IMG/VR virus record: IMGVR_UViG_3300032225_000686
From: a virus
Lineage: Duplodnaviria; Caudoviricetes
Length of the DNA stretch: 64,000 nucleotides
Direction: 5' to 3' (one strand)
In this document: one piece after another, positions 1 to 64,000 of the stretch
How positions within the stretch are numbered: the first letter of the stretch is position 1
Layout of the letters: every line of letters begins with the position of its first letter
Notes under the pieces: model-generated
Seen by the model: only the letters and a program-made list of their open reading frames with translations
Told to the model about the DNA's origin: nothing
Database searches by the model: none
Translations under genes and position numbers: made by a program

Positions 1-91
1 GACCCATGCCCGTTTTGCGGCCGAACGCCTAGTTAGAGAGGGTCTTGAAGCCTCCTGCCCCAATTCCGCCTTTGTCAAGGTTCGTAGCAGG

Positions 92-919
92 GTGGACAAT
101 GTAGCCGCAGACATCATCCTAGAGAATCGCGGTTCTTTTGTGATGGGAGAGGACAACATAATCACATCGGTTCTCGGTAGATTCAAGGGTTCGGCGGTAA
201 AGCCCCCATCATCCTCCGCTGCTCCAAAGCCAATCTCCCCTCCAACCCTAACTCGCAAGACACAGGTTGTTCCTCAAAAGACAGCCAAGGTTCAGAGTGG
301 TATGGATCGAAACCCACTAATCCGATATGGAGTCCCCTACACTCTAGCGGTAAACTTCCCATACCTAAAGCAAAAGGTTGCCAAGATGCCTGCCGGTAGC
401 AAGATCATGTACGGCAAGGAAGATGGAGACTTGGATGCTATTCCCGCCAATGAGGTGGATAGTTACAAGAGGGACGGGTGGGTTGTTATTGAGTCTATCG
501 TTGATTTGGCTCCATATTTGGAGGAAGCCCTATCACAATCAACAGACCTAAACGAAAGTACTGGCTCTGCCGATCCTGCAAGATGGACAGGCAGCAAGCC
601 GGGTTCGGGTAAGTATCGCATTCTTCCTGACGAACTCAAGCGTAAGCGTAGAATGCAGAATGCCACAAACACCCATGTGATGGTACTAGACCCTGTTACG
701 GGTTCCACTATCTTATCCCCCTTCATCGTGGTAGACGAACTACCAAAGAAGATCAAGGAAGAGGATAGTGAGAGCGAGAAGAACAAGAAGCCCGAAGCAT
801 CATCGTCTGCTATTCAAAACGCAGCGGTTGCTATGCTCAAGAAGGTTGTAGAAAAAGACCCCAAGAAGTTTCCTAAACTCGCCGGTATGTTGGGGATCAA
901 AGCCGCAGGAAAGAAGTGA
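92..919 (+). CDS. hypothetical protein (start uncertain), Lys/Glu-rich, possible head-associated protein
   Basis: 275-aa ORF ending 3 nt before the next gene; no recognisable domain. Confidence 0.55.
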   Translation: MDNVAADIILENRGSFVMGEDNIITSVLGRFKGSAVKPPSSSAAPKPISPPTLTRKTQVVPQKTAKVQSGMDRNPLIRYGVPYTLAVNFPYLKQKVAKMPAGSKIMYGKEDGDLDAIPANEVDSYKRDGWVVIESIVDLAPYLEEALSQSTDLNESTGSADPARWTGSKPGSGKYRILPDELKRKRRMQNATNTHVMVLDPVTGSTILSPFIVVDELPKKIKEEDSESEKNKKPEASSSAIQNAAVAMLKKVVEKDPKKFPKLAGMLGIKAAGKK

Positions 920-922
920 TTC

Positions 923-1666
923 ATGAAGTCTATTGCTGAACACCTGTTGGCAGAAGATGTGTGCCTACAGAAGTTTGGCAAGGTGTTGTTTGGTGATGTG
1001 TTTGGCGGCGAGAAAGATACGCCATATGAGAAGGCTTTGAGTAACAAATTGCGTCTATTCTTTGGGCTACAAGGTCAGTTCTCGGAGAGGGATAAATTAG
1101 TTGACGCTTTCCGTGAACTCAAAAAATGCACAGGGCATTTCCCCAAAGAACTCTCTCCAAATACTGGCATCATCTATCGCGGTGTACGCAGAACCGCTAC
1201 CGATCTAATCAAGGTAAAGGATTGGAAGTATGTGGATCAGACTAAAGAGATGATTGTTGGTACTGTAAAGTACGAATCTCGTTATCCGATTCAGTCTTGG
1301 ACAACTAACAGCATGATTGCTTGGGGATTTGCGAGCAGCGGTGCTGTAGCCAAGAAGTTTCAGCAGGGCGAAAAGATTGAGGGTGGGTACTACCCGTGTG
1401 TCTTCATGGGCGTGGTAAACAAGAATGACCTGCTATTCTCAAGTGATTTTATTGAGCGATTCAAAGCCAAGGCAGGCTTGGGTATTCGCAACGAGTTTGA
1501 GATTGTTCGTATCTCCAATGAACCGTTCACCTGCAAGATCATGGTCAGAATGAAAGACCTGAACCGTCCCTTGGGGAAATATAAGCCGATAGATCACAGG
1601 CTCAACAAGTACCTGACAAATCTCGGTATAGATCCGAACGCGAAGAATACTTTCGTTCGCCCTTAA
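923..1666 (+). CDS. ADP-ribosyltransferase-fold protein (R-S-ExE), paralog 1
   Basis: IYRG, YPIQSWT and NEFEIVRISNEP motifs; paralogous to 29168 and 30142. Confidence 0.7.
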   Translation: MKSIAEHLLAEDVCLQKFGKVLFGDVFGGEKDTPYEKALSNKLRLFFGLQGQFSERDKLVDAFRELKKCTGHFPKELSPNTGIIYRGVRRTATDLIKVKDWKYVDQTKEMIVGTVKYESRYPIQSWTTNSMIAWGFASSGAVAKKFQQGEKIEGGYYPCVFMGVVNKNDLLFSSDFIERFKAKAGLGIRNEFEIVRISNEPFTCKIMVRMKDLNRPLGKYKPIDHRLNKYLTNLGIDPNAKNTFVRP

Positions 1667-2355
1667 ATTAGGGCTAGGATAGCCTTGCAGCAGTCAACTT
1701 GACAGGCGGTTCTCAAGGCTACAGTTCTAGTACCATCTGCGGGGGTCTCTAACTGTATAGCCATCTTACCGCCCATCTTTACAAAGTAGTTGGCAAACAT
1801 GTCTTCTTTAGGAGGACTCTTTATTCCGCCCTCCCAAAGAGGAAAGTAATCACTCATAGTTTCCTTTGTCGCTGCTTTGATGTTAGCCGAAGCATTCCAA
1901 GAGTAGAAGTATGAGAATGGTCTGTGGGGGTCTTCCTGCAAAGAGAGAAGACACTCTTTGCCCAAGGATAGGAGATCATTCATATTGTTCTTTAGAATAT
2001 TACCTTCGGCTGTTGTAGGAGTTGGCCATCCTCTGTCTACATTCTGCCCATAATCGTTTCGGTGTTGCCTAGACACAAAACAAGACGGAGACACGAACGG
2101 AATGAAAGAACACTCCGTGGCTTCTTTGCACAAAATTTTACATGCTTCCCACCCAGCAGGCTCATCTCCCTGCCAACCTGCTGTGACTAGGACTCCATTT
2201 GGTTTCTTGGCTTCAAAGAGGTAGATGCTCTTTGAGTCTAAGGTTCCCAAAATTCTAACTTCATGGGTGTCTTTTGTTAAAATTGAAAACTGCGAAATCT
2301 CCCTATCGTATTGGAGGTCGTTTTCAAGTTGCTCTTTGAAGGTCTTTAGCCCCAT
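1663..2355 (-). CDS. M14 (zinc carboxypeptidase/ASTE-like) fold protein with both His ligands replaced by Gln
   Basis: VTAGWQGDEPAG, RNDYGQNVDR, LSLQED and LETP match the M14 layout (HxxE, NR, H, E). Confidence 0.65.
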   Translation of the reverse strand: MGLKTFKEQLENDLQYDREISQFSILTKDTHEVRILGTLDSKSIYLFEAKKPNGVLVTAGWQGDEPAGWEACKILCKEATECSFIPFVSPSCFVSRQHRNDYGQNVDRGWPTPTTAEGNILKNNMNDLLSLGKECLLSLQEDPHRPFSYFYSWNASANIKAATKETMSDYFPLWEGGIKSPPKEDMFANYFVKMGGKMAIQLETPADGTRTVALRTACQVDCCKAILALI

Positions 2356-2391
2356 ACATTCATATGTAGGGTTATGGACGGTCTCAAAATA

Positions 2392-2398
2392 CTAAATA
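2392..2398 (+). promoter_or_regulatory. T4-type late promoter (CTAAATA)
   Basis: TAAATA core upstream of 2432. Confidence 0.55.
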
Positions 2399-2431
2399 AC
2401 CACAGTCCAACGCATCTATAGGGGCGCAACA

Positions 2432-4123
2432 ATGGCAAAAACATTCTACTGGGTAGGCGGGGCAACAGGAAATAACGCTTTGGATAAGTACAATTGGAAC
2501 AATCCTAACAATTGGGTTGTTCAAAATGTAGTATCCGGTGGTATATCTAACACCACACAAGGCATTTCCTCAACCACAACGACGATTTCGACAACCAAGA
2601 ATAACTCCGCAAATAGATTCAATGTCTCTACGGGGTCAATCGGTTCATCAACAGACCAATCAAAAACCTACTGCCCGGGTATAGGAGACTTCGTAATCAT
2701 TGGAGAATTGCCCGCGCTAGGAAACAATACACCAGTACAAGTCAAGGCTCCACTACTTTTTGGTGGTTGCGGTATTACATCAGGACAGAACTGGGCATCC
2801 TCCACCCCATATGCTTCTTGGGTGAATGCGGCAGGAAATACAGGAACAGGAGCCAACATCGGTATTTCCACTATTACGATCAAGAACAATAAAGTAGCAA
2901 ATACAGATAGTGTGGTTTACCCATACGAATGGATAGGTGGAGGAATTACCGGATCATCATCCGAAATTCTTGATTGGGTAAAGGAGCAAAATCCGGAAGT
3001 AGATGTAGAATCATTAATTACTTCAACGACATCAGATCTTCGCCTCATAGTCAAGGACTCCGTAAACACGGATATCGGAAATCCATATGAGATGGTAAAT
3101 TATAGTCCAATAAAGGTTTCTCTACTATTCAAGGCTGGAGTCAAGCAAGCATTTACTCTTGCCGGATCTCCCGCAAACATAGTGAAGACAAAGTTCTTCG
3201 ACACCAGTAGCCACATTGCATTGGGTGTTTTCGGTGGAATCTTTGATTCGGTTGAAATAAAGACAAATCCAACTAACTCCGCTCATGGTCCATCAACACG
3301 ATACATTCAATTTGGTTCTTATTCGGTTCTGAATGATGTATTTGTCGATAGGTATGCAGGCAACTTGTATGTTGATTCAAGCACATATGTAAATAACATC
3401 AATATTACAAACACTTCTTGGTACGGGTTTGATCGTGGAGTTGATCAAAACATAACACTAGAGTGCTATTTGGATGGTCCCACGGTCAGAACTGCTTTGG
3501 GATATACCGTAGGAACTGTTACTGCAACAGAGTCTACGCTAAAGGTTACTCCATGCAGCATCATTCACCCACAACTTACAAGAGATGGCTATCAGCCAGA
3601 TCTTCCATATTCTACCTCATTCCCACCAACAATAAATCTAGGATTGCCTATTGGGGAAACTCTGATTGGCGATGAACAAGAAATGAAGTCCGTTATCGTA
3701 CAGGGTCAGCAGTACGATTTGATTTCTTACTTGGATGGGAGATGGCATCTTTGCTTCAACGGTTCAGTCAACATGAACTATTTGAACGCAAATAATTGTC
3801 TAGTGAAATGCTCAAAAAACATTCCACAAACAGCAAAGGTCAAAATCGGTAATGCCGAGTTCAAAGAAAATAGTGAGATAACATTCACCAAAGCATGTCC
3901 AATTGTGAATGCTGGCGATAAAGATGTTTGGTACTTCGGACAACTGACCAATACGCTAAAGGGCGGTCTGAAGTTCTTGGATACTACTGGTATTGTTTAT
4001 GGGGGTAAAGGTATTGTTATTGCAAACACATTTGAAGATAGTGAAACAGGTATAGACAGTAGATCGGGAAGTATTAATTATCAAGACACCGATATTGAAG
4101 CAACAGTAACAACACAGGCTTAA
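2432..4123 (+). CDS. putative virion structural/adhesin-like protein, paralog A
   Basis: FYWVGG...WNNPNNW N-terminus, G/T/S/N-rich beta-type composition, late promoter. Confidence 0.6.
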   Translation: MAKTFYWVGGATGNNALDKYNWNNPNNWVVQNVVSGGISNTTQGISSTTTTISTTKNNSANRFNVSTGSIGSSTDQSKTYCPGIGDFVIIGELPALGNNTPVQVKAPLLFGGCGITSGQNWASSTPYASWVNAAGNTGTGANIGISTITIKNNKVANTDSVVYPYEWIGGGITGSSSEILDWVKEQNPEVDVESLITSTTSDLRLIVKDSVNTDIGNPYEMVNYSPIKVSLLFKAGVKQAFTLAGSPANIVKTKFFDTSSHIALGVFGGIFDSVEIKTNPTNSAHGPSTRYIQFGSYSVLNDVFVDRYAGNLYVDSSTYVNNINITNTSWYGFDRGVDQNITLECYLDGPTVRTALGYTVGTVTATESTLKVTPCSIIHPQLTRDGYQPDLPYSTSFPPTINLGLPIGETLIGDEQEMKSVIVQGQQYDLISYLDGRWHLCFNGSVNMNYLNANNCLVKCSKNIPQTAKVKIGNAEFKENSEITFTKACPIVNAGDKDVWYFGQLTNTLKGGLKFLDTTGIVYGGKGIVIANTFEDSETGIDSRSGSINYQDTDIEATVTTQA

Positions 4124-4138
4124 GAGAGGTAGAATCAA

Positions 4139-6946
4139 ATGCCAACATTTTATTGGGTAGGTAACGGTTGCCCGAAAGACGGGACTTCAAGCACATCACA
4201 CCTTTGGGGAACTAGTGAATTCTCTTGGAACAATCCAAACAACTGGATTGTTGCTCACAGCCTTCATGAAGTAACAATGGCTGGCATCGCGGGAATGACA
4301 GGACCATCACAGCCAAACGATACCTTCAAAATGAAGGTCGAAGTCTATGCTATTCCAAATAGAGTTCCGGGTCCGGGAGATAGTGTGTATGTCGGTCACT
4401 ATCCTTGGCTAGATTATCTTTCAACATCTAGTCCTTTAGGTCGTGGAGATACTAATGGAGTTCAGCAAACAAATAGCAGATTGTTTACTGAAAGGGATTG
4501 GATGTCCAATGCAAGTGGTATTGCAAGAAATGCGAAGGCAGCATTACCCGTTCTGTGGAAACCATATGATAGTACAACAGGAAAGTTTAGAACAGTAGCA
4601 GTTCCTAGTGGTGTTGCAGGAACATCTGGTGTTTCCATCAATAAAAAGTTCTACGCTACAACTAGCATTACACTAAACACCTCAAACTATTCCGGTTATT
4701 CTGAATGGTTTGACGGAACAGTATCTACAAATGCAACAGTTTTGAGTGAAGCAACATCAATTGCAAGTAGTGTTAGAGATCTGGCTTTCCACAGAAACGG
4801 TGTAAGAAACGGACAAACCAAGTGGAATACCTACAATAATGTTGCAAATCTTTCCATTCTCCCTGAGAAAGCATATGCTCCTCTCCTTTGGGGTGGTTGT
4901 GTTGCAGGAACTACGGGAGTAACTAGTGCAGCAGGAATTTCAGGCGGAAGCGGATGGACTTGGTGGCCTAATGCAAGCAGCACATTGAATACATCAAATC
5001 CAAATCTATTGGCCGCAACTGGTCAAGCATTGGATGAATTGAATATCGTATTCTATTCTGACAACTTGATGGATTCGAATGGTGCTGTTGGTGTAGCAGG
5101 TAGAGTCTATAGCACAGCAACATTTTGGGATCCATATCCATTCAAGTCAGTAGGTGATGGCTTGTTCGGTGAGGAATACAACACAGTAAAGGATAACTTC
5201 TCAAAGCCTTATTGTCAGGGAGTCACCGGAGGTCAGGGATATAATGGTCAGCCTTGCTATCCTTGTGCTGGTGGAATAACAGGAAGAGCATCAAACTACA
5301 ACGCTATCTTCACAAACAAGAGTTTGACAGCAGAAGGTGTAAGAGCAACTTGTTTGTTTGTCAAAGCAAACAAGGTAAATGTAAAGACACCCCACGAATG
5401 GAACAAGTATGCTGCGAATAACCCGTTAGGAGAGATGATCCATCATGCAGATTATCCCCCAATCTATCGTTATTCGGATAACCTTCAGAACACATCAATA
5501 CCCGAAAACACTTCTTGGATCAATAAGCAACTTGGTTTGATTACCTGTGCGGGTTCAAGTGGCTGCCAAGATACATGGGGTACTTGGGGAGGAGCAGGAA
5601 AGAACGATTCTTCTAAGTATGTCGAACTTCGTTTGGCAGACAATTGGGGAAGTAAGACAGGATCTAGTGAGAGTTACATGGGAACGCTTGTCCATGCTCA
5701 GATGAGATTCGGTCAATTCAATATGCCATATGGTAAGGTTCAAGAACTACATTTGGGCATTCCTCACGGTTCATATGGAAATGAGTATACCGATGGTAAT
5801 ATGACTATTCTCGGACTAGAGGGTGGTGTGGTGACAGCAGAAACAGTAAAGTCAGCACTAGACAACTACAAAACATATTCAAACAATGATGCTATGCAGT
5901 TGTTCAACAATACGAATTTCATAAACAGAGACAACACTAACGCCAAGTTTGGAAAGGCAAATCCATTTTGGCCGTCTTCGGGTGTGTATTTCGTAGGAAA
6001 TGACAACACAACTGATGGGACAACAAGAGTCAATATCTTGAACTCGTATTCAGTATCTTCTACAATTTTGCCAACCGCGTCTATAGGAGTTGCAAGAATC
6101 TTCTTGGGATTGGGGGATAATCTTGAATTTACAGGGAAGTCATTAACAGCCCCATCAAATGCATATGATTACACGGCAAATTACGGTAGCGTGTATGTAA
6201 ATCACGGATATCCAATAGCAGTACCAAACCGAAATAGTTCTTTCTTCGGAATCTTCCAATACGGATCAATGGTAACAGGAGATGCTTATAGAGCATCTTT
6301 GATTGAAGCCAAGTCTGTAGGTAAGGTAAATAATTCGGGGGGTACTGCTGATTCAAGTGTAAATTCAACAAGACCAAAGAGTGCATTTGTTACAAGCATT
6401 CTCAACTCTCAAGTAGGAGATATGGTAATCGACAATACCGACTACATCTTCCTATCGCCAGAAGATTTCCCAATCTCAAGCAAACAAAAGTATGGCAATA
6501 AGACTGTAGATCGTCTGTTCGTCAAAGACAACAGTAATGTTGATATCAGCAAAGATACTCATGGGTACATACACTTTGGTAGAGTTTTGAATGCTACCGC
6601 AGGATATACTGGATCAATCTACGGTGGAGTAATTTTCCAAGGAGACAACAACGAGGTTTTCTACCCCGCAGCAGGAACAAGACTATGGATTAGTGCTCTT
6701 GGTGGCAACATTACAGACAACAGACAGCAATCAATGCCTGTTGCCTTCGTTGCTTCAAATAACACACCCGGCACAGGAGAAATGCCCAATGCATTGATTG
6801 GCAGTATAGTATCATCAACTAGTAAGCAGAATCCATATTCTTATACTAGAAATGAGATTGCTATTGCCAAGAATCCTGAAGTTTCAGAACTCTACGATCA
6901 ACTAGGATTGGCAGAAGAAGATCCGAGTGCAATAGCACAATACTAA
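4139..6946 (+). CDS. putative virion structural/adhesin-like protein, paralog B
   Basis: shares FYWVG, WNNPNNW, PGxGD and APLLxGGC with 2432. Confidence 0.6.
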   Translation: MPTFYWVGNGCPKDGTSSTSHLWGTSEFSWNNPNNWIVAHSLHEVTMAGIAGMTGPSQPNDTFKMKVEVYAIPNRVPGPGDSVYVGHYPWLDYLSTSSPLGRGDTNGVQQTNSRLFTERDWMSNASGIARNAKAALPVLWKPYDSTTGKFRTVAVPSGVAGTSGVSINKKFYATTSITLNTSNYSGYSEWFDGTVSTNATVLSEATSIASSVRDLAFHRNGVRNGQTKWNTYNNVANLSILPEKAYAPLLWGGCVAGTTGVTSAAGISGGSGWTWWPNASSTLNTSNPNLLAATGQALDELNIVFYSDNLMDSNGAVGVAGRVYSTATFWDPYPFKSVGDGLFGEEYNTVKDNFSKPYCQGVTGGQGYNGQPCYPCAGGITGRASNYNAIFTNKSLTAEGVRATCLFVKANKVNVKTPHEWNKYAANNPLGEMIHHADYPPIYRYSDNLQNTSIPENTSWINKQLGLITCAGSSGCQDTWGTWGGAGKNDSSKYVELRLADNWGSKTGSSESYMGTLVHAQMRFGQFNMPYGKVQELHLGIPHGSYGNEYTDGNMTILGLEGGVVTAETVKSALDNYKTYSNNDAMQLFNNTNFINRDNTNAKFGKANPFWPSSGVYFVGNDNTTDGTTRVNILNSYSVSSTILPTASIGVARIFLGLGDNLEFTGKSLTAPSNAYDYTANYGSVYVNHGYPIAVPNRNSSFFGIFQYGSMVTGDAYRASLIEAKSVGKVNNSGGTADSSVNSTRPKSAFVTSILNSQVGDMVIDNTDYIFLSPEDFPISSKQKYGNKTVDRLFVKDNSNVDISKDTHGYIHFGRVLNATAGYTGSIYGGVIFQGDNNEVFYPAAGTRLWISALGGNITDNRQQSMPVAFVASNNTPGTGEMPNALIGSIVSSTSKQNPYSYTRNEIAIAKNPEVSELYDQLGLAEEDPSAIAQY

Positions 6947-6970
6947 TATCGCCCTACTACATTTACTTAC

Positions 6971-7006
6971 AAAGACACCCCGCAGAAATGCGGGGTGTTT
7001 TCTTTT
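6971..7006. terminator. bidirectional intrinsic terminator
   Basis: ACACCCCGCA-GAAA-TGCGGGGTGT followed by a T tract, between convergent genes. Confidence 0.85.
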
Positions 7007-7412
7007 ATGGATGTGGGTACTTCGCCTGCTCTGTGTCAATAGCAGAGAACAGATTGTCCACAGCCCAAGCAAACGGAACCTTGTAGGCATGAACCTCTGC
7101 TCTAGCAAAGTAGGAGAGGATGTCTTGTGCGCCAACAGGATTGGAACTATGGACAACCATCTTGGTGTCCCATCCAATCTTGCCGTCCTCAATCATCTGC
7201 CGAAGGACGCGAACGAACGGTATGCTCGTCAGAGATCCCGTGGCGCGATCCCATCCTAAGTCGTGGTCGATGCAGATGAAATCGTAGGTGTTGTTGCTCG
7301 CCATCTCCACGGCATCCTGCCATGTATAGACAGAATCAATGGTGTGCGATGCGTTATTCACCTTGAACGCCTCATGTCGGTATGCATCATCGTCTAGGAC
7401 TAGAATCTTCAT
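7005..7412 (-). CDS. cyclic-phosphate-processing receiver-domain protein
   Basis: LVLDDD, DHDLG and HSSNPVG motifs. Confidence 0.75.
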   Translation of the reverse strand: MKILVLDDDAYRHEAFKVNNASHTIDSVYTWQDAVEMASNNTYDFICIDHDLGWDRATGSLTSIPFVRVLRQMIEDGKIGWDTKMVVHSSNPVGAQDILSYFARAEVHAYKVPFAWAVDNLFSAIDTEQAKYPHP

Positions 7413-7418
7413 ACCTAC

Positions 7419-7447
7419 AGTATAGTCCGAAAACTACTGCCTGTCAA
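7419..7447 (-). promoter_or_regulatory. sigma70-type promoter, leaderless
   Basis: TTGACA-17-TATACT-6nt-ATG. Confidence 0.8.
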
Positions 7448-7573
7448 GTCCCTTTTTTGCTAAATATTGATGTTCTTACGGAGGAGTGTCGTATGAGCAA
7501 ACTTCAAAAGGCGTTGGTTTGTGCTTGCTCTTTTCTTGTGGGCGTTATCATAGCCCGAGCGATTGGCTTATAA

Positions 7574-7936
7574 TTAAGCCCGACGAGAAAGCATCGTAAT
7601 AGTTCTCTTGGCGAGGGGTGTTGCCATGAGAGCCTTTGCTTCCGCCATAGCCTTCAACTTGTAGGTCAGGTTTGGCAGATGCTTTCCTGTGGCAGAAACT
7701 AGATTGTCAAACACCATGATCGGATCGACTGCAATTCGGTCTGCAAGACTCTTCATATCTTGTGCAATAGTTTTAGCCAAGGTGGACATACGAACAACAG
7801 CATAACCCTTGATGTGGAGTTCGGGGTCTTCGGGGTTGCTACTGAAATCCAAATAGCCGAGTGCTTCAGTTGGAACCTTGGGATAAACCTTGCCCTGCCC
7901 GAGTGCTTCCGAAATCAGTCTGTTGAGTCTGTCCAT
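7574..7936 (-). CDS. hypothetical late protein
   Basis: GGAGG SD; divergent late promoter. Confidence 0.65.
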   Translation of the reverse strand: MDRLNRLISEALGQGKVYPKVPTEALGYLDFSSNPEDPELHIKGYAVVRMSTLAKTIAQDMKSLADRIAVDPIMVFDNLVSATGKHLPNLTYKLKAMAEAKALMATPLAKRTITMLSRRA

Positions 7937-7952
7937 TTGTATGCCTCCTGTC

Positions 7953-7964
7953 TATTTATAAATA
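7953..7964. promoter_or_regulatory. overlapping divergent T4 late promoters
   Basis: palindrome TATTTATAAATA gives TATAAATA on both strands. Confidence 0.75.
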
Positions 7965-7969
7965 CTCTT

Positions 7970-9415
7970 ATGGAACCAATCTTTGATCTAGGTGAGTGGC
8001 TACTCTTTGAGCGAGAGTATGATAGGGCAAATCGGGATGCTGCTGTCAAGTCCTTTGAGAAATTTAAGAAGACTGTTGGGGTCATTTTTGACACCAAGAA
8101 GGTCTTGGATGAGGTCTACTTTGTGCATAAAGATATTAAGAATGTGATCCCCGATAACGATATTTACACGATATACCCAAAGTTATGGTTTGCGTTCAAG
8201 GCAGCATTTAGCAAATACACAAGCCAATATCTTATGAGGTTTGCGACATTGGGTGGGGGTAAGCCCGACGATGTGGTACTAACCTTCAAGGCAGAGAAGT
8301 TGGGTTCGGTCAAGTCAGCAGGGTTTGAAGTTTACCCTCACTTTATCAAGCCACACAAGGATTGGAAGTTTCATGTAAAACTGACGAGTGCGAGCATAGG
8401 TGCAAATGTAGGCGGGCAATACAGCATGATGAACATATGGTTGCCGCGAGTATCTGCGATCAATCAAACCGATATTTGCAAGATGCTTCACGACTGTTAC
8501 AAGACCTATTCTGGTGTTTCCAAAAGAGTGGACAATAAAGCATCCCGAATTTACAACGCATGGCTAGAAGAGTTCATGAAGCAGGTAGAATCTAAGCGTA
8601 GTACCTACATTCATGAGTACATACACCACCTTGACCAATTGCGATACAAAGTAGCAGTTGGCGAGAGACCAAAGAGTATTGAGCGAGGCATCAAAGCATT
8701 CCAAGACGCAGAAGCCCCTAACCTAACCAAAGATCAAGTAACCGCAAAATATAATGAGTACTTTACTGATGATGCTGAACTAAATGCCTACTATCAGGAG
8801 ACTATGGGTAGTCTTCAAGATGCAGTACAGAAGTGGTTGATCGCAGCGACTAATACAAGAGCGTTGATTATCTTGGTTGACGGACAGACCATGACTCTCA
8901 CCATGCCTCCAATCACGATAGACGAGTTCAACAAGAAGTCTGTCAAGGAAAGATGCCGACTAATCTCTAGAGTTGTGCTTGCTGATTTCAACAGAATACT
9001 TCGTAGTGTTACGAATGGCAAAGATAGCATGGATTACCGAATCACAGGTGATTTGAAAGTCATCTACGATGCAAACTTCGGAAGCGTATCTGAAATATAC
9101 ATGAAGTTGGTTAGCAAGACTCTGTTTGCATATGCCAATTCGGCGTGGATCATGGCAGTCTTTAACAATCCAAGACTCAAGCGTAAGTTTATGAATCGCC
9201 TGTACTCCACAAGTCAGGACATCAAAGCCATTGTCAAAGATTATGAAAACGACATGGCAAACGGAAAGTCTCCGAGCATTCAAGAGTTCAACACCGCAAT
9301 TGAGAAAATGAGAAGCAACACACCCGGCATTCATGGGTTCCTTTATACGGGGCTTTTCATGCGGAGCGGCAAGCACTTTGACCCAAGGAAGAACTACTCC
9401 ATAAAAGACGCTTGA
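7970..9415 (+). CDS. zincin-like metallopeptidase-motif protein
   Basis: YIHEYIHHLD followed by ELNAY; start moved to ATG 7970, just after the late promoter. Confidence 0.6.
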   Translation: MEPIFDLGEWLLFEREYDRANRDAAVKSFEKFKKTVGVIFDTKKVLDEVYFVHKDIKNVIPDNDIYTIYPKLWFAFKAAFSKYTSQYLMRFATLGGGKPDDVVLTFKAEKLGSVKSAGFEVYPHFIKPHKDWKFHVKLTSASIGANVGGQYSMMNIWLPRVSAINQTDICKMLHDCYKTYSGVSKRVDNKASRIYNAWLEEFMKQVESKRSTYIHEYIHHLDQLRYKVAVGERPKSIERGIKAFQDAEAPNLTKDQVTAKYNEYFTDDAELNAYYQETMGSLQDAVQKWLIAATNTRALIILVDGQTMTLTMPPITIDEFNKKSVKERCRLISRVVLADFNRILRSVTNGKDSMDYRITGDLKVIYDANFGSVSEIYMKLVSKTLFAYANSAWIMAVFNNPRLKRKFMNRLYSTSQDIKAIVKDYENDMANGKSPSIQEFNTAIEKMRSNTPGIHGFLYTGLFMRSGKHFDPRKNYSIKDA

Positions 9416-9439
9416 CTTATCCCTTGGGTGTGGTATACT
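9412..9439 (+). promoter_or_regulatory. sigma70-type promoter, leaderless
   Basis: TTGACT-16-TATACT-6nt-ATG(9446). Confidence 0.8.
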
Positions 9440-9445
9440 TACTGT

Positions 9446-9700
9446 ATGGTAAAGCAACACTCCAGACCCAGTTTGGTCAATCCGAATAGGATGGTGTTCA
9501 ACACCCATTTTGAGTTCAAGAATGGATGGAAAGTTTCTATTTTCCGTCCAGATGACTACCCCCACGACAACCATACCGTAGAGGTCGCTGTAATTAACGA
9601 TGATGGGATGTTCGTGTCGTTCTTGGATGGCGAGAATGTAAAGCAATGCGTAGATGCAGATCAACTGTCCAAGATCATGGCATGGGCGGCAGATCAATGA
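9446..9700 (+). CDS. hypothetical protein
   Basis: ORF starting at the predicted +1; FKNGWKVSI...EVAVI. Confidence 0.6.
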   Translation: MVKQHSRPSLVNPNRMVFNTHFEFKNGWKVSIFRPDDYPHDNHTVEVAVINDDGMFVSFLDGENVKQCVDADQLSKIMAWAADQ

Positions 9701-10272
9701 AGAATGTCTTTTTTATAGGCTGCACCCACTTCGGTCATGAGAAGATGTACTCGTTCGTCCGTAAGGATGGAACGAAGGTTCGCCCATTCGCTAACGCTGA
9801 ACAGGGAGATGCCGAGATGATGGCGCGATGGAATGCCACCGTTGGCAAGGATGACAAGGTGTATGTCCTTGGAGATGTGGCAATAACCAACAAGGGACTT
9901 AAGATTTTAGGCGAACTCAAGGGTCGCAAGATTCTTATCAAGGGCAACCATGATATCATGAAGCCGGGGGAGTACCTGAAGTACTTCAAAGATATTCGTG
10001 CATACCACAAGATGGAGAATGAGGTGCTTTCGCACATACCGATTCATCCTGCCTCTCTGTTCCGCAGCAAGAAGAATCGTTATTGGCTTAACATACACGC
10101 CCACCTACACAACGATGCCGTGATGGGTAGTGAGCCAAACGATCCCGATGATGCATTCCGTTCTTGCCAAACAGAAGACCCGCGATACTTCTCCGTTTGC
10201 GTTGAGCGTATCAACTACACACCGATTTCTTTGGACGAGATCAGAAGCAGAACTCGTAATGCTATTACCTAA
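9697..10272 (+). CDS. calcineurin-like metallophosphoesterase
   Basis: CTHFGH, LGD, GNHD, HxP and HAHLH motifs. Confidence 0.85.
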   Translation: MKNVFFIGCTHFGHEKMYSFVRKDGTKVRPFANAEQGDAEMMARWNATVGKDDKVYVLGDVAITNKGLKILGELKGRKILIKGNHDIMKPGEYLKYFKDIRAYHKMENEVLSHIPIHPASLFRSKKNRYWLNIHAHLHNDAVMGSEPNDPDDAFRSCQTEDPRYFSVCVERINYTPISLDEIRSRTRNAIT

Positions 10273-10744
10273 CAAGTGCAAAGATATTGAAACTCTGTGC
10301 CTTTGGGTTATTGAGAAGGCTACCAAGTTAGAGCCGCGAGTCATCAACGAACTCAAGCGGCACAAGTGGTGGCTTTTGAGGGACTACTCTAAAGGAAGAG
10401 ACACACCTGAAGTCTACTGCATGTTTGTAGAGATTGGGTTGGACTCTCCTCCTATTATTGTCAACAATACAGCCATCCTGTGTTGGTCTCCGAGACCATA
10501 TGAATGGTCATTTGCTGAACGACTTATACGCAAGTTTAAGCGTAAAGACTACCCCCGAAGAGGTGATGTTCTTTCTGTCATATCGGGAGGCAACACTTGG
10601 TTTGAAGTCAAGCAGGAGTATGCAAGAGCAATGCCTGCATCCTCTCTTCGAATTTTGTGGAACTCCATGATGAATCAGGGGTGGTCTTTGGTTGCACAAG
10701 GAGAAGTTGCAGCATCAAACTATTCACCTATGGAGGCAGCATGA
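10259..10744 (+). CDS. ARxxWxxLxxxGW-family protein
   Basis: C-terminal LRILWNSMMNQGW. Confidence 0.6.
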   Translation: MLLPNKCKDIETLCLWVIEKATKLEPRVINELKRHKWWLLRDYSKGRDTPEVYCMFVEIGLDSPPIIVNNTAILCWSPRPYEWSFAERLIRKFKRKDYPRRGDVLSVISGGNTWFEVKQEYARAMPASSLRILWNSMMNQGWSLVAQGEVAASNYSPMEAA

Positions 10745-11073
10745 AGCAATGGACTTTACGAGATTCAAACGCACGGTGGATTGATTTCTTCAACAACAAC
10801 AAAGAAACCAATTCAATCTGTATTCAGGCTGCTAACTGTGACAGACTAGATTTGTTCAAGGCAGGTGTCTTATTTGATGAAAGCGTTGGCTTGAACATGG
10901 TTGTAGTCTCACTAGAAACCGCACGAAAGGCGTGGGATGAGTTGATTGATTTGGGATTCACCCGATACATCCCACCAGAACTGTACACCAACGGAAGAAG
11001 AAGAAGCAGACTTACTAGAACAAGATTTATTCCCCAATTGGAGGTTGATGATGTCACGAATCAAGGAAACTAA
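10741..11073 (+). CDS. ARxxWxxLxxxGW-family protein
   Basis: ARKAWDELIDLGF; GGAGG SD. Confidence 0.65.
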   Translation: MKQWTLRDSNARWIDFFNNNKETNSICIQAANCDRLDLFKAGVLFDESVGLNMVVVSLETARKAWDELIDLGFTRYIPPELYTNGRRRSRLTRTRFIPQLEVDDVTNQGN

Positions 11074-11275
11074 AGGTAGATTTTGTATTGACGAGCAGGG
11101 AGCATGGTTGGAGATCGAACACGACGAGGAGAGCAACAATCTATGCATTATTGGCAAGAATTGGGTGTATCTTGATCGTCAGCAAACCGGAAGACTTTAT
11201 GATTGGCTCAAGAAGAACCTGCGACGAATGACTTCCTACAAGAAGGTACGGGAAAAGGGAATCAAAAATGGATAA
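11048..11275 (+). CDS. hypothetical protein
   Basis: GGAGG SD; operon packing. Confidence 0.55.
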   Translation: MMSRIKETKGRFCIDEQGAWLEIEHDEESNNLCIIGKNWVYLDRQQTGRLYDWLKKNLRRMTSYKKVREKGIKNG

Positions 11276-11552
11276 AGTGACTAGCGATTACCGAATCATA
11301 CACATCACCGAGAAGAACATTCCTTGGTATGGGGTCTACGAGGTTTACTATCATAATGATACCCCCATAGATCACAGCGTTGCACCAGTTGGTCTGTTTG
11401 GAGATATGGAAGATATTTTGGCGGGCATCAATGATTTTAAGGATGCTCTAAACAAGCCAATATTGAAGGATACCGATTTCCCTCCTGTACACGATCATCG
11501 TAGGGGAGAGTGGATGCAGACCAAGAATGCAATAATCGTCCCTAGACGGTGA
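11268..11552 (+). CDS. hypothetical protein
   Basis: YRII...YGVYEVYY...ALNKPIL; overlaps the upstream stop. Confidence 0.6.
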   Translation: MDKVTSDYRIIHITEKNIPWYGVYEVYYHNDTPIDHSVAPVGLFGDMEDILAGINDFKDALNKPILKDTDFPPVHDHRRGEWMQTKNAIIVPRR

Positions 11553-11578
11553 ATAGATACTAATTCAAGGAGAACACA

Positions 11579-11779
11579 ATGGCAAAGAAGAAGAACACCA
11601 AGAAGAAGACCAAGTTGAGCAGAACAACCAAGAACTATGTTCGTGCTCGCCTGAACAAGGACACACCATACGAAGTCGAATTCATGTATCTCAAGCCCGT
11701 ATCAACAGGAGGCTTGAGTGGATTTGGCAAATGGCTCGTCGGTCTTCTCAAGAAGGTCAAGACCTTTATTTGGAAGTAA
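11579..11779 (+). CDS. small basic hypothetical protein
   Basis: AGGAG SD. Confidence 0.55.
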   Translation: MAKKKNTKKKTKLSRTTKNYVRARLNKDTPYEVEFMYLKPVSTGGLSGFGKWLVGLLKKVKTFIWK

Positions 11780-12048
11780 TGGCAAAGGTATCTGTAAAGA
11801 ATCCTATAATAGTCAGACCAACAAAGCACACTCCGCTTGTTGTTGAGGGTGTGGGTACAACCAGCATTCAAGAGATGAGCAACCGCATCTCGCAAATTCT
11901 TGCTACTATCGCCAACGGAATGCAGAATGACGATGACGATGCGGTTCTATATTTGCAGGAATCAATGAGCAAAGGTTCAGAACTCTTCAAGTTAGTTGAG
12001 GGGCTGAACGCAGCGAAACAGTATGTAAATGCAAGGAGACCAATATGA
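11779..12048 (+). CDS. hypothetical protein
   Basis: TAATG coupling to the upstream gene. Confidence 0.55.
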   Translation: MAKVSVKNPIIVRPTKHTPLVVEGVGTTSIQEMSNRISQILATIANGMQNDDDDAVLYLQESMSKGSELFKLVEGLNAAKQYVNARRPI

Positions 12049-12230
12049 CAAACGATGCATTTCAAGGAACAGGTATGTGTGAAGAGCGTTGGCAAAAACT
12101 AATGGACAACGCCGATTTGGAATTGACACCCGGTGAGATTTGTGCGGGATGGCATTGGTGCAATGCTTTTGATGGTCTGCTTGTTCACAGGACTTGGGAA
12201 GAGATGGAGGTTTGTAAGTGCCATGAATAA
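12045..12230 (+). CDS. small Cys-containing hypothetical protein
   Basis: SD; ATGA overlap. Confidence 0.5.
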   Translation: MTNDAFQGTGMCEERWQKLMDNADLELTPGEICAGWHWCNAFDGLLVHRTWEEMEVCKCHE

Positions 12231-12441
12231 ACAATACATGGAAGAAGTTTGGGGATCAAAGTGTCCCGACTATGAACCCACCTGCTTTTTATGCAGAGCA
12301 TGGGTGATTTACGAAGTAACAGGAAACATCCCCGATTCAGAGCAGGTGGTTCGTAAGATACATGAGACCGAGGGGTGTGACTTCTTACAGTCACCCACAT
12401 TCAAGAAACTACGAGACTGCGCTCACCGCAAACCACAATGA
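12223..12441 (+). CDS. small Cys-containing hypothetical protein
   Basis: WGSKCPDYEPTCFLCRAW. Confidence 0.5.
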   Translation: MNKQYMEEVWGSKCPDYEPTCFLCRAWVIYEVTGNIPDSEQVVRKIHETEGCDFLQSPTFKKLRDCAHRKPQ

Positions 12442-13250
12442 TAACTTTCAAGAGATTGGGTAGATGGGGAAGATTGGGGAACCAACTCTTCCAATACGCT
12501 ACAATGGTTTCCGTTGCAAAGCGGAATTACTATGATTATGGCATACCCAAAGAAAATACTCTTTTGCCCGCTAGGTTTGGCGATACCGAAAATGTGTATA
12601 AGTGTGATATCTTTGATCTGTTCGATGCAGATAAAGAGTGTCACCTATACGATAATCTAATTGCCGACCACTATTACGAAGACCTATCCTGTTACTACAA
12701 CACAGAGGTTTTCAATATCAAAGACAATACAGATATTCTTGGTTACTTTCAGGGAGAACAGTATTTCTTGTGGTGTGAGGCTTTGATACGAGAAAAGTTT
12801 AGGTTTAGATCTACTCTAGTAGAAGAGGCAAAGAAATACATGGATGTTTCTTTGTTGCGAGATCCCATAGCACTTCATGTCAGAAGGGGGGATTATCTGA
12901 ACCTCCAAACCGTACACCCAATACCTTCAATAGAGTACTATAAGAAATCCTTGGAAATGTTGGATCACCGAGGAAGGGTTGTTTTGGTTTTTAGTGACGA
13001 TGTTTCGTGGGTAAAAGAAAACCTAGCAGAGGAACTTCAGTCGTTGGTTGTTGTTGAAACCCATAATCAAAACCTAGACCTAATTCTAATGAGTCAATGC
13101 AAGGACTTTGTGATAGCCAATAGTTCTTTTAGTTGGTGGGGAGCATGGCTATCCGAAAACTCATCAAAACGAGTCATGTGTCCGAAAAATTGGTTTGGGA
13201 ATCACACCAATCCCCTACAGCAAATGACTCGTCACTTCGAACTTGTATAA
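12438..13250 (+). CDS. GT11 alpha-1,2-fucosyltransferase-family protein
   Basis: GRLGNQLFQYA, HVRRGDY and NSSFSWWGAW motifs. Confidence 0.9.
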   Translation: MITFKRLGRWGRLGNQLFQYATMVSVAKRNYYDYGIPKENTLLPARFGDTENVYKCDIFDLFDADKECHLYDNLIADHYYEDLSCYYNTEVFNIKDNTDILGYFQGEQYFLWCEALIREKFRFRSTLVEEAKKYMDVSLLRDPIALHVRRGDYLNLQTVHPIPSIEYYKKSLEMLDHRGRVVLVFSDDVSWVKENLAEELQSLVVVETHNQNLDLILMSQCKDFVIANSSFSWWGAWLSENSSKRVMCPKNWFGNHTNPLQQMTRHFELV

Positions 13251-13260
13251 GGAACTCACA

Positions 13261-13905
13261 ATGCTTTTGGATATTCAGCAACTAGCAAACAAGTATTTCT
13301 CCAATCTCAAGGGCGTTTTGCATGTAGGTGCTCACTTTGGTCAAGAAATAAACGAGTACCGTAAACTTGGTTGCAAAAACATGTTGTTCTTCGAACCACA
13401 ACCATCAGTTTTGCCCAAACTGTTGGCAAATGTTTCACCAAAACACGAAGAAAATATTTGGGTCTATCCTTTTGCTTTAGGAAATTTTGACGGCTCTATT
13501 GAGATGAATGTCGAAACTGCAAATGGGGGAATGAGCAGTTCCCTTCTAAACGCAAATATTCATTCTGTACAGTACCCACACATAGTGTTTCATAGCAAAG
13601 TTACAGTAGATATCAGAAAACTTTCAACCATCGTGCATGATGATTGTATTGATATGACAAAGTACAACCTCATGAATGTTGATGTTCAGGGCTATGAAAT
13701 GGAAGTGTTTAAAGGGGCAGAGAGTCTATTGCATCACATAGACTACATCATAACAGAAGTCAATACTGAAGAATTGTATTATGGTTGCCCCATGCTTTAC
13801 GAGATAGATTCGTACTTGATATCCAAAGGATTTCTCCGAAGAGAAATGAGTATGGATGGGGGTAATTGGGGAGATGCTTTATATGTCAGAGTTCAGAACT
13901 CGTAA
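13261..13905 (+). CDS. FkbM-family methyltransferase
   Basis: HVGAHFG, FEP and VDVQGYE motifs. Confidence 0.9.
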   Translation: MLLDIQQLANKYFSNLKGVLHVGAHFGQEINEYRKLGCKNMLFFEPQPSVLPKLLANVSPKHEENIWVYPFALGNFDGSIEMNVETANGGMSSSLLNANIHSVQYPHIVFHSKVTVDIRKLSTIVHDDCIDMTKYNLMNVDVQGYEMEVFKGAESLLHHIDYIITEVNTEELYYGCPMLYEIDSYLISKGFLRREMSMDGGNWGDALYVRVQNS

Positions 13906-14030
13906 CGATCCGACTTCCACCGCTTACGCAATCTGCGGGGATCGGTCTCGTCGGTCTTCTTGCTCCACATCTTGACTCGCTGCTGCTGCGGTCCCCGTGG
14001 AGGGAACTTTGGCTTCTTGGTCTTCTTCAT
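13893..14030 (-). CDS. 45-aa basic protein missed by the ORF track
   Basis: MKKTKKPKFPPRGPQQQRVKMWSKK...YEF*, preceded by TTGACT-17-TATACT-7nt. Confidence 0.6.
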   Translation of the reverse strand: MKKTKKPKFPPRGPQQQRVKMWSKKTDETDPRRLRKRWKSDRYEF

Positions 14031-14087
14031 TTCAACGAGTATAACCCCCGACTGAATAAAAGTCAATACCATTTTGTCAGTTTCCTC

Positions 14088-14116
14088 TTGACAGATATGG
14101 GGAATACTGTTATAGT
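14088..14116 (+). promoter_or_regulatory. sigma70-type promoter, leaderless
   Basis: TTGACA-17-TATAGT-6nt-ATG(14123). Confidence 0.8.
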
Positions 14117-14122
14117 AGTAGT

Positions 14123-14371
14123 ATGAGATTTCGCTACACAGTCTATCTGTTAAGCCATCCTGTGAAGGGGCAAATGAGGATTGTTCGCAACAACAACATG
14201 AATTTATTTTTGTTTTTTGATCCCAACACCGTCTCTACTGCAAAAGAGTGGATAATCCAAGAGGCAAGGAGAGAGTGGAATAAATTGATCTCCGAGGGTT
14301 GGTCATACAACAATATACCAATCCACACCGACAACCATGTTGGTGTCGAATTCGCCGTGTCTCACTCCTAA
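14123..14371 (+). CDS. ARxxWxxLxxxGW-family protein
   Basis: ARREWNKLISEGW. Confidence 0.65.
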   Translation: MRFRYTVYLLSHPVKGQMRIVRNNNMNLFLFFDPNTVSTAKEWIIQEARREWNKLISEGWSYNNIPIHTDNHVGVEFAVSHS

Positions 14372-14384
14372 TAAGATAGTTCAA

Positions 14385-14615
14385 ATGACCGCCAAACCTT
14401 TCAAACACGACATAGTGGACAATCTGTTTGATCGTGGCGATGAACTGTCAAGGGCTGCGGGTAGTGAAATCCTGCGCCTGCGTCAACTGATGCAGGGCAT
14501 ATGGGGCATCTACTACAGCAAAGAGTACAAAGACGATGAGACCCGCTTTCGAAAGATGGTTTACCGACTGAACGAAGGACTTTCCGAGAACTCCAACTAT
14601 CCCAACTACTACTGA
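14385..14615 (+). CDS. hypothetical protein
   Basis: DIVDNL...AGSEILRLR. Confidence 0.55.
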   Translation: MTAKPFKHDIVDNLFDRGDELSRAAGSEILRLRQLMQGIWGIYYSKEYKDDETRFRKMVYRLNEGLSENSNYPNYY

Positions 14616-14622
14616 GGACACC

Positions 14623-14868
14623 ATGATCTACTTTTATAGCAACGACAACACCGAACGCACCTCTTGGACCATGCCCGAGATGGCCGATTTCTTGCGAGAG
14701 ATTGAACCTACTCTTGATTTCTCCGACCGTGAGTTGGAGATGTGGGTTGAGTACTTCGTGAAGTTGAACATTCTTGAGGTTGTGTGGGACGAGGAAGGTT
14801 CGCCCAACTATCGCCTGACCCCATACGGCAGGATTGTTTCACGATCTGTGAAGGAGAACAACAAATGA
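14623..14868 (+). CDS. hypothetical protein, winged-helix-like C-terminus
   Basis: YRLTPYG motif; GAGG SD. Confidence 0.55.
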   Translation: MIYFYSNDNTERTSWTMPEMADFLREIEPTLDFSDRELEMWVEYFVKLNILEVVWDEEGSPNYRLTPYGRIVSRSVKENNK

Positions 14869-14948
14869 GAGCGAATGTAACTAAAAATGGACCTTGACTT
14901 CCTGCCCGAACTTGTTATAGTAGAGGTGTAAAGAAAGGACAAGAGACC

Positions 14949-15227
14949 ATGACCAAGAACCCAAACGAATACGAATTCCTGACCTTCAAGACCGACCGCC
15001 GCACGAAGAAGGGCGAGAAGTTGGTGGACAGATACACCAAGGTGTTTGCGACTGCCGAGGATGCTCAGACTCACTTTGAGCGTCTGCCCAAGAAGGTTGG
15101 CGAGCGAGTGGAATGCCATCAGAAGTGGGTGGTCCGTAAGAATCTGTTGAGCGGCGAGGAGTTCTACGAGGCGTGGGATACGCCCGGCTTCTGCTCTCCG
15201 AGTTCTGAGTCCTATTGGAGCATGTGA
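14949..15227 (+). CDS. hypothetical early phage protein
   Basis: own promoter (TTGACT-16-TATAGT, 14894-14921) and SD; ends DTPGFCSPSSESYWSM. Confidence 0.7.
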   Translation: MTKNPNEYEFLTFKTDRRTKKGEKLVDRYTKVFATAEDAQTHFERLPKKVGERVECHQKWVVRKNLLSGEEFYEAWDTPGFCSPSSESYWSM

Positions 15228-15228
15228 C

Positions 15229-15540
15229 TTGTACTCCAAACTTTCTGCATCGGATTACAATATCGTGAGCACTTCGCACCCATCAAACCTTCCCAACTCC
15301 AATATCTTCTATATTCAGAAGACTTGCAACGATGGCACTAGGCTTACGATGCGGTTCGTGACCCATCCCGAGTATGTGTGGATTGAGAATCTCTCTACCA
15401 ATACCAATGTGGAAGTGAAGGGCAAGAATTGGAAGCATACCCGCGTGTTTGATGCCGATTCCTTGGAGAACTTCGTTGTCTCCTATGCTAGGGAGATTTG
15501 GGATTGCATGGTTGAGGACGGTTGGAGGTATGTCAAATGA
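15229..15540 (+). CDS. ARxxWxxLxxxGW-family protein
   Basis: AREIWDCMVEDGW. Confidence 0.65.
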   Translation: MYSKLSASDYNIVSTSHPSNLPNSNIFYIQKTCNDGTRLTMRFVTHPEYVWIENLSTNTNVEVKGKNWKHTRVFDADSLENFVVSYAREIWDCMVEDGWRYVK

Positions 15541-15866
15541 CCCCGACAGTACAACACACCTACCTGATATGCCCCTTGCCTGACTGTGGTGAGATTCTGT
15601 TCACTTACTACATCAACGACAATAATGCGGATTCTGCGGTTATGGTTCACAATCTGTCAAACCAGTCTTTGCTGATTGGGAATCTGTCTGCTTTGGCGGT
15701 TACAGGCAAGGCAAATACAAATGTGACCCCCTCTCCGAGGAACAGGACTTTAGACTTCACGCCCAACAAGAGAGCCATGGTTTCCAAGGAAGATGGCAGG
15801 ATCATATGGAACACTCTAATTGAGGGTGGGTGGACTGTAAACCGAATCAAGCAAGGAACGCCATGA
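15537..15866 (+). CDS. ARxxWxxLxxxGW-family protein
   Basis: GRIIWNTLIEGGW. Confidence 0.65.
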   Translation: MTPTVQHTYLICPLPDCGEILFTYYINDNNADSAVMVHNLSNQSLLIGNLSALAVTGKANTNVTPSPRNRTLDFTPNKRAMVSKEDGRIIWNTLIEGGWTVNRIKQGTP

Positions 15867-16117
15867 ACAAGATAAATGAAAGATTTTTCGTCCTCGTTTA
15901 CCCTACAGGACAAATAGACCAACCCCGATGGTCTTTTGGTATTGTAGATAAGGGAACCGAGAAGGAGAGAGTGGATGTTTGTAACTATTCAAGCATGGCA
16001 GTATTCCTACCAAGCATGAAGTATGCCCACAAGCCAAATGCCCTCCGCTGCTACCAGTTGGCAGATGCTCGCCTGTTGTGGGACTTTCTAGTAAAGGAGG
16101 GATACCGTGTCAGATGA
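15863..16117 (+). CDS. ARxxWxxLxxxGW-family protein
   Basis: ARLLWDFLVKEGY. Confidence 0.65.
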   Translation: MNKINERFFVLVYPTGQIDQPRWSFGIVDKGTEKERVDVCNYSSMAVFLPSMKYAHKPNALRCYQLADARLLWDFLVKEGYRVR

Positions 16118-16373
16118 CCGCAACATTTACGCTCTCATGGACCCCACCCATCCAAATGTTCAATTCACCTTCAGGCTAATGGGGAATGGTGGAATCGGGG
16201 TGTATGTTAGCAACAATACCCCGCATGACTATATTTTTGGATTTTTACACCCCGATAGTCAAATAACGGCAAAGCGACCGAACAAGTCAGGAAGCGTAAC
16301 TCTTTACGATACTGCCTCTGCCCGTGCTATTTGGGAATTCTTGGTAAACGATTGGCGAATGGTCAAGGCATGA
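16107..16373 (+). CDS. ARxxWxxLxxxGW-family protein
   Basis: ARAIWEFLVNDW; GGAGG SD. Confidence 0.65.
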   Translation: MSDDRNIYALMDPTHPNVQFTFRLMGNGGIGVYVSNNTPHDYIFGFLHPDSQITAKRPNKSGSVTLYDTASARAIWEFLVNDWRMVKA

Positions 16374-16416
16374 GCGTTCCGAAGAGAATCGGCGTTAGTT
16401 ATAAATACAATCAGCG

Positions 16417-17325
16417 ATGCCAAAGCAAATACAAACATTGCAACCGTATAACCCAATATTTCAAAATGGGGATGTTGCGGGAGATTACTACAACGCATCA
16501 ATAGAAGATTCTATCAATAGGATCAGATATCGTTTTGTAAACCCAACAAACGAAGAATGTGCAAGTGCGGTCAATTCTAAGTACTCTGCCGCCTTGGCAA
16601 TTTATCTGCGAGGTAAAGAGGATGCTTATACAGCCTACAAGAACGCTGTTTTACAGGTCATAACCGATCTGTTGTTGGATTTGGCGGGCAGGGGGGCATG
16701 GGAAGCAATAAACGAAATTATCAAAAGCATATGGCAAAGTTCAAATGACTTTACCGTTAGTGCTGGAGTGGGCGGCTTTTCTCCTGATTCAACACCGCCA
16801 AGATTTCCAAATGGAGTTTTGGTTGACGGCGAATGGTATCCGGGTGCGAGTGATATTCGACAACGAAGACCATACTATGACCCTATTCTACGAAGAATAG
16901 TTCGACCTTGGGAAGATTACAGAATTCGTCCACCCGCACCACCTGAGCCACCACCACCAAAACCACCCGTTCCTCCAGTTGATCCTAAAACTTTAGAGCC
17001 TTGGCTCAAGAACAATTGGGGTAAGATTTTCGGTAGAGTTGCTATTGCTGATCTTTGGGGTCTGATTCTTGCGGCATTACAGAAGTTTTTGGCTCCTGCT
17101 TTGGTCGCTGCAATAGTCGCTGCATTTGCTACATTAGCCTATGCTTTGATAAATTTGAGAAGTATCTACGACACCGAGATTGATAGAATCAATCAAAAGA
17201 TCAAGGAACTTGATGATTGGAAAGCCAAGGCATTAGAATGTTGTGCAAGAGCCAAGGCATGTGGTTCAAGCGGTAATAGATGCCACACAAGCATCACCGA
17301 AGAACCCCAAAGCGATTGCCCATAA
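16417..17325 (+). CDS. late M[AP]KQxQ protein with poly-Pro linker, long hydrophobic segment and Cys-rich tail
   Basis: TATAAATA at 16400-16407; features read directly from the translation. Confidence 0.65.
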   Translation: MPKQIQTLQPYNPIFQNGDVAGDYYNASIEDSINRIRYRFVNPTNEECASAVNSKYSAALAIYLRGKEDAYTAYKNAVLQVITDLLLDLAGRGAWEAINEIIKSIWQSSNDFTVSAGVGGFSPDSTPPRFPNGVLVDGEWYPGASDIRQRRPYYDPILRRIVRPWEDYRIRPPAPPEPPPPKPPVPPVDPKTLEPWLKNNWGKIFGRVAIADLWGLILAALQKFLAPALVAAIVAAFATLAYALINLRSIYDTEIDRINQKIKELDDWKAKALECCARAKACGSSGNRCHTSITEEPQSDCP

Positions 17326-17430
17326 CGAGGGGACCAGAACACTTGGATTTTTACGGCCTTTTTCTTGGCCCTCGTTCTAAATACGGGTATACTTCGCACA
17401 CAGCGTACACAACGAACATGGAGATATACT

Positions 17431-18117
17431 ATGGCTCATGCTAATCAATACACAGGTAAGAATCATTTGGTTCGTGGGGTAGGTATAAATGACCTACCAA
17501 ATGAACCTATAGAATGGACTGAGAACGGCAAACGGGTACGCTGTCCAAAATATGTTTTGTGGAATGCAATTTTACAGAGATGTTACCGCCCGGGAAAATC
17601 TGAGATCATAGCATACAAAGGAGTCACGGTTCACCCCGATTGGATTTACCGTTCAAAGTTTAATGAATGGTTGAATAGCCAACCCCAAAACAATTGGCAA
17701 GAACTTCAAATTGACAAAGACCTGTTGGTAAAGGGCAACAAGGTTTACGGGCCTGATACCTGTTGCTTTTTGACTAATCAGGAGAATAATGTTTTTCGTC
17801 CTTTGACTTCAGATAGACTGGGATCTGCTGCTTTTGACAAATCTAAAAACTACAAAAAACCTTGGCGGGCTATGATTACTCAAAGCGGTATCAAAAGAAA
17901 TTTCGGTTACTTCTCAACCAAAGAAGAAGCAGAGTTTGTAGCCATGCGAGAGTTCATGCCGTATGTTATTGAAATTGCAAACGCTAATCCTCACAGGTTT
18001 ATTAGAGATGCCATGTACCGATGGATAGACGATTGGAAGCAGGAGTTGGCGGTACTAGAGGAAAAGGCAAGAGTGGCTACTTCTAGGAATGCTTTGCCGC
18101 TTTTTGAAATAAAGTGA
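17431..18117 (+). CDS. HNH-type homing endonuclease with AP2-like C-terminal domain
   Basis: GVGIND, WxxILQRCY, IDKDLL..GNKVYGPDTCCF and FGYFSTKEEA motifs. Confidence 0.75.
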   Translation: MAHANQYTGKNHLVRGVGINDLPNEPIEWTENGKRVRCPKYVLWNAILQRCYRPGKSEIIAYKGVTVHPDWIYRSKFNEWLNSQPQNNWQELQIDKDLLVKGNKVYGPDTCCFLTNQENNVFRPLTSDRLGSAAFDKSKNYKKPWRAMITQSGIKRNFGYFSTKEEAEFVAMREFMPYVIEIANANPHRFIRDAMYRWIDDWKQELAVLEEKARVATSRNALPLFEIK

Positions 18118-18707
18118 GCAACCTAGACTTTCTAAATTTGTATTGGGAGACCTGCGATTCTGTTAGCAGCATTCGAAAGAGTAGACATTTCTTAAAGTTG
18201 GATGAACTACTGACAGAACAGATATCAGGGATAGGGATAAGAGAAGACCCGATATCAACAAGGTACAAGGGAACCAAACGATGGGATATGCACTTTCCTG
18301 ATAAGAAGGTAGCCATCGAATACAAGACCCTATCTTCGTTCAGTAAGAATGGAACTAGTGGAGGGAGTCTAGGAAAGGGATTGGGGAACCGTCTAGAAGA
18401 GGCTATCGGTTCAGCATTCGATCTCAAACAGAAAGATTCAAATTATAGGTTGGGCTATCTGATCGTCTTTGTATTCAGGGACGAGAAGTCAAATTATGAT
18501 AGCGTAGTCAAGAGAGCGATAGATGTATTTGATAAGTTGATTGAGGATGGACTCTATGATTTCTTCTGCCCCCTGTTTACTAGGGGACTGAACACTCATG
18601 GGGAACTATCGGAAACTTACTCTTTCGATAGGTTTATTGGTGATATTAGGGCGGTTCGAATACCTGAATCCCACACTTTCCCACTATACCCCACTTCCCC
18701 CCACTAA
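18114..18707 (+). CDS. PaeR7I/XhoI-like PD-(D/E)xK restriction endonuclease
   Basis: TKRWD, AIEYK, GNRLEEAIGSAFDL and LGYL motifs. Confidence 0.6.
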   Translation: MSNLDFLNLYWETCDSVSSIRKSRHFLKLDELLTEQISGIGIREDPISTRYKGTKRWDMHFPDKKVAIEYKTLSSFSKNGTSGGSLGKGLGNRLEEAIGSAFDLKQKDSNYRLGYLIVFVFRDEKSNYDSVVKRAIDVFDKLIEDGLYDFFCPLFTRGLNTHGELSETYSFDRFIGDIRAVRIPESHTFPLYPTSPH

Positions 18708-18894
18708 AAACATATGGGGGAATAATGAAAATCGTGTTCGTGTTAGCGGTAGGTATATCGCGTTGTCAAGGGGGCGCGGCAGAAATTTCAAAAGATTCTA
18801 GAAATTTTCTGTTGTCAAGGTCCGACCGCAGATTATTTTCAAAATTCTTCTAGAATCTTTTTGAAGAAATCGTGCCAGAATTTTACCAAGAGGG

Positions 18895-18922
18895 TTGACT
18901 TCCCCTAGCCATTGGTTATAAT
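18895..18922 (+). promoter_or_regulatory. sigma70-type promoter, leaderless
   Basis: TTGACT-16-TATAAT-6nt-ATG(18929). Confidence 0.85.
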
Positions 18923-18928
18923 TGAGGT

Positions 18929-20161
18929 ATGAGCATGACCCGTGAACAGACCCGTACCGCCTTCGTGACCGCCGCCTACACCTTGACTGGTGGCGAGCCG
19001 GTCATCACCCGTCCGCAAGTTTTGGAAGCCGCCGCGAAAGCCGGTGTGCCGAACCCCGCGTGGCTGACGAACGATCCCGCCTATCGCGCCGGTCGTGGGC
19101 AGTACCGTCTGCCGCCGATGCACCAAGCGTCCCGTCCTGCCGTTCCTGCCGCCCCTGTGGAGGAGGCTCCGATGGCTACCGCCGCTGCCCCGTGCAGTCT
19201 GGTGGACCTGAACTTGTCCATGCAGGCGATTGAGGCGGGTGGCTCTGCGGTCCCCTCCAAGGATTCGCTGTTCGTGCCGTATGGCGATCACGACACCATC
19301 GTGACCATCATCAAGAGCCGCCGATGGGCCCCTTCCTATGTGGTCGGTCCCTCGGGTTGCGGTAAGACCTTCTCGTATCAGCAGGCGTGTGCCGAACTGA
19401 GCCGCGAGTACTTCGAAGTCCAGATCACCTCGGAGACCACCGAAGACGATCTGCTCGGTGGGTTCCGTCTGGTTGCAGGAGAGACCAAGTTCGTCTACGG
19501 TCCCGTGGCTCTCGCCATGCTCCGTGGCGGGTTCCTTGTCCTTGACGAGATTGACCAAGCCACCAACAAGGTGATGTGCCTTCAGCAGGTTCTCAACGGC
19601 AAGCCCGTGTTCCTGAAGAAGATCAACCAGTGGGTCAAGCCCGCCGCAGGATTCAATGTGGGTGCGACCGCCAACACCAAGGGCAACGGTGACGAGAGCG
19701 GCCGATTCGTCGGGGCTAACCCGCTGAATGTGGCCTTCCGCGACCGCCTGTCAGGCATGACCTTCGTCGCTGATTACCCCGCCGCTGCCGTGGAGCGCAA
19801 GATTCTCGGCAAGGCTATGGAAGCCGTGGGCGTGAGCGACGAGGAGTTCGGCAAGCGTCTGGTGGAGTGGGCAGGCGTGATTCGCAAGACCAACCGTGAG
19901 GGCGGTATGGAAGAGACCATCACCACTCGCCGACTGGTTCAGATCTCGCAGAACCTCGCCATCCTCGGGAGCCGCGTGAAGTGTGTGGAACTCGGAACCA
20001 ACATCTACGACGAGGTGACCCGCGAAGCCATGCTCAACCTGTACAAGAAGGTTGACGAGGAGGCCGAACCGAAGGTGAAGGGGCAGGATGATCTCGGCAA
20101 GGCTCCCGTCGCTGCGGGAACCACCGCTGCCGCCGCCAACACCAACGCCTGTCCGTTCTGA
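18929..20161 (+). CDS. MoxR/CbbQ-type AAA+ ATPase (phage 'CobS-like')
   Basis: Walker A GPSGCGKT, Walker B VLDEID, ATANTKG and TTRRLV motifs. Confidence 0.9.
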   Translation: MSMTREQTRTAFVTAAYTLTGGEPVITRPQVLEAAAKAGVPNPAWLTNDPAYRAGRGQYRLPPMHQASRPAVPAAPVEEAPMATAAAPCSLVDLNLSMQAIEAGGSAVPSKDSLFVPYGDHDTIVTIIKSRRWAPSYVVGPSGCGKTFSYQQACAELSREYFEVQITSETTEDDLLGGFRLVAGETKFVYGPVALAMLRGGFLVLDEIDQATNKVMCLQQVLNGKPVFLKKINQWVKPAAGFNVGATANTKGNGDESGRFVGANPLNVAFRDRLSGMTFVADYPAAAVERKILGKAMEAVGVSDEEFGKRLVEWAGVIRKTNREGGMEETITTRRLVQISQNLAILGSRVKCVELGTNIYDEVTREAMLNLYKKVDEEAEPKVKGQDDLGKAPVAAGTTAAAANTNACPF

Positions 20162-20311
20162 GGGGAAAGCGGGATTGATTTTCAAAAAGTGTTAGATAGC
20201 ATCAGCGAACATTTAAAATCAAACACCGACTACTACGCAATCAACGCCTAACAAAATCGTCAGAAACTTCTTGACATCAAACTGAAACCTGTTATAATAG
20301 GAGAAATCAAA

Positions 20312-20632
20312 ATGACTACGACCAACACCACACTCACGATCAAGCCGCGTCAGGCTAACTTCCTAGCCGCGTTTGAACTCAAGTACGGCCGCCCTGCTAC
20401 CGTCACCCGTAAGGCTCTTGTCTCGTTCAAGCAGACTTGGGCTAACGGGGAGAAGGGTCCGTTTGGATTCACTCTGCGTTGGCCTGCGTGGCTCACGAAC
20501 TCCAGTAACTTTACTGTTCAGCGAGCGATCTATGCCCTCCCGTGGAATGAGTATGATGCATTCTTGGCTTCTGCATCAAACGGTTCGCAGCCGGTTACTC
20601 CCACGGATGCCGCTGATCCTGCGACGAACTGA
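20312..20632 (+). CDS. stand-alone homolog of the MoxR N-terminal domain
   Basis: VTR...PAWLTN...RAIYALP aligns with MoxR ITR...PAWLTN...RGQYRLP; own promoter at 20271-20298. Confidence 0.7.
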   Translation: MTTTNTTLTIKPRQANFLAAFELKYGRPATVTRKALVSFKQTWANGEKGPFGFTLRWPAWLTNSSNFTVQRAIYALPWNEYDAFLASASNGSQPVTPTDAADPATN

Positions 20633-20642
20633 GGGAGCCGTG

Positions 20643-20770
20643 GACACTCCGGTTAGAGTGTCAACCCCCGCTGCTCAAGACCTTGAATCTTGAGGAGCAA
20701 CCCCCCTCGGAAGTTGAAAGACTTCCAAGGGATTTCAACCTAGTAGTGCCACCAAGGCCGGTCGCACTAC
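20643..20770 (+). ncRNA. four tandem hairpins joined by CAACC linkers (structured leader or sRNA)
   Basis: stems GACACTC/GAGTGTC, CTCAAGA/TCTTGAG, GGAAGT/ACTTCC and GTAGTGC/GCACTAC. Confidence 0.5.
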
Positions 20771-20792
20771 GCATTCTCAAAGGAGATTTACT

Positions 20793-21092
20793 ATGGCCAT
20801 TACTGCTGCCCGTCGTACCAACAAGACCCGTCGCTCTCGCGTTGCTGCTCAGAACCTCATGGAAGGTGATGAGTTCATCATGCACGGCGAGCCGAACATC
20901 TTCGTTGATCGCATCAGCCGCAACGAGGATCGCGGCACGGTTCGCGTCACCTTCAGCAACGGCATGAAGCGTAACTATTCGTGGGGCTACAAGGCTCTCA
21001 TCGTTGAGACCCCGAGCCGCCACAACTTCCGTCGCAACACTCTGCGCCGCGCTGGTTACCCCAACTACTACGAGTACACCTGTGGTATCTAA
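20793..21092 (+). CDS. basic hypothetical protein
   Basis: AAGGAG SD; GC3-rich codons. Confidence 0.7.
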   Translation: MAITAARRTNKTRRSRVAAQNLMEGDEFIMHGEPNIFVDRISRNEDRGTVRVTFSNGMKRNYSWGYKALIVETPSRHNFRRNTLRRAGYPNYYEYTCGI

Positions 21093-21135
21093 TATTCACA
21101 TTGTATAAGGAATTTCAGATTCCAAGCATTGCGTC

Positions 21136-21300
21136 TTGGGTCTCTAGTTCCAATCACTAAATTACTGGTTGGTGGGTGGGGGCTAGGCGATTATAATGAA
21201 CTCCTGTGGAACACGCCTAGTTCCCCTACCGCCGACCGGACAAAGAAGAGACTTCGGTCCTGCCCCTACTTCGGTGGGGGCTATTTGTTATCGGACCCAA
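21136..21300 (+). ncRNA. putative rod-like structured RNA with possible pseudoknot
   Basis: long G-U-rich stem 21165-21189/21214-21239, closing stem GGGTCTCT/AGAGACTT, GTTCCA/TGGAAC complementarity, UUCG hairpin. Confidence 0.55.
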
Positions 21301-21309
21301 AAATAGTTC

Positions 21310-21337
21310 TTGACTTTTCTCAAATCGGGTGTATAAT
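21310..21337 (+). promoter_or_regulatory. sigma70-type promoter driving a non-coding hairpin
   Basis: TTGACT-16-TATAAT. Confidence 0.8.
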
Positions 21338-21343
21338 AATAGT

Positions 21344-21395
21344 ACCGCAGTTGGGTGTCAACGAGGCTGTTGTGGTCTCACACCCCCCTGCGGCT
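21344..21395 (+). ncRNA. ~50-nt hairpin RNA starting at the predicted +1
   Basis: stems CCGCAG/CTGCGG, GGGTGT/ACACCC and GAGGC/GTCTC. Confidence 0.55.
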
Positions 21396-21419
21396 TCTAA
21401 AAAATCTTGATCGTGGGGC

Positions 21420-21447
21420 TTGACTTTCCCCACCAACTCGCTATAAT
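21420..21447 (+). promoter_or_regulatory. sigma70-type promoter, near-leaderless
   Basis: TTGACT-16-TATAAT-8nt-ATG. Confidence 0.85.
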
Positions 21448-21455
21448 AAAAAAGT

Positions 21456-23774
21456 ATGACACAGACCCTCTCAAAGACAACCGTTGAATCCAAGGCAGTC
21501 CTCGCTCGCATGTTGGCCACCGAGAACCTGTCGGTGGAACACAACCCCAAGGCGGAGACCGCCTACTTCGATATCGAGAATCGGAAGTTGGTCTTCCCGT
21601 GTTGGGAGGGCATGACCGATCACCTGTACGATATGCTGGCAGGTCATGAGACCGCCCATGCCCTGTTCACGCCCGCCGGTGAAGCCGCCCTGTTCGAAGC
21701 CATCAAGGCAGTTGACCCGCGTCCTGAAGCCGCGTCTGCCGTGAAGGGTTACCTGAACATCGTGGAGGATGCCCGAATTGAGCGACTGGTCAAGGAGAAG
21801 TATCCGGGTCTGCGTCGGACCTTCTTCCTCGCCTATCAGGATCTGGTGAAGAGCGATATCATGGCTCCCGCCGTGCATCAGATTGCCACGCTGCGTCTGA
21901 TCGACCGAGCCAACATGCACTACAAGGTTGGAACCTTCGTGAATGTCCCCTTCACCGATGCGGAACTGCGTCTGGTGAAGCGAATGGCTACCACCAAGAC
22001 CTTCGAAGATGTGGTGGCTCTCGCCCGCGACCTGTGGCAGCATGAGAAGGATGAGAAGAAGAAGCAGGAGGAAGAGCAGAAGCAGCAGGAGTCGCAGCAG
22101 GGTTCTTCCGCTTCCTCTCCCGAAGGCGAAGAGGGCGAAGAGTCCGAGGCTAGCGGTAGCGATTCGCAGCAGCAGGAGAACGGCGAAGAGAACAAGGGCA
22201 AGGGTAAGAGCAAGAAGACCGAGGGCGAAGAGAAGCCTTCCGAAGAGAACAGCGGCGGTGGCAACTCCACGCCGAACAATGGTCAGGAGACCGAGGGTGG
22301 CGAAGGCGATAACAGCCCCAACAGCGGTGGCGAGCCGATGCCCGAGGAGAGCAAGACCGATGGGATGCTGAATGAGTACAGCAAGTCGAAGCGGAATGAA
22401 AAGGCCAACTACTTCGTGACCGCCGACCTGCCGAAGTTCAACACCGCGAAGGGCATCATCCCCGCTAGCACGGTGGTCCCGATGCTCGTTGAGTGTGGTG
22501 AGAAGAACAACGGTCTGAAGTTCTTCACCGAGTGGAAGGAGCGCAATGCCGAGAGCGTTGCCGTCCTGTGCCGCGAGTTCGAACGCCGCCGCGCTGCCGA
22601 AGCCGCGAGCCGTACCTCCATGAGCGATTCGGGAACGATTGATGTGAACCGCCTGTGGTCCTACCGCGTGAGCGACGAGATCTTCCGTCAGTACGCAAAT
22701 GTGAAGAATGGTCAGAGCCACGGCATTCAAGTGTTCGTGGACTTCAGCGGCTCCATGAGTGGCATCCTGTACGAGACCATGAGTCAGATGGTTTCCCTCG
22801 CTGCCTTCTGCCGCCGAATGAACATCCCCTTCGATGTCTACGCCTTCACCGATGGTCTGCCGACGCAATGGCTGACCGATGTGGATGGCGAGACCCTGCG
22901 GACAATGGGTTCGGATGGCTACAATAAGGAAATGAGTCCTTGGATTCAGACCGAGAAGACTATGAGAATGAGTCACACTCACTTCCGTCTGGTTCATCTG
23001 CTGACGAGTGGTCTGTCGGAGCGAAACTTCCGCATGGCCGTGGGTGGTATGCTCGCCATCGTTTCCCGTGCCGTGGCGGATAGCGATTGGGGTAGCGGCA
23101 AGGCCAATCGTAGTGCGGCTCAACTGTTCCGCCTGAATGGAACCCCGACCAATCAGGCAACGCTCGCCGCGATGACCATCATCCCCGAGTTCCGTAAGAA
23201 GAACAATCTGCAAATCGTCCACGCGGTCTTCCTGACCGATGGAGAGAGTGGTGACCGCTTCTCTGGTCCGACCAAGTACGAGAACATTTACGGTCGCAGC
23301 ACCGTTGATGTCTACGGTTACGAACTGCGCGATAGCGTGACGGGTAACACCGAGAAGGCGATGAATTCCTACTGCGCGACGAGTCAGAACCGTGCGCTGA
23401 ATCACCTGCTCGCCAAGCGTATCCCCGGCTGCAATGTGATCGGCATCTCCCTCTGCCCGACCCGCGAGTTCCGAACCAAGATGTCTGACGGTCTCGCCAA
23501 GCGGAAGAATCGCTACGGCTTCGATGTCGAGATGGAAGCCGCAAAGGTGAAGGGCTTCTGCGAGGCTGAGGACTGCTACGGTTACACCAAGTGGTTTGGA
23601 ATGAACGCTCCCCACCTTGATTCGAATGACTACTTCATGGGCATCACCGACGATGCACCGAAGGCAGTACTGACCAAGGCATTCGCCAAGACGATCAAGC
23701 AGGGTACGATGAACCGTCTGCTCCTGAGCCGCTTCGTGGACCTGATCGCTAATCACGGCGCGAAGAAGAATTGA
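21456..23774 (+). CDS. VWA-domain protein with N-terminal HExxH peptidase-like domain (MoxR partner, CobT-like)
   Basis: GHETAH, NIVEDARIE, acidic linker, MIDAS DFSGS...GTP...LTDG. Confidence 0.9.
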   Translation: MTQTLSKTTVESKAVLARMLATENLSVEHNPKAETAYFDIENRKLVFPCWEGMTDHLYDMLAGHETAHALFTPAGEAALFEAIKAVDPRPEAASAVKGYLNIVEDARIERLVKEKYPGLRRTFFLAYQDLVKSDIMAPAVHQIATLRLIDRANMHYKVGTFVNVPFTDAELRLVKRMATTKTFEDVVALARDLWQHEKDEKKKQEEEQKQQESQQGSSASSPEGEEGEESEASGSDSQQQENGEENKGKGKSKKTEGEEKPSEENSGGGNSTPNNGQETEGGEGDNSPNSGGEPMPEESKTDGMLNEYSKSKRNEKANYFVTADLPKFNTAKGIIPASTVVPMLVECGEKNNGLKFFTEWKERNAESVAVLCREFERRRAAEAASRTSMSDSGTIDVNRLWSYRVSDEIFRQYANVKNGQSHGIQVFVDFSGSMSGILYETMSQMVSLAAFCRRMNIPFDVYAFTDGLPTQWLTDVDGETLRTMGSDGYNKEMSPWIQTEKTMRMSHTHFRLVHLLTSGLSERNFRMAVGGMLAIVSRAVADSDWGSGKANRSAAQLFRLNGTPTNQATLAAMTIIPEFRKKNNLQIVHAVFLTDGESGDRFSGPTKYENIYGRSTVDVYGYELRDSVTGNTEKAMNSYCATSQNRALNHLLAKRIPGCNVIGISLCPTREFRTKMSDGLAKRKNRYGFDVEMEAAKVKGFCEAEDCYGYTKWFGMNAPHLDSNDYFMGITDDAPKAVLTKAFAKTIKQGTMNRLLLSRFVDLIANHGAKKN

Positions 23775-23797
23775 ATTTTCAAAAAGGAGAAAGACCA

Positions 23798-24184
23798 ATG
23801 TATCGCATGACCGTAATCACCGAACCGCAGAACGCAAGCCAAGAAAAACTTCCGCCTATCCCTCTTCATAAGGCATGGCTCTACCACACCGATACCAATA
23901 CATGGCTACTGCATCTAGAGGGACAGTTCACTGGTGTGGGCGTATCCGCTGTCCGAGCCAACGCTGGAGTTTCTCTGTACGATCTCTACGGACACTTCCG
24001 CCCTGTAGAAATTCAAATCACCTGCACCAACAAGGATGAGTTTTTGAAACTTCGTGGTTCTCACAAGGTCTCACAGATCATGTTGGGTGACCCTGAAGAT
24101 GGTGGAGTGGATCATATCAGCGTGTCTATGACCAACATCACTAACGACAAGTGGACTGATGTAGCGAAGTGGAGCCGCGACTGA
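23798..24184 (+). CDS. hypothetical protein
   Basis: AAGGAG SD; followed by a terminator. Confidence 0.65.
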   Translation: MYRMTVITEPQNASQEKLPPIPLHKAWLYHTDTNTWLLHLEGQFTGVGVSAVRANAGVSLYDLYGHFRPVEIQITCTNKDEFLKLRGSHKVSQIMLGDPEDGGVDHISVSMTNITNDKWTDVAKWSRD

Positions 24185-24207
24185 ACTAACGAGCGTTTGA
24201 GGGTCTG

Positions 24208-24245
24208 ACCCCTGTAGGTGTAAAAGCCTACGGGGGTTTTTGTTT
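24208..24245 (+). terminator. intrinsic terminator
   Basis: ACCCCTGTAGG...CCTACGGGGGT followed by a T tract. Confidence 0.8.
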
Positions 24246-24613
24246 ATTGGGATTAGACTGGGTTAACTGGTGGCTGGACCAGCCGGTGGCTATGCGGTCT
24301 CGCCCGATTCAACTTTAAAACTAAACTTCGGGAATGTGGGGGCGTGGGAGCGGGAACAACAAAATGCGATCTGCGAAAAAATTCAAGGTATGGGTTGACT
24401 TCCCCAGAAAACGACCCCCCTGTTTTAGTTTTGCGAGCGGCGGGTTCCCATCCAAGCAAGGGCCGAGTGCCGAGAAAATTATGGAGTCCGCAGGTTCGCC
24501 CAAATAAAGACCCCCCCCCCTTTAATCCACCTCGTTGATTTCAGTTGCCCCGAAATGCCTTTTACCCCCGAGGTAAAAATCTTCCAAAAACAGGTCTGAT
24601 CCTAAATATCATC

Positions 24614-24916
24614 ATGCCAAAACAAACACAGCAAAACGATCCCTCCAACTATCCCTTCAAAGGTCGTTTCCCTTTCAGTACAGAACTAGAATATGAATTG
24701 TCCCCCTTTGCTCGTAACTTTGCATGTTTTACAAATTGCTATAGCGAGTTCACCAAAACAAATCCAGAACCATCAGTAGGTTGTACTGAAAGTAGCGGTA
24801 AGATAAAGAACCCACTTCCCCAAGAGTGTGCTCAATGGGATGGGAAGAGAAGACTACACATCAGCAAGTGTAGAGACCTTTGCTCATTCTATGGAACACC
24901 TACGGGTAATCAGTAA
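24614..24916 (+). CDS. Cys-rich M[AP]KQxQ protein
   Basis: CTAAATA at 24602-24608; MPKQTQ start; 6 Cys. Confidence 0.6.
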   Translation: MPKQTQQNDPSNYPFKGRFPFSTELEYELSPFARNFACFTNCYSEFTKTNPEPSVGCTESSGKIKNPLPQECAQWDGKRRLHISKCRDLCSFYGTPTGNQ

Positions 24917-24945
24917 AACTAAAGGAATCCTTGGAGGGAGTTGTT

Positions 24946-25380
24946 ATGGCAAAACAATCTCAAATCAATACCGGTGTTGTTAGTAAATCATTCCCCTCAT
25001 CAAGCGGGTTGCCTACTGACCCGAATGGGTTCATCTCTTCTAACTGTGCCTTGAGCGTTGGTGGGTCTTGTTCTCAATGCAGCAACTACTTGTCCTGTAT
25101 GTCCCCAAAGGTTAGAGAGTACATCAACAGTTTTCCTTTGTCGGTAAGTAGTGGTCAACCCGTACTAGCAATAGGAGATTTAAAAAACTTTGTCATCGCT
25201 CATTGTAGAGACTGCTATGACATATGCCGTTCCTATCCCTGCTCCTCTATCCCCACCACGAACACATCAACCCTGACCGATTCTCCTAGTTTTTCCAACA
25301 ACCCAAATTCAGGTTATGTCTTAGATGCAACACGGCTAATGTACGGATTGGTTTCTAGATTTGGAAAGTTGAAAACCTAA
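24946..25380 (+). CDS. Cys-rich M[AP]KQxQ protein
   Basis: MAKQSQ start; CxxC clusters; GGAG SD. Confidence 0.6.
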   Translation: MAKQSQINTGVVSKSFPSSSGLPTDPNGFISSNCALSVGGSCSQCSNYLSCMSPKVREYINSFPLSVSSGQPVLAIGDLKNFVIAHCRDCYDICRSYPCSSIPTTNTSTLTDSPSFSNNPNSGYVLDATRLMYGLVSRFGKLKT

Positions 25381-25390
25381 ATATCTAACC

Positions 25391-25780
25391 ATGAAGTCCT
25401 TTCGCCAACACATCTCTGAAATGTTTGTGACTTGGGAGGAACTAGGCCGCCTTGAGCGAGTCCTTGATTCCATGTTTGCTCAGGTTGGATTGGACATCGG
25501 ATTCACCAAGCACTTTTGGGAACGCATCAATGGTAGTCGAATGTATGGCGGAACGGTCAGCATCATGGACATCAAAGACGCATTTCAAAAAACCTTTCAA
25601 CGCTATGCCAAGCAAATAGCAGCAAAGCCAGTTGATTGGAAGGCAGTCATCAACGATGTAACCAAAGGTCTCAACATGCCTTTCACTCTCTCATGGGACA
25701 GAGTAGGCAAGCGTATGGTGATGTTGACTGCCATGAAGAAGCATGACTTCAAGACTCCAGACCCCAAACTCAAGGTGTAA
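25391..25780 (+). CDS. leader-tagged (MKSFRQHISE) protein, possible RNase-toxin-like fold
   Basis: late promoter; FTKHFWER motif. Confidence 0.6.
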   Translation: MKSFRQHISEMFVTWEELGRLERVLDSMFAQVGLDIGFTKHFWERINGSRMYGGTVSIMDIKDAFQKTFQRYAKQIAAKPVDWKAVINDVTKGLNMPFTLSWDRVGKRMVMLTAMKKHDFKTPDPKLKV

Positions 25781-25785
25781 AAAAA

Positions 25786-26511
25786 ATGGCGAAACAGATT
25801 CAATTCTCGGGATTGTCGATGATACCTCCAACAGCCGTGGAGTGCACAGAAGATGCGGGCGGTATTGGCACGGATGTTGTGTATTCTATGGTGGGAGACA
25901 AAAGAGTAACACAGACTACTCAAGCAAAGAAGCCTTGCCCACCACCAATATTTCCCCCAAAAGGAATGACCCAACAAGATTGGGAAAGATTCAAGAAGGG
26001 TCTATGTTGGGCAGAGAGTGATCCGGATTGCCCGTGTTGTGATAATAAGGTTGGTACTGCTAATGATGTTGGAAGATATCAATTCACCCCTCTTGCCGTT
26101 TACGACATCTACAAGTACTACTGCGAAGATTGTAAAACTGATAGATGCAAACAAGGTTGTGCAGAACTAAAGGCTATATGCCCCGATGTAAAAAAAGATT
26201 CCTCTTGTGCAAGTAAGCAGGATGTAGCAGATAAACTTCTTGAACTATGGTCTGGTGGTAGATGGTATCCTGATATAGAAAGAAAACAGGGCGAAAGTGA
26301 TTGGCAATACTACCACAGGATTCTAGGGATTTTCCATTGTGGTAAACCGTCTAAACTTTCCTGTGCAGAGTATGGTCCGCTGCCTCCTCTCACAACTCCC
26401 GGACAGAACTACTTTATAAAGTTCTGGTGTGAATATAAGAGGAACGGGGGAACAGGACCAGATCCTACGGGTTGGAATCAGGATTGGTGCAAGCCCAAAG
26501 GCAACAAGTAA
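25786..26511 (+). CDS. Cys-rich M[AP]KQxQ protein with lysozyme-like motif
   Basis: LCWAES...VGRYQF; many Cys. Confidence 0.55.
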   Translation: MAKQIQFSGLSMIPPTAVECTEDAGGIGTDVVYSMVGDKRVTQTTQAKKPCPPPIFPPKGMTQQDWERFKKGLCWAESDPDCPCCDNKVGTANDVGRYQFTPLAVYDIYKYYCEDCKTDRCKQGCAELKAICPDVKKDSSCASKQDVADKLLELWSGGRWYPDIERKQGESDWQYYHRILGIFHCGKPSKLSCAEYGPLPPLTTPGQNYFIKFWCEYKRNGGTGPDPTGWNQDWCKPKGNK

Positions 26512-26535
26512 TCGGAGAATTTATAGGGGTCATCC

Positions 26536-26820
26536 ATGAAAACCTACCGTGAACTATCCGAGTCTCTTCGTGAATCAACTCTTGCCGACAACGGTAGAGT
26601 TCAGGTTCACTATGATTCAACCAACGGCAAGGGGCAACCAATGACGGTGATAGCAACCGTTCCCCCTGTGCAAGAGCCAGAGATAAATAACAAGTATGAT
26701 ATGATTCGCTATGTAGAAAAGTACATCAAGTCCATGAAGTCCAAAGGCATCATCAAGGGCAACTACGAGGTAGTCTTCCCTGACAGTCCGAAATGGTACA
26801 AATGGGGAGGTCAAAAATGA
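26536..26820 (+). CDS. putative internal head protein (MKTYRELSE leader)
   Basis: N-terminus resembles the T4 IP capsid-targeting sequence. Confidence 0.6.
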   Translation: MKTYRELSESLRESTLADNGRVQVHYDSTNGKGQPMTVIATVPPVQEPEINNKYDMIRYVEKYIKSMKSKGIIKGNYEVVFPDSPKWYKWGGQK

Positions 26821-27659
26821 AGAACTATTTTGAATTCATGCAGCAACTCAACGAGGTCGCTAAGGGCGGAACAGTCCCTTGGGCAGGCAAGACACGCGGT
26901 CCTTACGATAAGGCTAAGGGCGGTAGAGACATGTTGGCAGGTATTGAAGCCGACGCTAGACTCTATGCTCAACGCATGAAGGAGATGCAACCCATCTTCG
27001 CAGCGATTGATGACTACAAGGCAGGCAAGCCTATTGAGCCAACCATGATGAAGCAGATTGAACCTTACATCAAGCAGTTGGGCATTCAGCGTGGCACTCC
27101 AATAGCCGGTCTTGCTGCAAAGCCCGTAGTTGCTAGCCGTCCTCCATTCAACTGGGATAGAAGTGGAGCAGGTTGGTGGCATCCGACCAAGCAATGGTTC
27201 CGCTTCTCCCATGATGGTGCAAACTACCATGTGACACAGGTCTACAAGACTCCTGAGAAGTTTGGCATCACACACAACGAGGTTAGAGCAGTCATCAAAG
27301 AGTATCTACAGAAGAACCGTGACTATGCATACACCGACAAGATAAACAGCAAGAGGATGACATTAGAACAAGCCGTGATTGGTCTAGGAGAGGACATCCG
27401 CAACGGTTATAGAGACATCTTCAGACCACTTCAGAAGTATGTCTACAATCGTGGATGGCTCAAGATCTATGGTGGGCATGACTGCTACATGGAAGGAACC
27501 ATGCAGTCCTCATACAAGGCGGCGATGCGTGAGATCATCAAGGCTTACGGTAACAAGACAGAGTACAATGTTGAGATTGCAAACTATGGTCCTCATGATG
27601 AGTACCCAGATAGTAAGAACTACAACAGGCAGTCTTCCCGCGAGCAGTTCGCTTCATAA
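26817..27659 (+). CDS. putative internal head protein (MKNYFEFMQQLNE leader)
   Basis: leader motif; ATGA overlap. Confidence 0.6.
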   Translation: MKNYFEFMQQLNEVAKGGTVPWAGKTRGPYDKAKGGRDMLAGIEADARLYAQRMKEMQPIFAAIDDYKAGKPIEPTMMKQIEPYIKQLGIQRGTPIAGLAAKPVVASRPPFNWDRSGAGWWHPTKQWFRFSHDGANYHVTQVYKTPEKFGITHNEVRAVIKEYLQKNRDYAYTDKINSKRMTLEQAVIGLGEDIRNGYRDIFRPLQKYVYNRGWLKIYGGHDCYMEGTMQSSYKAAMREIIKAYGNKTEYNVEIANYGPHDEYPDSKNYNRQSSREQFAS

Positions 27660-27665
27660 TGATAC

Positions 27666-29171
27666 ATGGTAAGGTTCAAGTCATTCATTTCTGAGTCCAA
27701 AGGTGTTCAGCCCAGTCGTGTTACGGCGGGGGAGATCATCTTCACGGACAGGCAGAACAATGTGTGGCTTGCAACCGAGTGGCACTACTTCAAGCGGTTT
27801 CTAGACCCCAACAGCAAGAACGAGAACCCCGAGTATCTGCGGGCGGCGCAGATGGCTAGCACCCTTGTCGGTGGTCAGAAGACGAACCCCAAGGGCATCG
27901 TCGTTATCAAGTTGACCAACGACAACAACGCTAGCGTAACTCTCATTCGCTATACCACTACACCCGAAGCCCCAAGCAAGATCGGCAACGAGGAGTTCTC
28001 GCTGGCGGGCTATGAGCGTAGGACCAAGATGGGAGGTCAACTGTCTAGACTATCATCTAGTGATTTCCTCTTGGGTCATACTAAGGTTGAACCACTTCGC
28101 GTTTCAGACAACAACATCCAACACTACATCTTCTATAATGCCAACAGTCTCCGCGACACAATCATTCGCAACATGCAGTCAAGCAAGTTCAATGTGCTGC
28201 GTGAGCCATCGGTGATCCAAGCAACAAAGGAGTTCTTGGATGGTGGAGCAAGACACTTTGATTGGTCCAAGGTTGGTCAGTTAATGAACCAACAGGACCG
28301 TATCAAGTTTGGCATCTACCTCGCATCAGAGTTAGGCTATGCCTTTTGGATTCTCGCAGGTCACAGCATCGGCAAGTTCCCCGGCATGTCCACCATCAAG
28401 TTCTTCGCCGTACCAAGGGACAACACCAACACATCTTATGATTCCTACCTTCGTGGTGTACTCAAGGGTGGTTCGGGTATCGCAAACCTCATGGTGTCCT
28501 CCAAGACGATTGCAGGCAAGAAGGGTGGAGCAAGGTCAACGATCCTCCCTGCTCTCAACGGCATGGCAAAGAGCATGACTGACTACAACACACTCAACAA
28601 TAAGTTCTTGGTTGCTATGCTTCCATACTTCAAGGAGAGTGCAACGGGTGGCAGAACAATCTACCCGTTCATGATTGAGAAGGTGCTTGGACTCAAGGGA
28701 GCAATCCCTGATCCTGTTGTGTTTTGGAACCGCATCTGCAAGTTGCACGGCAAGCGTAAGGGCAACCTATCAGAAGCAGAGATGGCAGAACTAGAGAAGC
28801 AAGTTGTCGCGGTGCAGAAGAAAGTTGCATCGGGTGTCATGCTGTTGGGTATCAACAAGACAGCACCACTCAATCACAACGCTGCTCGCTTTCCATCTCC
28901 TCCACAATGGAAAGATTTCTCTCGCTACATCTCCGACATCTTCTGTGATGCCATCTGCTTCGGTCTAAACTTTGATGGTGCATCAGACATGAGACCAACA
29001 ATCTCATGGCAGATTGATATGGATATCCGAGAGTTCTCCCGCACGGGCATGGTGAACTACCTCATGAAGGAAGTCTCGCAAGAGATGAGGGGAATGTACA
29101 TTGACGGCGGTAAGCAATCCGCAGGCGATCCTTCACGCAACATCACATGGCTTGGGGCAAGACCACTATGA
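27666..29171 (+). CDS. putative internal head protein, possible restriction-endonuclease-like fold
   Basis: MVRFKSFISE leader; P..NT.YD...VSSK motif. Confidence 0.5.
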   Translation: MVRFKSFISESKGVQPSRVTAGEIIFTDRQNNVWLATEWHYFKRFLDPNSKNENPEYLRAAQMASTLVGGQKTNPKGIVVIKLTNDNNASVTLIRYTTTPEAPSKIGNEEFSLAGYERRTKMGGQLSRLSSSDFLLGHTKVEPLRVSDNNIQHYIFYNANSLRDTIIRNMQSSKFNVLREPSVIQATKEFLDGGARHFDWSKVGQLMNQQDRIKFGIYLASELGYAFWILAGHSIGKFPGMSTIKFFAVPRDNTNTSYDSYLRGVLKGGSGIANLMVSSKTIAGKKGGARSTILPALNGMAKSMTDYNTLNNKFLVAMLPYFKESATGGRTIYPFMIEKVLGLKGAIPDPVVFWNRICKLHGKRKGNLSEAEMAELEKQVVAVQKKVASGVMLLGINKTAPLNHNAARFPSPPQWKDFSRYISDIFCDAICFGLNFDGASDMRPTISWQIDMDIREFSRTGMVNYLMKEVSQEMRGMYIDGGKQSAGDPSRNITWLGARPL

Positions 29172-30145
29172 AATCCTTTTCACAGCACATGAGTGAGAAG
29201 TTAGATCCTCGTTTGAAAGCGACGGGTTCAACCGTGAGTGCTAAAGGTATGTCACTTTGTGAGTTGCTAGCAGGCGATGAGATAGAGTTCATCAAACATT
29301 ACAACGCTCTAGTTAAATCTGGGTTAAACGATATAATGCCTACCACAAAGATAAACCCGAGAGCAGGAAACTTCATAAAAGCATTGGGACAATGGTATGA
29401 CCAAGCAGGAGGAAACAAAGATTGGTTCCTTCCTATCTTGCAGGAAGCAGCAAAGTGTCCCAACAGAGCAGCATGGACCTATTACTCAGGCAAGGTGTAT
29501 CGTGGGGTTCTCAAGAGTTTAGAGAGTGTCAACTTGGTTTTGGAAGACAAGTTGGTAAACGATCCAGTAGGTTCAGGGTTAGGACCGTTCTTGGTAGGAA
29601 CAGCAACCTACAATAGCATCTATCCAATGCAGTCATGGTCTGCAAGAGCAGATGTGACATACGAGTTTGCTAACACAAACTACACCAAAAGGTTCATGGC
29701 ATTGAAAGGCAGAAAGCAAAAGTATCCGATGATATTTGAAGCCGAACCGCCCAAGGAACAAACCTTCCTCAACGACAATACTTCAAACTTTATTGGGAGA
29801 TCTACAGAGCACGAAGTTCTTCGTATCAGCAACACACCATTAAAGTGCAAGGTGTACATATGGTATGACTCTTTTGAGAAAATGTTTTGGAATGGTTTTG
29901 TACAAACCAAAGAAGCAGAAGACCTAGCGAAGGTTATGGCAAGAGAGTTGAACAAGAAAGATCCGAAGAAGACCAAGAACGATAAGACCAAGAAGATGCT
30001 GAAGAATATCCTTTCCAAGACATTAGGTTTGGGAGATAAGGGTGCAGAGTTACTTGTGGAAGCAAAGAATAAAAGGTTCTTATACAACATCACTCGCAAG
30101 ATGACCTTTGCTTATCCTGACTTATTGAAAGGCTACCCTGTATGA
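29168..30145 (+). CDS. ADP-ribosyltransferase-fold protein, paralog 2
   Basis: MKSFSQHMSE leader; VYRG, YPMQSWS and EHEVLRISNTP motifs. Confidence 0.7.
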   Translation: MKSFSQHMSEKLDPRLKATGSTVSAKGMSLCELLAGDEIEFIKHYNALVKSGLNDIMPTTKINPRAGNFIKALGQWYDQAGGNKDWFLPILQEAAKCPNRAAWTYYSGKVYRGVLKSLESVNLVLEDKLVNDPVGSGLGPFLVGTATYNSIYPMQSWSARADVTYEFANTNYTKRFMALKGRKQKYPMIFEAEPPKEQTFLNDNTSNFIGRSTEHEVLRISNTPLKCKVYIWYDSFEKMFWNGFVQTKEAEDLAKVMARELNKKDPKKTKNDKTKKMLKNILSKTLGLGDKGAELLVEAKNKRFLYNITRKMTFAYPDLLKGYPV

Positions 30146-31068
30146 AACGATTCACCGACTACATCAACGAAGCCCGTAAAGGCAAGAACGAAGACGAGCC
30201 TTGTGTTATTCCAACCATCTGTGAGTTGTTGTCTCACAAATCACCAATCGCGTTCAAAAAAATTTATAACCGCAGACCTAGTTTGATTTATGGGTTTGAT
30301 CCTGATGGAGCAGCAGAGACAAAGTGGGAGCAGGATTGTATTAGGAAGAATCGAAAGACCATAAACGACAACGAAGAATATGTTGAAGCGGTTCATTCTT
30401 GGCTTGAGAGTGTGCATGGAGCAAAGGGTGGCTTTATGAACAGAATCCTTGCTATGGGTAAATGCCCCAACAAAGGTCCGTGGGCCTGTTGGCAAGGTAC
30501 TGCATACCGTGGTCTGGGGAAGAGAAAAGAGTGGGTTCAAAAACTCAACTTCACCGGAGAGGTAATAACTAAACAAGGACGGAGACAAAATGAACAATGG
30601 CTAGTAGCACAGGGGGAGTACAAAAGCCTATACCCCGCACAGTCTTGGACAAGTGATTGGAATACTGCTCTTAGTTTCTTGTTGAGTAATGAGAATGTAT
30701 ACTCCGATATGAAATTAGGAGTCATAGTTGAGATGAAGTTGACTAGGGACAACACACTCTTCAGCCCAGACTTCATGAATGATATGGTCAAGGGGTATCG
30801 TGAGAGTGAGATCATACGAATAGGAAATGAACCAACGAAGTGTCGGATGTACATTCGCACAAAAGAGTTGCACGACACTCTAAATATGAAGATACAGTAT
30901 CCTGAAAAATTGAGAACGGGCGGTTCAGAAAAACAGCAGGAAGAATACTACATCAATCAATGGCACAAGAAGTTGGCGGTCTTTATTGGAGAGAAGAACG
31001 CAAAGAAATTGATGAGCAGCGCACAGTACTTGAAGATTGTCAAGAACTTTAGAAAGACAGACTACTGA
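30142..31068 (+). CDS. ADP-ribosyltransferase-fold protein, paralog 3
   Basis: MKRFTDYINE leader; AYRG, YPAQSWT and ESEIIRIGNEP motifs. Confidence 0.7.
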   Translation: MKRFTDYINEARKGKNEDEPCVIPTICELLSHKSPIAFKKIYNRRPSLIYGFDPDGAAETKWEQDCIRKNRKTINDNEEYVEAVHSWLESVHGAKGGFMNRILAMGKCPNKGPWACWQGTAYRGLGKRKEWVQKLNFTGEVITKQGRRQNEQWLVAQGEYKSLYPAQSWTSDWNTALSFLLSNENVYSDMKLGVIVEMKLTRDNTLFSPDFMNDMVKGYRESEIIRIGNEPTKCRMYIRTKELHDTLNMKIQYPEKLRTGGSEKQQEEYYINQWHKKLAVFIGEKNAKKLMSSAQYLKIVKNFRKTDY

Positions 31069-31898
31069 TGAAACGCTTCACATCATACATCCCAGAACTA
31101 TTCAGCAGTCCAACAAATCCAAACACATGGAGTAGGGTTGTTGTAAGAACAAACGACTCTGCCAACTACAAGTTCACTATGGCTTGGCTTGCTGATGGAT
31201 ATGCTTTGGCTCCAAAGTGCTGCAAAGAACTTCTCGCCTTCTATGAGAAGAACGACATCATGATTGACCTTAAGTGGAGCACGGGAGTAGGAAAAATGTA
31301 TACCTACCTCAAGGGAAGCAAGGTTCGTTCAGATGATCCTACTTCTCTTGACGGTATGTCTTACTTGGTAGGATTTACCCGACTCTCGGCTATGGGTGCT
31401 GACTACTCCGGTCTCTTCTCATTAATCAATCCTGATATACCACCAATATCTAAATCCGTGGTTTGGGACAACACTTATGAGTTGTGGTTCTCCGCAGACA
31501 ACGCTAGGGTTGGTTTCCCAAACGGCAAGTCAAAAACATTTCCTGCAAACGATCTTGGGTGGGTATGCTCTAGTGAGGACTGCTTGAAAGGAGTAGATGA
31601 TGACTTGGGTATAATGAGTGGGTCATCTGCCATCTCTGTATTCAATACTCTTCTTGCGATCATTGAAGACTTCATCAAAGTAAAACGACCATCGGCTATC
31701 ATCATCGGATCGAAGTTGGGAGCAAAGTCGGCTAGACCTGCGGTATACAAGCGTATTGCCAAGATGGCTGCTCAGAAGTTAGGTGGAACCGTGTATGATC
31801 TAGATCAGTACAGAACACCACAGGCTAGACCCGGATTGATGCACGGGGTTCTTGTCACTTTCAATGTATCAAAAGACTTCTTCGTAATGCCAAAATAA
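31068..31898 (+). CDS. putative internal head protein (MKRFTSYIPE leader)
   Basis: leader motif; coupled to the upstream gene. Confidence 0.6.
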   Translation: MKRFTSYIPELFSSPTNPNTWSRVVVRTNDSANYKFTMAWLADGYALAPKCCKELLAFYEKNDIMIDLKWSTGVGKMYTYLKGSKVRSDDPTSLDGMSYLVGFTRLSAMGADYSGLFSLINPDIPPISKSVVWDNTYELWFSADNARVGFPNGKSKTFPANDLGWVCSSEDCLKGVDDDLGIMSGSSAISVFNTLLAIIEDFIKVKRPSAIIIGSKLGAKSARPAVYKRIAKMAAQKLGGTVYDLDQYRTPQARPGLMHGVLVTFNVSKDFFVMPK

Positions 31899-31917
31899 AA
31901 TCAAATAGGGGGATCAC

Positions 31918-32316
31918 ATGTACGAGTACTCAATATCAGAGGTAATAAAGGTAGTAGACGGAGACACACTAGAGGTTGTCTTTGATGTCGGCTTCAGTAT
32001 GTTCTGCAAGCAGCGTGTGCGTCTAGATGGAATAGACACACCCGAGTCATTCACATCAGATGCCAACGAGAAGAAGTTCGGTCTTGAGGCAAAGGAGTTC
32101 CTCAAGGAGTGGGTTAGCAAGCAGAAGAAACTTCGTGCCAAGACCACAAAGGATGACAAGTATGGTAGAATCCTTGCCCGCATCTACGGGGACAATCCCG
32201 ATGTCTGCATCAACGACGAGATGATAAACAAAGGTTACGCTTGGGTTTATGACGGGGGAACCAAACAGAAAGATTTCAACCACCTTCTAGAGCAGCGTAA
32301 AAAAGCAGCAGTATAA
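31918..32316 (+). CDS. thermonuclease (SNase-like)
   Basis: VVDGDT, RVRLDGIDTPE and DKYGRILA motifs. Confidence 0.9.
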   Translation: MYEYSISEVIKVVDGDTLEVVFDVGFSMFCKQRVRLDGIDTPESFTSDANEKKFGLEAKEFLKEWVSKQKKLRAKTTKDDKYGRILARIYGDNPDVCINDEMINKGYAWVYDGGTKQKDFNHLLEQRKKAAV

Positions 32317-32343
32317 GGTCCGAATAATCTTTGAAAAACCACT

Positions 32344-32381
32344 ACCCACCCTCTTGACCGAGGGTGGGTTTGTGTTATAAT
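32344..32381 (+). promoter_or_regulatory. terminator-like hairpin whose loop is the -35 box of a leaderless promoter
   Basis: ACCCACCCTC-TTGACC-GAGGGTGGGT; TATAAT at 32376-32381; ATG at 32388. Confidence 0.75.
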
Positions 32382-32387
32382 AGTGGT

Positions 32388-32678
32388 ATGGCAAAGAAGA
32401 AGACCAAGACGGTTCGTAGCAACAAGAGCAAACTGCGAGAAGAGCGAGCAAACCGTTCCGCTCCCGGCGAGATGAGGATGCCCGGAAAGATGGACAAGGA
32501 AGTTGAGTTTTGCACTTGGTTTGACCGAACATGGCAGCAGAGAATTGTTCGGATTCAGAGCAGCGACAACGACCACATTGTGAATGTGGATATTGAGAGT
32601 TCGTTGGACTTGCGCGTAATGGCAGCGTGGCTGACTGCTGCTGCGGAATGGATGGACAATCAGGAGGACAGCAAGTGA
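32388..32678 (+). CDS. hypothetical early protein
   Basis: leaderless ATG. Confidence 0.65.
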   Translation: MAKKKTKTVRSNKSKLREERANRSAPGEMRMPGKMDKEVEFCTWFDRTWQQRIVRIQSSDNDHIVNVDIESSLDLRVMAAWLTAAAEWMDNQEDSK

Positions 32679-33043
32679 GCAAGAACAAAACTCCCTGTGA
32701 GGCAGATACCTTCATGTGGCCTCTTCCCCTGACCTTTACCGCCCGCTACAACCTTCGGCGTAATGTCTACAGGGTGGATGACACCACCTACCTTGTAGAG
32801 GGTCCAAGCGAGTACAGCCGTGGGGCTATGGATACCGATGGATCGTTCTTCATGGTAGACTTTGAGGGCGGTCCATACATTCAGAAGGGCATGAGTCTTT
32901 CTCTCGCTCTTCATGATGACCTGCCCGCCAAGATCATAAAGGACGCAAGGTTCGTTACCTATGAGGACAGGTGCAAACTCTTGGGTATTAAGTGCGAGGG
33001 CGAGCCAAAGGAAACCTACGCCTACTGCAAGGTTACGGTCTAA
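32675..33043 (+). CDS. hypothetical protein
   Basis: GGAGG SD, GTGA overlap; VDFEGGPYI. Confidence 0.6.
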   Translation: MSKNKTPCEADTFMWPLPLTFTARYNLRRNVYRVDDTTYLVEGPSEYSRGAMDTDGSFFMVDFEGGPYIQKGMSLSLALHDDLPAKIIKDARFVTYEDRCKLLGIKCEGEPKETYAYCKVTV

Positions 33044-33077
33044 CCCCCTCCACCCCAAGAAAAAACTTCCCCCGAAG

Positions 33078-33120
33078 CCCCTGCTATCGTGCCAACGCCG
33101 ATAGTGGGGGTTTATAAATA
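33078..33120 (+). terminator. terminator abutting the late promoter TATAAATA (33113-33120)
   Basis: CCCCTGCTATCG...CGATAGTGGGGG followed by TTT. Confidence 0.7.
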
Positions 33121-33138
33121 GGAGACAGGAGATTGTCT

Positions 33139-34371
33139 ATGTACAACTATCAGAAGAGATTGCTAGAGGAAGCCACCGCAGTACCACAGAAGGAAGTAGT
33201 CCTTACTGAAGGCATAATTGATTACATCAAGAACGCCATCAAGCGAGAACCACTACTTTCGCAGATCGTGGCTCTTCGTGCCTTGAGGGGCAAGATAAGT
33301 AAAACGGAGTATGAGAAGAGGATTGAAGGCATCAAGAACATGGCGGCTACTTATCTCTTCAAGGGGGCAACTCTTGCTGCTATGGGTGTAAACATTGCTC
33401 ACAGAACAGGTCTAATGAAAATTCTAGACAAGGTAGTTCATCACATAGCACTAGACCCACACCACGCAACAGAGATTGACCACCTCATACACTCTGCGTT
33501 GGGTATGGTAAAGGTCTTTGCAGAATACACCCCCGAAGGAGAAACCTTGGACGAGGCTCCTGCGGCAACAGCAAGCAGCAAAGACTACAACGCAAGAGTC
33601 ATGTCTGCTATGGCTATAGTCAAGGCAGTAAAGCAAAAAGCAAAGCAACTTGGAGTCAGAGTAGATGCTGATGGCAAAACTGTGACTTGCACCAAGGAGT
33701 TTACAAAGGGTGACAAGAACGCATTCCGTCACGCATACGATGCTTGCTATAGCGTCATCTGCTTGTTCAAGTTCACGAAGAACACAAACCTGTGGGGTTG
33801 CTCAACAGCAGGATTTGGTATCGGAGCACAGGAGTGCATCAAGAACGGTCGCATCGTTCTAAACAAGAGTGGAGATGGAACGCAACTACAGTTTAGAGGA
33901 TTGAAGGGTGGTCTATATCTCTCTAACGGAATGCGATTGACTGAAGAGAACCTTGAATCAATTAAAGAAGCCATTACGGTAAAGGATATCCTTGATAGTA
34001 AGAAGAACCCCCAATTGAAGTTCGTCACTAAATTAAAGGAGTGGAGTGGTGTTCGTGAGTTTCTAACTAAGAGTGGAGCGATAGAGTGGCTACATAGCGT
34101 CGGCTACAACGATGTCAACTATGACTATATCAAGGCACAGGTTCTCGGTAAGAAGTACTTCGCTCCTTGTGCGATCATCCACACCGCGATCTATGATCCA
34201 TCGGCCAACGGTGATGTCTCACACAACATCGTGGTACAGCCCAAGGGGATGTTGGATCAGATGTCATCAACATACAAGGGTCTTGGAAGTATCGCACCCG
34301 GCAAGAGAGGCGAGAAGACTTTCAGTACAGGCATGAAGATCGTAGCAACAATACTAGCAGTAGGAGAGTAA
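33139..34371 (+). CDS. late multi-module protein, putative head cargo
   Basis: LLEE, LTE, LDE and IKE potential prohead-protease sites between modules. Confidence 0.55.
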   Translation: MYNYQKRLLEEATAVPQKEVVLTEGIIDYIKNAIKREPLLSQIVALRALRGKISKTEYEKRIEGIKNMAATYLFKGATLAAMGVNIAHRTGLMKILDKVVHHIALDPHHATEIDHLIHSALGMVKVFAEYTPEGETLDEAPAATASSKDYNARVMSAMAIVKAVKQKAKQLGVRVDADGKTVTCTKEFTKGDKNAFRHAYDACYSVICLFKFTKNTNLWGCSTAGFGIGAQECIKNGRIVLNKSGDGTQLQFRGLKGGLYLSNGMRLTEENLESIKEAITVKDILDSKKNPQLKFVTKLKEWSGVREFLTKSGAIEWLHSVGYNDVNYDYIKAQVLGKKYFAPCAIIHTAIYDPSANGDVSHNIVVQPKGMLDQMSSTYKGLGSIAPGKRGEKTFSTGMKIVATILAVGE

Positions 34372-34373
34372 TC

Positions 34374-34529
34374 ATGGGAAGAGCGAGAGATGCAGGAAAG
34401 TCGTTCGGAACCAAGGGAGGCTATAAGACTCGTAAGAGACCCAAGGGTATCTCCCGCGCAGGACTACCGAAGATATACCCGCCGGGTTCGGATGGCGGCA
34501 TAGCAAGAATCAACACCAAAGTAAAATGA
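34374..34529 (+). CDS. 51-aa basic protein missed by the ORF track
   Basis: AGGAG SD; MGRARDAGKSFGTKGG... Confidence 0.5.
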   Translation: MGRARDAGKSFGTKGGYKTRKRPKGISRAGLPKIYPPGSDGGIARINTKVK

Positions 34530-34654
34530 AATCGTTCAAGAAGTTCTTGGAAGAGAAGTGGACAAAGGATTACAAGAAGTCCATCAACTGCTCTAACCCC
34601 AAGGGCTTCTCGCAACGCGCCCATTGTCAGGGCAGAAAGAAGAGAGGTAAGTAA
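34526..34654 (+). CDS. 42-aa T4-like small protein with leader, missed by the ORF track
   Basis: MKSFKKFLEEKWTKDYKKSINCSNPKGFSQRAHCQGRKK; motif recognised from T4-like myoviruses. Confidence 0.75.
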   Translation: MKSFKKFLEEKWTKDYKKSINCSNPKGFSQRAHCQGRKKRGK

Positions 34655-34655
34655 T

Positions 34656-34838
34656 ATGCAGAACCGTAGATTTATAGCACCGAAGTTTCATGAGAGACCA
34701 CAGATAGTAAGTCCATTGAGTGCTCCTCCACCAGAAGTTACAGAAGAACAGAAAGTCGAGGAGACTAATGAAATCACAGAAACACCGGTTGTAGAAGATA
34801 AGAAACTCAAAGATAGCAACAACAAGAAGAACAACTAA
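34656..34838 (+). CDS. small hypothetical protein
   Basis: operon packing. Confidence 0.45.
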   Translation: MQNRRFIAPKFHERPQIVSPLSAPPPEVTEEQKVEETNEITETPVVEDKKLKDSNNKKNN

Positions 34839-34852
34839 CATTGGAGATTTAT

Positions 34853-35437
34853 ATGATGAAGTTTTCAGAAGTCGGTCAAGATTTGTTTGTGGTAAATCAA
34901 TTGAATGGTAAGAGAAATGGTGTGTTTCTTGACATAGGAGCAGGACACCCAACATTCAATAATTATCAAGGTTGGCAGCAGGGAGATACATGGATAGACG
35001 GGTGGTATGAAGGAAACAACACCTTCTTGCTAGAAAGAGATTACGGTTGGACAGGTGTATGTGTTGACCTAGACTCCAGATGGAATGAGGCTTGGAAAAC
35101 AAGAAGAGCAAAGTTTCTAAATCAAAACGCACTAGAGATAGATTACGATAAGTTGCTCTCTGAGATAGCAGTTGATGGTGTTGTCGATTACTTGAGTTTA
35201 GACTTGGAACCTGCGTCCGTAACATACGAGTGTTTGTTGCGTATACCTTTTGATAAGTATCGCTTTTCTGCTGTAACTTACGAACACGATAGTTATAGAT
35301 TCGGTCATCATTTCAGAAACGAATCTAGAGAACTGTTTTTAAAACATGGTTATAGATTAGTTGAAAAGGATGTTAAGTGTCCATCTGGTGGAGAGTATGA
35401 GGACTGGTATGTTCATGAAAGTGTGAACTTACCTTAA
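34853..35437 (+). CDS. FkbM-like methyltransferase
   Basis: GQDLFV, FLDIGAG, NTFLLE..GWTG, DYLSLDLE and EDWYV motifs. Confidence 0.8.
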   Translation: MMKFSEVGQDLFVVNQLNGKRNGVFLDIGAGHPTFNNYQGWQQGDTWIDGWYEGNNTFLLERDYGWTGVCVDLDSRWNEAWKTRRAKFLNQNALEIDYDKLLSEIAVDGVVDYLSLDLEPASVTYECLLRIPFDKYRFSAVTYEHDSYRFGHHFRNESRELFLKHGYRLVEKDVKCPSGGEYEDWYVHESVNLP

Positions 35438-35516
35438 ATAAACGGCTCAACCAATTCGTTTACTCATAAATACATGACCATCCAAATCAGGATGGCACTT
35501 ATAAGGAGAAAGAGTA

Positions 35517-36272
35517 ATGACACGATTCTTTAGATACTTCGCCGCTGTAGCCGCAGTAGTTTTGGCACACAGCACTTTCGCTCAGACTGCTTCGGCTCCG
35601 GCTACGAAGGCATCACCTGCCATGTTCAACAGCGTATCGGTTGACGAGACCTTGACCTTCTGGGGCAAGAAGAATGTTGACACCGTTACTGAGTTGGACT
35701 CAACCATCAAGGGCAAGTTGTATGACCTGCTCGGTTGGCACATCACCGTTCCTGTTTATTCACAGGACACCACCGGTTATGGTGCTATTGATGTTGGTGC
35801 AGATTACGCTTTGTTCACAGGTGAGAAGTTCCTTGGCTCAGTCACCAACTTCAGCGTTGAAGCGGGTGCATGGATGCCAACAGGTTCGGCTGGTTACAAC
35901 ACCGACAATGTGAATCCACATGTTGGTTTCAACTATGACATGACTTGGGGTTCGATTGCCTACACACAGACTTTTGATGTTCTGTGGGTTGGTTCATATG
36001 CTTACACTCCTGTGTTTGGTAACTTCAACAACTACGGTCTCAACGCCGAGTCGTTTGTTGCCTACAAGTGGAGTAATCTACAGGTTGGCGTAGACCTGAA
36101 CCAATGGTACACCGAGGGTAGCAATGTTGCTTTCCTTGGGCCAAAGGCTGAGTGGAAGGTCTCCAACAATGTTGACCTGAACGCAGGCTTCGGCGTTCCA
36201 GTATGGCAGGAAGTAAACGCTGCCAACGAGAACAGTTGGAATGTCACCGCCGGTATCGGCATCAAGTTCTGA
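35517..36272 (+). CDS. outer-membrane beta-barrel protein (COG4313-like)
   Basis: Sec signal peptide, alternating aromatic strands, MPTG, C-terminal GIGIKF. Confidence 0.75.
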   Translation: MTRFFRYFAAVAAVVLAHSTFAQTASAPATKASPAMFNSVSVDETLTFWGKKNVDTVTELDSTIKGKLYDLLGWHITVPVYSQDTTGYGAIDVGADYALFTGEKFLGSVTNFSVEAGAWMPTGSAGYNTDNVNPHVGFNYDMTWGSIAYTQTFDVLWVGSYAYTPVFGNFNNYGLNAESFVAYKWSNLQVGVDLNQWYTEGSNVAFLGPKAEWKVSNNVDLNAGFGVPVWQEVNAANENSWNVTAGIGIKF

Positions 36273-36300
36273 TTTTACAATTTCATAACTTTAGGGATTG

Positions 36301-36330
36301 GGGAGGAGGAAACTCCTCCCCTTTTCTTTT
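36301..36330 (+). terminator. intrinsic terminator
   Basis: GGGAGGAG-GAAA-CTCCTCCC followed by a T tract. Confidence 0.85.
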
Positions 36331-36366
36331 ACCTAAATACTTTTGCATTTTTAGAAAGGGGCTGGT

Positions 36367-36795
36367 ATGCCTATGATAGAACTATTATCAATGCTTGGCG
36401 GATCGGCTGTAGGCTTTCTGTTTCGCTTTATAGCACAGAAGTCACAAGATCAAAAAGAATTGTTTGAACGCATGATGGCTGCAAACACACAGACCACCAG
36501 TAACCAAGACAAAGCCGTAGAGCGAGTTCCACTAGATGTAGGTAAGGGAGTGCGTCAGATTATAGTTCTGTCAACCCTATTTGCCACATTCTTGGCTCCG
36601 TTCGTGTTACCCTTCTTCGGCATTCCTACATTTGTTGAAGTGGATGCAACTCAAACCAACTTCTTGGGGCCTGATGTTCTTAGAAAATACTTTGTGGAAA
36701 TCAACGGGTTCTTGTTCACATCAGAGAATCGTCAAATCTTGTTGAGCATTGTAGGATTCTACTTTGGTTCAGCAGCAGCAGCAAACAAGTCGTAA
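36367..36795 (+). CDS. holin-like membrane protein
   Basis: hydrophobic segments; C-terminal IVGFYFGS; late promoter. Confidence 0.55.
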   Translation: MPMIELLSMLGGSAVGFLFRFIAQKSQDQKELFERMMAANTQTTSNQDKAVERVPLDVGKGVRQIIVLSTLFATFLAPFVLPFFGIPTFVEVDATQTNFLGPDVLRKYFVEINGFLFTSENRQILLSIVGFYFGSAAAANKS

Positions 36796-36805
36796 AGGAG
36801 TAAAC

Positions 36806-37102
36806 ATGAAATACCTAATAGGATTAATCACTTCACTCGTTCTAACGGCTTGCAGCACAGCACCAGTTATTGTTCCCGACACCACAAAAGATAATGTGGT
36901 GATGAAGAAACTAAACTGGGAAATTACAAACAACACGCATCTAACAACAGATTGGGGTTGGATTCTGTGGTATCTGCCTGTAGTATTCTTGGTTGTGGTT
37001 TGGGCTTACAATCAATATCTAAAAACCAAATGCACAGAAGAAGAGACTGATTCAACCACAGAGGCTTCCAAGCCGACAGAGCAACCTCCATCACAGAGTT
37101 GA
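36806..37102 (+). CDS. lipoprotein with C-terminal TM helix (u-spanin-like architecture)
   Basis: lipobox LTAC; WILWYLPVVFLVVVWAY. Confidence 0.55.
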   Translation: MKYLIGLITSLVLTACSTAPVIVPDTTKDNVVMKKLNWEITNNTHLTTDWGWILWYLPVVFLVVVWAYNQYLKTKCTEEETDSTTEASKPTEQPPSQS

Positions 37103-37103
37103 G

Positions 37104-37424
37104 ATGAAGTCTTTTCGGCAGTACATCAAGGAAGAGGGTGTGCCAAACAGCACAGGAATGTTTACCTATGGTCTAGACTTTCAGGTAGATACGGTTCGTG
37201 CTGATTTTGATATTGAGGACTTTACAGATACAGATGATCCAAAGGACAGCAAGGACCGTAAGTACCGTAAACACTTCCCGTGGGAGGTTGAGAACGCTAT
37301 TGAAGCCAACAGCAGACGGGATATGGTTCTTCGTTGGATGAAGAGTGCAGGAGCCAATAGCAAGAAAGCAGTAACTAACAAGTCTTTGCCACTAATTCCC
37401 GATTGGCAGACTACCAAGAGATAA
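37104..37424 (+). CDS. putative internal head protein (MKSFRQYIKEE leader)
   Basis: leader motif. Confidence 0.6.
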   Translation: MKSFRQYIKEEGVPNSTGMFTYGLDFQVDTVRADFDIEDFTDTDDPKDSKDRKYRKHFPWEVENAIEANSRRDMVLRWMKSAGANSKKAVTNKSLPLIPDWQTTKR

Positions 37425-37455
37425 ATAGTAGACACCCCTTTCAAGGACACTAAAC

Positions 37456-39381
37456 ATGAGCGACTTCAATTTCCGTAAGCCACTATCCTCGCAGAAGAAG
37501 AACATCAACGAATCCCTCCGTCACATTAACAGGCTGTATAACAACACCCTGTCGGCAGGTAGAGTGGATGTCGTTAGCATGGAACTCAACGAGGCAGGAG
37601 AGAAGACTATTGGAAAGATTACCTTCAGTCCATACAAGGAAGGCAGTAGGTCGGTATGGATAGTCAAGGGAAAGGGCGGTCAGGAGATTGGGTTCATCAC
37701 CATAGTGAAGAGTACAGCCGTAACGACAGTACCCAATCAGTTGTACTTGGGCAGTCGCGGCGAGGGTAAGTTAGCACTCAACCTTTGGCCAGAGAAGGTT
37801 GGAACCCCACCCACGGGCGGGTACACGCGGGCGTATGTGAAGTACAAGCCAAACCAAATGTTGTCAGCAGCAGCAAAGTGGATCATGGACAACCACAAGG
37901 AGTTGGTAGAAGAGGTTGTTGTTGATGAATCCAAGGAAGAACTAAAGGTTGTCAAGAAGGGCAACACAAAGACAGAGAAGAACAAGTCATCAGAGTTCAA
38001 TGGGGACAAGCGTGGCATGAACCGCTTCGTTGAAGAGGATGAGGTGGAGGAAGTTGAGGATGTTGAGGAAGAGGTTACTGTAATCGGCATGAAGGAGAGT
38101 GTTGAACTCCAAGAAGCATCTTGGTCATCAAGTTCAGGAACTATTGACAAGAAGACAGTAGATTCATTCTTGGACGATCTAGAAAAGGCATACGAGAGGG
38201 GCGGCAAGAGAGCCAAGGTTGGTAATACTGATGGAACAGTAGAGGATTGGATGCAGGATTACAAGGACTGGTTCCGCCGTGCTCCCAAGAATCTTATGGA
38301 CTATCTCAAGACAGAGATATCAAAGATCGTCAAGAAGGAATCACTAGGCACACACATGGCTACTTCAGAGGCATACGCACATCCTGACGAAAAAACTATA
38401 GGTTCATTCTATGAGAAGACGGGGAAGCACTTCTTTGAGTATAGAGTTTCAAAGGATTCTTGGGGTAAGAGCCACGGTCTACCTCATGAAGTCTGTGTCT
38501 CCCGTAAAGACCCGAGTAGCAAAGGTGATTGGAGATCTGCTAATGTCAAGGGAACTGTATGCTACATCGCTGTTGATGAAGATTCAGACGGTAAGCCTGT
38601 GATGGAGAAGTGGGAGATCAAGAGGCATGTCAAGTATGTGAAAGCAGAGGCAGTTGAAGTTGAGACTCAAGATGAAGACCTAAGCGAAGCATACATTAGT
38701 ACAGACGCAATCAAGATAATCCGTGACGATCTCAAGAAGGAATTCCCCAAGTTCAAGTTCATGATTGCTAGAGAGCGCAACAGTTACTCCAGTCTTCGTG
38801 TAGCAATCGTTTCCGGTCCTGTTGCTTTTGCAACCAAGCACGATGGAACACCATTGCCGTTCGCAGACATCAATCACTACTACCCAATGAACTATAAGAA
38901 CGGTGAGATTCTAAAGAAGATTCTTGAGACAATCAACAAGAAGAACTGGGATCGCAGCGACATTCAAACAGACTACTTTGATGTTGGTTTCTACTTGACT
39001 GTAACACAGGGCAATCGTTCATATGGCATGACACAACGCCCATTCACACTAAATGGTGTTGCCGTAAAGAAGCCAACTCCCGTGCAGACACAGCAGAAGG
39101 TTAATGCTATAATCAAGAAGGTAATAAGCAGCAATCCCACCAAGAATGCAGTAACAGGAAAGACACACACCAAGTCTACTCCCGCAAACGCAGGCGGTCC
39201 TTCTGCTAGTCGTTACGGAGTCTTTGAGGATGCTCAGGAAGTGAACGAGAAGTCACCTCCAACAGGTACGGCTCGCAAGTTCAGCAAAGACCCTGATGTG
39301 AAGGCTGCATTCAAGAAGAAGTATGGAGAGCGTTGGAAAGAGGTAATGTACGCTACCGCATGGAAGATGCACAACAAGTAA
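37456..39381 (+). CDS. multi-module late protein containing an LPD29-like domain
   Basis: IRDDLKKEFPKFKF...SGP...SDIQTDYFD; acidic linkers; C-terminal KYGERWKEVMYATAWK. Confidence 0.6.
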   Translation: MSDFNFRKPLSSQKKNINESLRHINRLYNNTLSAGRVDVVSMELNEAGEKTIGKITFSPYKEGSRSVWIVKGKGGQEIGFITIVKSTAVTTVPNQLYLGSRGEGKLALNLWPEKVGTPPTGGYTRAYVKYKPNQMLSAAAKWIMDNHKELVEEVVVDESKEELKVVKKGNTKTEKNKSSEFNGDKRGMNRFVEEDEVEEVEDVEEEVTVIGMKESVELQEASWSSSSGTIDKKTVDSFLDDLEKAYERGGKRAKVGNTDGTVEDWMQDYKDWFRRAPKNLMDYLKTEISKIVKKESLGTHMATSEAYAHPDEKTIGSFYEKTGKHFFEYRVSKDSWGKSHGLPHEVCVSRKDPSSKGDWRSANVKGTVCYIAVDEDSDGKPVMEKWEIKRHVKYVKAEAVEVETQDEDLSEAYISTDAIKIIRDDLKKEFPKFKFMIARERNSYSSLRVAIVSGPVAFATKHDGTPLPFADINHYYPMNYKNGEILKKILETINKKNWDRSDIQTDYFDVGFYLTVTQGNRSYGMTQRPFTLNGVAVKKPTPVQTQQKVNAIIKKVISSNPTKNAVTGKTHTKSTPANAGGPSASRYGVFEDAQEVNEKSPPTGTARKFSKDPDVKAAFKKKYGERWKEVMYATAWKMHNK

Positions 39382-39391
39382 GGAGAAACAA

Positions 39392-39619
39392 ATGGCTAGA
39401 AAGAAGTTGGTTAGCATAGCAGTCACTCCCGAATACTTCCTACATTTCTTTCCCGTAGGAACAGTCATTGACAGACCCGGCCTTCCTCTACTGAAGGTCT
39501 CTGATGCTGCCCCTATGTTGGATGGCAACATCTCTGTTCAGTTTGAAGTCTCAAACAGCATGACCCGAGCGAAGCACACATTCGGTGGCACGAACGGGGA
39601 AAACGGCATTCCATTTTGA
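39392..39619 (+). CDS. hypothetical protein
   Basis: AAGGAG SD. Confidence 0.55.
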   Translation: MARKKLVSIAVTPEYFLHFFPVGTVIDRPGLPLLKVSDAAPMLDGNISVQFEVSNSMTRAKHTFGGTNGENGIPF

Positions 39620-40029
39620 AGTCGTTTAGCCAACATCTTGTAGAACAGGATGCGGCTCCAAAACCCCGTGGCGAGTATTTCGTCAGTCGTTTTAATATTA
39701 GCGGAACTGTTGTGAGTGCTGTCGCTGTATACGAAAGACCCACCAAGAACTACAAGTATAAAACTAAAGTTTGGAGATGGCGGGTTCGTATAAAGACGAG
39801 TGAAGGATGGATGCTGATGGGCTATATCGGCAATGGACAACGACAGGAAGAACTGCCTCCGCTTCGTGTTGGAGATGTTGTGGAGATTAGAGACCTTGTT
39901 TTGTCTAGAGTCACGGGTGGAGATTGGGCGCAACGAAACAAGGTAATCGGCAAACCTCTTGACTATCGTTCTAACTTGTTTTCTCGTCAACTATATGGCA
40001 AGATCAAAAGAACCTCAACCTCCGTATGA
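39616..40029 (+). CDS. putative internal head protein (MKSFSQHLVE leader, TTG start)
   Basis: leader motif. Confidence 0.55.
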   Translation: MKSFSQHLVEQDAAPKPRGEYFVSRFNISGTVVSAVAVYERPTKNYKYKTKVWRWRVRIKTSEGWMLMGYIGNGQRQEELPPLRVGDVVEIRDLVLSRVTGGDWAQRNKVIGKPLDYRSNLFSRQLYGKIKRTSTSV

Positions 40030-40466
40030 AATCGTTCAAGCAACTAAAGTGGGATTTGGGAGAAGCCAAGAAGCAGGATGCTGTTGAGGCTATTGACCGT
40101 TCTGCCAATGTTGTAGTTCGTCCTGCTGACCTACGCCACAAGACCCCCGGCGTAACAGTCATGGTACGCAAGCACAAAAAGCACAAGAGGGGCGAAGAGG
40201 CTTACGACTGGACTCTCCGAGAGCCTAATAGCAATCGCAACTATTATGGGACTCTGAGGAAGAACAAGGGTAAAAAGAGTGGTGGATGGATTGCAATGGC
40301 TACCGATTCCAAGAAAAAAGAAAAGACAGTTATCAAGGATACCCACGGAGATTCCATGAAGGCTGTCAAAAAGGCATACAAAGCCATAGCCAAAGCCACA
40401 GGGTCCACCGCCTTGGGTCTACCACTAATCGCTAGAGGAAATGCGAAATATAGACCCTTGACTTGA
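40026..40466 (+). CDS. basic putative internal head protein (MKSFKQL leader)
   Basis: leader motif; ATGA overlap. Confidence 0.55.
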   Translation: MKSFKQLKWDLGEAKKQDAVEAIDRSANVVVRPADLRHKTPGVTVMVRKHKKHKRGEEAYDWTLREPNSNRNYYGTLRKNKGKKSGGWIAMATDSKKKEKTVIKDTHGDSMKAVKKAYKAIAKATGSTALGLPLIARGNAKYRPLT

Positions 40467-40491
40467 TTGCGCGATGTGGTATAATGGTGGT

Positions 40492-40758
40492 ATGAAGACC
40501 GCACCAGTTCGCCGTCCATCAATCGCAACCACAGTTCTATTGACCTTTGTCATACTGAAGTTGACAGGTCAGTTGGATTGGTCGTGGTGGTGGGTTACCT
40601 CTCCCGCATGGATCGTCTTGGGACTTTGGGCTTGCGTCCTTGGTCTCTTTGGTGTATCATATGTAATCAATCCCGAAGGCGTAAAGCGTTTCATTCGGGA
40701 TAGGGAGTTTGAGCGTCTGTGCAAGGAATACTTCAACGCAACCCGAAGGAGCAAGTGA
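40492..40758 (+). CDS. small membrane protein
   Basis: LKLTGQLDWSWWWVTSPAW; leaderless promoter at 40458-40485. Confidence 0.7.
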   Translation: MKTAPVRRPSIATTVLLTFVILKLTGQLDWSWWWVTSPAWIVLGLWACVLGLFGVSYVINPEGVKRFIRDREFERLCKEYFNATRRSK

Positions 40759-41030
40759 TGAAGACTGCAATGACACGCGATGATTACAAGTTTAAACTTC
40801 GCAAGGGTATCTGTGAGATCACCTTCACCAAGAAGGACGGATCGGAGCGAGTGATGCGTTGCACCCTCGCGCAGGCGCACATGCCCGTGCGTGAGTACGA
40901 GAAGGACTCTGCGGAGCCTAAGACTCCACGCAAGGTCAACCTCAACACCCTCGCTGTTTGGGATTTGGACAAGGAGGCGTGGCGAGCATTCAACTTGGAC
41001 AGCGTGAAAAATTTCAAAAACGCTGTCTGA
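40758..41030 (+). CDS. DUF2693/WYL-like SH3 beta-barrel protein
   Basis: FTKKDGSERVMRCTL...VWDLDKEAWRAF. Confidence 0.8.
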   Translation: MKTAMTRDDYKFKLRKGICEITFTKKDGSERVMRCTLAQAHMPVREYEKDSAEPKTPRKVNLNTLAVWDLDKEAWRAFNLDSVKNFKNAV

Positions 41031-41036
41031 TCCCCT

Positions 41037-41110
41037 GTTCCCGTAACTCAGTTGGATAGAGTAGTTGCCTTCTAAGCAACAAGTCACAGGTTCGAATCCT
41101 GTCGGGAACG
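41037..41110 (+). tRNA. tRNA-Arg(TCT)
   Basis: cloverleaf; anticodon loop CTTCTAA. Confidence 0.95.
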
Positions 41111-41113
41111 CTC

Positions 41114-41185
41114 GCCTCCGTAACTCAATGGTAGAGTAGCCGACTTTTAATCGGTAAGTTACAGGTTCAAGTCCTGTCGGGGGCA
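41114..41185 (+). tRNA. tRNA-Lys(TTT)
   Basis: cloverleaf; loop CTTTTAA. Confidence 0.95.
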
Positions 41186-41224
41186 CTAAATACAAGCACC
41201 CATCTCTTGAAAGGAGATTACATT

Positions 41225-41590
41225 ATGGACTCACTTCTTTACGGTATCCTCGGTCTTTCACTCGCAACCAATCTCGTAACTTTCATTGGCTCAATCGCTA
41301 CCAATTCCAAGCGTCGGGATGAAGAGAATCAGCGAACTCTCTCTACTGTACGCGACGAACTCATCAATCGTATCAATGAGGTTGATCGTCGTGTTGACGG
41401 AGAGGTTAGCCTACTTCACAACTCAATTCAGAGTGAGGTAAATGGCCTCACTAGCAAGATTGAGGAACTGGATCGTACCCTTACTTCCATGATTGACAAC
41501 TTGGAAGAAGAGGTCTACAATAGTCAGGATCGTTTCTACGAGATTGCAGAGGCGGAAACTGCTTGCTGCAAGGCAAAGAAGCGGAACTGA
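41225..41590 (+). CDS. membrane-anchored coiled-coil protein
   Basis: AAGGAG SD; N-terminal TM helix followed by heptads. Confidence 0.6.
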   Translation: MDSLLYGILGLSLATNLVTFIGSIATNSKRRDEENQRTLSTVRDELINRINEVDRRVDGEVSLLHNSIQSEVNGLTSKIEELDRTLTSMIDNLEEEVYNSQDRFYEIAEAETACCKAKKRN

Positions 41591-41636
41591 TAAAGGGATC
41601 GCCATCCCTTACAACTTTAACATAAGGAGAAAACAA

Positions 41637-41846
41637 ATGGCAAAGTTTGAATCGGGCACATGCCCTGTTACTGGTGGCTGCGATAAGTTGAACTGCCTTC
41701 TCAGCAAGGTTGGCATCAACCGTAGCCTTCTCGTCACTTTGGCCCTTCTTCCGTTCGCTTGGAACGGAGCCGTGTGGCTTAAGAATGCTGCCGTTGCCAT
41801 CGTTCATGTAGTGGCAGGACTATTCGGCAATAGCCCCGTCGCTTGA
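41637..41846 (+). CDS. small membrane protein
   Basis: AAGGAG SD; MAKFESGTCP..., hydrophobic C-terminal half. Confidence 0.6.
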   Translation: MAKFESGTCPVTGGCDKLNCLLSKVGINRSLLVTLALLPFAWNGAVWLKNAAVAIVHVVAGLFGNSPVA

Positions 41847-41876
41847 TGTGACGGGATAATTGTGCAGGGATGCACC

Positions 41877-41947
41877 TGCCCGATGGTGTAACGGTAGCAC
41901 AAGAGACTTTGGTTCTCTTTGTCCTAGTTCGAATCTAGGTCGGGCAA
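41877..41947 (+). tRNA. tRNA-Gln(TTG)
   Basis: cloverleaf; loop CTTTGGT. Confidence 0.95.
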
Positions 41948-41961
41948 TTTTGGAGGTACTA

Positions 41962-42168
41962 ATGGGAAGCAACTTCTATCCAACTGATGATAGCGGTAAT
42001 GAGATACGAGACCCTGAAACGGTCAAAAAGTATCATCATGCCATCATGTTGTTTGGCATGAAGTTTAGTGAGTATGTGAAGGAGATGGATCCTGACCTTT
42101 GGAAGAGAGCCGCAGACTACGCTGCTTCATTCACAAAGGTTGATGGAATAGAATTCATGGGCCGATAG
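41962..42168 (+). CDS. hypothetical protein
   Basis: GGAGG SD; stop lies in the 5' end of tRNA-Ala. Confidence 0.55.
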   Translation: MGSNFYPTDDSGNEIRDPETVKKYHHAIMLFGMKFSEYVKEMDPDLWKRAADYAASFTKVDGIEFMGR

Positions 42169-42230
42169 TTCAACGGGAGAACAATGCCTTTGCAAGGCAT
42201 GGGTTGGAGGTTCGAATCCTCTTCGGTCCA
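42159..42230 (+). tRNA. tRNA-Ala(TGC)
   Basis: G3:U70 pair; loop TTTGCAA. Confidence 0.95.
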
Positions 42231-42245
42231 CTACAGGAGGTTAGC

Positions 42246-42455
42246 ATGACAAGCATGAACTCGTACACGCCCGGACACGGGTACAAAGAAGGCTACAATG
42301 ATCGCATGAATGGTCTAGCAGATCGTTCTATCACCCACGCCACCACAGAAGTGTTTTGGATGGAGTACCGTCAGGGGTATATGCAAGCCGAAAGAAATAT
42401 CATTGAGAAGGCTCGTCATGAAGTTAATGAGAGCCGTAGATTCTTGTCGGAATGA
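42246..42455 (+). CDS. hypothetical protein
   Basis: AGGAGG SD; GYKEGYND...EYRQGY. Confidence 0.6.
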   Translation: MTSMNSYTPGHGYKEGYNDRMNGLADRSITHATTEVFWMEYRQGYMQAERNIIEKARHEVNESRRFLSE

Positions 42456-42462
42456 ATTTTAA

Positions 42463-42551
42463 GGACAGGTGGCAGAGCGGTTTAATGCGGCGGTCTTGAA
42501 AACCGCTGAAGGGTGAATGCCCTTCCGAGGGTTCGAATCCTTCCCTGTCCG
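42463..42551 (+). tRNA. tRNA-Ser(TGA)
   Basis: long variable arm; loop CTTGAAA. Confidence 0.95.
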
Positions 42552-42556
42552 CTTTA

Positions 42557-42639
42557 GCGTGGGTTCCGGAGTGGTCAAACGGGACAGACTGTAAATCTGT
42601 TGGCTTTCGTCTTCGTAGGTTCGAATCCTACCCCACGCA
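42557..42639 (+). tRNA. tRNA-Tyr(GTA)
   Basis: loop CTGTAAA. Confidence 0.95.
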
Positions 42640-42643
42640 CTTC

Positions 42644-42728
42644 GGGCAGATGGCAGAGTGGTCTAATGCAGCGGTTTACTAAACCGCAGAGGTTAACGCC
42701 TCCGAGGGTTCGAATCCTTCTCTGCCCG
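42644..42728 (+). tRNA. tRNA-Ser(ACT), unusual A34
   Basis: GCGGT-TTACTAA-ACCGC; long variable arm; G73. Confidence 0.85.
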
Positions 42729-42743
42729 CTTGGAATACTAAAT

Positions 42744-43112
42744 ATGAGTATGCACATATCATTCTTCCTACAACTTCAATCTCAAGTAAGAGTTCTTCAT
42801 TGGCAAACGAAGTCATATGAAGAGCATAAGGCTCTAGGTAAATTGTACGATGCCCTTGATCCTCTCGTAGACAAGTTTGTTGAGGTTCATGCGGGGAAGT
42901 ATGGTAACACTTTGGGTAATCCTAACTTCTCGTTCAGCGTAAGTAATTACAAGGATTCCAATTCTATGGGAATAGTCCAAATGGCTATTGAGTTCCTTAC
43001 AAACGAACTACCGAAGAAGTTAAACCCAAACACAGACACCGATCTTCTCAACATTCGTGACGAGATGGTTGGTGCTCTAAACCGGACAAAATATCTACTC
43101 CGTCTAGAATAG
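42744..43112 (+). CDS. Dps/ferritin-like (DUF5856-type) protein
   Basis: LHWQTKSYEEHKAL..LYD...DKFVE and LLNIRDEM...YLL. Confidence 0.75.
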   Translation: MSMHISFFLQLQSQVRVLHWQTKSYEEHKALGKLYDALDPLVDKFVEVHAGKYGNTLGNPNFSFSVSNYKDSNSMGIVQMAIEFLTNELPKKLNPNTDTDLLNIRDEMVGALNRTKYLLRLE

Positions 43113-43163
43113 TTGTTGACGGCGAGCGGATCGTCGGCTATAATACTCAAGACAATTTGTAAC

Positions 43164-43236
43164 GGCCCTATCGTCTAGTGGTCTAGGATAGGAGGCTTTC
43201 ATCCTCTTGACCGGAGTTCGAATCTCCGTAGGGTCA
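43164..43236 (+). tRNA. tRNA-Glu(TTC)
   Basis: loop CTTTCAT; promoter at 43116-43144. Confidence 0.95.
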
Positions 43237-43336
43237 CTCAAAACCTTGATGGGATTGTTAACCCCATCAAAAACTCTGCCTGTCCATCAACCTACCCATC
43301 CACTAACGGTGGGATAAATAGTGTATGGTGCAGTCA

Positions 43337-43397
43337 GGGGGCGTAGTTGGATGTTTCTTCTAGATGGCCACTAGAGAGCATCAGGTCTACTGCCTTT
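43337..43397 (+). ncRNA. long imperfect hairpin immediately upstream of the tRNA-like RNA
   Basis: stems GGGGGC/GCCTTT, GTAG/CTAC, GATGTTT/GAGCATC and TCTAG/CTAGA. Confidence 0.45.
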
Positions 43398-43401
43398 CTT
43401 T

Positions 43402-43525
43402 GTGGGATGGTTCTTCGGCAAAAGCAGTAACGCCAATGGTAGGATTGTCGGTGGCATGTGTTGGTTACTGAGTACATGTAAGTAAAACAAAACATCGGCA
43501 ACGGGTTCGAATCCCGTATCCCACT
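43402..43525 (+). ncRNA. ~124-nt tRNA-like RNA
   Basis: acceptor stem GTGGGAT/ATCCCAC; T-arm ACGGG-TTCGAAT-CCCGT; enlarged internal arms. Confidence 0.7.
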
Positions 43526-43547
43526 TTCTCATTATGGAGTCTACACT

Positions 43548-44600
43548 ATGAAGATTGAAGAAGACATCAAGTTGGATTTCGCAGATGTGCTGATTCGCCC
43601 AAAGCGAAGCAATCTTGAGAGCCGAAGCAAGGTTGATCTAAACCGCACATTCAAGTTCACTTTGCCTAAAGGCGAAGAGACATGGACAGGCATTCCTCTT
43701 GTAGCGGCAAACATGGACTCTACGGGAACTATACCTATGGCTAAAGCCTTGTCCAAGTGGGAGGCTATGGGTGCGGTACACAAGCATGTTCCGATTCGTG
43801 AGTGGAAGGAAGCCAACATTCATGATTGGTTGCCCAACGCAATCTCATGCAACATCATCTACACGATGGGTATGGGAGACAGCAGCAGCAACATGAAGGA
43901 GATGCTAAAGGCACAAGAGGTTCTTGGTATGTACCCACAGATCAAGTTCATCTGTATTGATGTTGCCAACGGATACACGCAGAAGTTCGTAAACTTTGTT
44001 AGCAGTATTCGTGGCTTCTTCCCAAACCATATCATCATTGCAGGTAATGTAGTCACCCGAGAAATGACGGAGGCATTAATTCTCGCAGGAGCCAACATTG
44101 TCAAGATTGGTATTGGACCCGGCTCTGTATGCACCACGCGAAAGGTAGCGGGCGTTGGATATCCGCAACTATCCGCAATCATGGAGTGTGCTGATGCTGC
44201 TCACGGTCTTGGTGGATTTGTGATGGCTGATGGAGGATGCACCTGCCCCGGAGATGTTGCAAAGGCATATGGTGCAGGAGCAGACTTCGTTATGATCGGG
44301 GGTATGCTCGCGGGCGCGGACGAGGCAGCAGGAGAGATCACAGATAACGGTAAGGAGTTCTATGGCATGAGTTCTGCTGATGCTATGCAGAAGTACTCAG
44401 GCGGTGTTGCTACTTACCGTGCATCTGAAGGCAAGAAGGTTTATGTCAAGCCTAGCGGTCCTGCTGATGAAACGATCCAACATATACTTGGTGGAGTTCG
44501 TTCTGCTTGCACTTATGTTGGTGCAGAGAGACTTAAGGACTTGCCAAAATGCACAACATTTGTGAGGGTTAATCGTCAACTCAACAATATCTTCACCTAA
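43548..44600 (+). CDS. guaC: GMP reductase
   Basis: KLDFADVLIRPKRS, AANMD, CIDVANGY and GIGPGSVCTTR motifs. Confidence 0.95.
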   Translation: MKIEEDIKLDFADVLIRPKRSNLESRSKVDLNRTFKFTLPKGEETWTGIPLVAANMDSTGTIPMAKALSKWEAMGAVHKHVPIREWKEANIHDWLPNAISCNIIYTMGMGDSSSNMKEMLKAQEVLGMYPQIKFICIDVANGYTQKFVNFVSSIRGFFPNHIIIAGNVVTREMTEALILAGANIVKIGIGPGSVCTTRKVAGVGYPQLSAIMECADAAHGLGGFVMADGGCTCPGDVAKAYGAGADFVMIGGMLAGADEAAGEITDNGKEFYGMSSADAMQKYSGGVATYRASEGKKVYVKPSGPADETIQHILGGVRSACTYVGAERLKDLPKCTTFVRVNRQLNNIFT

Positions 44601-44616
44601 CTACTAATGTCACTAT

Positions 44617-44688
44617 GCGGATGTAACTCAATGGCAGAGTGTTGGCCTTCCATGCCAAATGTTGAGGGTTCGACTCCCTTCATCCGCT
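44617..44688 (+). tRNA. tRNA-Gly(TCC)
   Basis: loop CTTCCAT. Confidence 0.95.
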
Positions 44689-44691
44689 TTA

Positions 44692-44766
<75 letters not shown>

Positions 44767-44780
44767 TATAGGAGGTTTGT

Positions 44781-44921
44781 ATGGGCGGTAAGCATGATGC
44801 AGGTAAAGGAGATCGTTATCGCAAGGTAGACTACGATTTGTGGTCTAAAAATTGGGATGCGATTTTCAAAAAGAAGACCAAGAAGCGAAAAGTTAAACTT
44901 GATCCGAAGCGAAAGGCGTGA
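44781..44921 (+). CDS. 46-aa phage protein missed by the ORF track
   Basis: AGGAGG SD; GKGDRYRKVD...NWDAIF. Confidence 0.7.
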   Translation: MGGKHDAGKGDRYRKVDYDLWSKNWDAIFKKKTKKRKVKLDPKRKA

Positions 44922-45162
44922 TATACTAAACACTATATCACAACTAGAGCCACCGAGCAGTATGGTGGGTCGCATTTGGAGAAAGAGATGGTCATTGAAG
45001 ATTTCGCTACACACGCAAACATCGGAGAGTTTGCTCGTAAGACTGCACGGATAGTTGAGTGGGAGAATGAGGGCAAGTTCGGAACGATGCAGGCGTTTGA
45101 GGAGATCAAGAAGGCTTACTTGGCTCTAAAGCAAGCAAACGCAGAGATAAAGGGACTAACAA

Positions 45163-45768
45163 ATGGCTGAAGAGATGGAGACATACACTAGAGAACTAAT
45201 CACCGAGATATCATTGTCTCGCGTTTTCTCTCATGTCGAGAAGAGACCGTTCGCTATCCTCACAGCGTTTCGTGGTAGCAACTCTTTGCAAATGAACCGA
45301 ACGCAGAACAAGAAACTTGAGAACGACATTCGTGCCGCAGGGTTTGGCTTTGAGAAGGTCGTTGGAACTTATGAAGAGGATCTTGGCGATGGCAAGAAGC
45401 GAAGAGTTACCGAAGAGTCTTTTATGGTTATCGGTGATGATGACTCCGATGCAAAGGTCGGAGCAATCAGGGGCTTTGCCAAGAAGATGGGAACGAAGTA
45501 TGAGCAGGACGCTATCTTCTTCAAGTCTCCCAAGTCTCCACAGGGTTTTGTAATCGGAACCAAGGCAGACGCATGGCCCGGCATGGGCAAGGAAGAGTCT
45601 GTTGGTGAGTTCCATCCTAATCGTTTGAACGGTATCTACACAGCATTGAAGACCAAGAACAAGGAACCCATCCGTGGTTTTAAGTTTGAAGAGTTTCATC
45701 ACCCGATGACAGTTACACAGATTTGGGTGCGTCATCTCATGAAGAAGAAAGGTATAGACAATGATTAA
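45163..45768 (+). CDS. conserved large-phage protein (DUF3293-like)
   Basis: SLSRV..H, ILTAFRG, EESF and KYEQDAI motifs. Confidence 0.65.
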   Translation: MAEEMETYTRELITEISLSRVFSHVEKRPFAILTAFRGSNSLQMNRTQNKKLENDIRAAGFGFEKVVGTYEEDLGDGKKRRVTEESFMVIGDDDSDAKVGAIRGFAKKMGTKYEQDAIFFKSPKSPQGFVIGTKADAWPGMGKEESVGEFHPNRLNGIYTALKTKNKEPIRGFKFEEFHHPMTVTQIWVRHLMKKKGIDND

Positions 45769-45964
45769 CAAGTTTCGTGAACTACGCCGCCGTCGCAAGC
45801 GGAAGTATGAGGCTCGCAAGTTGAAGAGGCAGGAAGGTCTACTCAACGCAAAGAAGGAAACTCTTCGTAAGTTGGAGGATCATGGTATCCTTCCTGCTTG
45901 GATTAAAGAGGAGAAGTTTGGGCGAGAGCCAACCGCATACGAGAGAGCCAGATACAAGGTTTGA
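45761..45964 (+). CDS. small Arg/Lys-rich protein
   Basis: overlaps the upstream stop. Confidence 0.55.
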   Translation: MINKFRELRRRRKRKYEARKLKRQEGLLNAKKETLRKLEDHGILPAWIKEEKFGREPTAYERARYKV

Positions 45965-45977
45965 CCGTAACGGGATA

Positions 45978-46006
45978 AGTCGTTGGTTCAATTCCAACCT
46001 TGGGAG
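45978..46006 (+). pseudogene. tRNA 3'-half remnant
   Basis: GTC-GTTGG-TTCAATT-CCAAC-CTTGGGAG with no matching 5' half. Confidence 0.5.
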
Positions 46007-46042
46007 TTGACAATACTTGGTTAGATGCTATACTACCTGTAT

Positions 46043-46115
46043 GGGATCGTAGACCAACGGCAGAGTCAGCGGATTTAAAATCCGCAAAGTATGGGTTCGA
46101 ATCCCATCGGTCCTA
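46043..46115 (+). tRNA. tRNA-Leu(TAA) with short variable loop
   Basis: loop TTTAAAA; 5-nt variable region; promoter at 46007-46034. Confidence 0.85.
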
Positions 46116-46119
46116 TAAT

Positions 46120-46205
46120 GCGAGAGTGGTTGGAATTGGCATACACGGCGGATTCAAAATCCGCTGCCCCCCAAAGGCGTGTGGGTTCGAATCCCACCTC
46201 TCGCA
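46120..46205 (+). tRNA. tRNA-Leu(CAA)
   Basis: loop TTCAAAA; long variable arm. Confidence 0.95.
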
Positions 46206-46242
46206 CTTTGTAAAGATTCAGTTTACTCGTATATCTACTCAC

Positions 46243-46428
46243 ATGGAAACCATCACAACCACATCCCTCATCATCTCTCTACTGTCCGCACTAACAGCAG
46301 GTGCTTTCAAGTTGCACAATTGGTCATACTCTCGCGGGTACGCGCACGGGCAACACGCGGGATTTAGCCAAGGCTTGTGGAAGGCTCATGAACGAAATAA
46401 CCGAAAGAAGACCTTGACACAGGTCTGA
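46243..46428 (+). CDS. small membrane protein
   Basis: METITT..., TM helix followed by a GYxxG repeat. Confidence 0.5.
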   Translation: METITTTSLIISLLSALTAGAFKLHNWSYSRGYAHGQHAGFSQGLWKAHERNNRKKTLTQV

Positions 46429-46449
46429 CTTCGCGGTATAATATTCGTA

Positions 46450-46773
46450 ATGGCAACTCCAATCTACACAATTGGCAAGGAAGAAACCTTCACCACCATT
46501 CATCAGAAGTGGGCGGATGAGTTCATTTCTATGGTGAAGACGAACAAGACTTTGGTGTGTAGGACTTGCAAGCACGAAGTCCCCGCCAAGGGAGATGAAG
46601 GAAAAGATGAAACTTTTTTGTGCTTCCCTTGCTTTCGTGATGAACATAATGGGGAGCCTTCAAAGAACAAGGAATACTTTGACAGCCTGAACAAGCAGGA
46701 TGCAATAGAGAAGGTTCGTGAGGCGAAGAGAAAGCCTAGAAAGAAGAAGGTACAGAATGACACTACCATATGA
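46450..46773 (+). CDS. CxxC...CxxC zinc-finger-like protein
   Basis: CRTC...CFPC; leaderless promoter at 46414-46442. Confidence 0.65.
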   Translation: MATPIYTIGKEETFTTIHQKWADEFISMVKTNKTLVCRTCKHEVPAKGDEGKDETFLCFPCFRDEHNGEPSKNKEYFDSLNKQDAIEKVREAKRKPRKKKVQNDTTI

Positions 46774-47284
46774 ATCCTATTGGGCAGTTGTGAGGACTTC
46801 AGAGTTTCTCAAGGAAGTCATGAGCAATACCAAGATGGGCAAGGACGAAATCCGAAAGAAAGCCCGTGCTCTTCTCAAGCATTACCCTTTTGACTTTGAT
46901 GTTGAACTGTGGGTTAAGAACAACGAGAAGGTTATGTGCGAGTGGGGTAAGCCCAAGGCAAACGAGAAGGGTTTCATCGCTATCGGTCGGCACGATCCCG
47001 TAGAGTATTCCCCCAAGCATGGAGGTTGGATTTTTTGGGTGGAAACATGGGCAGACTTCAATGGTCCTTTCGTTAGTGAAGAGGCTTGTCAGGCTGCTCT
47101 CGTTGAATACTGCAAGCAACTTGATAGTGGGGAAAAGGCCAGAGAAATGAAGGCAGAGAAGGAAGAAGAGAAGCGAAGAAACGATCTACTGAAGACAAAC
47201 GCATTCTCTCCTCCTGAACTGAAGGAAATGGTTGCCAAGGTCAACAAGTCCTTGGCAAAGAAGAAGAAGGCACGGGCTAAATAA
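46757..47284 (+). CDS. hypothetical protein
   Basis: MTLPYE...ARALLKHYP. Confidence 0.6.
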   Translation: MTLPYESYWAVVRTSEFLKEVMSNTKMGKDEIRKKARALLKHYPFDFDVELWVKNNEKVMCEWGKPKANEKGFIAIGRHDPVEYSPKHGGWIFWVETWADFNGPFVSEEACQAALVEYCKQLDSGEKAREMKAEKEEEKRRNDLLKTNAFSPPELKEMVAKVNKSLAKKKKARAK

Positions 47285-47290
47285 CAAAGC

Positions 47291-47372
47291 GTCGGTGTGG
47301 TGAAATTGGCATACACGAAAGATTTAGGTTCTTTTGCCGCAAGGCGTGTGGGTTCGACTCCCTCCACCGACA
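47291..47372 (+). tRNA. tRNA-Leu(TAG)
   Basis: loop TTTAGGT. Confidence 0.95.
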
Positions 47373-47377
47373 TTCAC

Positions 47378-47450
47378 AGTCCCTTAACTCAACGGCTAGA
47401 GTGCTTCCTTTACACGGAAGAAGTTGTAGGTTCGAATCCTATAGGGACTA
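47378..47450 (+). tRNA. tRNA-Val(TAC)
   Basis: loop TTTACAC. Confidence 0.95.
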
Positions 47451-47452
47451 CT

Positions 47453-47524
47453 GCCACCTTAGCAGAGCGGTAATGCGTCGCTTTTGTAAAGCGAAGATCA
47501 TGGGTTCGATCCCCATAGGTGGCT
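47453..47524 (+). tRNA. tRNA-Thr(TGT)
   Basis: loop TTTGTAA. Confidence 0.9.
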
Positions 47525-47546
47525 TTAATAGAAATAAATAACCGTA

Positions 47547-48302
47547 ATGAAATACAACTCTGTTTTTATTTCCGACATTCATCTTGGTTCTAAAAAAGCC
47601 AAAAGCAAAGCACTAAATGAATGGTTGAAAGGTAACGAAATGAAAGAATTGTATTTGGTTGGTGACATTATTGATATTTGGAGATTCAAACAAGTGTTCT
47701 CCATGTCACATCAAAAACAAGCATCACACCTTGAAGTGGTTGAACGAATTCTAAAGCACACAAGAAAGGGAACATCTGTCCATTATATTTGGGGGAACCA
47801 CGACGAGTTCATGCAGAAGTTTAGTGGTCACAGAATATTCGGAGCAATAAGCCTCCATGAAAGAATGGACTTTGTTTCCAAGAGTGGTAAAAAGTTTCTT
47901 GTGTTACACGGACATCAATTTGATTTTTTGACTAAGTATCCAATTACATCATGGACTTATAAATTGGGAGATAGATGCTATGAGATTCTTCTCTCTTTCA
48001 ATGAAGTCTTTAATTGGGTCAGAAGAGTAATAGGTATGAGATACTGGAGTATCAGCAAATACATAAAAATCAAAGTAAAGCGAGCAACTCAATTTGTTGA
48101 AAGTTTTGAAACTGTTGTTTGCAGATACGCTAAAGAAAATGGGTATGATGGTGTTATTTGCGGACACCTACATGAACCAAAGGTAAAAACGATAAACGGT
48201 ATAGTGTACGCTAACACAGGTTGTTGGACAGAGAAGGACAATTGCTCCTTCCTGTATGAGGATGAAAATGGAGACTTGCAAATCGGAAACCAAGAAACCT
48301 GA
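47547..48302 (+). CDS. LpxH/YbbF-like metallophosphoesterase
   Basis: SDIHLG, GDIID, GNHD, HGHQFD, CGHLH and NTGCW motifs. Confidence 0.85.
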   Translation: MKYNSVFISDIHLGSKKAKSKALNEWLKGNEMKELYLVGDIIDIWRFKQVFSMSHQKQASHLEVVERILKHTRKGTSVHYIWGNHDEFMQKFSGHRIFGAISLHERMDFVSKSGKKFLVLHGHQFDFLTKYPITSWTYKLGDRCYEILLSFNEVFNWVRRVIGMRYWSISKYIKIKVKRATQFVESFETVVCRYAKENGYDGVICGHLHEPKVKTINGIVYANTGCWTEKDNCSFLYEDENGDLQIGNQET

Positions 48303-48482
48303 TGATTATTGGATTGATTTCACCTTCAACTTTGTTGTTGGATGTTGTGTGTTTGTTTTGTTCATGCTATGCTTGGGTGGTATAGTTGTTGAACACATCA
48401 AGGCTAAAATGAAAAGAAAACAATATGTTAAACCCCTTTGTTCGCAATAGACGAGTAAGATACAAAAAGGTAGATCACACTA

Positions 48483-48677
48483 ATGCTTGAGTTTCACAAC
48501 CCGATACCGGTTGTCGTAGAAGATGGTAAGGAAGGATATGCCATCTATGTACGAGACTCAGGAACCTTTGAAAACGACATTTGGTGCGTGGTGCATTGCG
48601 ATTCGGGGATTGTTCGCCATTACCGATCCGATCAAATCCGCATCCATTTCAACGCAACTTTCAACATCACGAAGTAG
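48483..48677 (+). CDS. small hypothetical protein
   Basis: EFHNPIPV...ENDIW. Confidence 0.55.
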   Translation: MLEFHNPIPVVVEDGKEGYAIYVRDSGTFENDIWCVVHCDSGIVRHYRSDQIRIHFNATFNITK

Positions 48678-48759
48678 CCATTTTTATAAATACTGGTGTT
48701 CTTGGAAGGACAGATTTCTAGGAATCTGGCCGTCTAAAAAGGACAGAACGGAGCCGCGT

Positions 48760-49611
48760 ATGCTAAGACCGAGGTGTTTGGTCATGGCGGGCGTTCTAAC
48801 GCTCGCAACCGTGCTCACAGCAGGACAAGTATCCTGCCATTCATCAGCAAATTGCGATTGCAATGGCTACAATCAACAGGTGGTAGAGAAAGTGGTGGGT
48901 GCTAATGCAGTAGTCCACTATGGAGGAAGTCCTCTTGGTTCTGGTATTGCATATCGCAAGAATGGTAAGTTGTATGTGCTAACAGCAGCACATGTGATAG
49001 AAGACGAACAGGAAGTAAAGAGTAAGTATTGGTTCTGCCCGCAAAACTTTGTGGAGATAGACGATACACCATCTCTTCAAGTATGCCCTGAAAATAAGCC
49101 AAGTCAGGACAAGACATGGGGAACCAAGAAGATAGAGGTCACTCTCTTTGCAGGAGAATACGAGTCTCCAATTTCTACAGAGACTTGCAAGTTAGTATTC
49201 AACGATCCCGAGTATGATCTATCAATACTAGAGGTGGAGCAAGAGAAGCCACTTACTCCACTCGTAAAGGGATGCCTCTTCGATTACAATATCCCGCGCA
49301 TGGGTGTGCCCGTATACATGATGGGCAATCCTGCTGCGGATTACATGACTATCACCCGAGGAATAATCGGCAACAATCATAGGAGCCGTGGATCACTATC
49401 TGACCATTTGCCTTTCTTCTACCAGACAGATGCAGATGGTGCTCCCGGCTCTTCAGGCGGCGGTCTCTATCGTGCGGACACGGGCGCGTGTGTGGGCGTA
49501 GTGGTAATGTTGAATTGTAGAAATTTCCAAGTCTACTGCGTACCGGCCATGTTCTTGAGAGAGACACTAATCAGGCACAATCAAGTAGATTTGTTGCCAC
49601 CAAGCACTTGA
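48760..49611 (+). CDS. trypsin-like serine protease with N-terminal hydrophobic signal
   Basis: LTAAH, DLSIL and PGSSGGG motifs; TATAAATA at 48685-48692. Confidence 0.85.
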   Translation: MLRPRCLVMAGVLTLATVLTAGQVSCHSSANCDCNGYNQQVVEKVVGANAVVHYGGSPLGSGIAYRKNGKLYVLTAAHVIEDEQEVKSKYWFCPQNFVEIDDTPSLQVCPENKPSQDKTWGTKKIEVTLFAGEYESPISTETCKLVFNDPEYDLSILEVEQEKPLTPLVKGCLFDYNIPRMGVPVYMMGNPAADYMTITRGIIGNNHRSRGSLSDHLPFFYQTDADGAPGSSGGGLYRADTGACVGVVVMLNCRNFQVYCVPAMFLRETLIRHNQVDLLPPST

Positions 49612-49662
49612 CTTCACTCGTTACTGTGATATAATCTCTCCAACACCTTTAGGAGGTACACT

Positions 49663-50364
49663 ATGAACATCTCGCAAGACACTATCGCGTTGCTCAAGAA
49701 TTACGCTGCAATCAACAGCAACATCGTGATTCGTTCGGGCAACACTATTCGCACCATCAGTCCATCCAAGAACATCTTCTGTGAGGCTACTGTCTCAGAA
49801 GAGTTCCCTATTGACTTTGGCATCTACGATCTGAGCAAGTTCCTTGCTACGATCAGCATGTTCAAGGATCCAAACTTTGAGTTTGAGGATACCCATGTGG
49901 TCATCTCAAACAAGGGCAGCAAGTCCAAGGTCAAGTATTACTACTCCGATCCTGAGCAGTTGATGAAGAGCGACAAGAAGTTGAAGATGCCCCCTTCGGT
50001 GGTCAACTTCCGCTTGGATGGTAAGGATCTCGTTGAGTTGCAGAAGGCTTCTGCTGTTCTTGGTTGCCCTGATATGGAACTCTCTCGCAAGGGTGACCGT
50101 CTTGAACTACGAGTCCTTGACCGCAAGGATCCAACAAGCCACAACTATGCTATGGATGTTGGTGATACCGACACAGATGCAGACTTCAAGTTCCTGTTCA
50201 AGGTTGATGCTCTTCGCATGATCCCCGGCAACTACGATGTCATGATAAGTGACAAGAATGTTGCGGAGTTCCGTAGCGAAGACGGCAACAAGGTGTATTG
50301 GATTTCGCTTGAGAGCGACAGCACCTACAAGGCAGGAAAGAAGTCTCATGCTACCATTGGTTGA
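49663..50364 (+). CDS. 45: sliding clamp (T4 gp45)
   Basis: LKNYAAINSNI and FGIYDLSKFL; synteny; promoter at 49608-49635. Confidence 0.95.
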   Translation: MNISQDTIALLKNYAAINSNIVIRSGNTIRTISPSKNIFCEATVSEEFPIDFGIYDLSKFLATISMFKDPNFEFEDTHVVISNKGSKSKVKYYYSDPEQLMKSDKKLKMPPSVVNFRLDGKDLVELQKASAVLGCPDMELSRKGDRLELRVLDRKDPTSHNYAMDVGDTDTDADFKFLFKVDALRMIPGNYDVMISDKNVAEFRSEDGNKVYWISLESDSTYKAGKKSHATIG

Positions 50365-51280
50365 AAAGTACCGACCTTCCAAGGTCGCAGACTGCATCCT
50401 CCCCGCAAGCATCAAGAAGACCTTTGAGGATATCGTCCGCACGGGCGAAGTCCCAAACATGATTCTTGCAGGTGGTGCAGGGTGCGGTAAGACCACGGTC
50501 GCGGTTGCGATGTGCAAGGAGTTGGGTCTAGACTACCTGTTCATCAATGCGAGCGAGGACAATGGTATTGATGTTCTCCGTACACGCATACGCAACTTTG
50601 CGTCCACGGTCTCTTTGAGTGGCGGCAAGAAGGTAGTCATCCTTGATGAGGCAGACTATCTGAATCCGCAGTCTACACAGCCCGCTCTTCGTGGTGCTAT
50701 TGAAGAGTTTGCTAACAACTGTAGATTCGTTCTTACCTGCAACTTCAAGACCCGTATCATTGAGCCTCTGCACTCTCGCTGCACGGTGATTGACTTCAAG
50801 ATTCCTGCAAAGGAGAAGCCAACACTAGCAGGACAGTTCTTGGATAGAGCCAAGATGATTATGGACTCCGAGGGTGTGCAGTACGAAGAGAAAGCAGTAG
50901 CAGAACTAATCATTCGCTACTATCCTGACTTCAGAAAGACTCTGAACACCATTCAGCGTCATGCCCTGTCTGGAGCAATCAACGCTTCTGTCCTTTCTAA
51001 TGGTAAGGACATTGAGATAGATGCTCTCATCAAGGCTATGAAGTCAAAGTCATTCCCTGAGATTCGTAAGTGGGTTGTGGATAACTCTGATAGAGAACCC
51101 GCTTCCCTATTTAGGAAAATCTATGAGGGAATACAGGATAAGGTTGAGATGGGATCAATCCCACAGGCTGTTCTCATCCTTGGAGAGTATCAGTACAAGT
51201 CTGCCTTTGTTGCAGATCAGGAACTAAACCTTGTAGCATGTTGTTTGATGCTTGCTTCAGACTGTACCTTCACTAAATAA
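50348..51280 (+). CDS. 44: clamp loader ATPase subunit (T4 gp44)
   Basis: VEKYRP, GCGKTT, LDEAD and PLHSRC motifs. Confidence 0.95.
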   Translation: MLPLVEKYRPSKVADCILPASIKKTFEDIVRTGEVPNMILAGGAGCGKTTVAVAMCKELGLDYLFINASEDNGIDVLRTRIRNFASTVSLSGGKKVVILDEADYLNPQSTQPALRGAIEEFANNCRFVLTCNFKTRIIEPLHSRCTVIDFKIPAKEKPTLAGQFLDRAKMIMDSEGVQYEEKAVAELIIRYYPDFRKTLNTIQRHALSGAINASVLSNGKDIEIDALIKAMKSKSFPEIRKWVVDNSDREPASLFRKIYEGIQDKVEMGSIPQAVLILGEYQYKSAFVADQELNLVACCLMLASDCTFTK

Positions 51281-51287
51281 GGATGCC

Positions 51288-51998
51288 ATGAATCCCAAGA
51301 TAAAAAGCCTGAACGATCTTACAATCGCGTTGCATGAGATCAACAAGAAGTTCCGCATCAATGAATTTGTGGAAGAGTATCGCAAGTCTATTGGGGAATC
51401 AAGCAGCGAGATACTGACCCAACTAAAACAGGATGGGTTGAGTAATCCATTTCAAAAGATCGTAAGTCTATCCTCCAAGATAGATGAGAGTGATCTTGAT
51501 AAGTTGATGGTTGTGGGTGAAAAGTTGACGAGTAAGTACAACTACACCGAATACTTAGATGAGTGCCAAAGCCTACGAGATGCGTTTCTAAAGGATCGTC
51601 GCAACTACTTCGCATCAAAGGTAACTCGTCAGCCAAGCACAAAGAAGTACGAGATGACAAGCATCTTTGACTTGAGCGGAACAACCGATATGATCCTAGC
51701 GGACTTCATAGACAAGGCACTAGCCCTGATTCATCCAAAGCATTTGGATATTGTGTATGAGGACTTGAACGGGAATCGCGTCAAGACAAAAATAAGACAC
51801 AGACCTGCATCAATTACACACGATCATGTCGAAGCCCCCCTGATTGATCGCTATCATGGCATCAATGCATACGACACCTTCTTGCTCAGATCCTTTTACG
51901 ACATCAAGAAGAGCGAGTGGGTTTACATTCCTATTCGCCTGATCGTATCCTTGACTTCTGAAGAGGATATCTCTAGTATCCTTGATCTAAAACTATGA
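51288..51998 (+). CDS. hypothetical protein inserted between genes 44 and 62
   Basis: CTAAATA at the end of gene 44; C-terminal FYDIKKSEW is SH3/WYL-like. Confidence 0.6.
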   Translation: MNPKIKSLNDLTIALHEINKKFRINEFVEEYRKSIGESSSEILTQLKQDGLSNPFQKIVSLSSKIDESDLDKLMVVGEKLTSKYNYTEYLDECQSLRDAFLKDRRNYFASKVTRQPSTKKYEMTSIFDLSGTTDMILADFIDKALALIHPKHLDIVYEDLNGNRVKTKIRHRPASITHDHVEAPLIDRYHGINAYDTFLLRSFYDIKKSEWVYIPIRLIVSLTSEEDISSILDLKL

Positions 51999-52384
51999 AC
52001 CCCTTTGACTTCGTAAACAGCATCAACGACAAGACAGGCAACCTCATAGACCGCGACTTCGACAAAGAGAAGCAGTACATTCCCTTTGTAATCAATCGTG
52101 CGTTCTCGCAGTTCCCCGATACTGTTATGGCGGCGAACAGCATGAACACCTTTCCACACCTAGACAAGAAGTTGCAGTATGACTTCCTGTACAACTCTAT
52201 CAAGAAGCGTAAGAGATTCTCTCGTTGGCCCAAGGCAGAGTGGGATGAGGAGATCGGTGGTATGATCTGCGAGTACTACAATGTGAGCAAGTACAGGGCA
52301 AGAGAATACATGGCTCTGATGACTGAGGAAGATATAGAATATCTGAAGAGAAAGACATGGAAGGGAGGAGTGAAGGGTAAGTAA
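51995..52384 (+). CDS. 62: clamp loader small subunit (T4 gp62)
   Basis: PFVINRAFSQFPDTV..AN.MN and LQYDF motifs. Confidence 0.9.
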   Translation: MNPFDFVNSINDKTGNLIDRDFDKEKQYIPFVINRAFSQFPDTVMAANSMNTFPHLDKKLQYDFLYNSIKKRKRFSRWPKAEWDEEIGGMICEYYNVSKYRAREYMALMTEEDIEYLKRKTWKGGVKGK

Positions 52385-52424
52385 ATGCTAAATACCCCTT
52401 GGACACACATCAAGGAGTATTGTC

Positions 52425-52862
52425 ATGTCGCTAGTGGAATCCTTCGTGGAGGTAACCCTCCCCAATCCAGAGAATTTCTTGAAAGTCAAGGAAACTCTAA
52501 CCCGCATCGGGGTATCATCAAAGACGGAAAACAAACTATGGCAGTCCTGCCACATCCTTCACAAGAGAGGCAAGTACTACATCGTTCACTTCAAGGAACT
52601 CTTCATGTTGGATGGGTTGCCTGCGAACTTCCCCGATTCGGACAAGGCTCGCCGTAACACAATCTGCAACCTGTTGCAGGAGTGGGGTCTAATCAAGATC
52701 GTAGATTCAAGCAAGACCAAGGAGCCTGTAGTCCCCGTATCGTACCTAAAGATTCTACCGTTCGGTCAGAAGAAGGAATGGGAACTAATCCCCAAGTACA
52801 ACATCGGCAGGAAGAGAGCAATGGATCAAGGAGAGACCTATGATCCCGACAGCGAAGAATAA
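52425..52862 (+). CDS. regA: translational repressor RegA
   Basis: FLKVKETLTRIG and QSCHILHKRGKYYIVHFKELF. Confidence 0.97.
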   Translation: MSLVESFVEVTLPNPENFLKVKETLTRIGVSSKTENKLWQSCHILHKRGKYYIVHFKELFMLDGLPANFPDSDKARRNTICNLLQEWGLIKIVDSSKTKEPVVPVSYLKILPFGQKKEWELIPKYNIGRKRAMDQGETYDPDSEE

Positions 52863-52887
52863 TTAACCCCTTTTTGAAATTTACATT

Positions 52888-53421
52888 ATGGAAACACTAA
52901 AGTTAAAATACAACAAACTTTGGATAGATGTCCCTGATCTAGCCTTCGCTACAGAGCAGTCTGCCTGCTTTGATGTCAAGGCTTACTTCGGTTCCAAGAC
53001 CCGTATGGTGGATGCCTACGACCGCAATAACGGTCACCACAGGCTCATGGCGGGCTTTGAGCGTCCTGATGCCCCTCCGTTCCTTATAGTGCCTCCTAAT
53101 GGCGTTAGGGTGCTTATACCCACAGGGATCGTCCTAGACATCCCAGAGGGCTATTCCGTTCGCCTACACGCCCGTAGCGGGCTTGCAATCAAGGGCGGCT
53201 TGATATTAGCCAACTCCGAGGGTATAATAGACTCCGACTACACAGACCAACTTATGGTAGCGGTAGTCAATATCTCAGACCTTTCTATCCGAATTACACA
53301 TGGAGACCGTATCTGCCAAGGCGAGATGGTCCCTGTTCTCAAGTACTCTCTTGAAACCACCGACGAGAGAATCCTCCCAAAGACTAGCCGAAAAGGTGGG
53401 TTCGGCTCTACTGGAGTTTAA
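52888..53421 (+). CDS. dut: trimeric dUTPase
   Basis: ACFD, RSGLA, GIIDSDY and RKGGFGSTG motifs. Confidence 0.95.
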   Translation: METLKLKYNKLWIDVPDLAFATEQSACFDVKAYFGSKTRMVDAYDRNNGHHRLMAGFERPDAPPFLIVPPNGVRVLIPTGIVLDIPEGYSVRLHARSGLAIKGGLILANSEGIIDSDYTDQLMVAVVNISDLSIRITHGDRICQGEMVPVLKYSLETTDERILPKTSRKGGFGSTGV

Positions 53422-53424
53422 AAA

Positions 53425-53907
53425 ATGACACGCGATGAACTGCTCAAGATTCACGAAGACCTGACTACCAAGGCTCGTAACCTGATGAAGAAGAAGAATG
53501 CTGACTACGCAGGTAACGATGGTCTTGAACCCTTTGCAAATTTCACAAGAGTTGAATCTATGGGAATTTGCACAACTGAACAGGGCTTCCTAGTCCGCAT
53601 GACCGATAAAATGAGCCGCCTTTCGTCATTTGTCGAGTCCGGTAAGTTGGCAGTTGAAAATGAATCTTTCGAAGATACTCTCGTAGATGTTGTCAACTAC
53701 GCCGTTTTGATGTATGCTTACATACATGGCAAAAATACCGAATCGGCACAGTATACTCCGAAGTTCATTGCTGGCGTTAAGCCTTCTGATGTTGTTTACG
53801 ACAAAGGTTGCTGCAAGCACAACCCAAAGTCAAAGTTCGAAAACTTCATTAGCAATCCGTGGACTAACTACGCAACAGACCCGTCAGTTGTTGGACGCGA
53901 TGCTTGA
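53425..53907 (+). CDS. nucleotide-modification-associated (DUF1599/Nmad1-like) protein
   Basis: KKNADY, RMTDKMSRL and EDTLVDVVNYA motifs. Confidence 0.75.
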   Translation: MTRDELLKIHEDLTTKARNLMKKKNADYAGNDGLEPFANFTRVESMGICTTEQGFLVRMTDKMSRLSSFVESGKLAVENESFEDTLVDVVNYAVLMYAYIHGKNTESAQYTPKFIAGVKPSDVVYDKGCCKHNPKSKFENFISNPWTNYATDPSVVGRDA

Positions 53908-54232
53908 AGTTGAGAGCGGCGGCAAAGACGATGCTGTTGGTGACAACGGCAAGGCGATTGGTCCGTACCAAACTTGGGAAGTGTATTGGCGGGATGCTGT
54001 TGAGTATGATCCATCAATCAATGGCAAATACTCAGACTGCAAGAACCGTGCATACGCAGAACGAATTATGGTAGCATACCTCAATCGTTACGCTCCCAAG
54101 GGTGCGACCTACGAGACTCTTGCTCGCATTCACAACGGCGGTCCAACAGGATACAAGAAGAGTAAAACTATCAAGTACTGGAACAAGATCAAGAAAGTTC
54201 TATATGGAAGACAGCAGATACCAAATCATTGA
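53726..54232 (+). CDS. i-type/destabilase-like lysozyme with putative signal peptide
   Basis: EVESGG, GPYQ, YW.DA and ARIHNGGP motifs. Confidence 0.75.
   Translation: MAKIPNRHSILRSSLLALSLLMLFTTKVAASTTQSQSSKTSLAIRGLTTQQTRQLLDAMLEVESGGKDDAVGDNGKAIGPYQTWEVYWRDAVEYDPSINGKYSDCKNRAYAERIMVAYLNRYAPKGATYETLARIHNGGPTGYKKSKTIKYWNKIKKVLYGRQQIPNH

Positions 54233-64000: not shown

Follow-up and report, generated by a model that had tools for sequence, protein, structure and literature searches.

The 64,000-nucleotide stretch analysed here (the window) comes from a T4-like myophage. This is seen from its 15 tRNAs and from its genes for a clamp, a clamp loader, a RegA-like protein and a polymerase (genes named by eye). 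The stretch is identical to L023, a locus from a 176,208-bp ENA metagenome scaffold. The phage is an uncultured freshwater T4-like phage. Seven small ORFs reported in a preliminary description of this DNA, named here by their start positions, are all present on the plus strand at the reported starts, and the motifs quoted for them are exact. They are 10259 (10259-10744; 161 amino acids; motif at 10646-10684), which represents the most conserved subfamily; 10741 (10741-11073; 110 amino acids with a 37-residue tail; motif at 10921-10959), whose body homology is weak; the short member 14123 (14123-14371; 82 amino acids; motif at 14264-14302); 15229 (15229-15540; 103 amino acids from a TTG start; motif at 15487-15525); 15537 (15537-15866; 109 amino acids; motif at 15795-15833); the confidently folded 15863 (15863-16117; 84 amino acids; motif at 16067-16105); and 16107 (16107-16373; 88 amino acids from a GTG start; motif at 16320-16355). 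The motif of 16107 is one residue shorter and has no Gly. A gene caller favours a 63-residue form of 15229, but homologs back the long 103-residue form. The last four genes are in tandem, and 15537, 15863 and 16107 each overlap the upstream stop codon; 10259 and 10741 likewise overlap their upstream genes. In two cases the motif codons also provide the ribosome site for the next gene.

The strict form of the motif, [AGL]R-xx-W-xx-[LM]-xxx-G-[WYF], has six matches when the window is read in all six frames, whereas 300 residue shuffles gave a mean of 0.003 and a maximum of one; this significance is overstated because the pattern was written after the sequences had been viewed. With these counts, the motif is regarded as real. 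The same pattern does not occur in eight control phage loci, and an iterated HMM of the family recovered precisely the seven ORFs from the window and nothing further. Searches of the seven proteins against Pfam and PHROGs gave nothing significant. The motif had been called C-terminal. This holds for four of the proteins, but the chain continues for another 19 residues in 10259, 37 in 10741 and 22 in 14123.

Ortholog pairs with measurable divergence have dN/dS values of about 0.08-0.44, and one near-identical pair (five changes) has a value of about 1. Judged from the divergent pairs, the orthologs are under purifying selection, and thus the seven ORFs are real genes. Since identity within the motif codons is 0.36 at third positions versus 0.59 at positions 1 and 2, the motif is conserved at the protein level. 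The divergence of the third positions led to rejection of the idea that the motif stems from a repeat or recombination site in the DNA. An overlapping Shine-Dalgarno sequence was also rejected as the cause, since the motif is equally kept ahead of long tails.

All seven genes had been said to lie behind sigma70-type promoters. This is correct at the level of operons, but only 14123 has a promoter of its own. One candidate, a consensus match only (9412-9439, plus strand), heads an operon running from 9446 through 9697, a metallophosphoesterase gene, to 10259 and 10741. A second (14088-14116, plus strand) ends 6 nucleotides before the ATG of the apparently leaderless 14123, and the ortholog of 14123 in another locus (L020) has a matching promoter layout. 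A third, again a consensus match only (14894-14921, plus strand), heads ORF 14949 and the four-gene array at 15229-16373. The whole region has 28 sigma70-type sites versus 22.1 ± 4.7 expected by chance. It is likely that the seven genes sit in three early operons with these candidate promoters, where the label "early" is deduced from the host type of the promoter candidates.

Are the parts of the proteins outside the motif also related? Relatives were gathered by synteny around moxR, from the contigs of homologs, and by a profile search of 1.84 billion representative sequences. The profile search gave only 22 matches, and the new ones aligned across most of the profile. A second pattern was recognized in the bodies: a first strand, in many cases with Pro at its end, a strand that contains Phe, the sequence hydrophobic-x-hydrophobic-x-Asn, and a hydrophobic-x-hydrophobic strand. 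Columns 37, 39, 47 and 49 of the 34-row alignment (15863 numbering) are 97-100% hydrophobic, and Asn41 is present in 22 of the 34 rows. I then cut off the motif, left out each protein's own subfamily, realigned the rest and compared the score of each body with those of 1000 shuffles. This was done twice, with a different training set each time. With the caveat that the way in which the training sequences were found is partly circular, the numbers of shuffles per 1000 in the two runs were 0 and 19 for 15229, 5 and 0 for 15537, 5 and 2 for 16107, and 6 and 7 for 14123. The result for 15863 was 36 and 888, and its motif-removed profile-profile comparison gave an E value of 1e-4 over 56 columns. 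For 10741, the test gave 63 and 85, with a profile E value of 0.007. Four array proteins of locus L084, which were absent from every training set, scored E values of 0.002 to 7e-11 and have the body pattern. These body signals are weak, as would be expected at about 20% identity.

The N-termini had been described as unrelated. For at least five of the seven this is wrong, since the motif-less bodies match profiles lacking their own subfamily. Judged from these comparisons, the five are paralogs over the domain, and 10741 is probably a paralog likewise. The motif-removed body of 10259 gave no signal against the other six in either the shuffle or the profile tests. It detectably shares only the strand-helix-Gly-strand end, and it may be an elaborated or chimeric member. 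A likeness of its first strand to that of the subfamily found before MoxR was considered, but it failed (E value of 0.26, worse than column shuffles).

A structural model of 15863 was obtained with a pLDDT of 85 overall and 89-95 across residues 41-84. It has strands at residues 8-12, 21-29, 36-41 and 60-65, a helix at 66-78 and a short last strand; that is, a beta-meander followed by the motif helix, the Gly cap and the last strand. The conserved motif residues map to one hydrophobic face of the helix, and two body strands match the helix in the conservation of hydrophobicity. Thus, the motif most likely forms the helix and the Gly cap within a single alpha+beta domain, in which burial of the Trp and Gly residues is suggested by the periodicity. 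The architecture of a constant docking helix on unrelated bodies is therefore incorrect. The alternative that the preliminary description had set against its own proposal, one ordinary fold with Trp and Gly in the core, largely describes what was found, with the fold modelled for 15863 and the burial deduced from periodicity. A model of 10259 built from four sequences was unreliable (pLDDT of 43). The closest structural matches of the 15863 model are DUF1651, then WGR and CYTH domains. It aligns with a 98% DUF1651 cluster at TM scores of 0.63 and 0.65 and an rmsd of 2.3 over residues 5-84, both sides being predicted structures. Foldseek searches against the PDB and BFVD gave no match at an E value under 0.001, and the top viral rows were WGR-bearing proteins at E values of 0.05-0.5. 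A sequence search of the PDB with the family profile gave a best E value of only 0.19.

The resemblance to DUF1651 (PF07864) noted earlier is real, on the basis of this fold match and of one relative above the Pfam cut-off. The comparison was made through the Pfam model and predicted structures. The seven window proteins have no match to the model at E values up to 10 (gathering cut-off, 22 bits). However, a relative (P0022) passes the cut-off with 28 bits at model positions 29-72, and P0021 and a protein of L001 reach 17 bits. In the latter protein, the motif region, a helix with Trp, Leu and Gly-Trp, is aligned with positions 47-72 of the model. P0049 carries the family too, and the coliphage ECBP5 member scores just 12.9 bits. 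DUF1651 proteins of marine picocyanobacteria, for example SYNW1658, SYNW2106, SYNW1944, PMM0684 and PMM0819 (PMC5490813), resemble the window family in size, in fold (over nearly the whole domain), in the C-terminal helix-Gly-Trp motif, in having several paralogs per genome and in a link to phage infection. In contrast, the window family is phage-encoded, is arranged in tandem arrays of 6-9, is far more diverged and has an extra hairpin after the conserved Asn. Very probably, the seven genes go back to a single small alpha+beta domain that has expanded in this phage lineage and that forms a divergent DUF1651 branch with a WGR-like fold, in which one helix packs across an antiparallel beta-meander and is followed by the Gly cap and a last strand. 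Both a phage-encoded, arrayed expansion of DUF1651 and the assignment of a WGR-like fold appear to be unreported in the searchable literature.

Paralog expansions of small early genes are known in large phages. The copy number of seven is a count within the 64-kb window. The expansion extends across the clade: six copies were found within 20 kb in L020, 4.9 kb in L037 and 8 kb in L084, and at least nine in a partial genome (G003). In a tree, the subfamilies are numerous and well supported and sit on long stems; the deep forks are poorly resolved. The copies are, with strong support, ancient, belong to at least 10 subfamilies, and have been gained and lost in tandem arrays. For example, the ortholog of 15229 is followed by two different members in L020 and by 15537, 15863 and 16107 in the window. 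The 161-residue gene (10259) is the steadiest member, with orthologs in at least 10 metagenome loci. A second member comes after it in every locus examined, and the subfamily of this second member varies. The earlier view that these small proteins form a diversified family, encoded in operons with host-type promoters, is correct.

In marine Synechococcus and Prochlorococcus, DUF1651 genes occur in multiple copies, are located in islands and are induced by phage (PMC5490813). Disruption of the SYNW1659-1658 operon lowered the median burst size from 52 to 35, and the authors were unable to say which of the genes caused this (PMC5490813). The same study described the domain as restricted to marine cyanobacteria and one coliphage, and it posed a puzzle: why do cyanobacteria retain DUF1651 genes that are induced by phage and may increase its yield (PMC5490813)? 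With the present results, DUF1651, a domain described as nearly exclusive to marine cyanobacteria, is extended to an uncultured clade of freshwater T4-like phages, in which it forms a family with multiple copies and fast turnover, and seven diverged copies in one phage suggest that the DUF1651 domain serves infection. They do not amount to a new docking-tag system, and the functional roles considered below are proposals.

The best overall explanation, to which I would give a probability of about 0.5, is a DUF1651-like expansion with copies aimed at different host targets. Its functional part, held tentatively and at slightly less than even odds, is that the paralogs are early, non-enzymatic binding modules that differ in their targets. 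Host-type promoters would drive the synthesis of the copies at the onset of infection. The motif helix very probably anchors the fold, which explains why the motif diverges last, and the helix face would hold the domain together. Target specificity would lie in the open sheet face and the highly variable loops; the paralogs would most likely act on different host proteins in takeover or counter-defence, and the array would serve as a swappable toolkit on one scaffold. That each copy has its own target is the simplest explanation for the retention of seven copies sharing little beyond the core. Variable surfaces engaging different host targets, as had been suggested, are thus plausible. A common partner may still exist, since the Arg-Trp pair of the helix is invariant in the aligned members, an invariance that is partly due to ascertainment. 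Arg70 lies beside the hydrophobic face and may be either a structural residue or a shared contact. Nothing in the results pointed to host RNA polymerase or a protease as such a partner, and the support for MoxR/VWA is circumstantial. The family provides small, foldable candidates for screens of anti-defence and host-takeover functions.

The same fold might instead bind nucleic acids, so that the proteins would be stand-alone WGR-like early regulators or protectors of phage DNA, with paralog-specific ligands such as DNA ends, promoters or RNA. After DUF1651, WGR domains come next among the structural neighbours. WGR is described as a DNA-binding domain of MolR-like factors, including those of jumbo phages (PMC7824862), and also as an RNA-binding domain fused to ligases and PARPs (PMC7470946), and the mutant of the DUF3387-DUF1651 operon yielded less phage DNA (PMC5490813). 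Compared with named WGR proteins (PF05406; the WGR domains of PARP1, PARP2 and PARP3, Bacteroides Q64V53 in PDB 2ra8, and E. coli YehF/MolR), the family, judged from the 15863 model, may share the beta-meander, single crossing helix, Gly-aromatic cap and last strand, and stand-alone WGR versions exist in phages and bacteria. However, the Trp-Gly-Arg signature of the hairpin is absent from all 34 aligned members, with Asn-x-Ser/Thr in its place, and the helix is about one turn shorter. No WGR match was found in Pfam, and hhalign gave a probability under 1% against 21 WGR domains. WGR domains are mostly basic, whereas the net charge of the members is near zero (mean of -0.4), with the helix Arg as the sole conserved basic residue; such a charge is unlike that of a typical DNA-binding protein and also unlike that of a DNA mimic. 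The family is not a WGR member and at most works like one, and the nucleic-acid reading is unlikely, about half as probable as the binding of host proteins. The CYTH or triphosphate-tunnel half barrel (PH1819, 2een; class IV adenylyl cyclase, 2fjt) is matched over only half of the barrel. Unlike CYTH domains, the family has no conserved acidic or basic catalytic residues, nor any conserved catalytic set, and the likeness is read as a common structural arrangement.

It is more doubtful still that the paralogs are substrate adaptors or clients of a MoxR ATPase and its peptidase-VWA partner, contacted around the Arg-Trp pair. The MoxR AAA+ ATPase (18929-20161, plus strand) has its own promoter and is 41-47% identical to CobS of cyanophages and pelagiphages. 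The presumed partner (21456-23774, plus strand) was recognized by motifs and by synteny with the "peptidase" beside CobS in Kyanoviridae (PMC7824862), and a Pfam search of it gave no match. One member lies 0.45 kb before moxR in G003, where two more come after the VWA gene and the first of them overlaps the stop codon of that gene; one lies just before moxR in G004 and one 2 kb before it in L066. E. coli yehF (PF05406, WGR) is likewise upstream of the MoxR gene yehL and the VWA gene yehP. However, the gene following VWA is not a member in the window or in G004, and the distance to moxR is 5-20 kb for many of the copies. No family match was obtained in three cultured Kyanoviridae that have the CobS-peptidase pair, with five clade records as positive controls, although a remote member could be missed. 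The pair is a separate conserved module with its own promoters, apart from the seven proteins, and the shared neighbourhood is explained by both probably being early genes. A wider proposal joins these ideas: DUF1651-fold proteins would be host-takeover binders of phages, a swappable array of 6-9 copies would deliver host targets, such as defence proteins, through the Arg-Trp surface to MoxR/peptidase-VWA, and the phage-induced chromosomal DUF1651 genes of marine cyanobacteria would be captured relatives still exploited by phages. This has perhaps one chance in ten.

The least likely reading is that of a portable, linear docking helix on unrelated bodies with one partner (host RNA polymerase or a protease), since, although the motif is the strongest conserved element (the sole detectable one in 10259) and the bodies span 45 to 127 residues, none of the 22 matches is a stand-alone copy or a tail fused to a known unrelated domain, bar one spurious-looking repeat protein, homology persists in five of the seven bodies after removal of the motif, the helix is integral to the compact 15863 model, and DUF1651 proteins end in the same helix.

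In the array of four tandem DUF1651-like genes (15229-16373), the final codons of the common C-terminal motif double at two sites as the Shine-Dalgarno sequence for the overlapping gene downstream: GGAGG (within 15520-15536) ahead of the gene at 15537, and AAGGAGG (within 16093-16106) ahead of the gene at 16107. These motif-codon sites appear to serve the translational coupling of the overlapping array genes. In at least seven strong promoter candidates of the window (9412, 14088, 18895, 21420, 32353, 40458, and 46414), most of which have a CTTGAC-17-TATAAT-like form, the -10 hexamer ends 6-8 nt before an ATG, implying that many early mRNAs of this phage would be leaderless. Family genes in the related loci L002 and L020 are preceded by the same layout. 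The genes of a 145-kb close relative (L007; G002, IMGVR_UViG_3300045125_000034) are full of frameshifts, probably due to sequencing error, and its family copy count is unreliable.

Between the two family clusters lie a GT11 glycosyltransferase gene and a Methyltransf_21 gene (12438-13905). Since this slot holds other genes in L020, it is a variable island. At 17365-18707, in the interval from the array to moxR, there is a homing endonuclease gene of HNH-like type and, after it, a gene that weakly matches the XhoI nuclease family (PF04555, E 0.005, under the Pfam cut-off). A similar endonuclease gene follows the family member in the related locus L032 and precedes moxR in L066. A free-standing paralog of the MoxR N-terminal domain (20312-20632) has equally placed orthologs in L002 (12424-12735) and L001 (8145-8519), and thus is kept within the clade.

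In the same early region of relatives, I found by eye genes ending in Val-Pro-x-Pro, a hydrophobic stretch, and a basic tail (L020, 11814-12816; L024, 14890-15324; L017, 8494-9496, minus strand). They have no Pfam or NCBIfam matches, and none occurs in the window. The ending resembles by eye the PEP-CTERM-type sorting signal of Phycisphaerae (Planctomycetota), a possible hint to the host. A host-like GMP reductase (43548-44600) and a beta-rich protein with a signal peptide and no family match (35517-36272) could also be used for host identification.

Follow-up and report, generated by a model that had tools for sequence, protein, structure and literature searches.

The locus examined here raises the question of what structured RNA elements do when they are interleaved with genes for a MoxR ATPase and its peptidase-vWA partner. 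Pairs of this family are known as ATP-driven remodeling chaperones, and a sequence-only reading of the locus had proposed that the RNAs and the basic proteins encoded beside them are components or regulators of a MoxR-vWA ribonucleoprotein takeover machine. The locus occupies positions 18895-24245 of the window, i.e., the whole stretch of 64,000 nt that was analyzed. It belongs to an uncultured T4-like phage from freshwater and forms part of its early region.

Organization and setting of the locus

The phage is a large one: T4-like ORFs seen in the window include those for the sliding clamp, clamp loader, RegA, polymerase and UvsX. The window also encodes 15 tRNAs, most of them reading A-ending codons. 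ARAGORN calls a tRNA-Ser with the unusual anticodon ACT at 42644-42729. The relatives come from freshwater metagenomes. At 2432-6946 lie two large low-GC proteins alike at their N-termini (FYWVG...WNNPNNW), which are probably virion or adhesin-like, while the region upstream of MoxR (17365-18707) encodes an HNH-type endonuclease followed by a restriction-endonuclease-like ORF with a weak XhoI match, a pair repeated in the relative L001. Within the locus itself, every part given in the sequence-only reading was recovered in the same position and order. The promoters, genes and distal terminator are as follows:

18895-18922 (+): promoter P1, sigma-70 type, with the ATG 6 nt after the -10 box
18929-20161 (+): MoxR/'CobS'-type AAA+ ATPase, 410 aa, with a probable winged-helix N-domain at about residues 5-65 (Pfam and PHROG matches)
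20271-20298 (+): promoter P2, driving the two-gene operon N106-B99 (12/12 consensus matches; a promoter stands at the same place in relatives)
20312-20632 (+): N106, a free MoxR N-domain homolog of 106 aa, probable winged-helix DNA-binding protein (sequence and model comparison)
20793-21092 (+): B99, a basic 99-aa protein predicted from its model to be an SH3/KOW-type barrel with a fold like that of EF-P domain I; its C-terminal helix is rich in Arg
21310-21337 (+): promoter P3, part of an optional insert (consensus scan)
21420-21447 (+): promoter P4, with the ATG 8 nt after the -10 box and no Shine-Dalgarno sequence
21456-23774 (+): MoxR partner of 772 aa, a zincin-like HExxH domain, an acidic linker and a vWA domain with MIDAS (phrog_459, E 8e-160)
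23798-24184 (+): 128-aa ORF, found in the closest relatives only, with ordinary codon use
24207-24245 (+): intrinsic terminator at the segment end (hairpin 24207-24238; scan and fold)

The description of the four promoters as near-consensus is borne out by their 11-12 matches to the 12 consensus positions. The type is not special to the locus: the window contains about 17 such sites, and two related genomes have 15-21. In many of them, those of MoxR and vWA included, the ATG lies 6-8 nt past the -10 box; judging from this spacing, the MoxR mRNA is probably leaderless, as is probably the vWA mRNA, whose start moreover lacks a Shine-Dalgarno sequence. On the strength of these promoters, host RNA polymerase would transcribe MoxR, N106-B99 and vWA at once.

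MoxR matches Pfam AAA_5 (E 2e-18) and phrog_249 (E 5e-88), is 41-47% identical to cyanophage and pelagiphage CobS, and contains the Walker A (GPSGCGKT), Walker B (LDEID), sensor 1 (ATANT), Arg finger (RDRL) and sensor 2 (TTRRL) motifs. The translation of its partner contains HETAH and DFSGS (MIDAS) motifs, and in the relatives too MoxR is linked to a nearby MIDAS-bearing protein. As phrog_249 and phrog_459 are known core genes, the pair is, as the sequence-only reading stated, an established one in T4-like phages, and MoxR and the vWA-peptidase would form the usual ATP-driven remodeling pair. CobN, the catalytic subunit of cobaltochelatase CobNST, is not seen among the ORFs of the window. By analogy with the Bas54 MoxR bas54_0063, which is required against the DS-28 defense system (PMC13716836), counter-defense is a possible job of this MoxR.

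The GC content of the segment is 54-63% versus 40-50% in the rest of the window, and MoxR, vWA and B99 occupy ranks 1-3 in synonymous GC3 among 71 window genes, in keeping with the earlier observation that codons here are much more G/C-ending than in the flanking DNA. The word 'island' that accompanied that observation is misleading. In the related genomes G006 and G002 the GC3 ranking is also topped by MoxR, vWA, N106 or B99, alongside UvsX, polymerase, the sliding clamp and the single-strand binding protein; these genes avoid AAA, CAA and AGA codons. Because the same bias recurs in the same genes of relatives and in core replication genes, a foreign origin was discarded, and the G/C-ending preference is what one would expect of early genes that are highly expressed and adapted to a host richer in GC, rather than of a recent island. 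As for that host, a search of prokaryote genomes found no B99 homologs, and one member sitting in a Micrococcales bin is too weak a lead for naming it. A related phage carries a tmRNA (G002:C1:141090-141432, tag ANKQTRRYALAA) that is a possible host clue.

N106 and B99 form the stable unit

The identification of N106 as a free paralog of the MoxR N-domain is upheld by BLASTP (E 1e-4) and hhalign (91-92%, E about 1e-6), by the pattern shared with the MoxR N-terminus, F.AA...G.P..TR...L...PAWLTN...R..Y.LP, and by its Atlas model, which aligns to the N-termini of five phage AAA_5/CobS clusters (TM 0.48-0.55) and to two further stand-alone phage clusters. N106 has 19 homologs; it found no match among 50,697 phage records, nor did its model among viral structures. 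The model (pLDDT 60) has many matches to wHTH folds, which are weak (Z at most 3.2), and the nearest named Atlas families include DpnI_C at 0.82.

B99 has 37 homologs and a better model (pLDDT 75), whose best six fold matches are EF-P, EfpL and eIF5A with Z of 6.2-7.4, below the tool threshold of 8 (a separate Foldseek search gave E of at least 0.06); the top alignment, to EF-P domain I, has Z 7.4 and an rmsd of 1.6-1.7 over 57-58 residues. Barrels of this type are common among small phage proteins. Sequence comparison with EF-P, including EFP_N, gave no match, and although the B99 model aligns best to the domain I barrel, B99 is rejected as a member of that family, being a single barrel of 99 aa that lacks the OB domains and the modified Lys/Arg loop (RNE..G in place of the PGKG type). 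T4 MotB, an early nucleic-acid-binding protein with a predicted KOW domain (PMC7827196), is a further protein with which B99 may be compared, but it combines KOW with OB domains and has no sequence match to B99, and homology was likewise rejected (hhalign probability 0.1). We read both N106 and B99 as probable early nucleic-acid-binding proteins.

Among the approximately 78 loci found via B99, N106 is the gene immediately upstream except in four lineages, MoxR is within 4-6 kb in about half, while vWA can be downstream, divergent upstream, far away or absent; in two genomes without a local MoxR, that gene is 13-15 kb from N106-B99. Since N106 and B99 travel together with or without MoxR and vWA, the stable unit is this small-gene operon and not a MoxR-RNA-vWA assembly. 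Nearly every relative has a terminator-like hairpin after B99. Further, a third small helix-turn-helix gene, whose product starts MPRPRK, leads the operon in every lineage without the RNA element E2 (see below) and is absent from every lineage with it, including the 98% complete G006, a distribution that amounts to a single clade-level event. Examples of this gene are:

L118:852-1121 and L121:839-1114: MPRPRK helix-turn-helix gene; also in L043, L028 and all E2-less loci

Lineage-specific RNA elements

Two of the three structured elements vary among the relatives:

20633-20773 (+): E1, four-hairpin intergenic array (z -4.9)
21345-21393 (+): E3, 49-nt hairpin (z -3.5), seen only in the window, L009 and L010

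The spacer between N106 and B99 ranges across relatives from an overlap to 315 nt and holds zero to seven hairpins. What the clade keeps as a core of E1 is its last hairpin (20740-20773), which has CUAG/CGCA at the base, and hairpins 2 and 3 covary among close relatives, the number of hairpins being lineage-specific. E1 was rejected as a translational switch: blocking its 5' strand gives no consistent change in Shine-Dalgarno access, and such access is no lower than in 71 control genes. A pairing between the E1 and E2 loops is not conserved among relatives.

Several features of the spacer may be recorded in passing. A 7-nt loop, CYUUGAA, closed by GA/UC and resembling a tRNA-Gln anticodon loop or a DNA motif, is present in E1 hairpin 2 (20686-20697) and in the terminators of L003, L057 and L060. 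The sequence GGAUUU, which we take to resemble an RNase E site, is found 3' of a hairpin once or twice in E1 clade-wide (20733-20738 in the window). In L002, L003 and L057-L062 the spacer is a 300-315 nt multi-branch structure, the first hairpin loop region of which also carries ACUCCUG(U), as in the E2 seed.

Promoter P3 and E3 together form an optional insert that is missing in L001 and L150. A pattern search for E3 elsewhere returned five matches, all by chance, and in L011 (4270-4390) the slot of E3 holds an unrelated, promoter-driven, structured non-coding insert of ~120 nt with its own terminator. E1 and E3 would either act in cis on the stability or processing of the mRNA or be extras of particular lineages.

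A conserved rod at the end of the N106-B99 transcript

The third element was originally described as a structured unit of ~165 nt. Structure is indeed present at 21109-21281 (z -4.8 for 21095-21244), but it is not a single unit and resolves into a clade-limited hairpin, a conserved rod, a UUCG hairpin and an intrinsic terminator:

21109-21151 (+): E2a hairpin, found in the closest relatives only, with compensatory changes
21165-21239 (+): E2, a 23-pair rod with a 24-nt apical loop, candidate trans-acting antisense RNA (fold and covariation)
21200-21209 (+): candidate seed ACUCCUGUGG in the E2 loop, with the CCUGUG core at 21203-21208, complementary to the gp23 ribosome-binding site of relatives
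21262-21290 (+): intrinsic terminator with a UUCG loop, closing the P2 operon (scan and fold)

All 22 distinct copies of E2 form a rod of 18-30 pairs (z -1.8 to -6.1) with an apical region of 16-27 nt across the clade, and the terminator comes next. The sequences of the arms are unrelated between lineages while their pairing is kept, with two-sided changes at 9/9 consensus pairs; none of 500 shuffles reaches the covariation score, a test inflated by the relatedness of the copies, and slid controls score far lower. In 21 of the 22 copies the plus strand folds at least as well as the reverse. E2 is thus almost certainly a real conserved structure, and the comparison of relatives by covariation, which the sequence-only reading had itself recommended, finds at least this one of its RNAs to be conserved. 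At the sequence level just one stretch is nearly invariant, YCCUGUGR, which lies toward the 3' side of the loop; its CCUGUG is constant except for a single C at position 4.

A covariance model recovers one E2 per genome, always 3' of B99 and without a promoter of its own, and none in the 93% complete G002; a pattern search beyond the N106-B99 context gave 24 matches, the real ones being known loci only. In the N106 tree E2 marks a single clade (100/100), and because of this its co-occurrence with an adjacent MoxR and its mutual exclusion with the third helix-turn-helix gene each count as single events. Rfam has no match in the window region or in 17 loci, C4 (RF01695) and 6S included. The literature search found no paper on the motif, which may yet be in the supplement of a viral structured-RNA catalogue (PMC10690425). 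Two further candidates were rejected, namely a small reverse-strand ORF over E2, the start codon of which is not conserved, and an anticodon-loop mimic (CU-GUG-RN), the anticodon stem of which is not conserved.

Complementarity of the E2 loop to capsid gene ribosome-binding sites

The E2 loop is complementary over 9-11 nt to the Shine-Dalgarno region of gp23, and sometimes of gp18, in related phages, a match that was noticed post hoc, after viewing hits. The sole contig with both E2 and the target is the 98% complete G006, in which E2 and gp23 are about 37 kb apart. A scan of its start regions for seed complements found gp23 and gp18, both with UCACAGGAGAC. This sequence complements exactly the loop that three E2 lineages have, and with the loop of G006 itself it forms an 11-pair duplex. 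CACAGG is present in 4 of the 169 start regions of this genome, and by duplex energy gp23 ranks 4/169, not top. The common AGGAG makes up part of the seed duplex, and in several E2 copies the seed is predicted to be partly paired.

In the gp23 clade of G006, TGTCAC is kept before AGGAG in non-coding DNA, a place where other family members vary, and the E2-less G002 has no seed match at gp23 or gp18. Six of seven distinct gp23 sites on the E2 side have the match versus 0/28 outside, counts that are not independent, presence versus absence being one clade-level event; at unrelated T4-like gp23 sites the figure is 0/76. No gp23 or gp18 was found on the contigs of other E2 phages, no N106 on other gp23 contigs, and no other recurring phage target of the seed was seen.

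Additional sites (L316, L317, L319 and L320) are known from gp23 loci fetched from sister branches, without a recovered E2. L320 is the gp23 locus closest to the L003 genome (UvsW 87-88% identical), and since the core genes of the window are nearer to that genome than to G006 (UvsX 88% versus 75%), it is the best available stand-in for the gp23 of the window phage. Its site, ACCACAGGAGU, has a 10-pair match to the window loop and differs from that of G006 at two positions where the loops also differ, in the pairing-preserving direction: loops ending in GUGAC face GUCAC (G006), and those ending in GUGG(U) (window and L003 clades) face ACCAC (L320). These constitute two apparent compensatory changes between E2 loops and gp23 sites. 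The predicted energies of cognate versus swapped duplexes are -18.3 versus -12.3, -19.3 versus -15.1 and -15.9 versus -13.2 kcal/mol. The gp23 sites of L317 and L319 read CCAUAGG, with one G-U pair to the seed; that of L316 has a mismatch within the seed, and gp18 of L320 has no match.

These seed-site matches point to base-pairing with a late mRNA instead of a role in a chaperone. The P2 transcript would end in E2, a stable rod ahead of the terminator, which, either as the mRNA tail or cut free, would expose an unpaired seed, given the structure supported by covariation. The seed is predicted to pair with the Shine-Dalgarno region of the gp23 mRNA, and in some lineages of gp18, and such pairing would hold back capsid translation until late mRNA outnumbers E2. 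On these sequence comparisons, the likeliest function of E2, and one that we modestly favor, is to control capsid translation as an antisense RNA; E2 would probably delay capsid production early in infection rather than serve an RNA-containing chaperone. If this model is true, CCACAGGAG (or CCAUAGGAG) is expected before gp23 of the window's phage.

The capsid protein triggers several bacterial defenses (Lit, CapRel), and its delay could therefore matter beyond timing. Targets are known for few of the seed-pairing RNAs in virulent phages, and E2 would offer an undescribed motif for which a target can be named and compensatory variants exist in nature. The earlier examples given in PMC4933390 are only the T4 band C and D RNAs, of unknown function.

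Alternative explanations for E2

The alternative that survives best has E2 acting in cis on the N106-B99 mRNA, as a double-stranded processing or stability rod with a protein-bound loop (e.g., bound by B99 in autoregulation), the capsid match being coincidental around the Shine-Dalgarno sequence. The location of E2 in the 3' UTR, promoterless and immediately 5' of the terminator, accords with such a role, as do the KOW-type fold and Arg-rich tail of B99, and a rod with at least 20 pairs is a suitable RNase III substrate, the lambda sib and T7 RNase III sites being rods of this kind. However, the invariant residues of B99 are retained also in lineages without E2, and a cis role leaves unexplained why conservation of the non-coding bases before the gp23 Shine-Dalgarno sequence is confined to the E2 side, and why these bases change together with the loop. 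We regard it as unlikely, if still a serious competitor.

A second proposal retains action in trans and makes host mRNAs or other CAGGAG-type phage sites the main targets, E2 being a broad anti-Shine-Dalgarno takeover RNA. The loops of several lineages do contain an anti-Shine-Dalgarno-like CUCCU, and other G006 start regions score equal to gp23. Yet the invariant CCUGUG extends past the Shine-Dalgarno sequence, pairing with a generic one would be poor in lineages that have AAUCCU or AAACCU, and recurrence of another phage target was not seen, all of which make this improbable.

The ribonucleoprotein takeover machine of the sequence-only reading draws on the interleaving of the parts in the window phage, on the occurrence of E2 only where MoxR adjoins N106-B99, and on the N-domain that N106 has in common with MoxR. 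Against it, the E2-MoxR co-occurrence represents one clade, N106-B99 is often 13-15 kb off MoxR, E1 and E3 are dispensable, and the shared domain looks like a winged helix. While the view of the segment as an early module is supported, the RNAs are tied to MoxR-vWA by nothing but location in one clade, and an RNA-associated chaperone is accordingly quite improbable. Finally, a 6S-like RNA polymerase decoy (closing stem, asymmetric bubble, TATAAT loop and pseudoknot), the closing stem and loop-bubble pairing of which can be drawn in the window alone, is largely refuted and can be discounted, as the closing stem keeps 5/8 pairs in L011 with no two-sided change and the pseudoknot 3-4/6 pairs in three relatives, the competing E2a hairpin covaries, the 5' part is absent in other clades, TATAAT is not conserved and there is no Rfam match.

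A candidate DNA site for the MoxR N-domain

A further conserved element of the locus is a DNA sequence found near the promoters:

21287-21296 (+): conserved DNA box GTTATCGGAC, upstream of vWA promoters, candidate winged-helix site (box search in relatives)

The TTATCGGAC box is upstream of 27 of 33 vWA and 20 of 30 MoxR genes versus 4-5% of random windows, and is rare elsewhere. Often there are two to four copies, and both orientations are used; lineages that lack E2 have the box as well as those that carry it. The MoxR promoter of the window has no full box, just a partial reversed copy at 18819. A reversed variant with a one-base insertion was also noted at 32317-32327, upstream of a promoter at 32354.

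The winged-helix-like domain of MoxR and N106 would probably bind DNA, with the TTATCGGAC boxes as the best candidate sites. Given such a domain on MoxR plus a free copy beside it, a box-linked autoregulatory or DNA-anchoring role is plausible. For the phage 'CobS' ATPase, which is widespread and mislabelled, the box is a first candidate for what the N-domain binds. The full picture, in which a clade of freshwater T4-like phages times its late program by blocking translation of the major capsid protein with a trans-acting small RNA that an early operon yields at its 3' end, and the DNA-binding domain shared by MoxR and N106 reads a promoter box, can be put forward only tentatively, as a possibility short of even likelihood. 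If true, the N-domain of phage CobS, long without an explanation, gains a DNA target and the T4-like phages gain a seed-pairing regulator.

Comparison with known systems

The protein pair of the window belongs to the same families as the CobS (phrog_249) and peptidase-vWA (phrog_459) proteins of T4-like cyanophages and pelagiphages; it differs from the known phage pairs in adjoining a free copy of the N-domain, a KOW-type protein and a conserved RNA.

With regard to the RNA, the C4 antisense RNA of P1 and P7 (RF01695) and the CI RNA of P4 provide a precedent for short, loop-exposed complementarity acting in trans on a ribosome-binding site, which is what is predicted for the loop of E2. However, C4 is a cloverleaf processed from a 5' leader and functions in temperate immunity, whereas E2 is a single rod in a 3' UTR of a T4-like phage with a late structural target, and it is not a member of the C4 family, the RF01695 covariance model being unmatched.

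In terms of proposed purpose, the closest parallel is Pseudomonas phage PAK_P3, in which early antisense transcripts over structural genes have been proposed to shut these down early (PMC4933390), i.e., the same early silencing of late structural genes as is envisaged for E2. The PAK_P3 antisense transcripts are cis-encoded and fully complementary, in contrast to E2, which would act through a seed of 9-11 nt, at a distance from gp23 that in G006 is ~37 kb.

Follow-up and report, generated by a model that had tools for sequence, protein, structure and literature searches.

[quoted passage not shown] This leader is probably the phage's capsid-targeting propeptide, working as in T4. The tag sits on 13 mostly unrelated proteins, three of which are paralogous ADP-ribosyltransferases (ARTs). 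The CTS principle itself is known from T4, and its generality among T4-like relatives has been proposed (PMC9026906). New here are the scale and an expanded ART family that has no name; in the literature, coverage of which was incomplete, no aquatic T4-like phage was found described with a CTS set of this expanded kind. The first minutes of infection are determined by the cargo that a phage injects along with its DNA, yet this cargo has been established for only a handful of phages. Should the tag function as in T4, the first 10-15 residues of each protein would reveal what an uncultured T4-like phage packages in advance, and part of the phage 'hypothetical' proteins could be sorted into a testable class. 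The tag would also account for the recurrent detection of enzymes in cyanophage virions and draw attention to an ART family that is expanded and uncharacterised.

The window comes from a freshwater (lake) T4-like phage and encodes gp45, gp44, gp62, RegA, gp43 and UvsX, all identified by homology, together with 15 tRNA genes, one of which (42644-42729) has an unusual assignment, Ser with anticodon ACT. The polymerase shares about 50% identity with cyanomyovirus polymerases, and 21.5 kb of the window match a 176,208-bp contig of an ENA metagenome assembly at 100% identity. A late-promoter gene at 51288-51998, lying between those of the clamp-loader subunits gp44 and gp62, is kept in all close relatives. 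Comparisons drew on IMG/VR contigs G004-G008 and on loci L004 and L005, with the collinear but frameshift-ridden G007 being excluded from statistics. These relatives carry 11-18 tagged genes per 85-120 kb, with the more distant G008 carrying three. The content of the interval extending from a vWA/peptidase gene at 21456 to a 251-aa gene at 35517 varies among relatives, although it is always filled with tagged genes. The cargo is thus variable and non-core, with the same locus holding different cassette genes in different relatives while the leader is retained.

Specificity of the leader

All 13 N-termini listed in the initial annotation of this DNA were found to translate as claimed at the coordinates given; that of ORF 39616 starts at TTG rather than ATG and overlaps the upstream stop codon, with its orthologs starting at ATG. 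To score the leader, a gapped position-weight model was trained on the N-termini of 147 distant homologs of the window ART family, a training set containing no window, T4 or cyanophage sequence, and 6 bits served as the threshold for a call. Because the profile used to collect these homologs also spanned the leader columns, the share of ARTs with a leader (75 of 149) is somewhat overestimated. The consensus learned in this manner was M-K-[STD]-[FY]-x-[QED]-[HYFL]-[LI]-x-E. The 13 window genes reaching the threshold correspond to 12 of those listed previously, scoring 6.9-22.3 bits, and to a newly found gene, 7936(-); the remaining listed leader, that of 2355(-), was marginal (1.4 bits). The best-scoring window gene under the threshold reached 2.3 bits, the score distribution being bimodal.

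By contrast, only one of 2,621 internal Met positions (0.04%) and 0.12% of shuffled N-termini reached 6 bits, corresponding to a chance expectation of about 0.1-0.3 hits vs. the 13 observed. The CTS-like leader proposed in the initial annotation is thus real. Nor is the motif equally common among replication and early genes, as would have spoken against that proposal: the replication genes (gp45, gp44, gp62, RegA, gp43 and UvsX) scored −4.8 to −18.7 bits, all at or below −4.8 bits. Since the leader codons differ at synonymous sites and no DNA repeat family was found at or behind the leaders, the signal lies in the protein. In both predicted structures considered (29168 and 27666), the leader region was of low confidence (pLDDT <50) and apparently unstructured.

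When applied to 48 T4 genes, the model placed IPII and IPIII (18.4 bits) and IPI (6.2 bits) as the top three. [quoted passage not shown] The T4 IP CTS is cleaved by gp21 (Mullaney and Black, 1996, as reviewed in PMC9026906 and PMC3012670), a protease that works inside the prohead (PMC9958956), and mutagenesis in T4 assigned CTS residues 4 and 7 to targeting and residues 8 and 10 to processing (PMC9026906). F4, the aromatic residue or His at position 7, L/I8 and E10 are among the most informative columns of the leader model.

Behavior of the leader in individual families points to a separable module. Among full-length homologs of the 25391 protein, 12 of 13 scored 18-27 bits, even as the linker to the domain varied by as much as about 25 residues. 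Leaders of the 27666 family vary in length (10-26 residues) and often fall under the model threshold, with all 16 complete homologs keeping a hydrophobic-x-E site just ahead of the conserved domain. In G004 and G005, two neighboring genes, each with a leader of its own, correspond to a single fused two-domain ART gene of L004 and G006. Some orthologs in the 40026 and 2355 families are without the Glu site, and F4 persists even where the leader Glu is lost.

Proteins carrying the leader

The ARTs are encoded at 29168-30145 (+; leader, 16.9 bits), 30142-31068 (+; 21.0 bits) and 923-1666 (+; 14.5 bits). The first contains an R-S-ExE ART (R112, S156, E214 and E216), the second is a paralog 25% identical to it, and the third a further paralog; overall, the three are 25-31% identical and share YRG, QSW[ST] and E-x-E motifs. 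The R-S-ExE triad is complete in all three and invariant in the alignment considered (A1). The best structural match of the 29168 model was the Vis ART, with a middling Z score of 7.0 (rmsd 4.1; 143 aligned residues). R-S-E ARTs occupied most of the top ranks and were likewise the top hits in Foldseek. Motif and fold hence agree that the tag is fused to ARTs, as had been claimed. At E-values of 0.001 or better, the family comprises 534 clusters at 50% identity, with 3-6 copies per related genome and with genes shuffled between relatives; it has no Pfam or PHROG entry, and a tblastn search with the 923 ART returned no cultured-phage match. By analogy with T4 Alt, the three ARTs most likely transfer ADP-ribose to nucleic acids or to proteins of the host.

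Ten tagged cargos are unrelated to ARTs, and for most cargos Pfam, PHROG and PADLOC offered no match. At the start of the main cassette, 25391-25780 (+; 20.4 bits) encodes a leader followed by a 119-aa domain with a conserved FTxHFxER motif (phrog_23027), which we take to be possibly a BECR-type RNase. Profile searches with this family yielded no Pfam or PDB match, while homologs are found in phiM12 and Melnitz. In phiM12 gp458 (L055:2543-4351), a multi-domain protein of 602 aa, the domain forms the C-terminal module, following a Glu-rich junction. Two Cys-rich ORFs without leaders lie inside (25786-26511) and just before (24614-25380) the tagged cassette, with an unusual non-coding stretch at 24200-24600. 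Next come a 94-aa orphan behind its leader (26536-26820, +; 15.1 bits) and a domain of no assigned function common to leader-bearing genes of relatives (26817-27659, +; 15.2 bits).

The gene at 27666-29171 (+; 11.0 bits) encodes a 501-aa protein with an SH3-like N-domain and a possible PD-(D/E)xK-like core. In the predicted model, the invariant residues E222, D259 and S278-S279-K280 map to a helix and the three strands after it, an arrangement that would suit a restriction-type nuclease core. For this 501-aa model (pTM 0.46), no fold match was obtained with Foldseek against the PDB, VIA-wide (best Z 4.5) or in the atlas, where the feature leads to HaeIII/MspI, at 0.82-0.83, lie below the reliable range. 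The nuclease-like folds put forward in the initial annotation were accordingly not confirmed. The 31068-31898 gene (+; 6.9 bits), with leader-bearing orthologs, encodes a further domain without assignment that may resemble GNAT; its profile drew no PDB match, and tblastn with 31068 no match in cultured phages.

The shorter tagged genes encode a 32-residue basic Cys-containing peptide conserved in relatives (34526-34654, +; 19.7 bits), a 106-aa protein without assignment, the leader of which is kept in orthologs (37104-37424, +; 22.3 bits), a 137-aa domain with a weak OB-fold hint translated from the TTG start (39616-40029, +; 17.1 bits) and a basic 146-aa protein (40026-40466, +; 19.2 bits), the orthologs of which keep F4 and have mostly lost the L-x-E end. 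Between the first two of these, 35517-37102 holds three strongly conserved late genes encoding a 251-aa secreted beta-barrel-like protein, a membrane protein and a lipoprotein-like protein. The first two genes are 85-96% identical in G004-G006, the 35517 protein had no homolog in GTDB genomes, and the trio is possibly concerned with lysis or exclusion.

On the opposite strand, 1663-2355 (−) encodes the marginal leader ahead of an M14 carboxypeptidase fold, identified by a profile match to PDB 3b2y (E 2.8e-10). Both Zn-binding His residues are replaced by Gln in all three homologs, and the His-x-x-Glu plus second His feature is absent, in agreement with the earlier description of a pseudo-peptidase. 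Csd4 tolerates Gln at the first zinc-ligand site, and the M14 protein is likely, although not certainly, inactive. The newly found leader gene (7574-7936, −; 7.4 bits) is divergent from 7970 across a palindromic late promoter (7957-7960); the palindromic TATTTATAAATA at 7950-7966 corresponds to back-to-back late promoters for 7936(-) and 7970(+).

Several neighboring genes lack a standard leader. The product of 7970-9415 (+), directly behind TATAAATA, is a 481-aa Tox-MPTase2-like zincin with an intact HExxH at residue 215 and a possible L-F-E site at residue 14, under the model threshold. A 410-aa protein is encoded at 33139-34371 (+), again behind TATAAATA (33113). Its divergent leader ends in L-L-E-E (2.3 bits), and its internal L-x-E junctions make a processed polyprotein possible. 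The 641-aa multi-module protein of 37456-39381 (+), with an LPD29 domain (residues 415-474), contains six L/I/V-x-E junction sites. Its last ~50 residues recur in relatives as a small separate module (L004:18077-18331; 72-79% identity), in every case following a hydrophobic-x-E site, which suggests a cut-up polyprotein. Lying behind late motifs, 7970, 33139 and 37456 may represent variant or polyprotein cargo. Lastly, 45163-45768 (+) encodes a SAM lyase (PF23780, E 5e-13) with an Alt-type E-L-I-T-E at residues 11-15. It is 86% conserved in relatives and homologous to S-CREM2 gp6, a protein detected in virions. The SAM lyase, missed in the initial annotation, is likely an anti-restriction cargo.

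Transcription, head genes and virion proteomes

The nearest upstream site is a TAAATA late-type motif for 10 of the 12 classifiable tagged genes vs. 27 of the 82 others (p = 0.0013, operon-level test), such that late-type transcription of tagged genes is supported at the sequence level; a per-gene test (motif within 70 nt) was not significant, a p-value pooled across relatives lacks independence, and 39616 and 40026 lie behind an early-type site. One such TAAATA motif (25377-25384, +) heads the main cassette, the block starting 14 nt after 25377, and the corresponding cassette of G004-G006 is likewise headed by this motif. The window is without head genes, the T4-type head module, gp21 included, lying outside. 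Contigs that overlap G006 via a shared gene (93-96% identical) encode gp20, gp21 (PF03420, E~1e-33), gp22 and gp23, with additional tagged genes located after gp47. In G006, a fibre-like gene adjoins gp23. A gp21-type protease is present in G008 as well.

A link to virions was sought in cultured cyanophages. In S-CREM2, for which a virion proteome has been published (PMC10665884), exactly five ORFs reach 6 bits (gp6, gp13, gp14, gp136 and gp154). All five were detected in virions, while none of 166 non-virion ORFs is tagged (Fisher p = 3e-5). The authors allow for co-purification, and no mention of the leader was found in the passages considered (PMC10665884). Moreover, virion detection does not show injection. 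In G006, 9423-13642 (L034) contains a tagged gene for a 999-aa cytidylyltransferase-domain protein and a tagged neighbor, homologous to S-CREM2 gp154 and gp87. In S-SZBM1, by contrast, none of three high-scoring ORFs is among the 30 virion proteins detected, a shallow list (PMC9146016). All three are small (70-165 aa), and one, gp64 (L057-L060), which scores 17 bits, is CP12, here a probable false positive or else packaged CP12. A post hoc 9-residue variant of the model recovers the S-SZBM1 virion cytidylyltransferase, whereas the strict model does not. The tag thus predicts virion presence in one data set (S-CREM2) but not in the other (S-SZBM1).

Proposed role and comparison with known systems

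In the scheme proposed, late-expressed, non-essential proteins would begin with M-K-[ST]-F-x-x-[HYFL]-[LI]-x-E, positions 4 and 7 of which would bind to the scaffold core of the assembling prohead. Cleavage after L/I-x-E by the prohead protease gp21 would then free the mature domain inside the head, and some or most of the tagged proteins would be ejected with the DNA, acting in the first minutes of infection. By analogy with T4, scaffold binding, cleavage and packaging are likely, with the S-CREM2 tally and the gp21 of sister genomes lending packaging indirect support, whereas ejection and an anti-host or anti-defence activity are about evenly poised between holding and failing. Judged from the genes, the protein cargo is probably much larger than that of T4, and the ARTs and the SAM lyase are plausible candidates for an anti-host role. 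The effector arsenal envisaged in the initial annotation is an overstatement, with several tagged ORFs being tiny (42-146 aa) and without a recognisable enzyme.

That the motif arises from chance or from a translation-initiation bias (Lys/Ser-rich, A/U-rich starts) amplified by paralogy could be argued from three of the 13 genes being paralogs and from M-K starts being common. Such an origin is, however, already refuted, given the 0.04-0.12% null, the bimodal scores, the ten cargos unrelated to ARTs and the blind recovery of the T4 IPs, and its probability is negligible. The leader could instead serve solely for inhibition, as a propeptide cleavable by gp21, or for localisation in the late phase, holding toxic enzymes silent or at the site of assembly, with these enzymes acting late in the infected cell and unpackaged. 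The 27666 family, conserving the L/I-x-E end better than leader length, and the S-SZBM1 tagged proteins, not detected in virions, would fit such a role. Nonetheless, the T4 targeting residues 4 and 7 are strongly conserved, F4 outlasts the Glu, gp21 acts inside the prohead (PMC9958956) and the S-CREM2 data point to virion presence, and we hold this explanation to be improbable.

Somewhat better placed, although still unlikely, is the possibility that tagged proteins are packaged and clipped yet are not effectors, instead serving inside the head in a DNA-condensing or core-filling role or being degraded like gp67 and gp68. Indeed, the products of 34526, 26536, 37104 and 40026 are tiny or very basic and show no enzyme signature, and the M14 protein has apparently lost its zinc ligands. 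Against this stand the complete R-S-ExE triad of the three ARTs, the low scores of T4 gp22, gp67 and gp68 (−13 to −20 bits) and the 3-6 ART copies per genome, the expansion and shuffling of which between relatives suggest an arms race. The preferred reading thus remains that of a capsid-targeting propeptide. In its broadest form, to which we would give a little under an even chance, the T4 capsid tag serves aquatic T4-like phages generally as an export label that can be read from sequence, and this clade loads at least 12 proteins per virion, including up to six diverged ARTs, delivered before phage gene expression. If this is true, the tag would make it possible to search uncultured phages for injected proteins of anti-defence and host takeover.

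Like the T4 IP CTS, the window leader is a 10-residue N-terminal peptide with informative positions 2, 4, 7, 8 and 10, found as a conserved tag ahead of unrelated, variable cargo in a clade with a gp21-type protease. It differs in scale, with 13 strict and about five variant genes in 64 kb vs. the three IPs of T4. The cargos, moreover, reach 501 aa, include enzymes, have no noted similarity to IPI-III and are known here from genes. T4 Alt, a head-packaged and injected ART, has a shorter propeptide, cut at ITE-6 (PMC5694885). The window ARTs share with Alt the R-S-ExE motif and a propeptide predicted to be removed by gp21. Unlike Alt, they carry an IP-type rather than an Alt-type leader, are compact (247-325 aa vs. 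682) and occur as 3-6 paralogs per genome; they are without sequence similarity to Alt (profile E 0.06 vs. Alt alone). As to membership in the T4 Alt/ModA/ModB group, no homology to Alt, the only member compared, was found, nor did any Pfam or PHROG ART family match.

The S-CREM2 virion enzymes (SAM hydrolase, kinase and cytidylyltransferase; PMC10665884) carry the same leader as seen in the window, the SAM lyase of which is homologous to S-CREM2 gp6, although S-CREM2 contains about five tagged genes in 175 kb, as compared to 11-18 per 85-120 kb in the window's clade. Finally, polyvalent and MuF-fused phage effectors, predicted to be head-packaged and injected (PMC5512222, PMC9503650), draw on the same domain repertoire, namely, ART, zincin, LPD29 and possibly BECR. 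Rather than being joined in large or MuF fusions, however, the window domains are mostly encoded by separate genes, each with a short tag of its own.
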